Positions 1 through 64,000 of a stretch of 64,000 bases of DNA are shown one piece after another. The number at the start of each line of letters is the position of its first letter. The stretch's first letter is position 1. Both the position numbers and the translations under genes were made by a program. The notes below the pieces were generated by a model. The model searched no databases. It was not told the DNA's origin and worked only from the letters and a program-made list of their open reading frames with translations. Location: NCBI GenBank assembly GCA_030704615.1, contig CM060733.1:372001-436000 (forward strand), written 5' to 3'. The stretch comes from Takakia lepidozioides (Eukaryota > Plantae > Bryophyta).

Positions 1-562
1 ATCAATTACCCAAATTCAGGCTAATCTGCGTAGTAACAAAGCATTATCCCCTAGAGAACATGGTTTATTCAAATGAAAGGTGTCAAACCTGCACGTCTCA
101 GAAGATTGAGGGGAGAATCAAACTCAGCGATTCGGCCTTCTTTGGCCAAAACCAAAACACGGTCACAGTCGATGATGGTGTCGATGCGGTGAGCGATGGT
201 CAGAACAGTGCAGTCATGGAAAACACTTCGCATGGCGGTCTGGATCAACTGGTCCGTCTCTCCATCGACGGCTGCAGTTGCTTCGTCCATCACTATGATC
301 CGTGACCTTCACAAGGAGAAAGCAGGTTAGCTGATGCACCACCATAAAGGACTTGAGGGAAGACATGTACTGTTTGGCTGTTCCTTGCAAACGCTACCTA
401 TGACGTTGAGGGCATAGTCCTGGCAGGATGCTTAACCTCGTGGCTCTGCCTGGTGGGGCTTGGGCCACTGAAGGTATGGAGCTCCTGCTGAAATTGAGAG
501 AGTAATAGAGAATATACTTAATATCAAGGGAAGTCCCCCACTTACCGGGCCTCCCTGTAAGT

Positions 563-935
563 ACCCCACTACCAGAGTGAGCCCCTCACAAAGGTAGTGT
601 TGGTTCTGTTCCCTTTAGTTCCACTCAAACTGGGCGCAGGGTCTATGGCATTCACAGAGGCACTTGTCTCTCTTGAGAGAGAGAATGTACTCACAAGACT
701 TTGTTTCCTGTAGCCTTGTGGCATAGACCCCGAGCCCAATTTTGGCAGAACAAAAGGGAGCAGATACTACCTTTGTGATGGGCTCACTCCAGTAGTGTGA
801 CTTAATACAGACAGTTAGTTACGGTTTTCCAGATATCCTGTAGAAAGCCCTTCACACAAGCATCAACTTGCTACGTGTGAGCTGTCAGCAGTCAGACCCC
901 AAGAAGGCAAGGGCTTTAGCCTCAGCCTCAAGATT
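563..935. mobile_element. Two older, diverged 3'-end fragments of LINE family B, one on each strand
   Basis: ~681-935 aligns to 943-1200 (tgtactca.aagac.ttgttt, aacaaaaggga, ggttttccagatatcct). ~570-665 is the reverse complement of part of it (gagtgagccc.tcacaaaggtagt vs actacctttgtgatgggctcactc). Confidence 0.7.
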
Positions 936-942
936 GGTGGAG

Positions 943-1472
943 AGATTGTACTCATAAGACGTTGTTTGCCGTAGTCTTGTGACCATTGACCCCGCGCCCA
1001 GTTTGAGCGGGAACAAAAGGGACAGAACCTACCTCTGTCAGGGGCTGACGTTGGTAGTAAGACTTACCTTCATATATAGAATTAATCCGGGTTTTCCAGA
1101 TATCCTCTAGAAATCCCTTCACACAAGTATCAATCTGCTGTGTGTGATTTGCCCAAAAACTAGGCCTCAGGAGGGCCTGGGCTTTTGGCTCAGCCTCGAG
1201 ACTTTCAAAGTTGGTAAACAGGGGTACAGGCACAATTCCCTTGATAGATTTGAAGAGAGCGTCTCTTTGGTGAGAGAACCCCGGACAGTGTATCAGAAAA
1301 TGAATACTGTCTTCAGATTGCCCACACAACGGGCAATTGCACTCTCCCTTTCCTCTCTGCTTCTGTTTGCTGTTCAAAGGTAGGCTTCCTGCCCTGAGTT
1401 TAAATTTCAGTCTAGTGCCGAGAGTGGGTAGACCCTTGAGGTCATCCAAGATGTCCTCCCCCATGTCACTGA
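943..1472 (-). mobile_element. LINE family B, 5'-truncated 3' end (C-terminal zinc-finger region of ORF2)
   Basis: Translation LGTRLKFKLRAGSLPLN...CPLCGQSEDSIHFLIHCP...FLEDIWKTR is a typical non-LTR ORF2 C-terminus. Near-identical copy at 21291-21813. Confidence 0.85.
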
Positions 1473-1488
1473 GCAGTAGCACAGCTAC

Positions 1489-3625
1489 AAATGAAATGAA
1501 ATGGTACTTTATAACGTCCGCGGAAAGCTCATAGAGCTTATGGGACAAAATGGAAACATGAGAGAGGAACAAGTCCAGAAACCACAATTAATGTTCTAGC
1601 GAATGTCGAAGGGTGAAGGCCTCGTGCAGGTAGGCTGCCAAGCATTTTTGATCCTCATAGTGGAAGACATCAGTGAGAGTTTGGGTTCCACTGAATAAAC
1701 AGTGGAATCTCCCACGGATCTCGTAGTATAGAGGGCAGTAGAAGAAGAAGTGTTCTTCAGTTTCGATTTCCTGGCTGCGCCCTATGCAAGCTGGACATAG
1801 GCGGTCCTCCCGTTGCAGGTTTTCCCATCTGCCAGTCTCTATCCGTAGGTTGTGGGAACCCACCCTAACCGCCCCAATGCCCTCAGGAGGGAAGGAGATA
1901 AGGATGCTGAAAGGTAATTTGGTCTCAAGATTCTATTGTCGCGGAGCACCAAGAATGTCTCTCAATAGAAGTGGAGCTTTGTTGTGAGATTGGGTAGCTT
2001 CCAAGTTCTCTGGACATGTAATTCCATAAGCTCTCTCCTAATGAGTCTGTTGCGGTCATGTCTGGACGTGATGTCCACCTCATCTGGATTCATTGGTAAT
2101 AGGAAAGCAGTAGAAAGTCCGTTACGTTGAAATAAACTGTCCACTCGAGCATACCAGGAGTTCCTGAAACCTGCAACTTTGAGCCTCATAGATGTTGTGA
2201 GGGCCCTTGCCACGAGCCCCTTGGGTGGAAGGGCTTGTAATCTATGGAGAAAGATTGTAAGCCGGAAGAGGGCCTCAGATTGCAATGGTACACATGCGAA
2301 CTCTGCCCCTAGGATCTGAGATGGAGTTGTGCTCCTGGCGCCAAGCATTGCTTGGAGAAAAGATGACTGTAATGGCTCCAAATTCTTTTCCCACCAGGAG
2401 ACAGGGACACCAGGTGCCCAGAACTCACAACCATAGATGGTAGCAGGGCTGACGACAGTGTCAAACAGCCACTTTTTGGTTGGGGGATGACGCAGATGTA
2501 TTTGCTTGCATTTGGCCTGAAGGCGGACGGAGGCCGCCTTACCTTTAGTCAATCTGTCCAAGGCAGTGGCTGCAAAGTGAAACTTGGGGGAGTGGATAAC
2601 CAGACCCAGGTATCGGTATGATTTCACAATCTCAATTTCTTGCTGGTTGAAGATGAATCTACGATCAGCCTGGCCATTGAAGACCATGATCTTGGTCTTG
2701 CTAAGATTGACTTGCATCCCATAGTCTTTGCAGAACTGTTCCAAAATTTTGAGATGGCGTTGCAGGAAGACCGGGGATAGTGCCAAAAGGGCAACATCAT
2801 CAGCGTAGAGGAGATCTGATTGCGTTGGTCCCCCATCCAATGGTACCCCAACCCCATGGTTTTTTGATATGTAATTCTCCAAAGCGTCAATGTAGATCCC
2901 GAACAGGGTAGGTGAAAGGGGGCAGCCCTGTTTGACTCCAATGTTGCTGTGGACCTCGGCTGAGAATTCACCAGCGACGTGGACCATGCCAGTGACAATC
3001 TCATACATAGAAGAGATGGCACAAAGGATGTCTGGAGGGACTTCCACTCTATGGAGCCGTTGGAAGAGAAGGTCCCGAGGAACTGAATCAAAGGCTTTGT
3101 GAAAGTCCACGAAGCAAACATAGACCATTCTTTTGTCATAGCGTGCAAATTCCACCATAACCTGAAGAGTGAAGATGTGGTCAATAGTGGATCTGTTGCG
3201 ACGGAAACCAGCCTGTCCCTCAGCACGAATGCGAGAGGACTCAGCCCAATCATCCAGTTCCATGGCCACTACTGCCCCAAGCAGTTTAGCAAGTACCGAG
3301 GACACCATGATAGTACGATAGTTGGTCGGTGCGAGCCTGTCACCACTCTTGAAGAGTGGGTGGATGATGCTCTTTGTCCACTCTGTGGGAAAGCCCCGTT
3401 GCACCACCTCATTGAAGAGGTTAGCTATAAAAGGGGTTAAAGTAGGTGCAGCTTGCTTGATGAATTCACTCTGAAGTCCTGAAATGTCTACTGCTCTGCC
3501 ATTTTGCAGCTTCTTGATTGCCTTACTGACATTGGCCGTAGTAAAGAGAGAAGTGTGAAGGGGTTTAGATGTTATAGGAGAGGGAGTTTGGGTTGGGGAA
3601 TGGTACAAAGACTGAAGTGAGGGGC
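1489..3625 (-). mobile_element. LINE family A (non-LTR retrotransposon), 5'-truncated, with RT domain
   Basis: RT motifs NYRTI, QAGFR...[36 protein letters not shown] and YRYLG. C-terminal LRIETGRW...RLCPAC...ETEEHFFFYC zinc finger. 3' tail is (CATTT)3 at 1503-1489. One stop (1962) and a frameshift near the C-terminus. Confidence 0.95.
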
Positions 3626-3939
3626 ACCTTCTAAGAAGAGATCTCGCAAGACACAAGAGCTGCCGCTCCCCTAAACTAAAGTTGTCACCGTTCTCCCCAA
3701 CTGAGGTGTCTAGCCCCTTGTCCAGACTTTTGATCTTTTTGCTCAAATGCACTTCGGCTATTGCTTCAAATGGGTCAAGGTTCCGCCGCACAGTCCCCCT
3801 GAAAAGCACTGGATCCTGCAGACCAATAATTGAAATAAGTCAGATGAAGGAGAAGAAGCAAGAAACTGAGAGAAAGAGAACCTGAGTTTGGTAGAGATAG
3901 GAGGTAGGTTTAAGAGGCAGATTCTTATTGAGGAGCCTA

Positions 3940-4125
<186 letters not shown>

Positions 4126-6009
4126 CTACTCTTCCAGTGACGCAGAATCAAGGTTAAGACATTACAATGACTTCCAAATTCACTACAGAAAGAGGGAGGG
4201 AACAGTGCAAACCTGGAGCAGTCTGACGATAAACTTGGACCAGGAAGACAAAGCAATAAAAGAGCTAACCACGCACCTTGAATGAAAGTTCGTTTAGCAC
4301 TGAAGGAAGGTCTTGTCGGTATGCCATAGTGTACTTGATAAACTCTATCTCTCCATTCTGAGGCCACTCCTCTGTTATGAAACCTGGTGCTGTATGTGGG
4401 TCAGCTTCAGGGGGCAAATCTCTGTATGCCTGAACCCATAACCAGATAAATTGATGTCAAATGTCAGTTGAGGGACCAACATTTGTCAAAAGAGATCTAA
4501 AATGGCACCGGACACAGACACAAGACACAGCCATTCATCCCATATCAAGGAATCCCTTCCAGTTGCTGGAAGTCAGACCAAAGCTAAAAATGGACCTTTG
4601 GTCTAACCATTTTCTAACATGAACAGAAAGATGGATGGAGATAAAGTCATCAAACAAAGCATAAGACTTTGTTTGCCGTCCACAGAGGGTCATCAAACAA
4701 GGAGATGGAGTGACAAGAGAGCAGAAGGAGAAAACTTGCGTGGGTCCCCTTAGGAGATAGGTAGGGATGAGAAGAGGAGGAGACTAATTTACTCTGTCCA
4801 CTAGAGGCCCTTTATACATTCTTGAACTACTAGGGAGAGAGAAGGAAAGAAAACCTTGATAATGTCCAATGTAGAACAACAATAAAACGACAGAAGGGCG
4901 AGACAGGGAGGCATCTCTTGCGAGTAGCTGTTAGCTATGTATTTCATGTCAGTTGTATAAGTTCAATCCCTAAATGAGACCATCTGCCGCATGTTTGATT
5001 GATGATACTGGTCGGACTGTGCCTCATGAACTCTACTACTAAGCTATATTCACTTACCGGAAGGTTAGCTCCAATTTAAAGATAGATAAAGAGAAGCAAA
5101 AAGTAGAAGGTTGAAGGACAATACCTGAATGCGCTCCACACTAGTGAAATAGTTTTGAGCTTCGGCCGCCTGGCGCACACAATACTGGAAAAACCCTGTG
5201 AGCTGTAGACTTTGCACCAGCACCACCCCTACAGACCGTTTGTGGTTAGCATCCTTCTTTACACACATGATGTGCTGGTGAAATGCTTACTTTGAATCTC
5301 CCTCTTTGTACTCTTCTTAGTGAGATTCTTTTTACACAAGGAAAATGCCAGTGGATGGATTGTTAGCCGAATGTTCATTCTTTCTAAAGTGAACTATGGA
5401 AAGCCAGAATGCATTCTAGTAGGAAAGGTGAACTCTAGTGAGCCTTCTGTAATGATGATAGTTATCCACTTCTTATTTCCCTGTTGTGTCCCCATCCCTG
5501 TACCCCTTTTCTTCTCCACCCACACTGGGTGCCCATTCTAGCGTGACAAGGCCACCGCAAAGAAAGTCAAAGTCCCTTTGAAGAATAAAGAGAAAAAGTA
5601 CAGGATATGGTTGCTCTAGTCAAAAGAGATGTCCAGATGCTAGAGAAAGAAAGGAGGTACTTTACGATAACCACACAGAGGAGTGATACCTGCTACACCA
5701 GGGGCTATACTGTGGCGAAATAGGACCACAAGTAGGGCAGCCACCATGACACAAATGGCTGCAGCCAAGTCAAGTCGAACACCAAACCACGTGGTGCATG
5801 TACAAACAAGATGTATGGACGGTGGTTGGCATCAATCAATTCGATAAAGTGGTCATGTGTCTTTTCTTCTATCCCATAAGCACGTACTGAGGCAATACCC
5901 TGAAAATCATCCACTTGGATAGGTTAGTGGATTGTGCAATCTATTCCTTAGAAAAAGAGAAGTAACAATCTAGAAGTACTTTGTCATGAGTTGAAGTTGT
6001 TTCTTCTTG

Positions 6010-6870
6010 TTCTACTTTGCCCCATCAGCCCTCAGTCACCCTATGGATATTTCTTTCTCTCTGTGGGGCTCCTCCACTTCTCTCCTTTCACACCGTCGTA
6101 TTCACTTCAACACCCCCTTCTCTCACTTACACGACGCTGATTACGAAACCTACCTAGCTTCAATCCTCCCCTCCATCTTTGCTCGACCATCTACTGATGA
6201 CAAGGCTACCCATCTAACACACGCTCTGTGGGACTCAGCCCTACGTTCCTTTCCAGAAGGGCTGGACATCACATCCAAGCACGACCGCAACCAACTCATT
6301 AGAAAGGAGCTCATGGAGCTACATGTCAGGAGACTTGGAAGTTATCCAACCTCACGACAAAGCTCCATTTCTATCGAGAAACATTATTGGTTCTCCGAGA
6401 TGATAGAATCTTGCGGCCCAATTACCTTTCGGCCTCTTTATCTCCTTCTCTCCTGAGGGCTTTGGGGCGGTTCAGGGTGGGCTCCCACAACCTACGGATA
6501 GAGACTGGCAGATGGGAAAACCTGCAGCGGGAGGACCGCCTCTGTCCAGCTTGCACAGGACGCAACCAGGAAATTGAAACTAAAGAACACTTCTTCTTCT
6601 ATTGCCCTCTATACTACGAGATCCGTGGGAGATTCCATTGTCTATTCCGTGGAACCCAATCTCTCACTGAGGTCTTTCACTATGAGGATCAGAAATGCCT
6701 GGCAGCCTACCTGCACGAGGCATTCACCCTTAGACAATCGGTCGAACAATAGTTCTTATCTCTGACTCTGGTTTCTTGTTTTCTCTCATGTTTTTCTTTC
6801 CATTTTGTCCCATAAGCTCTATGAGCTTTCCGCGGACGTTATAAAGCACCATTTCATTTCATTTCATTTC
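6010..6870 (+). mobile_element. LINE family A internally deleted derivative (RT removed)
   Basis: ~6255-6870 is highly similar to the reverse complement of ~1489-2085, including RIETGRW/zinc finger, 3' UTR and (CATTT)4 tail. ~6010-6255 encodes a pre-RT-like linker fused directly to the C-terminus. The left boundary is approximate. Confidence 0.85.
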
Positions 6871-7434
6871 TCTATCTTCCACAATTGTAGCTCTGTTCTC
6901 TGCATTGTCCAAAAGTAAAGGTCTACAAGAGCAGTGCAAGTGTCTAAGGATGATGGCATTGTCACATCAATCCCGTCTAACCAAACCTTTTGCGCAACCA
7001 CCATTGCAATGAGTGATGTTTACATCCTGGCATGTAATGCCCAGGATTGAGTCCTAAGGCTATTGTTATGTGGGGCTTTCGCCTTAAGGTTTGTTGTGCC
7101 AACTTGAACTGAAGAGGCTGCCTTACTAAAACCATAAGAGGAAAAGGGAATGCCCACCTGGAGGGTCTGGGCAAAGTGTGCATACATAGGAGAACGGGAG
7201 ATTCCATCCAAACGCTTCAGTTCGCGAGAGACCACCTCAAAACGCCGGTAAAGGTAAAGGAACACGAGTGCAAATGGTGGCAGGCAGAGTAAAAACCATG
7301 GTATCAGAACTATCATTGCTCCGGATCCCGAACAGCCCATCAGATTCTCCAGCATTGTCTGCATAGCAATCAAGCACACAGAAGAGCCAATTTTTACCAA
7401 TTACAGTTGGTCTTGTCTGTTGCCCACAGAACAT

Positions 7435-7720
7435 AAGTTTCTATGACTCTGACTTGAGTCCGGGCATTGTTAGTGCCGAGGGTGGTAGGTCCTTCAGATC
7501 ATTCTTGAGGTCCTTTGCCCATGTCACAGACTAGAAACAAGTTCAGGGAAGATTTATGCCTAAATTTATTTTTATTGGACAATCTTTGGGCATCAGACAT
7601 GGCTTTGGACATAATCCCCTCCAGCTTCAATCAGTAGGGTGAAATTTTCTGGACTAATATTCAGAGACTAAAAAATCTCTTCTACCCTTTTCCGCCAAGA
7701 CTTAGCCTGTTTAACTGGAC
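7435..7720 (-). mobile_element. Diverged LINE family B fragment
   Basis: Matches ~21750-21880 (tagtgcc.ag.gtgg.tag, cccatgtcac.gact.gaaacaagttcagggaag, acatggctttggaca). Confidence 0.65.
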
Positions 7721-8149
7721 GGTTGTTTCCAACAAATAGTGTCGATTATCTTATGGTATCTAGTACTAGACATGCAATTCAACTGACCCCGCCATGTGAC
7801 CTTGAATTCATCACGTCGAGAAGTTAAGGGAGTTATAATAAAACTCGCCCCATACAACCACATTAGCTATTCTAGAGCACGCCAACATGCTTTCTTTGAG
7901 CATCACGACCTGAATGGATTCTAGAGATTTAGCATGGCTAACTGACCCACACAGCAGATGCATATTCCAAGGCAGGCCTAATAACATTGCAAAGCATGGT
8001 CCTTTTAACTTCAGTATTAATCCCTCTCTAGTGGAAAAAAATTAGGGAGACCCAAAGCTTTGCGTTTCGATGCTTGAATCACTATTTATACATGCACATC
8101 GCAGCTGCAGGAAAACCCAACACCAAGATATGAGGAGGAAGGGAGTACA

Positions 8150-8310
8150 GGATCTCTTCATTACCCCATTTCCATTTGAGATCCCCTCCTCCTTCCCCAT
8201 GGTCGTTGAATGCCACCACTGCACACTTACTAACATTAGCTTCTAGCATCCAGGTCAAATAATCTGGTTGCACAATCGAGCAACTCCTGGAGATTGGATG
8301 GGGTATCCCC
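8150..8310 (-). mobile_element. LINE RT fragment
   Basis: Translation WMLEANVSKCAVVAF...WKWGNEEI resembles the LINE RT segment after the YADD motif. Confidence 0.55.
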
Positions 8311-8323
8311 CTACCTTGACAGG

Positions 8324-8325
<2 letters not shown>

Positions 8326-8357
<32 letters not shown>
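8326..8357. repeat. (GACA)n microsatellite
   Basis: gagacagacagacagacagacagacagacaga is visible directly. Confidence 0.95.
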
Positions 8358-8394
8358 TCTATGTCACTTTGAATTACCCTAATTAGTTACTGCT

Positions 8395-11300
8395 CTATTT
8401 TGGGCTGGTTTGCTCCTGCTGAATGCCAAATCTTGCCAGAGAACTCCCACTTTGGAAGCAATCACAACTCACTTTGATATTTTGTTCCGCCCTCACCACA
8501 AATTTCTTTAATGGTTTATGGATTTTTAATCTCACTTGTGCAGAACCCGCTGAATTGCAAAATTGGTGAAGACCCTGAGCTCCTTGTCTGTCCATGTGAG
8601 TGGTGTACCAATGACTTGTGAATTGTGCAAATATTTTCATGCCTCATGTCCCTTAAAGAAAATATCGTTAGGCCCGAATTTCTGTGTTGACAAATTGTTC
8701 CAGGCTGCATGAAACCATGAACGAATCTGAGAATCTTTTTGCATCATAATTTTTGCCTCATATAGGTACATATGAGGTGGCACTGAAGGTAAGACCCAAT
8801 GATCCCCATTGGAATAATTCAGAAAGCGCGTTTGCATCTTCTGTTGCTCAATGTGATAACGTACCAGAAAACAAGCAGCGTAGTATAACCCGCAACCCAT
8901 GACAATACTTGCTATCTCTTTGGTCTTGGTATAAATGAATCCATGTACAACTTGGAAGGCAATTAATTCCTTCAACATGGTACTTGCCTCATGCCAGTAC
9001 TGCGCAAAGTGATGATCCTCAATTGGTCGATTGTTCGGAAGAACTTTAGTCCTAGTGGCCACTGGCAGCCAAATGCGCATGATTTGATAGTAATATGTCA
9101 ATGACTGCGGAGGACTAAATTCTTTCCAAGCCAAATCCAACACAATGGGAATTTGGTTGAAGGGCATAATCATAGCCCGACTGTACTCCCTTGCAGCTGG
9201 AGTTTTAGGTGGGTTAAAAGCAGCATTTCCCCATACCTCAGGCTGTGGTGGCTATGGTGTGGCTGTAGTAACAACAGGGTCAGCTACTGGCACAGTGACT
9301 TGTTGTGGTGTTGGTGGCACTGGCTTTTGTACCATTGGCATCTCCTGCACCTTCTGTGAAGAAGACTGAAAAGCTAAAGTTCTCGCTTGTAAATAAGAAG
9401 CCATTAGCTGTTCCTCATGTATACAGACTCTTTTGTCGATATTTGAAGTGAGGTCCTCCACTTGAGTCTGCAGGCCGTCTACATCCTCATGTAACTCTGT
9501 TATCCTACTATAGACATTGTCTATAGTAATTGTGGCAATGTTCTGCACTTGCAGTCTGAGCTCATTCATCTCGCTTTGGTTGAGCTTTCTTAGTGCTTTG
9601 CCCTCTATCAGCCCTTGTGTTAACCAGACCTGCATAAGGTGGTTATCCACCAAGTTGCTTGTGGCACCCCTTAGAGTTTTCTCCTCTGTGAGCCTGTACA
9701 CATCTATCTGCTGCTGTAAAGCCTCCATGCGCTTCGCATGAGGTTCAACCAAACTCGCATAGGTAGCAGCCAGATTATTGGCTTCCTTCCAAGCCTTGTT
9801 AGCCACAGAGAGTTCATTTCTATTTACCATGAGCGTTTGTTGCAACTCCAGGATGTACCTCTCTTGGTCAGCTTCAACCTGCCTGTATTGTTTGAAAGTA
9901 TTCTCATTGCGAGAGATTGTATTCTTCATATCGACAATGAGTTTCAATTGCTCAACATTCTCTGTCTCTGCCTTCGTACATCTTTCCGCTTGACTGTTTA
10001 TTTCTATTGTAGCTTGGTCAAGCATAGTTGTGAGTGTATCGCATTGTATGGCCATCCTGTCATGCACTGTCTGCAACTCCATATATAGTGCATTCACTTC
10101 TTGCAACTTGCTTTCATGCTTCGCCTACATTTGGTATAACTGTTGCTTATGTGCTTCGTGCAACTGGTCTTGCGCGAGGCCTGCCTCAATCAATTGTTCC
10201 TTGGCCAATTGCAAAGCCGCTTCTGTACTCTCCAAGTCTTGCTGCATCTTGAGAGTGACCTCTTCATCGACCTTGTTTGCACACTCAGTGGCAAGTCGAG
10301 CCTCAAACTCCTTCCTGAGTTCCTCCCTCAAAGCTGCCAATTGAGTAGTTGGAACATGGGATTTGACATAAGTCCCCAACAAATTAAGTGTCTTGCTTAT
10401 GGAACTCATAAGCATGGCCTGTTGAGGGTCATCATGGTGAGCTTGCTGCTGTTCTCCCTGATCCTCAACAGTGTGATGCCTCACGAACCACTTAGGCCAT
10501 TGCCCCACCAGATTTTCTTCCTGTGGCACTTCATCCGTCACCGGTGCTGTAGTGTCTTGACATTCTACCTGTGGTACCTCCGTCACAGGTTTGTGTATTA
10601 TATGCACCGCAGGGTTTCCCCTGTACAACCGTTGCACCTCCAGAATCACTGTGTCCTTGACCAGACCAGAATATTCATAGAGAAGGTTTTCCTTCTCAAT
10701 TTCTGCCACCACCTGTTCTGTAGTGGGAATATCTAACCCTTCTTTCTCCAAATCAATTATTTCTGGTGGAACTGCATGGATAACTTGTGGTAAATCTGTG
10801 ACAAGCCGATCATCTGGCTGTGATACTGAAGTAACTTCCTCTTCCCTCTCTGAAGGTCCCGCTTCCAATAATAGCAATTCTCTGTGCTGCTGTGCCCCTT
10901 CCTACACAAGAGCTTGGGAAACATTATCATGCGGTTTCCGTGAAGCCAGTGGATCCGCCACTACAGTCTTTCCCCGCCTCTGTCTCTTAGTCTGGGGTTG
11001 CCCTGCCAGTCCACCCTCACTGTGTGAAGAGCCTTGCTCTTTCATTGCAGTGGTTTCAGTCTCAAACATTCTCATCTCCTTTCTTTCTCGAGCATCAAGT
11101 ATGCCAGAATCAAGAATTATTTGAGCAATGATTGGGCCAGACACTATGGTAGGAGACTTTGCGGCAGTGCCCTATAATCTTTTCATCTCCTCTAACAGTG
11201 CGTTGTACATTATGTCCGCCCATGCTATCTCTTCTCCTCTCAGGGCTTTGAGTATTTCCTCTGTGAAGGATCTGCTCAAATACTGTTGGTTCTGTTTCAT

Positions 11301-11720
11301 GGCAAACAGAACGTTCAATACCTGGCCTACCTCCCTTAGCCCTGGGTACACGGCCTTGGTACAAGCATAACCCTGAGTTTTAAAGAAACTCCCTTCTTGG
11401 AATAAATCCCCTATTTGCAGTCTTGCCCTGTGCTCCTCCACATGCACCTGACCTGCTGGCAATTGAAACAATTGCTGTAGGTATAGGGGAGTAATTTCTA
11501 ATTCAACTCCCTTCACCGTTGTTGCTCATGTCCTAGGCTCAAAGTTCTGCAAGAATTGTAACATGTACTGTCTATGGTGCAATGTCCAATCTTTGCTTTG
11601 CAATCCTTCCAATCGCAGCTCCTTCAGTAACTTTACCGCCTGTGGAGTAGCAATCGTTTGTTTCTGCAGGATTGTGGTGCTCTTCACCCTGATTTCTTCC
11701 ATTCCTCTCACTCTCTTCAT
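8395..11720 (-). pseudogene. Extra 3' ORF of the gypsy element (~1100 codons; Athila ORF2/env-like N-terminus plus long coiled coil), broken by in-frame stops
   Basis: ORF-track pieces 11172-11516, 10902-11144, 10125-10877, 9252-10106 and 8637-9173 are all in one frame, separated by single stops. VKGVELEITPLYLQQLFQLP...IAWADIMY resembles plant-transposon/Athila ORF2. E/Q/L-rich heptads at ~10350-9450. Confidence 0.75.
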
Positions 11721-12430
11721 TCTAGACCCACAGAAAGGTTTTGGCTGTAACAATTGAAGAAATGCCTGCAGGGCACAAAGCACTAACGTATGGTTGCCAT
11801 AAAAAGCTATGGGTAATTTCTTGTAAGCCTGCGGGGCTTGCAAGCATCGATTAAGAGAAAGGATTCGCTCTGTTCTTCCGTCCCTATGCCACTGCGTAAG
11901 TAATATTACGAGCGTATAGTTTGTTTTCTCCATAGCTTCAAAGCTATAGTATTGATGGTTTGTCCCGTCGAGACGCCTGTTACTTAGAACGACGCCGACT
12001 CTTGCGCTTAGATTCCCTCCAATTTCTTGATCTCTTTTCTGGCTTTCGATTGGTTGTAACCGCTGTGACTGGATTTTAGATTTAATTTTCTTTAGTAGAC
12101 TTTCCCTGCTGTACTGTCCACTAGGATAACACATATGACAAGAATTTCGTTTTTCTGTACTTGCCGTTTGTTCTGTTGCCTTTTTTCCGTATTCATTAAT
12201 GGGCCCGCCATTCATCCGAATTGACGTGTTAAGTAGGTATTTTGACGGCCATTCTTGTCCTCTTTCTTGATGATACCTGTTTTTGCACTTCATTCTCAGC
12301 TGTGTGTTGCGCCCTGACTTCCACGTGTCCCTTTCTAAACTGGCTTCCGTCCTTTCTTCCGCCGGCCATTTCCCTGAAGTTATCATGCGTCCACCTGTCA
12401 CTGATTCTATGGATTGTGTAACCCTAGTAG

Positions 12431-12700
12431 GCTGTGTTGAGCTGTGACAGGTTGTGTCATACTGTGATACGCTGTGATAGGCTGTGTTGCACTGTGGTAA
12501 GCTGTGATAGGCTATGACACGCTGTGGTAGGTTGTGATAGGCTGTATTGCACCGTGCTGGGCTGTGATATGCTGTGTCGCGCCTTGCTGGGCTGTGATAG
12601 GCTGTGTCGCGCTGTGCTGGGCTGTGATAGGCTGTGTCACGCTTTGGTGGGCTGTGATAGGCTGTGTCGCGCCGTGTTTGGCTGTGATAGGCTGTATCGC
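12431..12700. repeat. Tandem repeat: 27 x 10-bp GCTGT(G)-core units with a 30-bp higher-order period
   Basis: gctgtgatag gctgtgtcgc gctgtgctgg recurs. It encodes RDTAYHSPxx decapeptides in the open frame. Confidence 0.95.
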
Positions 12701-12829
12701 TCTTGTTCTGCCCGCCCTGGTCATATATGCTCAGCTTAGCGACAAGTGTTCCATACTCCGTTGGTATCAGTGGCGCAGCCCGTGACTGCTTTTGCGTTTC
12801 AACATGCAAATCATGCTGCAATGGTTTGT

Positions 12830-15800
12830 CATGGATACCACTGTACCCCTTCAACTTATTGGCATTGACTCTTCCCAGCATCTCTTTGTTAATGATTTGT
12901 AACATGGCGGTGTTGTTATCATACATCTTCTGTATGACATAAGGTCCTTTCCATGGTGATTTAAGCTTAGAAGCTTTAATCTTTCCCTTCTTCTGCAACC
13001 AGAGAACCAAATCTCCCGTTTTAAAAGTCTTTATCTTGCCTTCATCAAACTGTTCCTTTCTCTTCATCTGAATTCTGGTCATGTTATCAGCTGCATCAGC
13101 ACGTACTTCTTCCACATGGTATAATTCATGTTTCCTGACCTTAATTGAATCTTGCAATTCCATTCTCTTTCCTCATTCCGTTCTCATGGTAGGTAACAGG
13201 AATTCCACTGGAAGTAAAGCTTCCATACCATAAACTAATTGGAATGGTGTATATTTAGTGGTGACTTTATATGAAGTCATGTATGACCACAAAGCTGTCA
13301 GCAGCTTTGTATCCCAATCCGTTCTGTTTGCATTGACTATCTTAGCCAAGATAGTACATAGTATTTTGTTAGTAGCCTCTGCCTGTCCATTACCCTGTGG
13401 GTAATATGTTGTACTTTTCCTATGCACAATCATGAACTCTTTAGTCAATAATTCAATGGTCTCATTAATGAAGTGACTTCCCTGATCACTGATAAATTCC
13501 AAGGGACAGCCAAATCGTGTTAGTATGTTCTCATACAGGAACCTTGCTGTGGACTTGGCTGTGTTGTCCCTCAAAGCTTTAGCTTCCACCCACTTCGTAG
13601 TATAATCAATGGCTGTAATTATGTACCCGTTCCGTGTATTCTTGGCTGGTGGGTTAATTGGTCCAACAAAGTCTAGTCCCCATTTCTGAAATGGTTCTGT
13701 AGGCATTGTAGGATGCAAGGCCATCTTCCCAGATCTCTGCAAAGGTCCTAGCCTCTGACATTCATCACAACTCTGACAATACTTGTGTACATCTTTGAAC
13801 AAAGTAGGCCACCAGTAACCTGCGAGTAGTATCTTTCTACTGGTAGTCTCTTCTCCAAAATGACCTATAGCCACTCCTTTATGAACTTCCTCCAAAACTT
13901 TATTTACTTCATGGTGGTACAAGCATCGTTTAAGTACTCTATCAGGTCCTAGCTTATACATTCTGTTTCCTACCATAGTATAAGGTAAAGCCTTGATAGC
14001 GATTCTCTTCCTCTGCTCCTTACCATAACTAAGTGGGCATTGACCATGAGTAAGGTAGTATCTGATAAGCCACTGCCAATCTAACCATTCATCTACACTT
14101 CCTTGCACCTCCATTACAAATAAACTCGCATCAAGTAACTGATCATCTACTCATGTGGCGGCCTCTCCTGTTGTTAGTCGTGACAAATGATCTGCCACAA
14201 GATGCAAACGGCCAGGCTTGTAAACAACTTCGAACTCAAACTCCTGCAAGATTATTAACCACCTCGCTATCCTTCCACTTATCAAAGGTTTGTTCACCAG
14301 ATATATCAAAACCTGGTGATCAACATAAAACATAAACTTTCTTCCCTATAGGTAATGCCTGAATTTCTTGACTGCATAAATCATTGCCAGTGCTTCTCTT
14401 TCAGTTGTGCTATAGTTCCTTTCAGCACTGTTCATCAACCTGCTAGCATAGTACACAGGTGAATCTATATTTCCTGTAACATTCTGGGCTAACACCGCTC
14501 CCAACGCTTCTCCTGAGGCATCATAGTGAACATGAAATACTACATGCCAGTGAGGGTTAATCAGCACAGGTGTAGTTGTTACTGACAATGTAAGTTCCTC
14601 AAAAGCCTGTTGACATTCAGCTGTCCATACAAACACTGCATCTTTCTTCAGAAGCTTGCTCAATGGTGCTGCTATTTGTGCATACCTTTTGACAAATCTT
14701 CTGTAATAACTGGTTTGCCCAAGGAATCTCCTTAGACTCTTAACATTTGTTGGTGGTGGAGAGGCTTTAATGGCCTCTGTCTTCCTGGGATCCACAAGAA
14801 GTCCCCTCTTATACACAATGTGTCCCAGAAGCACGCCTGAGTTCACACAGAAAGTACATTTCTCTGGATTCAGACCCAGACCTCTCATCCTGCATCTGGC
14901 CAGACATAACTCCAATTTATGCAAGTGCTCATTCTTAGAGCTGTACACACTGAAATCATCCAAGAACACCTGCATGAAATCATCCAGATACTCATGAAAA
15001 GATTCACTTATCACTCTCTGAAAGGTTGTTGGTGCATTACAAAGTCCAAATGGCATGACTTTGTATGCATAAGCACCCCAGTCTGTGATGAAAGCTGTCT
15101 TTCCTTGGTCTTCTTCTGCCACTTGCACTTGCTTATAACCACTGAAGCCATCCATGAATGAGTACATCTCATGGCCTGACACAGTGTCCAATACTGCTTC
15201 TGTGAATGGCAAAGGGAAAGGATCTTTCTTCGTACAAGCATTCAGCTTCTTGTAGTTTACACAAACTCTTAGTTTACCATTCTTCTTGGGAACTATCACT
15301 ATGGGTGACAACCAAGTTGTATACTCTATTGGGTATATAAACTTAGCCTCAGCCAACTTCTTGATCTCTTCTCCAACCTTCTGTGCGTAGTTGGGATTCA
15401 TTCTGTACCTTGCCTGCTTGATTGGTACTGACCCTGGTTCCAGTTCAATCTTATACTAACAGATTTCAGGTGGTATCCCTTTTAGATCCTCATAGCTCCA
15501 AGCAAATACATCTCTGTATTTGATGAACAAACTCTTAGCTTCTTCAAAGAATTCTGGCTCCAAATCAGCTCCTACCTTCACCATCCTCGGTTCCTCTTTA
15601 GTTCTCACATTCACTTCCCTCACCTGCTCATCAGCTGTGATTGTCCAACCAATCACCACTTCATCCTGTAAACTCATAGTGGCTGGTTCCTCTAGGATTT
15701 CCATTTTTCCTTCTCTTTCTTCATAGAAATGTGATGGGTAACTGCTGGCTTCCTCTTCAATTGGTGTTGCTGACACTACACCACAGCAGATACCTCTTAA

Positions 15801-16553
15801 ACAACTTAGGCTTTCCAGCCGCATCTCTGCAACCTGCTCCCACTCTGAGTGTGCAGCAAACAGGGTAGCTTCTTGCTCCTCATCCAGTCCTCCTCTCCAG
15901 TCATACTCTCTGACCCCTCGAGGTCTTCTCGTAGCAGGTAATCTACTAGATTTCTTTGTGGTAATTTGTATCTCGTGCATTCCATTATGCACGGTTAGTA
16001 ACTGAGAATTCCAGTCATGGAATACCCTGGCCTGTTTCAGTCACGGATGTCCCAATAATAAGGAGTAAGCCTCCATGACTTCATCCATCTTTAACACAGT
16101 TATTGTGATCATAAAGATCATCTTCTGTATCTGTATCTTAACTCCTCTTATTAATCCCAATGGCTGCACACTCCTTTGATCTGCCATTGTCACTGTAAAT
16201 GGGGCTGGTTTCATGTTACTTAGACCAAACTTCTTTCTTAATTGGTCTATCATGATATTTACTCCAGAGCCTCCATCTATCAGTACATCAGTTAGTTCTG
16301 TGCTTCCAATTCTCAATTGGATTACTGGCATAGAATCATCAAAGTCCATGACTGTTTCTCGCACTTCCGGCTTCACATTATAACTGGTCACTTTGCTGTT
16401 CAGGTCTGTGTTTCCTGTCTCCGGGGCAATTCGATTGATTGCTTGATACAGCCTGTGTCTATAATAAGGTGCCACAGCCAATAGCTGTCCAATGGTAATC
16501 TCTGCTTTGGTCTGACATATTACTTCAGCCAAAGTCCCTTCATTACTTTGCAT
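12830..16553 (-). pseudogene. pol: pol (PR-RT-RNase H-IN) of the gypsy element
   Basis: ORFs 16041-16553, 15456-15992, 14346-15401, 14151-14333, 13173-14114 and the start of 11526-13163 are all in one frame, with single stops between them. Confidence 0.95.
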
Positions 16554-18674
16554 GTCTGCATCTTCTTTCTTCCTTCATCCTCACTCACTTCTTCTTCTCT
16601 ATCAGAATCAGAGGAATCTGCCACAGGAATATCAGTACTCTTCTGCATTTCCCTTATGGTATCTGCCACTTCCTTGTGCAGTTCCTTCTCATCTCTCCAA
16701 GCCTCATCATCTTCAGGCATATCACTGCCACCTTCATTATCATCATCTTCCTCAACTACTGGAGGTATTAGTTTGGCTTTGCTTCTTGTTACTATCATTG
16801 TACTTACTTCTGGTACAACACATGGCCTAACCATGCGAGCTGCCTCCACTGGGCCCTCATTCACAGGAGCTCTCATCTCATTCTGGTGTCTAATCCAGAA
16901 TGAACAAGCTGTCTTGCGATGTCCTGGCTGATTACAATAGTAACATAGTTCTTCACCATTGGGTCCTTGCCCTTGGTCTGCTCTTGGATTATTTCTGTAA
17001 TCTTGATTCCCGGGCTGGTAATTCCCCCTTGGATTACCCTGATAGTTGCCTCTGGAATTTCCTTGGTAATTCCCTCTTGAATTACCTCTCCCTTCCATGC
17101 CATTGTTATAACCACCAGGCCTACCATAGTGGTCCTGATCACTGTTTCTTCTTGGCTGGGGCTGCACTTGATGCACCCTTACTTGCCTAGGTTCTCTAGC
17201 TGCTGTCCTTCTGTTGTAGTAATAATTCTCAGTAGAATGGTTATCCATTTTACAGATAGTACAATGTTTCTCCTTCATGTGGCATTCAGTGGTGGTATGG
17301 CCTTCATTCTGGCACTTTGCATACCAAGCACCCTTCCTCCAATGTGTTGCAGCCTCTGTGGCATACTTCTTCAAGATTTCTTCTAATTTTTTCTCATAGT
17401 TATCCCTCTTCAACTTCTCCTTTCTTTTACTCTTCCTTTTCAGTTCTTGCTCTTCTTCTTCATCTGACTCATCCTCAGAGTCCTCATCATCCCTTTTATC
17501 TCTCCTGAGCATTCCCAATTGCTCAATTCTGTTTGCAGTTTCAAATGCCTCCTCCACTGTATTATGGGGTAACATATCCACTTTTTTTCTGCAACTCTGG
17601 TCTTAGTCCACTCACAAACCAAGTCTTCTGTAAACCTGGTGCTGGTACAGCAGCCAGCTTTTTCATCATCAATTCTATCTTTTCCATATACTCCTCAACA
17701 GTTTTATGCTTCTTTTGCTATAACTGTTGTAAACTTCAATATACTTCATCCTCAGTTTTACTTGTCCTGAACCTATTTCGGAATGTTGTATTCAAGCCAT
17801 TCCAGGTTAGGAAATGATTATCAGGAAATCTTGCATACCATTCACTTGCTTTCTTGATAAGTGAACAAGGAAACAATCTCGTCTTGGCATCATCGTCATT
17901 CTCATTGTTCACTATATACATGTGCTCAAATTGGCTAATGTGTACATCGGGATCCCTTTTTCCTGAATATATTGGAAAATATGGTTTTGCCCGTGTTGGT
18001 TGTAACGCCATCTGTGGCCCTACCTTCTGCCCACTGACAGGTGCTTGCACCCTTGCTGGTGCTAGTCCTTCAGGACCTGTTGTTGTTGTGATGGATCTTC
18101 CACCAAGTGGTGGCCCTTGAGCACTCCCTACTACTGGCCCCACGATATTCACAGTATTCCCAGCTCCAGTTGCACTACTTCCCACACTCCATGTCCCCCA
18201 AGAGCCAGATCCAGGCAGCCCGCCTGATCCCCCTGAGCCGACACCTTCGTTGGCCTGTGATCCAAGTGCTCCACTTGATCCAGGTCCAACGGGTTGGGAT
18301 GTCATGGTTGTAGTCTCAACCTCAACTGTTGGGTCTACTTCTTCATACTCTTCCTCTTCCAATTTCTTCTCTCTATTTCCATCCTCCAAGTTCTGCCCTT
18401 GGGTTTCTTCTTCACTCATGTAACTCAACTGCAATGGTGTTGGAGAGTCTGAACTCTCCGTTGGCTCTGCCACATCCTCTCCTTCTTCTTCACCTTCCGT
18501 TTCAGAAACTGGAGTTCTTGCTTTTGGTGTTCCATGCCAACTCTTATCAAAGATTTCTGTCAAATCTTTTATCCAGGAATGTACCTCAGATCTTTCACCT
18601 CGTGATTGATCTTCTTCCCGTACCAATTCCCTTAATCTTTCTTGCAAAAAAAAAAAAGAAGGAGTGGCATCCAA
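16520..18674 (-). pseudogene. gag: gag of the gypsy element
   Basis: YSGKRDPDVHISQF...LFPCSLIKKASEWY...F...F retrotransposon gag signature. Knuckles CQNEGHTTTEC, CTICKMDNHSTEN and CYYCNQPGHRKTAC. GNxRGNYQ x3. Frameshifts near 17700 and 16550. Confidence 0.9.
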
Positions 18675-18864
18675 CTCTAGTTCTTCCGGTATGGGTGATG
18701 TACTCTCTGATCTTAATGGTGTGAGAGGTCCAGATGATTCCCCTATGTCTATTCCTCTCTCCAGAGATATGGATAATTAGCTTTCAGATAGCTTTCTCTT
18801 TTGTTGAATATCTCTGGCGTCTAGCTTCTCTTTCATCACTCATGTCCCATGTCTTTCATTTCTT

Positions 18865-19359
18865 TTAATGTGACAATAACCAAAACTCTCTTCTGTAATA
18901 TCTCTCGTATATGCCTGGGTTTCTTTCAAGCTTCAATGCACCCTTTACTATACTAGAAGTCTCCGTTACCATATAACCATATGGCAAACAAGTCTGGAAA
19001 GCTGTTCTTGGTGTGAGTTTGATCCACAAAATATCATTTGGAATCCAATTCTTTACCAGTACAAGCTCTTCATGCATATGAGTAAAAACATTCACCTTTC
19101 TTTCCTCCCAGCCTTCAAACTCTACTCGCTTAATGGATAACAATGCTATCACATAAACCAGTGTTGGTAACCAACGTGCTCTTCCTCTACAGGCCACCTG
19201 ATAAATCTTTATCACTCCTTTTTCCAGACCCCATTCAGGGTCAGCATCATGCACTCTCTTATGAATGTTTTCATTACAACCGTCTGGCAATTCCAAGAAC
19301 CTCTGAAAGAATCGTTTGGACAATCTTTCCTTCTCAGTTTCACAAGGAATTTGATTCAC
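18865..19359 (-). CDS. Extra 5' ORF between PBS and gag, function unknown
   Basis: 164-codon open frame with protein-like composition, same sense as gag. Start codon uncertain. Confidence 0.45.
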   Translation of the reverse strand: MNQIPCETEKERLSKRFFQRFLELPDGCNENIHKRVHDADPEWGLEKGVIKIYQVACRGRARWLPTLVYVIALLSIKRVEFEGWEERKVNVFTHMHEELVLVKNWIPNDILWIKLTPRTAFQTCLPYGYMVTETSSIVKGALKLERNPGIYERYYRREFWLLSH

Positions 19360-19432
19360 ATCAAATTCTTTAATTCTCCAACCACCATGATCCTACCAGA
19401 TGCCTGTCACATCTGGTTGTTCATGACCCAGT

Positions 19433-19450
19433 TCCCCAGTATGGTCGCCA
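19433..19450 (-). promoter_or_regulatory. Primer binding site (tRNA-Arg-like)
   Basis: TGGCGACCATACTGGGGA lies 2 nt after the LTR-terminal CA. It resembles the TGGCGAC...CTGGGGA PBS type of non-chromoviral plant gypsy elements. Confidence 0.8.
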
Positions 19451-19452
19451 AA

Positions 19453-20440
19453 TGTCGCGCGGCTTTTACTCACCCATCCCTTCGCTATCCGAGGCGGAAA
19501 CTCCAAGATAGAAGAGTTGGAAATCTCTAAGCACTCAGCCCGCTCAGAACAATCAGTCATGACCTACAGCTAGTGTATCATGGGGGTGTTTCCTATTTGT
19601 TTTCCTTCCCGCATTCATGTTTGCTAGTTACCTTACTGTTGGTAATTAAGTATCAGTTTGCTTCAGCAATCTATCGGATTCCATCAACTCATCCATTCAT
19701 TCCACAGCTTCACTCAGATCTCTCTACACAGTGTGAGTATGAAGTATGTATCAGATTAACATCTATCAAGTATCAGGCTGAAGCCATGGAGTCTCTAATC
19801 TGCTCTACATTACAACTCTACTGCTTGCATTCATCAAGCATCAACAGATCATCCTCCTCCTACTCCGTGTTCTCCCTCTTTCTGCTCAGAGATGTCTTTC
19901 TGCCTCATTTCCCCCAAGTGATGTCTCAAGTCCCCTCAAGAAGTGATCCCCCAGAATTGATCATTTTCCAGTCTTTGCTCCTGGCTTTATCTTCCTACCC
20001 GGTGTTCTAACCGTTTCCCTCACTAACCGTCATCCGTGAACTAACATGCTCCATTCGCAGATGTTGTTCCCCATAGTCGTTCCCTGTCCTGCTATCCGTT
20101 CCCTATGGTCGTAACAGCTGTGTCAAGCTGTGACTGGCTGTGTGAAACTGTGACGGGCTGTGACTGGCTGTGTGGCTGTGACGGGATGTGTTGACTATGA
20201 CTGGCTGTATTGGCTGTGTCGGGCTGTGTCGGCTATGCGAAGCTGTGACGGGCTGTTTGGCTGTGACTGGCTGTGTCGGCTGTGTCGGCTGTGTCGGACT
20301 GTGACGAGCTGTGTTGGCTGTGACGAGCTGTGTCGGACTGTGACGGGCTGTGTTGGACTGTGACGAGCTGTGTTGGCTGTGACGGGCTGTGTCGGACTGT
20401 GACGGGTTGTGTAACCCCCTCCTAAAGTGCGCTGCTGTCA
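19453..20440 (-). repeat. 5' LTR (~990 bp, TG...CA)
   Basis: The minus strand begins TGACAGCAGC (20440) and ends GCGCGACA (19453) next to the PBS. The far boundary cannot be confirmed without a second LTR. Confidence 0.7.
20117..20411. repeat. Tandem 10-bp GCTGTG-core repeat inside the LTR
   Basis: gctgtgacgg gctgtgtcgg actgtgacga gctgtgttgg recurs, about 29 units. Confidence 0.95.
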
Positions 20441-20979
20441 CCCCTAAGGCTCATGTTGATCTCAGTCTGTGCAAAAATTAAGGGTACCCCACAGATCCCG
20501 TAAAAGTGCCTAAGTCCCAGACAGTCCTCTAACAGACATCCAAAAGGTGCCCATACCGGACCCCGAACGGGTGATGTGCTTGCCAAGGTACATTTCACCC
20601 GTCTTGGTGGCCGGGGGTGTGCTCAACTAAGCATCCAACTCGGCAACAACCTCCCGAATAGGAGAGCTGGATGAGCCGGCCCCTGGCGCATCGAAGATGT
20701 GGACAAGAGGGGGGGTACTGGCCTCGAGGGGCAGACGAGCCCTCTGGCTGCGGCTGTCGATGGGGCTAGTTAGCCGTGAGACGCCCTGACGCGTCACACG
20801 TGCCGGCAGAGCAAATGGATTGTCCGCCCATTTCTTTGGGGCAGGGGACTTCTTCTCTTTCCCCATAAGTTGGCACATGTCATGCAAACCCACAAGTTGG
20901 CCTCATTAGGAACATTCCAGATCAAAAACAAAAAAAGCCAAGCATGTCGGGGGCTGAGAGCAGCAAGTGCTCGGGGTCT

Positions 20980-21186
20980 CGAGAGGGGGCAACAAAGAGA
21001 AAAGAAAAAGGTGGGGGGGAGGGGGAGTGACTGAGCACCACCACCAGCTGCTGAGCACCACGGGCTCACCCCCCCCTTTTTTTTTTTTTTTTTGTTGGTT
21101 TCCTGATCTCTCCCTCTCTCTGTCCCTTTCTGTCCCTCTGTCCCTCTCCCTCTCTCTCCCTCTCTCTGTCCCTCTCTGTCCCTCTG

Positions 21187-21217
<31 letters not shown>

Positions 21218-21235
21218 CCCTCCCTCTTTTTTTTG
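20980..21235. repeat. Purine-arm/pyrimidine-arm foldback module plus (CT)-rich tract; second copy at ~24195-24360
   Basis: gagagggggcaacaaag..aaaaggtggggggg..ggggagtgactgagca ... ttcctgatctctccctctctc is shared with the MITE interior. Confidence 0.75.
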
Positions 21236-21290
21236 CTGTTCACAAAAGTAAACAAACCACAAGGGAGAGAGGGTGCAGAAAAAGTTAAAA

Positions 21291-21983
21291 GATTGTACTC
21301 ATAAGACGTTGTTTGCCGTAGCCTTGTGGCCATTGACCCCGCGCCCAGTTTGAGCGGAAACAAAAGGGACAGAACCTACCTCTGTCAAGGGCTGACGTTG
21401 GTAGTAAGATTTACCTTCATATATAGAATTAATCTGGGTTTTCCAGATATCCTCTAGAAATCCCTTTACACAAGCATCAAACTGCCGTGTGTGATTTGCC
21501 CAATAACTAGGCCTCAGGAGGGCCTGGGCTTTTGGCTCAGCCTTGAGACTTTCAAAGTTGGTAAACAGAGGTACAGGCACAATTCCCTTGATAGATTTGA
21601 AGAGAACGTCTCTTTGGTGAGAGAACCCCGGACAGTGTATCAGAAAATGTGTATTGTCTTCAAATTGCCCACACAACGGGCAACTCTCCCTTTCCTCTCT
21701 GCTTCTGTTTGTTGTTCAAAGGTAGGCTTCCTGCCCTGAGTTTAAATTTCAGTCTAGTGCCAAGAGTGGGTAGACCCTTGAGGTCATCCAAGATGTCCTC
21801 CCCCATGTCACTGACTGGAAACAAGTTCAGGGAAGTTTTTTGCCTAACTCATGGCAACAAACATGGCTTTGGACACTACAGCCTCTAAGTCAGATTTCTC
21901 AACCCATATTGCAGATCCGTACTCCAAGGCAGGTCTAATAATGCGACAAAGCATGGTTTTCTTAACCTCAGAGTTGACCCCTC
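21291..21983 (-). mobile_element. LINE family B insertion with internal deletion and 17-bp target-site duplication
   Basis: TGCAGAAAAAGTTAAAA occurs at 21274-21290 and 21984-22000. The insert encodes IIRPALEYGSAIW (RT thumb) and the same zinc-finger C-terminus as 943-1472. Confidence 0.92.
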
Positions 21984-23617
21984 TGCAGAAAAAGTTAAAA
22001 AGAGAGAGGGAAGATATACACGTCAAGTCAAGACATGGACAAGACCCATAAGGGTCATTGTCAATTAAAGACATAAACAGCCCTGGATAGGGCACTATCT
22101 CACATTTCCAGTCTTGTCAAATCATCCCAAAAAGACACCACCCAATTATCCAAGACAAAACAGGGTGGGAGGGTGGGGTTTGTTCTTGTGTGGGACAAGA
22201 TAAGATATTGTTGTCCCTGTGCATGCTGCAAGGCCTCTTGGTTCAGCCTGTACATATACCAGCAGCCTACCAATTCAGCCATGAATTATGGCATGTCATG
22301 CATCAGCCAAGGCAAAAGGATCAGCCTGCATTTTGTCAGAATCTCAGTATCCCATCAAGCAGTCCAACTTGATCCAGATGAAGTAGATTCCATATCATTT
22401 GTATTCACCCCGAGACATGTGATCATACAAGGTATCAAGGGAATGTGAATGCAGCCTGCCAGATTGCAGGTTCAAGATTTGTACCAACAAACAGCATGAA
22501 CAGCCGAGATCCAGCCTCTTTTGTATAAAAAACAGATGGCAGGTCATAGGCCTGATGTCATGACAGATCCAAAACAGTAGGTAGGATTCCATTGCAGCTT
22601 ACCATCCTCATCCTTCAAGAGTTCCATGCTAAAGACATGCAAAAAACACCTTACTACGATCCAGTACACATCAGAAATGGGCCTGACAAGGAGCAGGGCA
22701 GTACCCTACCAGGCTGTCGCCTAAAACTTCAAGGCCATCAGATCCATAGTTACCCAAAACCGCCAAAAACATACCACCAAAAACCAGATCCTCTTTGGCC
22801 AAAATAACTTACAACCTAGCTTAGTAATCCACAGGTTGTGCTGTCAAAGATTAAAAGGTAGGGTATAGTTTGTATGCAAGCCTCAGGAAACAAGCCCGTC
22901 AGGCCGAGCTGCGCATCGGCGGCAGAACGACAAAGGCCAGAAAGCAGGCTGGAGCAATGCAAGTCAAGGGCAGCTGGGTTGAAGTCGGGGCTGCAGTCAT
23001 TAACCGCCTCACAGTGCGCACAACCCTAGGTCTCCTCACCCCATATCCCAATCTGCATGCTCAAGAAACTTCAAAGTAGGTGAGGATCCTCACCTAGTCC
23101 CATCACAAGCCCCCACAAAAACCAACAGATTAGTGAGGATTGTGGAACCCCAGGTGAATCACAGACCCTCACACTTGTCATCGATGTCAACTAAGAAACT
23201 CAAAAGCAAGAGAAAGAGATAAGAACATGAGAATCCCTAAACTCCAAAGGCACCTTAAGCGATTGGGGAAGAGGGTTATGCGCCATCGCCACCCGCAGCA
23301 AGCCGTCTCCACAAAGCATATACGCAATGAAGCAAAGCAGGCACAAACGCAAGGCACTAGAAGAGAGGGAGAGAACTTCCCATCATAAGCATTCTTGCTA
23401 AGCACAGAAAAAGCCAGAGGAGGGAAGATGCCACTGCTTTCATAGCAGTGTTTCCCGCTGCAAAAGAGACAATGCGCCGCCTTCGCGCCCCCCCAGGCGC
23501 TCGTCTAGCATGGGTACGACGCCACAAACGGGGCAGCCACCGAAGCACGCCCGCCATAACATTCTCCTCGCGAGCTCAGAAGCACATCGCGTGCTTCTGA
23601 CAGCGGGAGAGACGACA

Positions 23618-24724
23618 TAGGGTTGTCCCCTGATTTTTCATCCGCGGATGAAAAACGGTAGGACGAGTCCATAAACCCTGACGGATTTCATCCGTAGCAA
23701 GGTAAAAAATAGGTTTTGGGGTGGGGTTAGGGTTTCCACCGTAATGAATCATAATTAGGGGTAGTAAAGATCAATTCCATGTCATAATCACATCACCCAT
23801 AGACAACACACATGTGTCAGGATGAAAAAGTAGGGAATATCATCCGTGGCAACGCCTTACCTCCATCTAGGTAATTCTATCATTCCTTTCCAGACCATCC
23901 GGTATGGATAACAAGAGTCAATAAAAGAGGAATGAAAAATTATCACCCTGGTAGTTTTTCATCCGGTACGGATGGAAAAACAGGATGCTGTTGGCAACCT
24001 CTATAGAGGTAATTCTTTTCTTCCATGGTGACTCATCCGGTATGGATGAGAGTCAATAGAGGAGGAATGAAAAGGCCAAAAGAACCATCCTAGAGGTAAT
24101 TCAGTGTCCATCCTGGTGGCTCATCCGGTATGGATGAAAAAACCTGATAGAGGAACAAAAAATCCACACTGATAGCAAACTGCCAATTCCCAATAGAGAG
24201 GGAGACAGAGGGAGAGAGGGGGCAACAAAGAAAAAACAAAAAGGTGGGGGGGGGGGAGTGACTGAGCAGTTGCTACTCAGTCACTCCCCCCCCCCCCCCT
24301 TCCTCTTTTTCTTTTTCTTTCCTGATCTCTCCCTCTCTCTCCCTCTCTCCCTCTCCCTCTATAACTCTTTGGATTTCATCTGTCCTTAACCTTTTGAGGT
24401 TATTTAGTTTTTCATCCCAACATTTTTCATCCAAATCTGGATGATATTATTATAGGATGATGAAACTTAATGTACAGAAAGCTTGGTTTACCATCTATTT
24501 CTTTCATCTAAACTGGATGAACTACATGAATAATGGTTACCTATTTTAAAATCCAAGAGATAATAAAACTACCATCATAAATGATGGCAGTTATTAAACC
24601 TAAGCCTATACCATAACCCTAAAAGATACCTTTTTATTGGATGTCATCCATTGACAAAGTGCTTCTCTTGATAAAATGTGATTTTTCATCCACCCTGGAT
24701 GAGAAATCGGGAAGTTATGCCCTA
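23618..24724. mobile_element. Non-autonomous DNA transposon/MITE, hAT-like ends
   Basis: Ends TAGGGTTGTCCCCTGATTTTTCATCC and GGATGAGAAATCGGGAAGTTATGCCCTA are imperfect inverted repeats starting TAGGG. Roughly 20 TCATCC/GGATGA motifs, often as TCATCC-GGTAT-GGATGA palindromes. No ORF and no clean 8-bp TSD. Confidence 0.7.
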
Positions 24725-25614
24725 AGCACGCCGACACATTTCACAGCATTGAACTCGTGCTTCAGTGAACCTTGATGATGCGCCGCGTAAACCTGCTCCC
24801 CTGCTGCTACATGGTACTCGTGATGGCTGGCTCTTGGGATGCGCATTGGCGGTTAGGTAGATTCCTCTTTGGCAGACGACAAAGCTCAGAAACTCATGGT
24901 TCTTTATTTTGCAGCGGCGCTTTTACTCCTCGTTGGGAAGTACTCTATCCCTATTTATCTACAGATTACATGTTGCTCTCTTTTTGTATGAGCCATTCTC
25001 TATCTGTGAACGCTTCTACTTTGATTGCGTTCTGTTGGAGACGATCTGTTGGACGCCATGGCGCAGGGCATACCACAAACACTCAAGGTTTTTTGAGTTT
25101 ACCCTTGCTTGAATTGTGATCTGTACATGCTTTAGAACCCAACACTGACATGGATAGCGACTGTGAAGACCTGCCACTCACCTGCTGCATCCTCACTAAC
25201 ACACATCGTTATGTGGTGGTTTTTGGGACGGGCACAGGTGAGGGTCTTCACTTGTCTTGATTTCTTGAAGCTTGCAGCTCTTGTTCTTGCAAATGTGGAT
25301 ACTGCTGCTGCCTAAGCTGCTGATGCCATTTGCAGTTTCAAACTGCCACCATGCTGCTTCAGACCTGCTCCAAGATGGCTCCAATGAGGATCTGCTTCTC
25401 TCCTTACCCCTGTTTCTGGTTTTTTACAACCACATTTGCATGTGTAGGAGTTAAGCTATGAAGAGTACAAGGGTACAAAATAGCAGTTATTACTCTGACT
25501 GCTTTGATACTTGGCTCTGAAATGAAACTTCTTGGTATGACTTTGATGGATCCAAATGATAAGCTTTGATAGATAACACACATTCTTCAAGGCCCTCATA
25601 TCATTTTGGTTTCA

Positions 25615-26175
25615 TGGCTTGATAACAAACAGGGGTTTCTGAGCTGCGATTGCACTAAGTCAGAATCTGAAGTATCATTCAAAGACGAATCACATTGAAG
25701 TGCAATATCACTACATACGAGAAGTTGTATGCAAGGGAGAGATCAAGGTGATCTATTGTGCTACAGGAGATATGGTTGCGGAAGTTTTGATGAAGAGTCT
25801 ACCAAAAACAAAACACATCAAGTGTTTAGCCTTACTTGGTGTCTCTTCTCCAAAAACAAACGAAATAGCTCAATGATATGGTTTAATTGAGTGAGAGTGT
25901 TGGAAATAATTAAACATATCTAGAAGACTAAAAGTCTTGAAGGCCAAAGGCTTAGAAGTCTAAAAGACTATCTTGTTTAACTCACCTTTGGAAGGTGAAT
26001 GGCTAGAAGGTGGATGGTCACCATAGTGGAAGTGGAAGTGGAAGTGACCAAGTAGGACTTCCTAGAGACCTTCTTGTACAAGCTCAGGGGTGAAGCTACT
26101 AGTCTAAGTGTAAGAGTATGATGGTGGCTTCTATGGTTGGGAGGAGAGCTTTAGTTTTAGCTTTAGTCTAAGACT
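25615..26175 (+). mobile_element. Ty1/copia remnant: RNase H end, polypurine tract and start of 3' LTR
   Basis: Translation NLKYHSKTNHIEVQYHYIREVVCKGEIKVIYCATGDMVAEVLMKSL matches the copia RNase H C-terminus (HSRTKHI...ADxxTK). It is followed by GAGTGAGAG|TGTTGG at 25898. Confidence 0.85.
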
Positions 26176-27178
26176 TAGTTCTTGTTCATGTTCTTGCTCA
26201 ATTCTAACACTTCCACCGGTGCAGGTTGCCTTCGATAAACCTGTGTTTGCCAGCACCCTGAGTTCTTAGCTGAACTATGAAATCCTGGATGAGATGTCCG
26301 GGTGGAGAGTGCTTGTGAGAGATGTAGGTATGGCAAATGGGGACTGATGCACCAAAATTGCTCTAACCAAGTGCAAATGCCTATCAAACAAAATGTAGTC
26401 TCTGGAAGGTAATAATAGCACGACCCACTCGGCATGGTCCTCTTGAAGAGAACTTCTTTTCAAAGCGAAGGTTTTTTCATTATCGCAGAGATATAGCCAA
26501 AATCTTGACTAAGAGCTTCTTGATTTCTACAGATTCCAATTTCCCATAGTCAGAATACAACATAATGACATTCTGGAAAGAACTCGAACTGATGCTCCAA
26601 CTACAACTATAAAGTTAATGATCCCACTTATTTTACAAGAGGGCTCCAAGCGCTACAAGTGTCACAGTCTCTCCCCCTCTTTGCTCCACCATATTTAGCA
26701 CGGAGTTTGTGGACAGAAGGCTCCACCAAACAAAGCCTAATGAGTAAATTTTCTTCCACTCCAAGCTTGTATGCTTGTATAATGTATTGTATGCTTGTAT
26801 ATATGCTGCATCATCTTCAGAGCAGAAAACTTCTTTAGTACTAGATCTATACTAGTGCTCAGGTCTCCAATATTAATTGTTCTCGAGATGTCTTTCCGCC
26901 GGCCTCCATACTCCGTGACACAATGTTCAGTATCATATTCTCTGAACCCCTTTTCACTATACTTTTTGTTTTATGTACTACAGGAGGACAAGAAATCTTC
27001 AAGTTTTCGGAGTTGTTATACTATAAACGATATATGTACTTCACCTGTAGAGATTAGCTGCAGGTTGTGGAGCAGGCATGACCTGATGATTCTATTGATC
27101 ATGGATGAAGCCTGGTTACCCCTATTCTAGAACTCTCTCCGTGTACACCTTGGTTTTCACCTTGTCAGCTTCCTCTCT

Positions 27179-30100
27179 CTATGAAAACAGACCAAAAAGA
27201 TCGTGGAGTTTAGCTGAGCTTGAGTCGCTGGGTTGTGAATAATTTGGCTGAGATTGTGGAGAAGAATCCTCGTATGTGTGGTACGATGGCTGTGAATACA
27301 GTGTACTGGATGAGGATTCATGCACAGGTTTCTCGTATGCAAAAGATTTGTACGAAGACTCGTAAGCCGATTGGCCATCAGAAGAGGATTTGTAGTCTAA
27401 GGATGCATATGCAACATCCGGATAAGAAGATGTGAATGAAGCTTTGTACGAGAGTTCATTTGCAGGTCGTGCATAGGAAGAAGAGTATGCGGGTTCTGTG
27501 TATGACGCATATGATGAACCTGATGAACCTACATGGTACTCGAAAGGATTCTCATAGTACGACACGTATGGGACATAGGGAAAAGAAACGTAAGCTGATT
27601 CATGCTGCTCAATAGGGCCTTCTGGCTTTGGCTTTTCTACCACCGTTGGGCTCGCTGAATCCCCGACTGGACGCAGTACCTGCTGAGCTGCGGCGCTGGG
27701 CTGAGACTCAACAGCCGGGGCAGATTCATCGTTGGCATTCACTTCAGCCGGGGCAGAGTCATCGTTGGCACTCACTTCAGTGGCTTCAGAGTGCTCCTCA
27801 TCTGAGCTTACCAGTTTCTCAGATTCAGCTTCAGTTACTGGGCTGGGATCTGCGGCTGGTACTGGTGCTGGTGGGCTTTCCTGGACAGGAAATGCAGCAA
27901 AGCGTGCCTTTCTTTCCTCCGAGAGCCACTCTGCAAATCTGTACCACATGGTGCGACAGTCTGGGAAGTCCATTGTTGACAGCACTTGCAAGAGAGAAAA
28001 TGAGAGAGGACGAGAGAGACATTGAAGGACTATATAATAGCACATTGCATCCATTACAAACGCCTTTCTACAAGATCCGCAACAAAGACGGCACTCTAAA
28101 TATTTCGAGGCTGCAAACTGTGTAGATGCTGGGTTTTCTGCACACTTGAAGGTGTACAGGTACAAATAAACAGTTTTATGGAGAGAAAAAGTCTGCTGTA
28201 TAGAACCTCGGTTATATGAGCCCCCTGAAACTTTAGCTTTAGAAAGATTCGTACCTGTAAAGGGCTTCACGGTTGGTACCCGCATCAGGGACGGTTTCAA
28301 GCTTGCCAGTTTCAAAATTGCGCTGTGTGACATGCTCATCCAGCATGTGTTTCCCTGTGGCGACCAGCTTCCACAAGTTGGCCGGTGAAGAGTCATCGAC
28401 TGGAGTAGCCTGACCAGTAAGGCTGTCTGTCTGTGAGCACCACGCAGTTCAGATTACCAACTTGAAATCAGAGATGTCCACTGTATGTATCGCTTTTCTG
28501 GGGTAGGGCTCTAGGGGTCTCTCTTTGTTAGTTCGATGGACCAAATAAATTTCTTCTTCTTTTCCTTCTCTCGCTGGGCTTCAAACGCAACGGAATTCTA
28601 CTCCTTTTTCAAGATTCAAAGGCTCCTTCCACCCCTGTGGATGGGCTACTGAAGATCAGCATATATGTGATGTCGATGCCTACAAATGCTTCCCACTATC
28701 CTTCCAATGGATCTCACCAGCTGTGCACAGACATTATGTCAGTTTCGAGTTTAGCAACTGCTCGGGGAGGGTTGGTGTCCACTAACTAGTGCAAAAATAG
28801 GCACAGGTGGTCAACAGATCATAGCAAATACCAAGGTTAACTGTAGGACTGTAGGACTGAACGGATGCTGAACAGTGTTGAGCACTACCTATAATTCCAT
28901 TGAAGCCCATGGATAAGATGCTGAACAGCTAGTGGCATGTGATCCTCACCCTTATGGGACTCATGAGAATTGAAGGTCCAGACATGACAAATGAAGGTAG
29001 GAGGGCCCGAGCAGTATACCTGAATACGAAGATAGTTGCGGCAGGAATTTTGGGACTGGAAGAGAATAGAAAGGTTGTAATCCACCATATCTCCACTTGC
29101 ATTAGAAACCATGTCAACCAAGGGAGCCTCGCCCTTGTTTGCCAGCCAATCCACCACACCCCATTTTTGCATAACCTTTGCATCATAGCTCACCGTCTGC
29201 TGTCCAGTGCCAAGTGAAAGAACCAAAAGGTCGGCACAGCCCTGCACAGATGAAGTACAGCAGGGAGACAGCAGGCACATTCAAATCAACTCAAATCCTG
29301 GGCGAACTAGAAATATTCAAAAGACTTATAATCTTATAATCTTTATATGCTTGAAAATCGATTCAGAAATTAGCCTCGTGACAAGATCATTCATGATCAT
29401 CACTGACAAAACAGGGTAATTCCGCTCCCTGCATCGATTTAACTCTGGGGCTGTGGTGCCTGCACTAGGCAGCAGCAAGGAGATTCGTCTCCACACACCA
29501 ATTGAACAAGGTCTAGCTCTAGATAGCTGGATTGCATATTATCTCCGTCAGAATCTTGGGAGACTGTAACCTTAAGAGATGTATTGCATATAGCTTTGAT
29601 CAGGACGGTCCATCTTTTATTGAATTGGATTTCAAATAGCTTCTCAGCTTCTCGAAAGAGGAAAAGGTTGTGCACCACAAATTTCGGGATTGATCATGTC
29701 CAGAAGGGATGTAACCAACAACTTGTATTGAGTGTGATTGAGCAGCAGGGGAAAAATATCCACTCATGGATCACTGAAATTATAGCGGATTACTGACCCC
29801 ATAGTTTACTCTTCCAGTGCAATGGCCACCCGACTGTACTTCCTTGATAGCCTGCGTGACCGCCACATATGTCTGCAATGCATGTACACAAATCCCTTCA
29901 CTCACAGATCTCGAGAAGAAAGAGAGGAAAGACGTCAGAGATATATAATTTGCAACTCAATTGTGTCAGCGCTCGGAGTGAAGGTACATCTTGTGTACAA
30001 CCTCAAGAAAATCTTCAACGTTCCCACATGGGGAAGTTGCTTGCAGACTAGCATTTCTAAATCTGGTCGCTATGGAACGTCTCAGTCGCTCATACCGAGA

Positions 30101-32200
30101 CAAGCGGATGTAACAAGTTCTCAAGGATATATAACACTCATGTTTGTGTGGTGTCGACATCGTGTGCACACTTGAATTGTGACGTGGGTGCTTTCTCATC
30201 CGACGTCCTGTGCAACTTTGAACACTACAAATATGCACACAAACAGTACAGAATACATACATACATACATGTGCAGACAATTTGTCAATCATGGTTTAAG
30301 AAACTTACCGGATTGTTTACGGCAACCCCTCCATCAATCATATTGTACTCTCTGGAGACTGGAGGACTCTTGGAAGCATCCGTAACATAGAACTGAACAG
30401 GAGGAAGATATGTTGGAGCAGCTGAAGTAGCTCGGCATACACTTTTCAGCGGTGGATTCTCAAGTGGGTCACGCTTCGCCTGTTAGAAACTTGTATACAT
30501 GTATGAGTGGAACTACTATCGGCGATCGCAAAGGTCATCATCAATAGGAAATTCATCGAGCAGTCTCCGAGCAGTACGATATTGAAAGCAACCTGAAATT
30601 CTAACTTCACTCTAGATTGGCAGGTACAAGGATAAGAGAGCTCAGAAAATCAGCTGGAATCTAAGTCTAAATATTTTCTGAGATGTGTTACGTCCACGGG
30701 TGACCCAAAGGACCAAAGTACACCTGAAGACGAAATAAAACAGAGGCGTAGAGATCGACCTCTAGAGAAAATTAAAACAGCACCTAGAAGTACAGATTTC
30801 TACACATATGACACAAATTAAGTCTAGATGGAGAGAGGGATCTAGCTATAACCTTCCATGACGAGAAGAAAATGGGCTGCTGGAGTCGAGTGTCAAATGC
30901 CGGAATGACAACAGATGTGAGAGTGCTGTCGAGGAGCTTGTCGTCATCGAAGTACTGCGAGAGCAGATTTTCGAGACCTCGGGCAGTGTATTTCGGGCCA
31001 TTTCGGGCAGCTATGTTCATTCGAATTTGACCCAATGCACCCCTGTACATAATTTTTTGACCCACACATCAAATAAAAACGTCGATCTGATTCATCTCTC
31101 GATGTTCTTATCGAGTATGTACTGTAAGCATTTCAGATATTGCAGCTAACCGAGCCGATGAGTAGGACCTGAGGGCTCAAGCTTCCCCATTGATCATTGA
31201 GCTGAAACAATCAGCATTGAACCTGTTTTCCAGATGGAGAGCTATCGACAGTGGCTCTAGAGATTTATAACTGAGATTAAGATCGATATTGAAAGGCCTT
31301 TAGTTAAGATTTTGAACCTGGACTTCGGGAAGATTTTACTGGCATGTTTTTGGTAGAATTGGGTTACTACTTCCTTTGCAGTGTACAGAGGGCGCTTTGA
31401 GTTCTCTCTGCCTGGGGTAGTTAGCAAGGCGGTGATAAGACCTCCCGAACTGGTCCCTGCAATAAGGTCGAAGTAGTCCACCAGCCTTTTGTCTGATCCA
31501 TCCAATCGCTGTGCAAACACTGGAAGAAGTTAGCCGAAGATTTTTGTAACATTGTCCAGAGATGGCAAGGAAGAAGGAGAACACCAGGAACAAATAGATT
31601 ACGTCCACCGGGTGGAAGGCCCATGTGATCATGCATAGTTATCTAAACTTCTTGAGAAACCCAATATAGTCCTAACGGAGCGAAAAACCATTGAATGCCG
31701 CTAGATCAGGACTCCTGATTTGCGCGCACGTTCTGGGTGAGGCAGATTGACAAATGTTCAAAGCCTTCCAATCACATTGTTTGTGTGACACTGTGAACCA
31801 AACCCCCAGTGGTGCCCGGGGTTTTAGTGCTAAAGAAAGAAAGACCTGCAGACAGCTCTGAAACTCCGTACAAATGTCCCTGGAGACTAATTAATTGAAG
31901 AGCTCGCCTTGTGAGCACTTTGCACACTCGAGCGAGTCCTTCATATTTATAACTAATATTGAATTCGGGAAGATGCAAAATCTTAGCTACTGTAGATATT
32001 TGACGGCAGCTGGGGAGGCTGAATATGGATGTGAAGCACAAGTTCTCAATCACATCTACCTGCAGTTTTTCTTCCAGCTCTTGGAGAATGGTGGCAGGGA
32101 TGAGACCTCGCACCCCTCCCCCATCAATGCTCAATATGGTGATCCGTTTTCCTGTCACGCCCCCTGGTTGCTCCGACATAAACCCATAATTAATCGGCAT
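27179..32200 (-). CDS. Patatin-like phospholipase (pPLA-II type), 8 exons, ~641 aa, with low-complexity C-terminal extension
   Basis: Exons 32200-32060, 31508-31318, 31042-30853, 30479-30309, 29872-29798, 29241-29020, 28430-28255 and 27938-27179, all GT-AG. Total 1926 nt, in frame. Motifs DGGGVRG, GTSSG (nucleophile Ser), [11 protein letters not shown] (catalytic Asp), [22 protein letters not shown]. Confidence 0.93.
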
Positions 32201-33823
32201 TACCGCTGATCTCTGAGAGGGGGAGTGAGAAAAGCAACTAGTAGCGGAGGAAGATCACAGAAAGAGAAAGGCGTCCAGGAATCCTTCCATTCTCTGCTGC
32301 GAGGCCCCTTTTGTGTGTGTGGGCTCAACCGCGAAATTCGACCCTAGCTAGATGTGAAAAGTGGAACTGGATCTAGAGGCTGGTGGGGCGCGGATCTGAT
32401 GTCAGTAGAGCTCCAGGTGGGGGCTACAACCTGCAGAGCTCCCGGGGAATGTCAGCAATTTAAGGCTAGGATCATCTGAATTGCAACTTCCGTATGTATA
32501 TCTAATCAACTTTCAAATCAAATCAAGCATTGTAAGCGCAGCTGGTGTTAGTTACGCTTTCACCAATCTCAGCGTGTGGCTACGTCCCTCTTGAACTCGA
32601 AGTCCTACTTTGTTGCCAGGGAAAGAGTACACCATGCATTGGAGTTTGGTCATGAATCACAATATAAAGCCCTCGTCATTGAAGTAATTTAGCACCGGTG
32701 CAAAAGTAGGATCTAATAACATGGACTAATACTCACATGAACTAAAGCATAGATCTATCGGTTTACAATCTGCAAAGTTCTACCCACTCACATCTGCAAC
32801 ACCCAGTAGTCTTGTCCTTGTTCGAGGAATAAGAAAATGTTAAAACCATCACCTAGAGGCCACTGACAGGCTCCTGCAAAAGTACGGCCACCATTATTGC
32901 TATTCTCACTGTTGGATCTTCTCGGATCGATGATGTGGCGCTATGAGTCACGTCGAATTCAGCCACACTAAGTTAGTGCCAGCTTTTGTTCGTTTGTCGG
33001 CTCTCGCCGCCCCTCTACATATGATCGCATGTGTGGCCTACCGATTCCATGTTTTATATCATACTTCGTGGGAGTCGTTCAAGTATCATCAACTCGACAC
33101 CAAATTAAAAAACTTCCCACCGCCTGTTCCCACAAACGATGCAAGAACTTGATTGAGTAATAATGCATCTCGAGATTCCTGTCATGCATGCGATGCACTT
33201 GCAAATGGGCCCACACCGCAGATGGATTGCAAGTGCAAATTGCGAGACGTAGTTCTAAGATCTTAGTCGTGGGCAGCGATCAGCAGGCCTGCCCATTTCG
33301 CCATTCCAGTTTGATGGGATACTTGTTCCCTGATCCAAACGCTATCTTCGACATTGTATACTACGATCAACACATACTTCACACAACTGTTGTTAAGTTG
33401 CATATGAAATGATGTCATTCTAAAGAGCGCATGATTGCGAGTAGAAATCGAGCGAACATTCAGAACGAGATGCCTCAAACGTATCAGATTTGCTTCACGA
33501 TCAACCTAATAACAGATTGTATTCCAATCTATCCATACTAGTACTTGGGTGGTGTAGTATTGTGAGGATCCCAAACTCTTGCTGTGGAGGACTAGGCAGC
33601 AATGAAAGATTCCCTAAGATTTTGTTGATACACACTTTTGACATTTTGTGCACATCGGAGCTGTCACCATCTTGGCAAATATTACTGGCTGTCTACTACT
33701 CTTAACTCGAAGCAGGTAGTGAATCTTGTGGTTGGCTCTACAATTTTGTCGCTGTACATTCCACTGGTTGTTCTTTAGGCCCTCCCTTAGTACTTGTCGT
33801 TTGCTTATCAATCCTGGTAGAGT

Positions 33824-33980
33824 AATTTTCACTGTGCCAGTGAGAAGGTGAGAAGGTGGCCATTGCCTTCGGACTCACCAGTTCGTCTCAAAAATTGTTG
33901 GGTGATCAATCATTGTGCTGGATGCGAACTACTTTCACCAATTCCAAGATAGGCTTGTTCTTGTGGGGGATTACTGGTGA
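33824..33980 (+). pseudogene. Short DYW-domain remnant
   Basis: Reads FSLC-SEK...EKVAIAFGLTS, then a deletion, then KIVG*SIIVLDANYFHQFQD...CSCGDYW* with frameshifts. Confidence 0.85.
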
Positions 33981-34329
33981 AATGAGCAACATTCGTGAGT
34001 GGTGTGAAAAAGTCATAATCTCTCCTTACTTTAGTTTGTAAAGAGTGAAGTGGAAAACATGGCCTCAACAAGGAGAAAAAGTCAGTGTGTATCTTTGCAT
34101 GCTAAGTCACCAAGTTGTTCCAATCAGATAACAGAGCTACATTGATGTGGGAAAATATCCACGGTGAGTGCTTACTGCTGCTACAGCATTCATCCTCTGT
34201 TATAGTCAGCATCTCATGAATTTAATCTCGCCTGAATCCTTGTCCACAGCATTTCCTTACAGCTTAGGGGTAGCTTTCAGACAACCCTTTATACGAATAA
34301 CTGCTGGGCTCCATTCTCAGGGTGTGAGA

Positions 34330-36739
34330 AATTAGTGCTCAAGAGCCCTAGCCCCACAGCCATTGATATGATCCCGACACATCTTATCCGTGATCTCCAA
34401 ATCTGCTCTCTTCAACAGTCCCCGTTTAGCCTTCTCCCAAGCTTGATACTGCCCAGGTGTATATGATCTGGTGCTGCTCGATCTTTGTGGTCTGCCTCCA
34501 CCTGGAAAGTGACTGGCGTAGGATCTGCAGTCATAAGCTAGGGTGAGAGGGGATTCTCACTTAAGTCTCGTGCACTCAACATGATCACAACCTTAAGCCT
34601 ATTTCGTCTGACGACATTTCTCTACTATCCATTTGTATACCATCAACAACTAAGATTCAATGGCAGTTGCAACAGTAGTTAGTTTACACAAGTTCGACAC
34701 TGTAAGAACAGACCATTGCCTTAGGTAGTCTACCCGCATAGAATTCTTGGTAAACGTCTGAACAGTTTGCAGAGGGAAGATACGAGTCTCCAGCTGTCAG
34801 GCCTACAAAAGCCACTGAGGACCTTATCGGAGTCTTCCAAACAGGCGGGTCTTCCATGCAAACTAGCTCCTCGAACAAGTTGAAACCAGATGCTGCAAGC
34901 TGGCTTGCACTCATTTACATCTGCTCCTTAACTATCACTGCATGTATGGTATCTGGTAAAAAGAATCTTGTACCAACCCCCAAAGATTTGAAAAGTTAGC
35001 ATGGTGGAAGAACCAGTAGAACCCACTTGGAAGTATGTAAGCATGGTAGTATGTTCTCTATGACCTCAGTTATCGTTGCCTATAAAACCAGTATCATTGT
35101 CCCATACACCAGCACTAATTGACCATCAGTCTGCAATCCTTGAGATGTAACCAAGGAATCTCAGCCATTGGAAGCGAAGTATTTGGAGATAAATGTCTGT
35201 TCACATGCTTTGGTCCCACAAACATGGGTTCCAAAAGCATCCAGGTGCTCTTGGAATGATGATGGACAGTCATCTGTACCAGCGCCAAGCCCCTATCAGT
35301 CAAAAGAACCTCAAAAGAAGCAATACCAGGATGTGAGCTACCTGTAGAATGTACAAGAGGGTGATGAAGTGAAGAACGTGCTAGAGATTCGATGAATGTT
35401 CCTATGCTTGTCGGTCAAAGACCTTGTGAAACCTACAGATTATGACAGAGAACTTGACTGCATTTAGCCAGCCAGTTTTGAAGAGGCGATGACAAATAAG
35501 AACTCTCTAGGAGAAGTGAGTATACACTACATGTTGACAAAAAAGCTTTCACAAGAATCACAACGAGTATAGATCAATGTGCCGAAGTTACATCAGAAAG
35601 TATTAGAACTGCTCACCATGGTTTGAGTGGAAGGTATACAGAGGCACCAACCAGCAGATTTGGTAGATACAGCCAGCATTGTCACTGACCAACCGTCATC
35701 CCCATGGGCTTCAGCAATTTCAGAAGGATTTGGCTGTGCAAGGGCGGGTCGTTGAAGTACATAAATCTGCACTGAAACCAAAGACCTTAACAGATGTTTT
35801 TACTAGCTAGACTTGCATTATGCCCGTCGAGAGATAATTTCCTGTCAATTAGGCAGTCCCTTAGGGTGGACAAATCATCCATTAACTGACACCTTGGTAG
35901 TCTAGGAAGAATTCCCTTTCCAGGAATGGATTGTACTATTGGGGATTCCCTACTCAATGTTCCATCATACAACATTGTCTCATGTGTACCTTTATGTCCA
36001 TTTTATCGTGTTAGCATGTTCCAGTCTCTCTTTCCTGTAGCACTTTCGTATGAATGTAGGAAACAGACTATGCTTCAGATCCTAAATGCACTGGAAGAAA
36101 GCTCTGTATCTAATACTGGTGTGAGAAAAATGGTCATTCTCGTGAGACTTGTCGCACCTGAGCTTCAAAATGCATCTTTCACAATACCAGTGCCAAACTG
36201 GCTGAATTTGGGATAATTTTTCTTCAGGAACCCTCGCCTCTTATACGATCTGTGATATCTATTCATTTCGATTCCATTTTCCAACCTTATTCACAGCAGT
36301 GCAGATCTATAGCCTGGTGGTCGGCTTAGAGAATCTGTAAATTCGTGCACTGGGGGTAAGAGAGCCATTCTGCCGAAACAGCGGCCATAGCTAAGACTTT
36401 GGAAAGTACTCCGGGAAGCACACACGTACTCATGGGAAAAGGCTGTCCGGGCCTTCTGTGGCTGCTAAATTCGACTTTACAATGCTACAGGAAAAATTCC
36501 CACAGACGCGAGGCCCAAATTAAATCTTCAACCAGGGTAGGCAGTCGTGATTTCCTTGCAGAAATGGCAAAAGTTGAGGAGATCGTCCATACCAAGCTAA
36601 CCTTCACCAACAGTGTTCCGATTTCGATGATCATCATCGCAAGCTAGAGAGAGAGCATACGCTTGACTGGAACGTCCATCGACAACGCTATCTCCTGCAG
36701 AGCGAGCAAACCGCCAATCTACTTGTCCGCCATCGCCAT
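34330..36739 (-). other. Possible multi-exon gene or gene remnant of unknown function
   Basis: Several short minus-strand open segments next to plausible AG acceptors (~35341-35150, ~34920-34710, ~34525-34330) and an ATG-GT first exon at 36739-36723. No family recognised, and I could not build one continuous frame. Confidence 0.3.
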
Positions 36740-37034
36740 TCTCGAACTCGAGCTCCTTCCCAGGGAGTGAATGAGGAATGGAGTGGATGAAAATAGGTGG
36801 ATCTGGATGAACGACTGAAATGTCTGGAATTGTCTTCCTCCTCGAGTGGAACCGGAAGAGATACAGAGGAACTGCAGGCCGAGGAATTGAATTGCCACAC
36901 CTGAATTTCTACTCATATCAATCCACCTGCGGTACTGATTTTGGCTGGCTCCGGGGGTATGCTGGGTAAATGATATAGGGCTCTCAGTGGGATTTTTCGT
37001 TAAATAAAATAAACCTTCACTCTTTGCAGATGTG

Positions 37035-37106
37035 GGATCCGTTGCGCAATGGTAGTGCACCTACCTCCAGGTCAGAAGGTTGTGTGTTCGATTCACGTCG
37101 TGTTCT
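37035..37106 (+). pseudogene. tRNA-Trp(CCA) pseudogene
   Basis: GGATCCGTTGCGCAATGGTAGTGCACCTACCTCCAGGTCAGAAGGTTGTGTGTTCGATTCACGTCGTGTTCT follows the plant cytosolic tRNA-Trp pattern (D-loop TGGTA, CCA anticodon, GTTCGATTC). The anticodon stem (CCTAC/TCAGA) has three mismatches. Confidence 0.85.
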
Positions 37107-37477
37107 ATACCCCCGAAATAAACTCCCCCAGTATCTTTTGGAAAATGCCGGCAAGCTTTGAAGATTGGGACTAAAACACCAACTTTGAGGTTCTGGTTGT
37201 GAGAGAATTGAACTCCGGAGTCTTCTCACAAGTATGGCCAGAATTGAAGATGATAACCATTATGTTGTATGCAGTGCCCGGAACGCAGAGCAGTCCAATG
37301 ATCAGTTCCACTTGACTACTGCCTCTTTTGCTCGTCTTGTAAAGAGACTAAAAAGGCAATGAATAGGAGCAGAGAAAAGGTGGGAGGGTACTGTGGCACA
37401 GCCAGAGATGCTGCGGACACAACCAACTAGAAACTGGAGTTTGAACTTGGAGGGAGACAACATTGACTGTATTCATG

Positions 37478-37684
37478 TTATGGAGATGACCGTGCATAGT
37501 CCGTAAGCTGCCAAAGTCTCAATTTGCTGTAATTCCACTCATTGTAGCTGCCTTTCTGCAGATGGGGGTTGCGAAATCTTTCTATCTGTCGAACTTGCCA
37601 TCTTGCATCACTCAATCCCTCTCGGTGCTCATGTGAAAAGTTTTCATCAACCAGCACAATAAGGTCAATTTCACCTCCTTCGCT
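37478..37684 (-). pseudogene. Isolated exon of a glycosyltransferase family 8 gene (GUX/PGSIP-like)
   Basis: DLIVLVDE...HREGL...WQVRQIERFRNP...YNEWNYSKLRLWQLTDY. It is preceded by a TTTTTTTGCAG acceptor, and a frameshift and stop occur just before the expected DxD motif. Confidence 0.88.
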
Positions 37685-37918
37685 CTGCAAAAAAAGTGCC
37701 TACTGAACCGTGCAGTCTGCGGACCACTCCGCAAGAGGTTTTTCCCTCACTTCAGTGCTGCTGTCCCATAAACTACTTGGATTGTGCTCATCACCATGGG
37801 AAGCTCCAAGAATGTCATCTGTCACATTCACCAGTTGGTTCTTTGGTATTACAGATATACGGACACAATATCAATTGTCTGTCGACAGGATTTCTTCCTT
37901 CTGGGTTTACTGCTTGTT

Positions 37919-39470
37919 TCACCAGTAATCCCCACAAGAGCATCCCCCATCCTCAAAGTGGTGAAAACGGTTGGCATCGTACAACAATTGTTCGCCCGAC
38001 AATTTTTGAGATGAACTTGGTGGCAGTGTGGCAGTCACCACACACCCGAAAGTTCTTGATGACACACATAGGCATCCCAGGGGGCATCCTGATAAGCCCA
38101 AACGCAATGGCCAGCTTCTCACTATGGAGGCAAAGTGAAAGTTCCTTTGTCTCCTCCAAATCATGCAACACAAAGCCTGTGTTAGGCACATATCCGACAT
38201 CCTTCATCATCCCAGACAATCATCAGCTCGGTGTGGATGTCGTCAATTTGTGGATGCAATTTATCTTCCACAACAAACGTATTCACCTGCTTGTCAACCT
38301 CAATACAGCTGCGGCCTGGCTCTTTTCTCACACCTCTGCCCTCCATCATTCTCCTAACCTTTGCTTTATCATCCCACCTCCCAGCTGCAGCATAGATGTT
38401 TGATAGCAGCACGTATGCAGCAGCATGCTGTGGATCACTCTCAAGCGGATGACTCTCAAGAACATTTTCAGCCGCATGTTCAGCTACCTCCACATCACCA
38501 TGAATTCTGCAGGCACCACGCAAGGCCCTCCACACCCTTGCATCCCGTTTGATTGACATTTTGTTAATAAAATCTTCTGCCTCATTCAATTGCCCTGCAC
38601 GGCCAAGAAGGTCCACCATGCAACCAAAATGTTCCACTGCAGGAGTGAGGCCATGATTCGTTCATGTTACCAAAGTAGTGGCAGCCTTCATCCAATAGGC
38701 CCATCTGGCTGCCTGCAGAGAAGGCCCTCCCGTTGCATCTGTTCAAATAGTCACAGGGCCTCCCTACCAAAACCATGCTGACCATATCCTACAATCATTG
38801 TACTCCATGAGAGCACATCTCGTTCAGTCATATTGTCAAACACTTGCCTTACGCTCCCACACTTCGCACACATGTTAAATATATGAGTCAATTCCAGATT
38901 TGATGATGTTGGCATGGACCTCTTTGCCCTTTTCCAATGCTCCTAGGCTGGCACACGCATCCAGGACACACATGAATGTGACCTTGTCGGGTGTCATTCC
39001 TTCCTGCTGCATGCGATCATACACATTGAGAGCCTCCTTACCAAACCCCTGCTGAGAGTATCATGCGATCAATGCACTCCATGAGACCACATTCCGTTCA
39101 GCCATGTTCTCCAACACTTCCCGTGCATCCCCCATACTCCCACACTTGGAATACATGTCAGCAAGGGCAGTGTCCAAAATGATATCTGGTGTTATTCCAG
39201 CTTTGATGATGTATGCATGGACCTCTTTGCCCTTTTCGAGGGTTCCTAGGCTTGAGCACGCATTGAGAACACAATTGAATGTGACCTTGTTGGCCTTCCC
39301 GTTGCATCTGCTCATAGATCATGAAAGCCTCCCCCAAACCGATGCTGAGCATAACCTGCGATCATTACACTCCATGATACCACATCTCATTTGGCCATAT
39401 TGTCAAACACTTGACGTGCATCCTTCATGCTCCACATTTGGCATACATGTTAGCAAGGGCCAGTTTCCAA
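37919..39470 (-). pseudogene. PPR-DYW pseudogene, tandem duplicate of the adjacent gene
   Basis: Fragments with MYSKCG, EHFGCMVDLLGRAG, YVLLSNIY, EPGRSCIEV, HSEKLA, CGDCH and CSCGDYW in shifting frames. The sequence after the stop (TGAAACAAGCA...CCCAGAAG) matches that of the intact copy. Confidence 0.93.
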
Positions 39471-39717
39471 ACATGCACACCAGCATTCACTTTCTACAAA
39501 TGAAATGACCTCCAGCGCTTGTAGTGAATGATTTTTTGTTGAAACTTGGATTTTCAGGGCCTCTGTCCCCTTTTAATTTGATGTCTGGAAAAACCAGCAA
39601 CAGGATTCTCCTCACTCAACGAGGCATTAGTTCTTCCATTTAAAATCTTTGCTTATGAAGAATTATCACCTTGTGCCACTCCTGTTTCAGGCAGTTCTTC
39701 TGGGAATGTTGCTTGTT

Positions 39718-42700
39718 TCACCAGTAATCCCCACAAGAACAAAGCCCCTCTTGAAAGTGGTGAAAGCGGTTGGCATCCCGTACAACAACAGCTCGCCCAA
39801 CAATCTTTGAGATGAATTTGGTGGCCGTGTGGCAGTCACCACACATCCGAAGGTTCTTGATGATGCGGATAGGCGTCCCAGAGGGGGTGCTTATCAGCCC
39901 AAAAGCAATGGCCAGCTTCTCACTGTGGTGGCAGAGAGAAAATTCCTTTTGCTGCTCCTCCACATCGTGCAATACAAAACGAGTGTCCGGCATGTACCCG
40001 GTTTTCTCCATCTGCTCAGAGAGTCTCTTCAGCTCAGCATGGATTTCCCCCATTTGTGGATGCAGTTTGTCTTCTGCAACAAAGGTATGCACCCGGTTGT
40101 CCACCTCAATACAGCTGCGCCCTGGCTCCTTTCTGACACCTCTCTCATGCATCATTTTTCTGACCTTTGCTGTGTCAGCCCACCTGCCAGCTGCAGCATA
40201 GATGTTTGATAGGAGCACATAGGTTGCAGCGTGCTGTGGATCCCACTTGAGAATGCATGTCGCTGCACGCTCTGCTTGCTCCACGTCTCCATGAATTCTA
40301 CATGCACTAAGCCAGGCCCCCCACACCGTAGCATCTGGTTGAATTGGCATCTTACTAATGAAGTCCTCTGCCTCATCCAATCGCCCTGCACGGCCAAGAA
40401 GGTCCACCATGCAGCCAAAGTGCTCCAGGGTAGGAGTGAGACCATGGTCTTGACTGATGGAAACAAAGTAGTGAAAGCCTTCATCCACTAGGCCCACATG
40501 GCTACATGCAGACAAAACACATATAAAGGTGACACCATTCGGCTCCAAGTCCTCCAGTCTCATGTGTTCAAATAGTTGCAGGGCCTCCCCACCACACCCA
40601 TGCTGGGCATATCCTGCAATCATCGCATTCCATGAGACCACATCTCGTTCAACCATGTTGTCAAACATTTGGCGTGAATCCTTTATGTCCCCACACTTGG
40701 CATACATGTTCACAAGCGCAGTCTCGAGAATAATATCTGATGCAATTCCAGCTTTCATAATGTCAGCATACACCTCTTTTCCCTTTTCCAGGGCTGCCAG
40801 GCTGGCACAAGCATTGAGCACACAGATGAATGTGACCTTGTCGGGCATCACCCCTTCCCCTCGCATTTCCTCATACATCTCGAAAGCCTCCTTATTGAAA
40901 CCATGCTGAGCATATCCTGCAATCATTGTGTTCCATGAGACCAAATCTCGTTCAGCCATATTGCCAAATACTTGGCACGCATCCTTGAGGCTCCCGCATT
41001 TAGCATACATATTGACTAAGGCATTCTCCAAATTAATATATGACCCAATTCCAGTTTTGATAATGTCAGCATGAACCCTTTTGCCCTTTTCCAGGGCACA
41101 TGCATTGAGAATGCAAATGAAGGTGACCGAATCAGGGGTCACCCCTGCCTGTAGCATTTGCTCATAGATCTCAAAAGCCTCCTTACCAAACCCATGCTGA
41201 GCATATCCTGCAATCATCGCACTCCATGAACCCATACCTTGTACAGTCATATTGTCAAACATTTGACGAGCATCATCGAAGCTCCCGCATTTAGCATACA
41301 TGTTAACAAGGCTGTCATCCACATTAATTCCAGCTTTGACGATGTCAGCATGGATCTCTTTACCCTTTTCCAAGGTTGTCAGGCTGGCACACACATTGAG
41401 GACACAAATGTACGTGACCTTGTTGGGTGTCACTGCTTCCTGTACCATCTGCTCATAGACTTTGAAGGCCTCCCAACCACATCTGTGCTGAGCGTAGCCT
41501 GCAATCATTGCATTCCATGAGACTACATCTCGTTTAGCCATACTGTCAAACACTTGATGTGCATCCTTCATGTTTCCGCATTTGGCATACATGTCAACAA
41601 GTGCAGTCTCCAGAATGATATCCGGTGCAATTCTAGCTTTGATGATATCATCATGGACCCTTCTACCATTTTCCAAGGCTTCCAGCCTGGCACATGCCTT
41701 GAGAAGGCAAATAAATGTGACCTTGTCAGGCGTCACTCCTTCCTGTATCATTTGCTCATAGACCTCGAAAGCCTCCCTACTGTAACCATGCTGAGCATAT
41801 CCTGCTATCATCGCACTCCATGCAACAACATCTCGTTGAGCCATATTGTCGAACACGTTACGAGCATCATTCATGTTCCCACATCTGGCATACATGGCGG
41901 CAAGGGCAGTCTCCAAAATGATATCTGGTGCAATTCCAGCTTTGATGATGTCAACATGGACCTCTTTGCCCTTGTCTAGGGCACCGAGGCTAGCGCATGC
42001 ATTGAGAAGGCAAATGAAGGTGACAACGTTGGGAGACAATCCTTTCCACATCATTTGCTCATAGATCTCAAAAGCCTCCCTTCCACAGCCACACTGAGCA
42101 TATCCTGAAATCATTGTATTCCATGAGACCACATTTTGTTGGGCCATATTGTCGAAGACTTGACGTGCATCCTTAACGCTCCCACATTTGGCATACATTT
42201 GAACAAGGGCAGTATCCAGAATGATATCTGATGCAATTCCAGCTTGGATGATGTCAGCATGAACGCTTTTGCCCTTTTCCAAGGTGGCCAGGGTGGTACA
42301 CGCATTGAGAATGCAAATGAACGTGACCTGGTTGGGTGTCACCCCTTCCCATATCATTTGCTCATAAATTTCGAAAGCCTCTCTACAAGACCCATTCTGA
42401 ACATACCCTGTGATCATTGCATTCCATGAGACCACATTCCGTTGAGCCATATTATTAAATACTTGACGTGCATCTCTCACACTCCCACATTTGGCATACA
42501 TGGCAGCAAGGGCAGTCTCCAGAGTGATATCTGGTGCTATGCCAGCTTTGATGATGTCCGCATGGACCTCTTTGCCCTTCTCCAGGGATCCTAGGCTGGC
42601 GCACGCCTTGACAACACAAATGAACGTGACATTGTTGGGCGTCACCCCTTCCCGCACCATTTGCTGATAGGTCTTGACAGCCTCCCTGCCACACCCATGC

Positions 42701-43134
42701 TTAGCATATCCCGCCATCAGCATAGTCCAAGTAAAAACATCTCGCTCAGGCATTTTGTCAAACACTAGGCATGCATCCACCATGCTCCCACACTTGGCAT
42801 ACATGTTGACAAGAGTGTTGAGTAGAGAGATGTTTGGCTTTAATCCACTTTGGTTAATGTGGGCGTGCACCTGCTTTCCCATAGCAAGATTTTCCAATTT
42901 GATGCACGCCCGCAAGAGATGGACATATGTACTGGAGTCAGCAGAAATCCCTTGCTTGTTCAAAATATGCAATGCCTCTTTCAGTTTTCCTGCTTTAGAT
43001 AGTGTCCTCACATTCCCCAAAGAGCCAGAAGAGTTCTTGTTGAGTCCATGACCAGATTGGGCTGGAGCTTGTATCATTGCAGCTAGGTCTGCTTTCACCC
43101 AAGAGGGGTTCAACCGACTCTCAATCCAGAGCAC
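39718..43134 (-). CDS. PLS-class pentatricopeptide repeat protein with E and DYW cytidine deaminase domains (organellar C-to-U editing factor)
   Basis: 1138-codon open frame with 8 MYA(K/R)CG triplet repeats (~303 bp period), E1/E2, PG box, HSEKLA, CGDCH and terminal DYW. The true start may lie in upstream exons (acceptor near 43153; candidate exons ~43600-43830). Confidence 0.97.
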   Translation of the reverse strand: MLWIESRLNPSWVKADLAAMIQAPAQSGHGLNKNSSGSLGNVRTLSKAGKLKEALHILNKQGISADSSTYVHLLRACIKLENLAMGKQVHAHINQSGLKPNISLLNTLVNMYAKCGSMVDACLVFDKMPERDVFTWTMLMAGYAKHGCGREAVKTYQQMVREGVTPNNVTFICVVKACASLGSLEKGKEVHADIIKAGIAPDITLETALAAMYAKCGSVRDARQVFNNMAQRNVVSWNAMITGYVQNGSCREAFEIYEQMIWEGVTPNQVTFICILNACTTLATLEKGKSVHADIIQAGIASDIILDTALVQMYAKCGSVKDARQVFDNMAQQNVVSWNTMISGYAQCGCGREAFEIYEQMMWKGLSPNVVTFICLLNACASLGALDKGKEVHVDIIKAGIAPDIILETALAAMYARCGNMNDARNVFDNMAQRDVVAWSAMIAGYAQHGYSREAFEVYEQMIQEGVTPDKVTFICLLKACARLEALENGRRVHDDIIKARIAPDIILETALVDMYAKCGNMKDAHQVFDSMAKRDVVSWNAMIAGYAQHRCGWEAFKVYEQMVQEAVTPNKVTYICVLNVCASLTTLEKGKEIHADIVKAGINVDDSLVNMYAKCGSFDDARQMFDNMTVQGMGSWSAMIAGYAQHGFGKEAFEIYEQMLQAGVTPDSVTFICILNACALEKGKRVHADIIKTGIGSYINLENALVNMYAKCGSLKDACQVFGNMAERDLVSWNTMIAGYAQHGFNKEAFEMYEEMRGEGVMPDKVTFICVLNACASLAALEKGKEVYADIMKAGIASDIILETALVNMYAKCGDIKDSRQMFDNMVERDVVSWNAMIAGYAQHGCGGEALQLFEHMRLEDLEPNGVTFICVLSACSHVGLVDEGFHYFVSISQDHGLTPTLEHFGCMVDLLGRAGRLDEAEDFISKMPIQPDATVWGAWLSACRIHGDVEQAERAATCILKWDPQHAATYVLLSNIYAAAGRWADTAKVRKMMHERGVRKEPGRSCIEVDNRVHTFVAEDKLHPQMGEIHAELKRLSEQMEKTGYMPDTRFVLHDVEEQQKEFSLCHHSEKLAIAFGLISTPSGTPIRIIKNLRMCGDCHTATKFISKIVGRAVVVRDANRFHHFQEGLCSCGDYW

Positions 43135-46100
43135 CTCGATTGTGCACTTATCTCTGAAATAAGGTAATCTTGGACTTTTCTGTGAAAACCACTTGTGGGC
43201 AGCTGAGCAGCAATAGCTCCAACCACAGCCTTGCTTAAGCCCAGGTTACTGAAAGGAAGTTTCTAAGAGTCTTGTTAGGCTGCGATTCACAAAGCATCCG
43301 TTGCTTATCCAAACTAGCATGCAGCTAGATTTTTTCGTTTATTTAGAAATATCAAGTCACCCCTTGAAGTTTTCATGGCAGACTACCTGTGAACAGCACC
43401 AACTGTAGGCCTTTTTGTGAACTTTGACCCAAGATTCATCTATCTACATGAAATGCTACAATTTTCAAGCTTTGAACAGGCATAGAAAATTGCCCAGCAA
43501 CCCCATTCCAGAATAATTCATTCCTTAACACCAACAGCAGAAAAAAACAGCCTACCAGATTCGCCCCTCGGCTCCGTGGTCGATCATAAGCTGCAGGACT
43601 CACCACAGATGACATCTCTACGAAGCTCTGTGTGCCTGTCTGGTAGAGCGGTGAATGAGTTTCCATATCCTCTCTCCTTCACCTGCAACTCAGATTTTAG
43701 CCACTAACACCACAGCAACGCAGCATGCCCTCTTTCATCCTGCTTGAAACTAAACCGTAACCCCAAACGTAACCGCACACAACTAGTACTCGGGGCCCGA
43801 AACCCCTTCGCTCCATCGCTCCCATTACAACCAAATTTGGATTTTGCGAGGAGAGAGAAGACAGAGGGGCGGCCGCTCTGCGTACATTCAATTTGTATTT
43901 GTCAACTACTATATTGTATTACCTTCACGAAGGTAATATCTGAGGACCATAAAATCAGACTTCTCCAAACCTTCCACCATGGCAATTTCGAACTTGTAAA
44001 TCATCTGAAGAGCCTGTCTAGTTGCAGATCATCGTCCTGGGGACACAGCAGAAACTGAGGGTCTTATTAGTAAACACCATCTTGTTCGTAGTTGTTGGAA
44101 CTGATTCATCTGCTGGAACTAAGTGTTGTCTAGGGAGTGACTGGGCGACCATTCCCAAGGGATTCAGTTCAAAGGGTGACAATTGGTGAGAGAGAGAGAT
44201 ACAATAGCAGAGGGAGAATTTGGCCAAGAAGTCCATCTGTGTGATGCCTCCAGCATGCACTCATGCAGCAAGAAGATCGAGCTTTTCTTCAGGGTTTCAG
44301 GTGTGGAACCTTGGCTTGCTTTTGCAACTTGCAGCTAGAGACCCTTCCATGGACTTTAAACTGTGCTTTTGGAGCCAACTTGAATCAACCCAGGGCGCAT
44401 ATCATGGAGATTTCAGGAAAGACAATTGGAGAAGTTGGTTTTTGCATTTCTCCCTTAGTGCATGAAAGATATTCCCAATGACGGCTTCAAAGGAATCACC
44501 ACCAACACCATTGACAGTCCACCCATCTCACCAGGCATCAGTTTGCAGGCAAAAGGTATCTGCCCCAGGTGCTTTGCCACTTACTGCAAAAGCTGTCTCA
44601 ACATCAGTTGCCACTGTCTGCCTGTTTCAGCAGACTGCAGCTGGAGGGTCCAAGTAAGCCTTTCTTTCTGGCTAGAGCATCTTTAATATGATCTGAAGCT
44701 ATAAAAGTAGCCAAAGGGACCAAAGCATACACTTTGACAAGATTGAGATGAGGGATTCCGTGTCTCATCTCTCATGTATCCTATCAACCGTAGCCTCCCT
44801 CATCCATGTACAAGAGCCTGCTAGCAATGGGGATGGCATGGGCGTAGGAACCTGCATTCAACCATCAGTGCATGTGTGAGGTTTTGACACTCTTCAGAAT
44901 CTATGAATGTTAATTCACTGTCAGAATATGTTGTGAGCTTGAAGATTCTGAGGAATTAGGAACCAGGGAGAACACGGTACTGCAGCAGCCTGTTTCAAGA
45001 ATTTGCCATAACACATGCCATAGCATTTAGAGCCATTCAACCAGTAGAATTTAACCTTTGCTGTTCAAGGGGTCCCAGTCTGGGAATGTGAAAGCTCTCA
45101 TGGACAGAGAAATGTGAGCTTCAGTCTATCTGCCACAAAGTATTTTTGAAGACATTGAACTCTACAACTACAATCGTATAATATATTCGGCTTTATATCA
45201 ACAGGAGGTACACTCACCCTGAGGCAAGCATCTCACATAAGGACAACAAAACAAATGTCAGTGTTAAGGTTGATTCATAAGATCTGAAACCAGTGTCCTT
45301 CGACGTCAACAATGTCATGAAAACACTCTGGGTAAAACAGGTGCAACTACCTCAGAAGACAACTGCCACAGGACCTTTGCTGTAAAATCTTCTGTGGCCC
45401 AGGTTAATAAAGGTTAGTCATTCAGCCGAAACTATGGCTCAACAGGCTACAGGAATGACAATTGTCTCACTTAATAATGAATTGAGTTCAGGGATTGATA
45501 CAACAATACGAGTGATGTTGTGTAGTATTTATCTTTTGAGGGGCTCAGGAGATCCAACATACCATACAAAAGAATGCAGAGGACTGATGACAGCCGCATC
45601 AGTGCTGCCGCCAATGCTTCTCTAATCCTAATCCACGTCGCCATTTCCTTTCTGCTTTGCAAGTACCTCATTAGAGGTGGTCTCAATGTACAAAAAAATG
45701 GGATAAAACTTGTGACCACCCATGACGAGTACTGTGCTGTTTCTTACCAAAAGCCGATTGTTGACAGGCTTTGCAAAGCTGTCTCCATTCTCAACTTTCC
45801 TCTTCTCCAAAGCTACACACAAAAGGAACAGGAGAGCCGTTGTACTCTACCTGCAGTGGCTCCCGTGTGGACCTGCAGGTCACAGATGTAGGTGTCAGTA
45901 CCGCTTTGTCCCCTAGGCTCGCTTGCTGGGAGCTGCAAAGGCAGGGACAAGGTGACAAACCAAGACATACTAGTGAAGAGAGTTGCTACATCTTTGGATG
46001 CCTCTCACTAGATATGCAAGTAGCACTTTACTCTGGTTAACACTCAGGCGCAATTTGGTTGAGGTCTTTGTTAGGAGGGGAAGGGTGGATTGCACTGAAC

Positions 46101-46379
46101 TGTCAATAGACTCGGGTGGAGTTGACTGTGCCTGAGAATCCACCATAGAAGATCCAGAAGAGTTTGAAGGTCACCAGCTGTCAGTTAAAAGATTTGGGGC
46201 TCTAGCAAAACCCAGGGTTGCCTAACCAGAAAATGAACTACCTGACAAAGCTGTCTCCATTGTGAGTAGACTCTCCACAGCAGATAATGTTTTCCTCTAA
46301 CAACACTTCTTGCCCCTTTACGAACATTGAAGCTTCAGGGTTACAGAAAAGATAAACACCTGTCATTAACCTAACCATA

Positions 46380-49300
46380 TCATTGCTTTTCTTCTTCTTG
46401 AATTTTCTCTGTCACTGTATCGGTAGAGCTCAGGCTCGCTTCATTCCCAGGTCCCTTGAAATGGCTGCCAGTCTCCCCATCAACCCCAACATCCATAAGG
46501 GGGGTTGAGGTGCTATCAACCGCAGTGGTTGCCTCCTCTGCATCGCCTTGTTTCTCTGTTTCTGGGTCAGCAAAAAGGTCAGACTCCAGGGAGGGCGAGA
46601 TGCCATGCACATGTTGCCATGTCAGCTCCCACAGGCTGTCACCAGCTGGAGTGCTCGCTCGAACAAGGATCTTGCGTGCATGCATAACCTGTAGCATGTT
46701 CCTTAGTAGTTCTGGAATGAGCTCCTGAAGTTTGTCACTGCCCTTGCCCCGAAGCCGTGCCTTCATGTACATATCCATACGGCTCAGTACCTGGAGCCAC
46801 AGTGTGCGGAACGTGGATAGCTGCACGAGTTGGCCAAGGAACTGAAGATAAAACTTGGATAAGAACTTCATTGCATGGTGGAGCGTGCCTTCCATGCCAC
46901 GGTACTCCTTAGGTGGGTGCCGCAGTGCAATGTCCAGCAGCTCATCCAACAGATTTATCACCACCTGATGCACCATATCATACAAAGCATCAAGGATCCG
47001 TGCAGCATGAAGGGACTATTGTAACCCGGTTTACCCCTGGGAACCTATTTACACACTCCCTCTCCCTGTCCAGTGGACCCTCCATTTTACAATCGAAGTT
47101 CTATCACAATGTTCAACTGGATAATTTGGATTAGCAAACAACCAACAAAGAGACAAACTCAGAGGATGCAAAGAAAAATAAACCTGTTCAAATGCCTGTG
47201 TCCACATGGTAGGGGCAAGAGGGATGCCATCGGCAGCAGCAAGACAGCGCTGTAGACACAATATGGAGTAGTTTCTCACTTCCTCCCTTTGCTCCAAGCA
47301 CACACGCCTCAACCCCTGTGCAAGCCGGAGCCACATCTCGGCCAACTCTTGAGGATAGCGAGGACTACCTTCCAAACTTTCACCCCCTGAGGGTTCTGGC
47401 CCATCGGCTGCTGCCTTTGACCACCGGGTAAGACAGCCCACAGAGTCAGCAAGCAGATCTAAGGCGCGGATTGAGCGATCTACTCCCCCTACTCGCGCTT
47501 CCGCAAATGCGCGTGCTGCATCCAAACAAAGCACATAATTGGCAGGAGTCAAATGAGCCCCATCTGACATGATGAACACAAGCGCTTCAAACCCAGGTTC
47601 TGAAGCCTCAGGGTGTCGTGCTGTGATTGACAAGAGAGACGACACTGTTCGCCAACCCATAGGTGACTTGATGTGACTGGCATTTGCCCTCACAAGAATC
47701 ATAACTTCTTGAGTAATTTTCTCACAAAACGCATCAGCCACCCGTGCATCAAGCTTCAAAATGAGCTGCAACGATCTAAGGAGCTCTTCCGCCAGATTTT
47801 CCTTGTAAGGAAGCAGTCGTTGGCATATTCTAAGTAACCCAAACACTGCTTTCTCAACCAAGAGGCCTGGTACCACTGTGGTCTGTACAATTCCTGCCAT
47901 GTGCTCATAAACCCCTTGCCACAGCAGCATAATGCGATCACGATTGTTGAGGGTGATTGCTATCAACAACTCCAAGCAGAAGACTGCAGTATCTTCATCC
48001 TCCGGTGAGCCCCCACTTTTCTGAGGCCTGCCAGCTGCCCATATGAGCGCCCGTGCCAGCTGCAGCAACGAGTCCGCTTGCAAGAACTTACTGTCAGTAA
48101 AAATTTGGTCAATATGGCATGCTTCAATGGTGCGCAATGTCCGCTGGTGAGCTGCAAGTTGTTGTTCTGTGGGGGCTGATCGTGGCTCGTCACTTTCCAG
48201 TGATAGGAGCTGGCTGAACCGGGACATCAAACCCGAGGACCGTCGGCGGGTGCCTATTGCGGGCACTGGAGCCATTGAGATAGAGCCCCCAACAATTTTC
48301 CCTTGCGTTGAGTCACCTGCAAGAGTAACTTTCTCTTTGTGACACCAGTTCATCTAGCTTAGGTCTCCACTCTCAGCACAGACGCGCACTTTCAATGAAA
48401 ACTAGCAGTTATTCTTCCCTGCATATAACCCCAAGAAGATCGGTGAACTGCATCTCTTCCGATAAAGTTGCTATCTTTGAAGAGACACGCTATCTTAAGA
48501 GTTATCTATCACCATCATCAAATCCACACCCAAAGTGTTCCAACTGCCAAAAGTGGCGAGTTCACAAAGGCTCTATTTCAACATTAAAGCGCTGAAGGCA
48601 ACGTCACTGGCCCCAGCCACCACATGCAGGGAGGTAATCTACAACCCCAGCACAACAATTGGCTACGTCTCTACAAGATCACATGACTGCTATTAGATTC
48701 AACTTCCACAGGTGGAAAATGCTTACCTGTCCCATCAGTGTCATCCGTTGTGTCACTCGCCACACGGGGAGGCAAAAGACCCAACTTGTGTAGACGCAAA
48801 ATGCAATCTAGGATGTTGCGCCACCCGGTACGGATGAAGTCCCCAAACTTATTTGCAATGGTGAACACTGTAACAGCTGCCATGCGTGCCTTGGTATCAT
48901 CACCAAATGCAGCCACTGGTTCCTCGGCAGATGCTGTTGGGTTAAGCAGCGTGGTGAACTTGCAGAGAGAGACCACCAGGTCATCTAACACATCCTCTAA
49001 TCGATGGCTGGCAGAGATTTTCGCGACTGCTAGGAAGCCATCGACACACGCACGCAGGACCTAGTGACAGAGAAGCAAATTGACAGTCCTCAGTCATGTT
49101 AGATACTTCAATTCTACAAGACTTCTCTACCAGGTTGTTGGAGCTCTGCCAACATCGAGGACTGTGTCAGTAGCTGTGCAATCAAATTCCTGTTCAAATT
49201 GAAAAATTCTCATGTTGCAGGTCACGGGTACATACTGCAAGGTCTTCCTGTGGCTAAAACAACAACTGATGCAATAAAAACACTGAAATGATTCTAGTAA

Positions 49301-52300
49301 ATATATTGAATTGTTCAGAATACTGACCTCTTCATCTTCTGCATGGTCAAAGACCACCGAGATCGCAGCTATAGCAGGACCTGAGATGATGGCAAACATG
49401 TCATGATCCAGCAGAGGTCGCGAATCACATGTGATATAGGTTGTGGTGGAACGAGACCGACGCATAAGGTCAACCCACCGACTATAGGTCATCTCTGCAA
49501 TGCCTGCCCCATTGTCATACGATATCCGGATTTCATTCCGCAAGATTGATTGGTAAAGTTCAGCCAGCATGTCACGAGGCAGATCCTGGCCGTCATTAAT
49601 CTTACGCAAATTCTTGATAAAATCTTCCTCTGTCATTTTACTTCGCACCTGTACACCATAATTTTGATGAGTTCAACATGGACAAAGTTAAGTCTGCCTC
49701 AGTGAGTACTCCAAAATCTCCTATGTTCCAACTTAGCGATCATGCACATGGATCTTGACATGCATAAGTCTCCTCATGGATAATGAAGACCATAAAACTT
49801 ACAATGACTTCAGCAGAGATAAACAGAGAATACCTGTACAACAGCCTCAACATGGCATATGGGCTACAATGCGGTAAGAACTTCCTCCAAGACTCTTGTC
49901 AGCAGGTTTCGACATCCACTGGTGAAGGAAGTTAGTACAGTGGCAGGATGCACGGTTAACAACGGTGGTATTGAATTGAGCATGGATGAACAAACCTGCA
50001 CGCTATGTAGATCAGTGTTGAGCATAATGACTGAATAGGACAGAACAAAGGCCACATCCTTATTGGCCAAAATTTGAGGAGACTGTTCGTAGTATCTCTC
50101 TGCAAAAGCCTCCAAAACTCGGTGAATCTTCTGAGCCTCCCCTGGCAACCGAAAACTCTCAAGAAACACGCGCAGTGCAGCATCCAGACTCATGTCACTG
50201 AAGTCAAACGTTTGTGCAAATTCTTCCAGCACCTTGAGACAAAACTCGTCGGGGTCCCCTAAAAAGTCTCCCAATAAATTCTTATCAAGGCCCGTTGTGT
50301 ACCTGAATGGAGAAATTCAACATTGTCAGACCATCTTAGCTATATGTGAACCATTGGTAGGACTTGTCCAATTTGAGATATCCACTGAATTCAGCCATTC
50401 CTTCAAATATGAGGAGGTTCAAAATGACACAATAAACTATCTTAAACTATCTTAAACTATCTTGCGAAAAGAAGAAATCTGTTCCTATATATAGATTTAA
50501 GGCACCTTTGAGCTTCAAGTTTACACACCTGAAGAAGCAAGCCACGCTTTGATGTTCAAGCTTTTCAGGTAGTAAGCGGATGCCCTGAAGGAACTCAAGC
50601 CCCTTTTTAGGGTCTCGGTTGAAGTGGTCTGCCCCAATCATCAAGCGACGCTTGATATACTTCTGATGCTGCACAAATTCAACCCAGTGTGTCGGGTCTT
50701 GATAGTCCTCACATGTCAACGTCCAGAATGGAACATATTCTTGATTGTCTGCTACAATGGGGCCTCCCAGCGAACTGGACGGCAGTGTAAGGGCTGCTGA
50801 ATCAACCCTGTTCGCCATACTGTGGATGACTGCAAGAAGTCCCTCTAGAGCTAAAACATGCATAGCCGATAATGGGCAATTAACGGGGAATGCGCTCTTG
50901 GATAGCAAGTTCCCCAAGTCTTCGAAAGTGTTACTCAATGTGATGGCGCAGTCAAAATTTGCATACATTTCAGGCATGAAAGTGGACTGGCGGCAAAAAT
51001 CAACAAGTGCCTCCATGGCCACTTCCTGCTGCTGGTATGAGGCACCAAACTTGCCCTGTGCAAGCCTGATCACAACAAAGGAGAAAAAGGCCTCCAACTG
51101 TAGCTTCAATGAGCTGCGCAGATGATGGTAGAGATTCAATACTATGCCACAAACCATAGAGAGAACTAAGGGGTTGTGTGAGAGCCCCATCTGCATCAAA
51201 TTGCGGAAAAGTTCATCTTGGACAAGAGCTAGTAGCTTCGGATGGCGCCCGAATGATTGGCCTCCAAGTTCAATTGAAGAATTGATAAGCCCTAAGGCAA
51301 AGAGTGGCACATCCTCATCGCTTGCTAATAGGCTATGGCCAGGGCCCATAGGGTCAACCACATTGAAAAGGGAACATAAGAAGTGAAAAATCTCCACAAT
51401 GCACGGCATGCCATATGGCTCAAATGTGAGAGGTTTCTCAGAGGGAGTCTCCCTACCATCAGCCTTCCCCTCCTCTTCCTTTCCTGAACGTGAGTCTCTT
51501 GTAAGTGGCCGCGGTGGTTTCTTGGGTGCTAGTCCATCTTCAGGTATCAACCTAGAGGTTTGCATCTCTGTCTCACTCGTTTTCCCATTCCCTCCAGCTC
51601 CTAACAAGTCCACATTGCCATTGCTGACATAGCTGCCATCAGCAGGCACATCATCAGCCAGTTGCCCGGGCGATTCCACAGAAGACTTTACCTGTAAAAC
51701 AGTTGATGAACCCATGACCCATTTAGCAACAAAATCTGTCACTTGATAATGCACAATTTCAAGCATACTATATAACCTTTGAGAAAAACCTTGAAGAGGC
51801 ACAGGTTGACTTGACTGCTCAATGGGGAAGATCATTCACCAAGGGGGCAAGGGCGGGGCAAGAGAGAGAGAGAAAGATCCGTACATAAGTGGTGCCATTA
51901 TTGGATGCAGTCTCAAGGCTGCTGCTGGGCAAAGCAGGGAGAGGGGTGGTTGGCTCAAGAGAGGAGAGCCGAGAGAAGATGGTGCGGACAAGCTCATGCA
52001 TTGTGTGGCGTGCTGTGCGCTGCAAGAGCTCGCCCTTGCTGCCTGCCTGATGGACTACCCGAAAACACGTATTGACCACATTGCATACGTCGCGATTGCT
52101 TAAAACTGCGCCTGCCCCACTCTTCATGCATGCAAGCAGCACCTGCACTCACAAGAACTCAATTTCAAAGATTGAGCAAAAAGGTTGGGCGATTGCTTAT
52201 CAACTTTTGAAGGACTGAAAGACCACATGGACAGATGGACAGCCTGTATACAATTTTTCTTCGCCTTGGTAAGGTAAACATACTGCAGTACTTCAAACTT

Positions 52301-53123
52301 GGCTTCATGGTCATATAGCAGTCAATACCTTCCGATCAATCCACATAATAGCTTATAATACTAGAATTTAAGCTGGAAGCTTATGTCCATTTCAGAGCTG
52401 ACCTTGCTCACCTAATCACTCTCGTTAGGACCACTAATATCCAGTCACGCTCATCACTACATCCTATCACATAGTGTGGATTGATAAGGAGGACCATACA
52501 GTAAGATCCTTCAAGAGATTTGTTCCGTTTCTGATCATTGCAAACAATGGGGGTTTTCTTCGTATCAATTCTCACAGTGTGTTCGTCCACATAGTTCTGC
52601 AAATATGTCCCTACGTGCTGAAATGAGAACCAACCTGCAAAATCTTCATAAGCACCACCTCCTCGGATGCCGGATCCGTGACCTCAAACCGACAACTGGT
52701 CACGGCGTCGACAATTGCGTGCATAGCATCATCCACATTGGCTGTTTTCACATCAAAAACCTCCAAGGTCAAAATCTTATAGACAGCTGACAGCGCCACG
52801 CCCGTGATCTGCGCGCCTGTCTCATCAGATCGAATTACCTCAAGAAACGGGGAGAGATACAGAGAAGGATTGATGCTTTGCCAGGGCTGCTGCCAACTAA
52901 ATACCCGACGGCGCAGGCCCTTCAGAGATCGAATGAGAGGATGCTCCAACTGATCATCACTTGCCATGTAGCGGCCGGCCCAGCGCGCATTACGGCGCAT
53001 GACTGCTAGAACTGAGCTCACCTCCGCGTTCACCATACACGCCAATGCACCCCCGCTCCTCCTCGCCTTGCCCCCCCCAGGTGCATCCATGCTGGCGCTA
53101 GGGTTCGGGGTGGCTCGACCCAT
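46380..53123 (-). CDS. GNOM: ARF guanine-nucleotide exchange factor, GNOM/GNL (GBF1 class), 8 exons, 1529 aa
   Basis: Exons 53123-52635, 52142-51885, 51691-50529, 50302-49996, 49648-49328, 49060-48727, 48316-47184 and 46964-46380, all GT-AG. Total 4590 nt, in frame. DCB (VLAVMRRN, CRFEVTD), HUS (YANFDC), Sec7 with FRLPGEAQKI and IMLNTD, HDS domains. Confidence 0.97.
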
Positions 53124-55565
53124 GGCCTTCCTAATCACTCCACCTCTTCTGCTTCACCACAACTCCCATCCTCCCTCTTCCACAAAGGGCACATTTCCCT
53201 TCCACGCTGCTGCCCATTGTCTGTCATCGCAACCTCGCAGCAGCCCTCAAGCTCTCGTCGTCGTCTTCCTCCCTCGCTCCCCCCTGCCACGGTCCACCCA
53301 AAGTTGAAGTTCCAGTGTTTTATGTCTGGCGAAATTTCGCTCAAAACAACAAATCGAATATTCTGTCGTAAATTCCCTATTTTCTCATGGATGAAATCGC
53401 CAAAATTTCCAAACAAAAATAAATCTTGGATGACTTCGCCTAATATGGATGATATACATGGATGACAGTGCAGAGGAGGATGATTCTGTCCAAATTTCAG
53501 TGGATGAACAGAAAATATGGCTATTTCCTGCAAAATTCAGTATCCACTCCTGTTATTTTCCAAATGTTTTAGAAAAAACTGCGTCCCAAACCCTCCGTCA
53601 CCCCTATTTTGCTTGATGCCCTCCATGGCATGCATCATGGATGGATGTCGTAGGTACTTTGCGAGCAGGCGGCCCGGGGTTCAAATCTACACAGGCCTGT
53701 CATGCTTGCGAAATTGGGTCAAGAATCCAGACTTTGCTATGGCTCCATTTCAGTGTGGCTCACTGTTTCTCGAAGGAGAGGGGACTGGGTCTCGGCTAAA
53801 TCCATGAAAACATTTGAGATTGTTTTGCATGGTGGGAATGTAGTTCTAGATTTGAGGTAAATCTTTTTGCGTCGTCCAAAACTATCAAAGCCCCAATAAA
53901 CAAAAATAAAACAACAATTAAACACATTGTGCCTTGTTGAATTTAATACTTGTCCATATTTGAATATTAGTGCATATATATGTAATTGGTAGAGGGCTGG
54001 GACAGATCTATTCCTCAATTTTACATGCAATGTAAATGACATTATATATGTGGAATATTCATAGGTCTTATATAAAGAGTATCACATCGATAAAGTCAGT
54101 AGTTGATGTAGTATTATTGCCTTTGTGATCAACAATTCTCACTAGTTTGTTTTGTCAAACAATTTATTGGAAAAAAAATTCAACTTTGCCACTTAAGTTT
54201 GGGACAAATTTTGCGAATTCTTGAAAGATCATTTTTATGTGATGGCTGCAACCCCAATGTAATTGAAATTCTAAGAGAGACTCATTGAAAGAGTAAGTAG
54301 TGAAGAGACACGTCGCCGAAGAACTTTAAACACGATGGAGAACTCAATATGCATAACGATTTTATCAATACATTGGAACCAGTCCGGCTTAGAGGAATTG
54401 TGAAGGATGCTAGAGCATGTGTTGTTCACATCCTTAAGAAGCGTTTCAGATAAGTATTTCCATCTCAAAGGTTTTGATCATTCATTGTTTTCTTCTTCTT
54501 TTGTACAAATTGGTGTTCTTGTCATGGTTTTAGTCATGGTTAACTAGAATTACCTACTTCTAGTTAACTATGACATTTTGGATATTTATATGTGCAGTTT
54601 GTGTGTTGGGACTTCATTTGGTTTCATAAGAAGTGGTTGTTCTGTCCATCGTGAAATGAAGCCAAGTGGGGTTTCATTTGGTTGACAAACAAGCAAGCTA
54701 AGGCGACGCTAGAAGGTAGTGTTTTTGCTAGTTCTATGAGTTCTTGGATTGCTCTTGGTGAAGCAAGTGATTGACCAAGCAAGTGGCACATGTGTGGAGC
54801 ATGCTTTCCAAGTGTGGTTTCCAATTCAAGCTTGAGGAGAGCTAGAAGGTGAAGTGAGCAAGTTCATTCTTTGTGTATGAAGTGGTGCATGTTGTGGAAG
54901 AAAAGTCAAGGAGTTACATAGGCTAGCGTTTGAAGACAACAAAAGCAACCACTTGGAGAGCATCAAGAAGCTCAAGATGACTCCAAAGGGAAGCATGTGG
55001 GTGAGAATTCTATCCATGATGATGTGAAACCAAGCCTAGAGTATTGAAGAGCTTGGAACACATTTGGGAGATCATTGGAGGTGGTCTTCATGAAGAAAGG
55101 AAATTGTGGCTCACGACATGCATAGCACCTTCAACCATACATTAGCATGTGACAAGACAAGGAAGGGGAAGGTGAAGCTCATGTATTCATTCCCTTTTTG
55201 CTTAAGTTTTGTGGTGGATCGTTGATCAAGCAAGTGATGGTGGAACATGCTCTTTAGGGCTTGTGACTTCAAGTTTGAGAAGATGAGCTCTTGAATAGAG
55301 GTGTGGATACACATTATGATGAATGAAGACAACACCTAGGTCAAGAGGTGGAAGTGTCTGTGACTAGCCCATGCAAGGAAAAGCACATGGAAGATGGCAT
55401 ACAAAATTCAAATTCAAGCAAGGCTTGGCGCTTGTCATTGGGCACATTAGTTTGCTATGAGTTCCAAGGAGATCAAGATTTGGGATGAATGCATTGCAAA
55501 GTAAGATAATGCAATCTTACATGCATGTTAGGGGAGAAGATACCATGAAGAAGGTGTTTCTTACT

Positions 55566-55731
55566 ATACTCTACAAACCCTAGTCTCCATACTCTTCAAG
55601 AAACTGTGTATGGGTTCCCTCTGCCCCACCATACACTTTTGTGAGCAAAGTATGGATACAAGTGGAGAGACTTTGCCTACCATACGTTTTCATTAAAAGT
55701 GTATGACATCTAGGGTGTATCCGGAGGAGTA
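55566..55731. repeat. Small foldback element with three internal CCATAC...GTATG(G) palindromes
   Basis: Outer inverted repeat tactc..tacaaaccctag / ctagggtgta..gagta. Inner units ccatactcttcaagaaactgtgtatgg, ccatacacttttgtgagcaaagtatgg and ccatacgttttcattaaaagtgtatg. Confidence 0.6.
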
Positions 55732-56559
55732 TTGCCTTTGGAGGATCTTTGGGGGGTCCTTTGAGGAGCTTTTGTAAGACACTTGAAGAGCACTTGAAGG
55801 GGTGTTTGGAGGACTGTTTGGAGGACTATTGGGGTCCTTGGAGACCAATATTTGGCGAGCTTAAGGAGACTTTGGCGACTTGTTTGAAGGACTATTTGGG
55901 GTTCTTAAGGGCCAAGATTTGGCAGGCTCTTGGGGCCTTGGTGGACTATTTGGAGTCCAATTGTACAGGCTTTGGGGGCTTTAGTGAGATTGTTTGAGAG
56001 ACATCTTGAGGGCTCTTGGAGAGTTATTTGAGAGATCCTGGAAGGTAGTCCTGTCTATTGGTCATAGCAAGAGCGTTTAGAGATTGGGGGAGACTAGTGG
56101 GATGAGAGCATTTTGGGATTAGGAATTGTTTTAGTCTCTCTTCCCGGTAGTCAGCCTCTTTGTAGGCCAAAACCTTTCCGTAGGTGGAGGCAAAAGACAG
56201 TCCGGGTTTGGGCTGGGGTGTCCTTGCAGGAGCGACACTGTGGAGTGTTTTTTTTGGTGTGGGGGAGTTACTGTCTTGATTTTCTTGTGTTTGGATTCCC
56301 CCCCACACCTGCATGCTTGACTATGTACCATGTCAGTTTTGTGTGGGCGCTTGTTTTCATAGGAGGTTGGTCCCGATTTGATCACCGGCCAATCCTAGAG
56401 CGTGCTGTCGGTGGTGAGGCTAGGGTGATGACCAGTCAGACCATCATTGTTTCTCTTATGGTGAGGCTGGGTTGATGACCAGCAAAGCATATGAGTGCTT
56501 GCGGTGCAGGGTCTGCCATGGGTGTTTGCACCCTATGATCTTGTGCTCGCCCCCACTCA

Positions 56560-57610
56560 TTGCCTCCACCGTCCCGGTTGGCAGAGATGGTGCAATATCC
56601 AATGGAAGTGCAGAAGTAGCCACCAATGTTTGCAATCTCCGTTGCTCAGCCATGCACAAGCCAATGACCCATGTCAAGCAATTGAGATCCATTGCCTGAC
56701 CCAACACCTGGCGTCGTGTTGCCTCTGACAAAGTTGGCACAACTATAGTGCACATGGCAAATCCCATTGCCCGCTATCGCTCATCCGCATTGGGCTCCAC
56801 CAATTGCTATAGCACACTGTCCCAAATCAACCCAGGACCATTGTCTCGAAAAACATGAGACGAGGGAAAGCTCATGAGCGTAGGCAAGGCTGCACGTGGC
56901 TGCCCCACTCGATTTACCACTGCTAGATGTGGATGGTCATCATGTCGCACCCTCTGTGGTTGCCTCCCTTGGTCCAAAATGCCCTCAATTGTGAGATTGG
57001 GTGGCCGTTCAATGGAATCGTATGCTCTCTTGAGCAGCTCTGGTGGTGAAAGATTGGTCCACCACAATCGAGGTCGATGCACTCGTGATCCCACGCTGTT
57101 GCATCCAATAGCACTGTCGATCCAATCCAAGACCGCACGTGATGTACACTGGCCATAACCCTGGCCCGAGAGTCCCCCATAAGAGAAACATTCTCCAAGA
57201 CATATGCTAGAGGTTGCACTTGCCCCGTCTGCAAGTCACGCAACACTCTCAACATCTCCCAAAACAAATGTGATCGTGCATCATGCAAGCCATTCCCATG
57301 ACATGTGGGAGAGTGTCCTTGGCAATGTCATCCAGCTATCACCAAGTCAATGGCATCATGCCGGTCCAAATCATCCGCCCCTAGCAAGGTAATATCTGTT
57401 GGCAAGGCCTTTTGATACCCTTGAATTGCTGAGAGAGGCAACAATTCAGGATACCGGTGTGTGAGCAAGGCGATGTGGCGCATAGAAATACGCCGAGCTA
57501 TCTCATCCTTCTCCACATACAAGTACTTGCGTACTTTAATCTTTGCTTGCAACACTCATCCTGCAAGCCCAATGCTCATGCCTCCAAACATATCTAGCAA
57601 ACAAATCCCT
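56560..57610 (-). pseudogene. C5-cytosine DNA methyltransferase domain (DNMT3-like, non-permuted) inside the retrotransposon polyprotein
   Basis: Motif I LLDMFGGMSIG, II YVEKD, III TDI, IV LVIAG*HCQG (decayed GWPCQG), LFWEMLRVL, VI YVLENV, VIII HRPRLWWTN, IX ER*RAMGF, X RRQVLGQAMD. Same frame as the upstream protease ORF through motif VI. Several stops and one frameshift (~57095). Confidence 0.92.
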
Positions 57611-57654
57611 GAGTCAAGTGGTTGCCAGGTAATGGGCATTGTGTCCAAAGGAGC

Positions 57655-59028
57655 TCAATGAGGAGGTCCCGGTGATGTCACTGAACTCCCTTCACTCACC
57701 AATGGATAGGCCTCCTGCCATGCTTGGTGCACACACTCGCCTGCTACTCGATGCAAATTCCCAACTGTACCCCACAGTGGAATATGAACAGGCACATGAG
57801 GAAGCAAATCAGCCTTGTATGCCAATTGTTTGTACTCATCAGGTGGTGGCCTATCATCTGCATGGCTATTGCCCTCCAAGAGCTTACCACCCCAAGCCAC
57901 CACCCCTGAGAATGCAGCCAATGTGGGCATCATGTTTCTATGATCCACCGCTATATTTCCAATAAACCGCACTGGGAGTAGTGCATGTCGACCATCCCTT
58001 GACTGCCATTCCGGCCTGTAGGATGCCGTTTCCTCCCAAAAGTCCAAAGTAAAGCCCATCGGGTATAACACAACCCCACCAACAAGCACATCATAAGACA
58101 TCGCGTCCGTAACAATGGCTTTAGCTCTCATAATAGAGCCATCTGTAGGATGATCTGGCTGCAATCGAATGAAGAGCTCATGGCGTGTAATCCCTCGTGC
58201 CTTCTCTGAACCGCCCAAAGATGTTTGAATTTGGAAAGGGCAAGGGTCCAAATCCGCCTTTGTAAGGCCCAAGCCTGCAATTGCTGCTCTCCCCAACATC
58301 AATGGCTGTGCTCTCGAGTCCAACAAGATCCGCAGTGGCCTATACCTCCTCCCGGTTGGGCCACCCAATTGAAACACTCCATCCTGATTGTCCACCAGGA
58401 CTACCCCAGGAGTCAACATGCTGCGCTCAATGGCTGGCCTAGCTGGCAACTCCTGCAACCTTGCAGCTGCCGCTTGCCATGGCGCAGCTGTGGCTGACTT
58501 CACCCTTGAATCCAAAGCATCCATAGACTGTACCTTATTTGCTATCTCTGTAGATAGTGCCGATGCATCACCACTCTCACAGAGTTTAGCTACTAGTCTA
58601 AACACAACAGCTGGCCGTATCCCCGGCATTGCAATGGTCATTGCAAAAAACAATGGAGCTTGGCAAACCGCCGTAGCCGCCCCCAACAATGTATTGGCTG
58701 CACCTTGTTTTCCAGTATCATCCACTGGCATCCCCCGAGCCATGTCAACTCTCCCTAATGACACTCGTGGCTCTACCTTTGACACACTTGGGCGAGCGGG
58801 TGCCATCGATGACATAGTTGGCACTGTCTCAGCCAATGTGAAAGACTGTGGAAGCCTTGTCTGCCAATTTGCTTCCCCTTTTTGTGGATCAAGATCCACA
58901 TCCGCTCCTCTTGGCTCAGGAGCACATGTTGCTGCTCGAGTGACAGCAGCTGCAGAGTCCACATGCAATGGTCCTGCAAGTGAGGCTCCACACATGAAGC
59001 CCATACCAATCTGGTCTTCACTAGGCAT
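57655..59028 (-). CDS. Retrotransposon aspartic protease region of the DNMT element
   Basis: ILLDSRAQP (decayed DSG active site) and YDVLVGG...L.PMGF.LDFW flap/C-terminal motif. Confidence 0.8.
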   Translation of the reverse strand: MPSEDQIGMGFMCGASLAGPLHVDSAAAVTRAATCAPEPRGADVDLDPQKGEANWQTRLPQSFTLAETVPTMSSMAPARPSVSKVEPRVSLGRVDMARGMPVDDTGKQGAANTLLGAATAVCQAPLFFAMTIAMPGIRPAVVFRLVAKLCESGDASALSTEIANKVQSMDALDSRVKSATAAPWQAAAARLQELPARPAIERSMLTPGVVLVDNQDGVFQLGGPTGRRYRPLRILLDSRAQPLMLGRAAIAGLGLTKADLDPCPFQIQTSLGGSEKARGITRHELFIRLQPDHPTDGSIMRAKAIVTDAMSYDVLVGGVVLYPMGFTLDFWEETASYRPEWQSRDGRHALLPVRFIGNIAVDHRNMMPTLAAFSGVVAWGGKLLEGNSHADDRPPPDEYKQLAYKADLLPHVPVHIPLWGTVGNLHRVAGECVHQAWQEAYPLVSEGSSVTSPGPPH

Positions 59029-59289
59029 AGGAGGTTATGCGGGTGCGGCTTGAACCTCAAGCCTTGGAACTGGCGCAACATGAGTAGTGGCCATGGCAGC
59101 AAGACATTGCTCTAGCTGGGCAAGTCTATCCACCATGCCTTGGTCATGACTTTGACCCTGACCCTGTGCTCCTTGGTTTTGGTTACGTCCTCCACCCCGA
59201 CCTCTGCCTCATCTACCTCTCTGGACTACATTGTCTAGTCATCCTCGGCCACCATTGTTCCCTTGGAACTGGCCTGGGCGTAGCTCAGG

Positions 59290-60250
59290 ATGCAAGCCAT
59301 AACAATGGGCCTCCTCATGCCCATACTTTCCACAATGCCCACACTGTAGTTGTGTAGGCTGTGCCTATGCCGGCCCTTTGCCTCTCTCCGGGCAATCCTT
59401 CTTGACATGGGGTCCTCCACAATTCCAACATGACACACTCGTTTGTTGCTCACCTGAGAATGAAGGGAGAGACCTCTGAATCTAAGATCCTCTATGGCCT
59501 TCTCTAGGCTTTATCTGAGCCCCCTTGTTGCCTTGAGCACGTTGGGGAGTTGGTTGTTGTTGGCTAGGAACCCCACTTCGTTGTGTCTCCTTGCCAAATC
59601 CCACCATGACCACTCGCTCCTCCACCATATTGAGTTCTATCCGCTCTGCCAACAAAAACATGTTTGCTAAGGTGGGTTGGGCCACTTGTAGGAGAGTTGC
59701 ATCCCGCACCCTTCTCCTCAGCTCCTTGTCCAATATCCCATACCAGAATTGGACTGCTTGAGCTTCCATAACCCCTTGGGTTAGATTTATCAATCGCCTC
59801 ATGCGCGTGTAAGCCTCCTTCAAACTCTCAGTAGACCTTCGTTGGAGTTCTTGCAAGCTTCGCAACTTCTATGTCCTTATCCCTTGGTAGTTTCTCCTCA
59901 ACTCCTCGAAAAACTCCACAACTGGTTGGAGATGTTTGTGTAGCTGCTGGTGTCGCCGCTGCCCTTGTGCCTCTAGTGATGGAGACATAATTAGGTGACA
60001 ATTACTCTCGCCACTCCTCAATCTCCACCGCATGTCCCCGTCTAAATTCATGGTAATCATCCATGGGCGGCCCCTCAAGGTGCTGGAATAGCCCCTTCCA
60101 CGCCATAAAGGGCGTAAACAGTTGTGGATTGCACATTTGCTGCAAATCACACCAACTGTCAAACTCTTGTATGAAGTCATCAAGCTCGATGGTGCCCACA
60201 GCTCCAGAGTACCTACGTGGCCCCTTGGTAGCTCCATACATCTCCTCCAT
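59290..60250 (-). pseudogene. gag: gag of the DNMT element
   Basis: YSG...LDDFIQEFDSWC...LEGP and LQELQRRSTESLKEAYTRMRRL...FWYGI gag core. Knuckles CWNCGGPHVKKDC and CGHCGKYGHEEAHC read by hand at ~59430-59320. Confidence 0.82.
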
Positions 60251-60252
60251 CG

Positions 60253-60556
60253 TGTCCCACAATAATGACACGGAAATGGCTTGCACTCTCGGCGAGAATC
60301 CTCTGGCTCCGAGTCTGAACCTTAATCATAAGACACTGAAGGTGAAGGTGGCCTAAACCATACACCTCGTCTTGTGTACCCACTAGTATCACTGGTGCTC
60401 GTACCGGCACTCCCCTCAGCAACTGGTGGTACCTCCGTGATGAAAACTCACAACCCAACCGGTTGTCAACCTGTCTCTAATCCCCACTTTCTACAAGGTA
60501 ACCGGGTAGAGAACCTATTGCGGCCTATGGCTTAGACTAGTACTACGTTCGTAACA
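60253..60556 (-). repeat. Candidate 5' LTR of the DNMT element (~304 bp)
   Basis: The minus strand starts TGTTACGAAC (60556) and ends GTGGGACA (60253) just before the gag ATG. No second copy in the window and no tRNA PBS recognised. Confidence 0.4.
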
Positions 60557-60604
60557 TAAATCTACACCTGCACCTGCATCCACCGCAAGCACTCATATGG
60601 GTGT

Positions 60605-62652
60605 TTGCCAAGGGCTTATAGAAATTGCTTTGCCTTCGGTTTGAAGGATTTGGGGAGTTTGAAGGGCCAGGAGATTCATATTGATTTGGCAAGTGACACG
60701 CCAATTTTTCGAAGGCCCTACAGGTATAGTGATATGGAGAGGTCTTTGATCCAGTCACGGACTATGGAGTTGTTCGAAGCTGGATTGGTGGAGTTATCAG
60801 GCGGAGAGTATGCCTCGGCAATGGTGATACCAGCTAAGAAGGATATCTATGGCAATTGGACAGAAAGGAGGATGTGTGGGACTACCGTCCTGTAAACCGT
60901 CAGACTAAGTCTGATAGATATGCCATGCCAACTCCAGAGGAGATCTTTGATGCCATTGGGCATGCAAAGGTGTTTAGCACATTGGACTTGCGATCCGGTT
61001 ACCACCAGTTGCCAATCAAAGAGGCTGACAAGCAAAAGACGACATTCTGGGGGATTGACCAACATGGGAAGGATTGCTTGTACCAATGGCGGTTCCTACC
61101 GTTTGGGTTGAAAAATGCTCCTGCAGAGTTTCAAAGGGTCATGGATAGGATTCTTGCGGGGCTAGACTTCGCCCGGTGCTACATTGATGACATCATCATC
61201 TTTAGTGCTACGATTGAGGAGCACGAGAGACACCTTCAGATGGTGTTTGAGCGCTTGAGAGCGCATGGGTTGAAATTGCACCCTGGGAAGTGCAAGTTCT
61301 TCCACAACCAGATTGAGTATCTGGGCCACATGATATACCCTAGAGGATTGGGTGTTCAAAAGACGAAGGTAGAGGCCATTGCACGCATTCCACGCCCCAT
61401 CGATGTTAGCAGAGTTCGTGCTTTCATGGGGTTGGCAAACTACTATCGACGGTTTGTCAAGGGATTTAGCAGCATTGCAAAGGTTCTGACCAAGTTGACC
61501 AAGGTGGGTCAGGAGTGGCAGTGGGAAGAGGAACAGGAGGAAGCCTTTGAGGAACTCAAGGCTCGATTGATTTCTGCGCCTATTCTGAGGCGGCCTATTC
61601 GGGGGCGGCCTTTCCAGCTACATACGGATTGGAGTATGCTGGGGATTGGAGCAATGCTCACACAAGTGGATGATGAGGGAAGAGAGTTTGTAGTGGCATA
61701 TGCTAGCCACTCGAACAATGATGCCGAGGCGAAGTATAGTTCCTATGAAGGGGAGTGTCTAGCTGCAGTATGGGCAGTGGCACATTTTAGATGCTACCTC
61801 TATGACAATCTCTTCACCCTTGTCACGGATCACCAACCATTGAAGTGGTTGATGGAGTCAGACAAGCTTACACGGAAGCTTGCACGGTGGGCACTTATGC
61901 TTCAAGAGTATGACTTCCAGGCGGTGCATCGAGCCGGCATAGTCAACCGGGATGCGGATAGATTGAGTCGCAATCCATGCACAAGTGAGCTTGATCATAT
62001 AGGAGCTCGTTGGCATGGTGAGACGGACAAGGAGATGGTGCCAGGATGGCACGCATCTGCCTTTTTATGCATTCTAGCAATGGGAGCTCAAGCTGGTCCA
62101 TCCCATGCGATTGGTCATAGAGATAGTGTGCATGACGATCCAAAGATCAGTGAGGAGCTTGGTGGTGCTAAGGATGTACATGAAGATGCAACAGTGTTGG
62201 CCTACCTTCGTACTAGAGAGACAACAGCCAATGTGACTGCTAAGGAGAGAGATTGGATCCTACAACGAGTCAAGAGATTCAAGTGGGAGGGGACTCTCCT
62301 ACTCTGAGTATGGGAGGATGGACGAGTGAGGATTGTGCCTTATCCAACACAACGAGCGCGATTGGTACGCCATGCCCATGAGGTGTTGGGACATTTTGGG
62401 GTGCGGCGCACTCATAGTTTGCTACAATGACAGTATTGGTGGCGGGGCATGCACACGGATGTGCAACAATTAGTGGCAAGGTGCATGGTGTGTGATAGAG
62501 TGCGGGCTTCTTTCAGTGCACCTACTCCACAATTGCATCCTTCACCCATTATGGGTTTGGGCTATTGTTGGAGTCTTGACTTTGCAGGCCCATTGCCACT
62601 AATGATTCGTCATAACAAGTATGTGCTGGTGATGGTGGAATATTTCTCCAAA
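60605..62652 (+). pseudogene. pol: RT-RNase H-partial integrase of the DNMT element
   Basis: PIFRRPYR, RMCG|DYRPVN (frameshift), STLDLRSGYHQ, LPFGLKNAP, YIDD, EYLGH, LHTDWS, YSSYEGECLA, TDHQPL, HEVLGH...CMVC, WSLDFAGP. Ends after VEYFSK with a tatttctcc microduplication. Confidence 0.95.
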
Positions 62653-62958
62653 TATTTCTCCCGTTTTCTCTACATCTAAGTCTAAGTATTTAAGAACTCC
62701 GGATTTATGCTGGCTACACCTACGGCCGGGCAGTAAAAAGTCAGGGGATAGGGACTCGGCCGCGTGAAGTGCCATTGCTTCGGCATAATCAGGAAGCAGA
62801 AAATTGGAAAGGGGGCTGTCAAAAACAGACTCGCCACAAATGACTGTATCTCCTGAAGATCCACCGCTGCCTTTCCTGAAAGACAGCCTGAAAAAGTTAT
62901 TACTGTAACTTTGATGTTATTGAGAAATTGAGTATGGCTCCCAAAGTGGGTTTAGCAC

Positions 62959-63958
62959 TTACTCACATGAAAAGTCATTGTCGACCTGTTTATCTTTGGG
63001 ATCGTCATCATTTCGAATTTGAATCCGATCAGTCTGTGTGCCTGAAGTGGAGCCAGACAAAAGGGGGAGGAGCACTGTGTTGTAGAGGTCAGAATCACCC
63101 TCCATGCCAAAAAGGCTTCTTCCGCCCTGCCTTGCATGCATGGTAAGTTGCTCTTGCACCAGACAGGAGGACATGAACAGTTTGGTGGGGGGGATTTAAG
63201 CAAATGGAACTGGTGAAAGAAAATCAATTCAGAAGGGAGAGAACGAACCTGTGGACACAGAAAGATCGACCACCCGTGCAGAGTGGTGGCTACATGACTC
63301 CAGCAGTATTTGCATGAACGTTGGGGATTTTTCCTTTGCACCTCTTCAGGGAGTGCCATCTGGTCTCTTCAGAGTCTGACTGGACTGCATGAAGTTCTAC
63401 AAAATGTCATCGACATGCGGTTCATAGGGGGGGTTGACAAAACAACCCTGGTCAGAAATCTCAAAGCTGCGGATGGAGGATGGTGTCTTTGAGGTGCGAA
63501 TCCTCCCCAGGCAGATCGTCTCGAACATCCTCATCTGCCATGACAGATTCTTCTAGAGTGGAGCTGCAGAAAACATTGAAACTCATCATGAAAGCACAAG
63601 CAGAAGGGAGACGACGTACCAGCTGACCAGGGAAACCCCTTTTCACAAGGTAGAGGCTGTTCACACAATTCCATGTGCGCAAAACTTCAAACCCTGAAGA
63701 CTTCAAGTATGATGCCAATGCCCGACGACTATCTTTGTCACATGACTGAAAAAGCAGAAGTGTCCCTGCATCAGAGAGGAAATTATTACAGAACCCGAAC
63801 ACCCAACTCCAGTAGTTGTCCTCGAATTTGTTCCAGCCTGGCATCTTGCCCTTTGGAAGATCTTCTGGCACAGCCTGGCCATCCGGGATGTCGAGAATGA
63901 CAATGTCAGCTGCATATGTTTTCTGCACACTGCACACGAAGGTGGGACCAGTGCTCAC
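62959..63958 (-). pseudogene. Intron-containing beta-class N4-cytosine/N6-adenine DNA methyltransferase-like gene, pseudogenised; probably continues beyond the window
   Basis: ADIVILDIPDG (position of DPPY motif IV), FLSDAGTLLLF (motif VI-like), DGTP*RGAKEKSPTFMQILLESCS...VVDLSVSTG (motifs X/I), ATYHACKAG|GRSLFGMEGDSDLY (motif II). Donor-like sites at 63619 and ~63248. In-frame stops and a frameshift. Confidence 0.72.
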
Positions 63959-64000
63959 CTGCAACAGACATGTTTATTTTAATAACGATGGCAAGAATGT

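Follow-up and report, generated by a model that had tools for sequence, protein, structure and literature searches.

A defunct moss copy, carrying an internal inversion, of a Gypsy-DNMT3 retrotransposon family with members in mosses and liverworts and homologues in streptophyte algae

Described systems that pair retroelements with DNA methyltransferases

Retrotransposons carrying a DNA methyltransferase (DNMT) of the kind considered here have been known since a 2018 study of the streptophyte alga Klebsormidium nitens (PMC5890265). As portrayed in the passages of that paper devoted to it, the element KnitGypsy-Dnmt3 encodes a Gypsy-type polyprotein that includes a DNMT3-like domain without introns or circular permutation, evolving under purifying selection, and the legend to Fig. 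4c describes a DIRS-like repeat plan combined with Gypsy domains (PMC5890265). The bryophyte-type elements analyzed below share these features. However, their hosts are land plants, and an in-frame stop separates their DNMT from the reverse transcriptase (RT), two domains that the authors of the algal study place in one open reading frame (ORF). Because the DNMT-RT ORF is interrupted, we set the bryophyte-type elements apart as a variant of the KnitGypsy-Dnmt3 kind. A readthrough signal, a PHD finger, TG...CA termini, and duplication of the target site are all absent from the same passages (PMC5890265). In the literature searched, elements of this DNMT-carrying kind were reported from algae only.

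EpiLTRs, found in Euglena and Cymbomonas, are likewise LTR-type retroelements that combine a C5-DNMT with a chromatin-reader domain. As their preprint describes them, however, the DNMT is sister to DNMT4 and is accompanied by DAM and a chromodomain, and the authors regard them as distinct from the streptophyte Gypsy-DNMT3 elements; the terms 'Marchantia', 'land plant', and 'bryophyte' have zero occurrences in its main text (10.64898/2026.05.21.726589). Host DNMT3 enzymes such as PpDNMT3b also share the canonical motif order and DNMT3 fold, and de novo CG/CHH activity was reported for PpDNMT3b (PMC6453930). In contrast to the element DNMT, which has no introns and forms a fusion with the protease ahead of it, host DNMT3 genes are described as multi-exonic (PMC5890265) and as carrying a domain of unknown function (PMC6453930). 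The role of retrotransposon-borne DNMTs has been under question since 2018, in part since dinoflagellate and Klebsormidium hosts are hard to manipulate.

A dead, rearranged copy in a moss genome

The window, a stretch of 64,000 nucleotides of Takakia lepidozioides contig CM060733.1, holds at 56560..62652 what is almost certainly a defunct moss member of a streptophyte Gypsy-DNMT3 retrotransposon family, with part of its interior inverted. A sequence-only reading of this DNA had concluded that the host is an embryophyte and that the copy is dead. Both conclusions hold: the host is specifically a moss, and the copy has stops and frameshifts in gag and DNMT and an integrase (IN) that is cut off. 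On the minus strand, gag (59250..60250), with two zinc knuckles (59430-59407 and 59343-59317), contains stops and a frameshift; 94 aa of it align at 79% identity with the N-terminal part of the Marchantia protein P0006. The aspartic protease (PR) region, placed at 57900..58460 (minus strand) by comparison with relatives, reads LLDSRAQ (58326-58306) at the active-site motif, where relatives read LLDSGAQ or LLDTGAQ. This region of the window gave zero Pfam protease matches, and the relatives' protease matched PF13650 and PF13975, both under the cut-offs.

The DNMT3-like C5-cytosine methyltransferase domain and its tail occupy 56510..57654 (minus strand), as established with PF00145, tblastn to Marchantia and Sphagnum proteins, and a tree; the core spans about 57612-56620, and homology stops at HPWQT (56510). 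All the C5-methyltransferase motifs previously listed in canonical order were found on the minus strand: DMFGGMSIG (57594-57568), YVEKD (57519-57505), G*HCQG (57333-57316), ENV (near 57195), HRPRLWWTN (57079-57053), RAMGF (56773-56759), and LGQAM (56704-56690). The proposal that the PR frame runs into the DNMT over a single stop stands for the N-terminal half, across a TGA at 57657-57655, but not for the whole domain, which has four more stops (near 57557, 57329, 56808, and 56775) and a frameshift near 57100. In the PC motif, H replaces P (HC), where intact relatives have GWPCQG. Translated with X placed at the stops, the domain matched PF00145 at 27.6 bits (E 2.5e-6), above the gathering cut-off of 22, a score that represents its N-terminal half; ORF1 of the intact relative L068 reaches 51 bits. 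Among the matches listed, the window DNMT is 58-69% identical to 10 proteins, and its colinear alignment with intact relatives leaves no room for introns, as had been claimed.

RT and RNase H (RH) lie on the plus strand at 60611..61980 (RVT_1, E 1.6e-32; RT_RNaseH, E 1.3e-34), with one frameshift near 60880, and are followed at 62320..62652 (plus strand) by the IN zinc finger and the start of its core (Integrase_H2C2, E 2e-16), which ends just past the core start at an 11-bp tandem duplication. The sequence-only reading thus had the right domains but missed that RT-RH-IN (60611-62652) and gag-PR-DNMT lie on opposite strands, back to back at gag. This opposition arises because the segment with gag-PR-DNMT, 56507..60580 (now minus strand), is inverted, as judged from collinear relatives and from the junctions in other copies. 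Two exactly matching, inverted copies of a 19-bp breakpoint sequence lie at 56488..56506 (minus) and 60581..60599 (plus), the sole exact stretch of at least 11 bp shared between the reverse complement of 55001-57000 and 60001-61000. The element's 5' leader has kept its original orientation (56071..56506, plus strand; left boundary uncertain), and summed depth goes up in the bin starting at 56071.

An assembly error or two separate insertions, rather than one inverted element, would also produce a back-to-back layout, and among the contigs listed, which comprise no long reads, none spans the window-specific junction 60599-60611 and none ties the element to a single-copy flank. We nonetheless consider such an origin improbable. 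Other same-species copies connect 60600 (plus) to about 56486-56487 (minus), that is, to the un-inverted 5' side, with at least one contig at the joint, and the RT half and the DNMT half join the same bryophyte-type elements in separate trees. Loose ends behind 60600 were seen in 12-34 contigs per run among those listed, in all four runs of one sample. Either origin would leave the family identity unchanged. The favored inverted copy is without the DNMT-stop-RT linker, about 80 codons long in relatives, and upstream of 60611 other copies have native pol sequence.

A family common to mosses and liverworts

The window element belongs to the published algal Gypsy-DNMT3 kind, which is now extended to land plants in a family common to mosses and liverworts. 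Its DNMT sits in an 11-row clade with Marchantia, Calypogeia, and Sphagnum sequences (SH-aLRT 100) in a tree whose rows are retroelement sequences only, host DNMTs not being among them, and its RT clusters with the RTs of DNMT-bearing bryophyte-type elements (SH-aLRT 97). Relatives were found in Marchantia polymorpha (15 of 61 rows), Calypogeia fissa, Sphagnum fallax, S. jensenii, and S. troendelagicum, and homologues also in Closterium and K. nitens. The suspected link to Klebsormidium elements is supported by KFL_013780020, which is 36% identical over 321 aa and has the same zinc knuckle-PR-DNMT order as the bryophyte type; the K. nitens comparison sequence P0338 stops after the DNMT. The K. 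nitens DNMTs form their own clade, and how that clade is related to the bryophyte one is poorly supported in the tree.

The order gag-PR-DNMT-RT-RH-IN, earlier deduced for the intact element, is the one seen in relatives, which have PR-RT-RH-IN with a DDE integrase; in intact relatives a C-terminal PHD finger follows on IN. The search for other copies with the DNMT between PR and RT was also successful: among 57 loci whose sequence continues for 900 bp or more downstream, RT follows within 2 kb of the DNMT on the same strand in 51, and the six exceptions are broken, interrupted, or deleted copies. Many relatives have the DNMT between RH and IN instead.

Judged by its closest solved relatives in sequence and predicted fold, the DNMT appears to be DNMT3-like. 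With the Marchantia P0006 domain as a stand-in, the best PDB sequence match was DNMT3A (E 2e-11; DRM-type 4onj, 8e-5; HaeIII, 2e-4), and the Foldseek matches listed for its model (pLDDT 81) were DNMT3A/B/C throughout. Between families the domain is under purifying selection, with dN/dS of 0.09-0.17 in five pairs (0.09-0.23 for the protease); close pairs of decayed copies gave 0.44-0.55. Bryophyte-type, Closterium, Klebsormidium, and RH-DNMT-IN elements all retain the catalytic Cys together with motifs I, VI, VIII, and X.

These observations leave very little room for the idea that a moss element captured a host DNMT3 gene on a single occasion, or that the domain is a neutral passenger, a reading that is largely refuted even though the DNMT tree covers retroelement rows only. 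The relatives of the domain fall into 251 clusters at 50% identity (E up to 1e-30), and among the matches listed those that reach past the DNMT carry retroelement domains. Moreover, where the DNMT sits does not differ between mosses, liverworts, Closterium, and Klebsormidium, and the low between-family dN/dS speaks against capture and passenger alike.

Element ends and classification

The label 'LTR retrotransposon' does not hold in its canonical sense, as self-comparison of the window identified no LTR and the family ends in split repeats, A...B-A-B. This plan was read from relatives, the window copy being truncated so that it is not visible there. It is complete in L039, L056, L059, L073, and L078, and the B-A-B 3' end is present in L006, L041, and L069. 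TG...CA termini and 4-bp target duplications were found in four of the five complete relatives, one of which has TA in place of TG; the fifth is 5'-truncated. For a canonical Ty3/Gypsy LTR element, the domain order, TG...CA termini, and duplications fit, but the equal terminal LTRs are absent, the 5' end having A only and the 3' end B-A-B.

In elements of the DIRS order, a tyrosine recombinase replaces the integrase and target duplication is absent; the split-direct-repeat members of that order (PAT/Ngaro) have the A...B-A-B plan together with such a recombinase. SymbioDIRS-Dnmt3 resembles the present family in placing a DNMT3-type domain in a retroelement. Unlike SymbioDIRS-Dnmt3 and PAT/Ngaro, however, the bryophyte-type family encodes an rve integrase, has termini of the TG...CA type, and is flanked by target duplications of 4 bp. 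A DIRS assignment was rejected on these duplications and on the L068 and L072 ORFs, which matched rve and H2C2 and gave no recombinase match. The EpiLTR combination of DAM, DNMT, and chromodomain was not found by Pfam in either L068 ORF, where a single C5-DNMT and a PHD finger were the sole matches of this sort. A replication model is needed for an element that combines an integrase with split repeats and target duplications.

A conserved stop between DNMT and RT

The idea that the DNMT belongs to an uninterrupted Pol had to be abandoned, since a stop is conserved before RT: it lies in frame at the aligned DNMT-RT position in 54 of 60 bryophyte-type loci and within 1-4 codons of it in 4 more. 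Seven divergent loci (L038, L067, L068, L072, L076, L080, and L111) have the stop in the context TAG-CARYYA, and plant viruses are described as using UAG-CARYYA as their type I readthrough motif, which in tobamoviruses lies before the polymerase frame (PMC5382211). Unlike in tobamoviruses, the motif stands here within a retrotransposon, at the DNMT-RT boundary, and readthrough is inferred. On this sequence context, RT-RH-IN is probably made by readthrough of the stop. Re-initiation is disfavored for L068 and L111, because the first Met of ORF2 (residue 117) lies behind the conserved RT N-terminus. The Sphagnum-type family, the most abundant, has CAACCC instead of CARYYA in 49 of 54 loci and TAA as the stop in 16 of 54, and re-initiation is possible there because an ATG lies two codons past the stop. 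P0263 and P0404 have DNMT and RT uninterrupted, with zero stops. Gag-level expression of the DNMT is thus not universal, given P0263-like relatives without the stop and the many with the DNMT between RH and IN. Where conserved, the stop yields a concrete prediction of DNMT amount and location.

Possible roles of the element-borne enzyme

Intact members encode Gag, PR, and a DNMT3-like enzyme in one frame, and from this arrangement it seems about evenly balanced whether they package the enzyme in the particle to methylate their own cDNA. Ribosomes would usually stop after the DNMT, leaving it at the level of capsid protein, and occasional readthrough of UAG-CARYYA would supply RT-RH-IN. PR would then release the DNMT inside the particle, the freed enzyme would methylate cytosines in the double-stranded cDNA no later than at integration, and the new copy would arrive already marked like host DNA. 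Self-methylation of cDNA was proposed by de Mendoza 2018, in a paper that also reports de novo CG activity for SymbioDIRS-Dnmt3 domains (PMC5890265); we give the element's own cDNA an even chance of being the target. What the element would gain is hard to see, because methylation silences transposons in bryophytes, as is established and as Mpmet data also indicate (10.1101/363937). CpG observed/expected ratios count against self-methylation: the element, at 0.43-0.54, is not below host exons (0.38-0.42) and is above the DNMT-less Gypsy element in the window (0.21, one comparison).

An active DNMT could instead work mainly in trans in the nucleus, the ORF1 product methylating host chromatin (at insertions of the element itself, at its competitors, or at the target site), which would tune silencing and copy number. 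A large surplus of enzyme is expected from Gag-level expression, and Marchantia has many annotated copies with intact DNMT motifs. As reported for Mpmet mutants, transposons are up, 'methyltransferase activity' is enriched among up-regulated genes, CHG/CHH methylation rises, and context preference is altered (10.1101/363937). However, the authors credit that rise to RdDM- and CMT-like pathways (10.1101/363937), and the K. nitens methylome is described as ordinary and plant-like despite its elements (PMC5890265); we rate a trans role as rather unlikely.

We are similarly skeptical that the domain is kept for nucleic-acid binding, for a structural role in the particle (e.g. holding the repeat junction in replication), or for RNA methylation, with DNA methylation incidental. 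Capsid-level amounts suit a non-enzymatic role, the K. nitens domain produced no methylation when tried in yeast, an outcome that its authors regard as inconclusive, and an RNA substrate was suggested for another retrotransposon DNMT (PMC5890265). Against these functions, the catalytic Cys and motifs are retained across groups, and structurally the domain comes closest to DNMT3-group enzymes that act on DNA.

More speculatively, and in our view doubtfully, a lineage of streptophyte-algal origin, at very high copy in some bryophytes, might make active DNMT3 at capsid level before a readthrough stop, its enzymes, once de-repressed, might account for some of the host's methylation pattern, the non-CG hypermethylation of Mpmet included, and integration might proceed via DDE-integrase cleavage of circular cDNA at an internal palindrome. 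Self-methylation and trans effects are testable because elements with intact motifs occur in Marchantia polymorpha, a species with available mutants and methylomes. Gene models of Marchantia, Calypogeia, and Sphagnum hold these DNMT domains as hypothetical or unnamed proteins, so bryophyte DNA methyltransferase inventories may miss or miscount them.

Organization of the Takakia copy

The Gypsy-type element, which carries a DNMT3-like C5-cytosine methyltransferase (DNMT) domain, is real, selected and ancient. In the window copy, six-frame translation puts gag, two zinc knuckles, protease (PR) and the C5-methyltransferase at 60250-56510 of the minus strand; reverse transcriptase (RT), RNase H (RH) and the start of integrase (IN) occupy 60611-62652 of the plus strand. 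Motif coordinates on the minus strand bear out the sequence-only reading, every methyltransferase motif that it listed being present in canonical order, and the N-terminal half of the domain exceeds the PF00145 HMM cut-off. The same reading rightly took the copy to be dead: from position 57657 down, the methyltransferase holds five stops; it also has a frameshift near 57100 and HC in place of PC, further lesions lie in gag and RT, and the integrase is truncated.

Self-comparison identified a 19-bp stretch present in opposite orientations at 56488-56506 and 60581-60599. In other copies, from sequencing runs of the same species, 60600 (+) runs into 56487 (-), and native pol sequence lies upstream of 60611. 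The inverted duplication and these un-inverted joins together indicate that 56507-60580 was flipped, with loss of ~80 codons of the DNMT-RT linker; the two halves are one element carrying an inversion. In separate trees, the RT and DNMT of the window copy fall beside the same bryophyte-type elements. The back-to-back arrangement itself may, with low probability, be an assembly error: among the contigs listed for sequencing runs of the same species, none bridges the window's own junctions. The A and B repeat units that end related elements could not be located in the window.

The element family is abundant in the moss host; summed contig depth over the element is ~1e5 to 4.5e5, a value that is not a copy number, versus 63 on GNOM exons (run X1). 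A short hairpin-like inverted repeat (54533-54574) marks the transition from single-copy to repeat sequence upstream of the element. An embryophyte host had been proposed from neighboring genes, and two GNOM exons now put it with the moss Ceratodon purpureus. In trees of 25 and 24 rows, built from a set without Sphagnum or hornwort-labelled GNOM, the host falls outside liverworts, lycophytes, ferns and seed plants (support 99/97 and 100/99) and branches as sister of the Ceratodon rows.

Distribution and domain order

Named homologues come from Marchantia polymorpha, Calypogeia fissa, three Sphagnum species, Closterium and Klebsormidium nitens, with M. polymorpha contributing 15 of 61 homologue rows, some perhaps one locus in different assemblies. 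There was no named fern, lycophyte or seed-plant match, names having been checked for 30 clusters and most rows carrying none; the full HMMER search returned 251 clusters with E no higher than 1e-30. The 80 metagenome loci fetched are non-independent, most being closely similar to one protein from a cluster with Sphagnum entries, and their 64 DNMT copies collapse to 50 at 97.5% identity.

The intact order gag-PR-DNMT-RT-RH-IN, predicted from the broken window copy, is upheld by 51 of the 57 informative loci, where RT lies downstream of DNMT on the same strand. This placement of DNMT between protease and RT is found in bryophytes, Closterium and K. nitens (the latter judged by ORF end). A large separate clade of Gypsy polyproteins, including P0044, P0055, P0259, P0288 and many others, carries DNMT between RNase H and integrase together with a C-terminal PHD finger, the full RT-RH-DNMT-IN-PHD order being present in 38 rows. 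From these domain orders, the DNMT3-like domain has apparently moved within Pol.

Single-protein pattern scans of metagenome and viral contigs gave no match, and an alignment-based search of viral contigs gave 30 partial matches at 26-47% identity. Prokaryotic genomes yielded 1 matching locus, L111, in a GTDB cyanobacterial metagenome bin; this intact two-ORF element (L111:1-9285, stop context TAG-CAATCA), whose assembled ends overlap by 127 bp, is probably mis-binned eukaryotic DNA. Two neighboring elements with another RT type, at L059:4094-4516 (-) and 17546-17683 (+) of a further fetched locus, contain, ahead of their RT, sequence weakly similar (37-40%) to the N-terminal DNMT half, and possibly constitute a second DNMT-bearing family.

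The same kind of element was already published from a streptophyte alga, and the survey table in the available part of that paper lacks Marchantia and Sphagnum (de Mendoza 2018, PMC5890265). New with respect to the searchable literature are the presence in moss and liverwort, the readthrough-type stop and the integrase-type ends on split repeats. Among the papers listed by a literature search whose scope took in few subscription papers, none was recognizable as treating land-plant retroelements that carry a DNMT. The accessible portions of PMC9516144 and PMC11982613 make no mention of such elements, and those of PMC12344493 go no further than the words 'streptophytes and dinoflagellates'; bryophyte copies might be present in the supplementary trees of that paper.

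A conserved stop between DNMT and RT

ORF1 encodes gag-PR-DNMT, and ORF2, starting one codon past the ORF1 stop in the same frame, encodes RT-RH-IN-PHD; Pfam places the PHD finger at the end of intact ORF2. The stop occupies the aligned position in 54 of 60 linker-aligned loci (38 TAG, 16 TAA); in the remaining 6 it lies within 1-4 codons in 4, is replaced by GAG in one and is unclear in one. Seven divergent loci carry TAG-CARYYA, and UAG-CARYYA is described in the available text of PMC5382211 as a type I readthrough signal. In L111 and the distant relative L068, the conserved RT N-terminus has no Met ahead of it. Readthrough of the conserved stop is the simplest reading of these sequences, and would yield DNMT at the level of Gag and far less RT and integrase. 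The abundant Sphagnum-type family fits less well because CAACCC follows its stop and an ATG lies nearby. The literature search found no report of CARYYA in a retrotransposon.

Element ends

Five complete relatives share an A-internal-B-A-B plan (A ~340 bp, B ~115 bp) with a purine-rich tract ahead of the first B, and four of the five have 4-bp target duplications and ends TGTC...GACA or close variants. The internal B|A junction forms a near-palindrome, GACA-nn-TGTC, also present in L068. For the K. nitens element KnitGypsy-Dnmt3, too, a DIRS-like repeat plan is reported (de Mendoza 2018, PMC5890265). Ordinary reverse transcription would be expected to yield BA-internal-BA; if this cDNA were circularized and integrase then cut the circle at the B|A palindrome, the A-internal-B-A-B form of the relatives would result.

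The methyltransferase and its possible role

With the Marchantia domain as stand-in for structural and sequence comparison, DNMT3A is the best solved relative both by sequence and by predicted fold. Between families, DNMT dN/dS is 0.09-0.17, similar to protease and above RT (0.04, L068 vs L072), as estimated by simple counting, synonymous sites being close to saturated where pairs are distant; close pairs of decayed copies give 0.44-0.55. These ratios indicate that selection has kept the DNMT domain. A within-family frequency-class selection test was set aside as confounded by recurrent mutations: the class shared by most copies held 15 stop variants.

The best reading, held at about an even chance, is that DNMT would be packaged together with Gag, be freed by the protease and then methylate element cDNA. 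Two results weigh against cDNA methylation: the K. nitens domain produced no methylation in yeast, an outcome its authors call inconclusive in the available text (PMC5890265), and the element has no extra CpG depletion in one CpG comparison. Action in trans on host chromatin is unlikely, observations on the Marchantia Mpmet mutants in the accessible part of 10.1101/363937 serving as a lead, not evidence; a non-catalytic or RNA-directed role is similarly improbable.

Other features of the window

A second high-depth repeat adjoining the truncated integrase contains a 170-codon open frame (63464-63973, -) whose DIVILDIPDG resembles the DPPY motif of amino-methyltransferases. It has no Pfam family and no PDB match under E 1; one weak NCBIfam match lies far below cut-off, leads from the Atlas, toward MTS/Eco57I-type methylase clusters, score under 0.9, and a single-sequence fold model, at pLDDT 35, is unusable. 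At 37700-43245 (-), PLS-type PPR genes stand in tandem and contain 303-nt repeats; one has an intact 1175-codon frame with a DYW domain at its end. A second, decayed Gypsy element at 8600-19400 (-), with no DNMT match noted, has extra open frames downstream of its integrase and is accompanied by two tandem arrays of 10-bp units (12404-12733, 20107-20404). A long inverted repeat pair (1489-2006 and 6333-6864, 85-89% complementary) flanks a LINE-like RT frame at 1962-3839.
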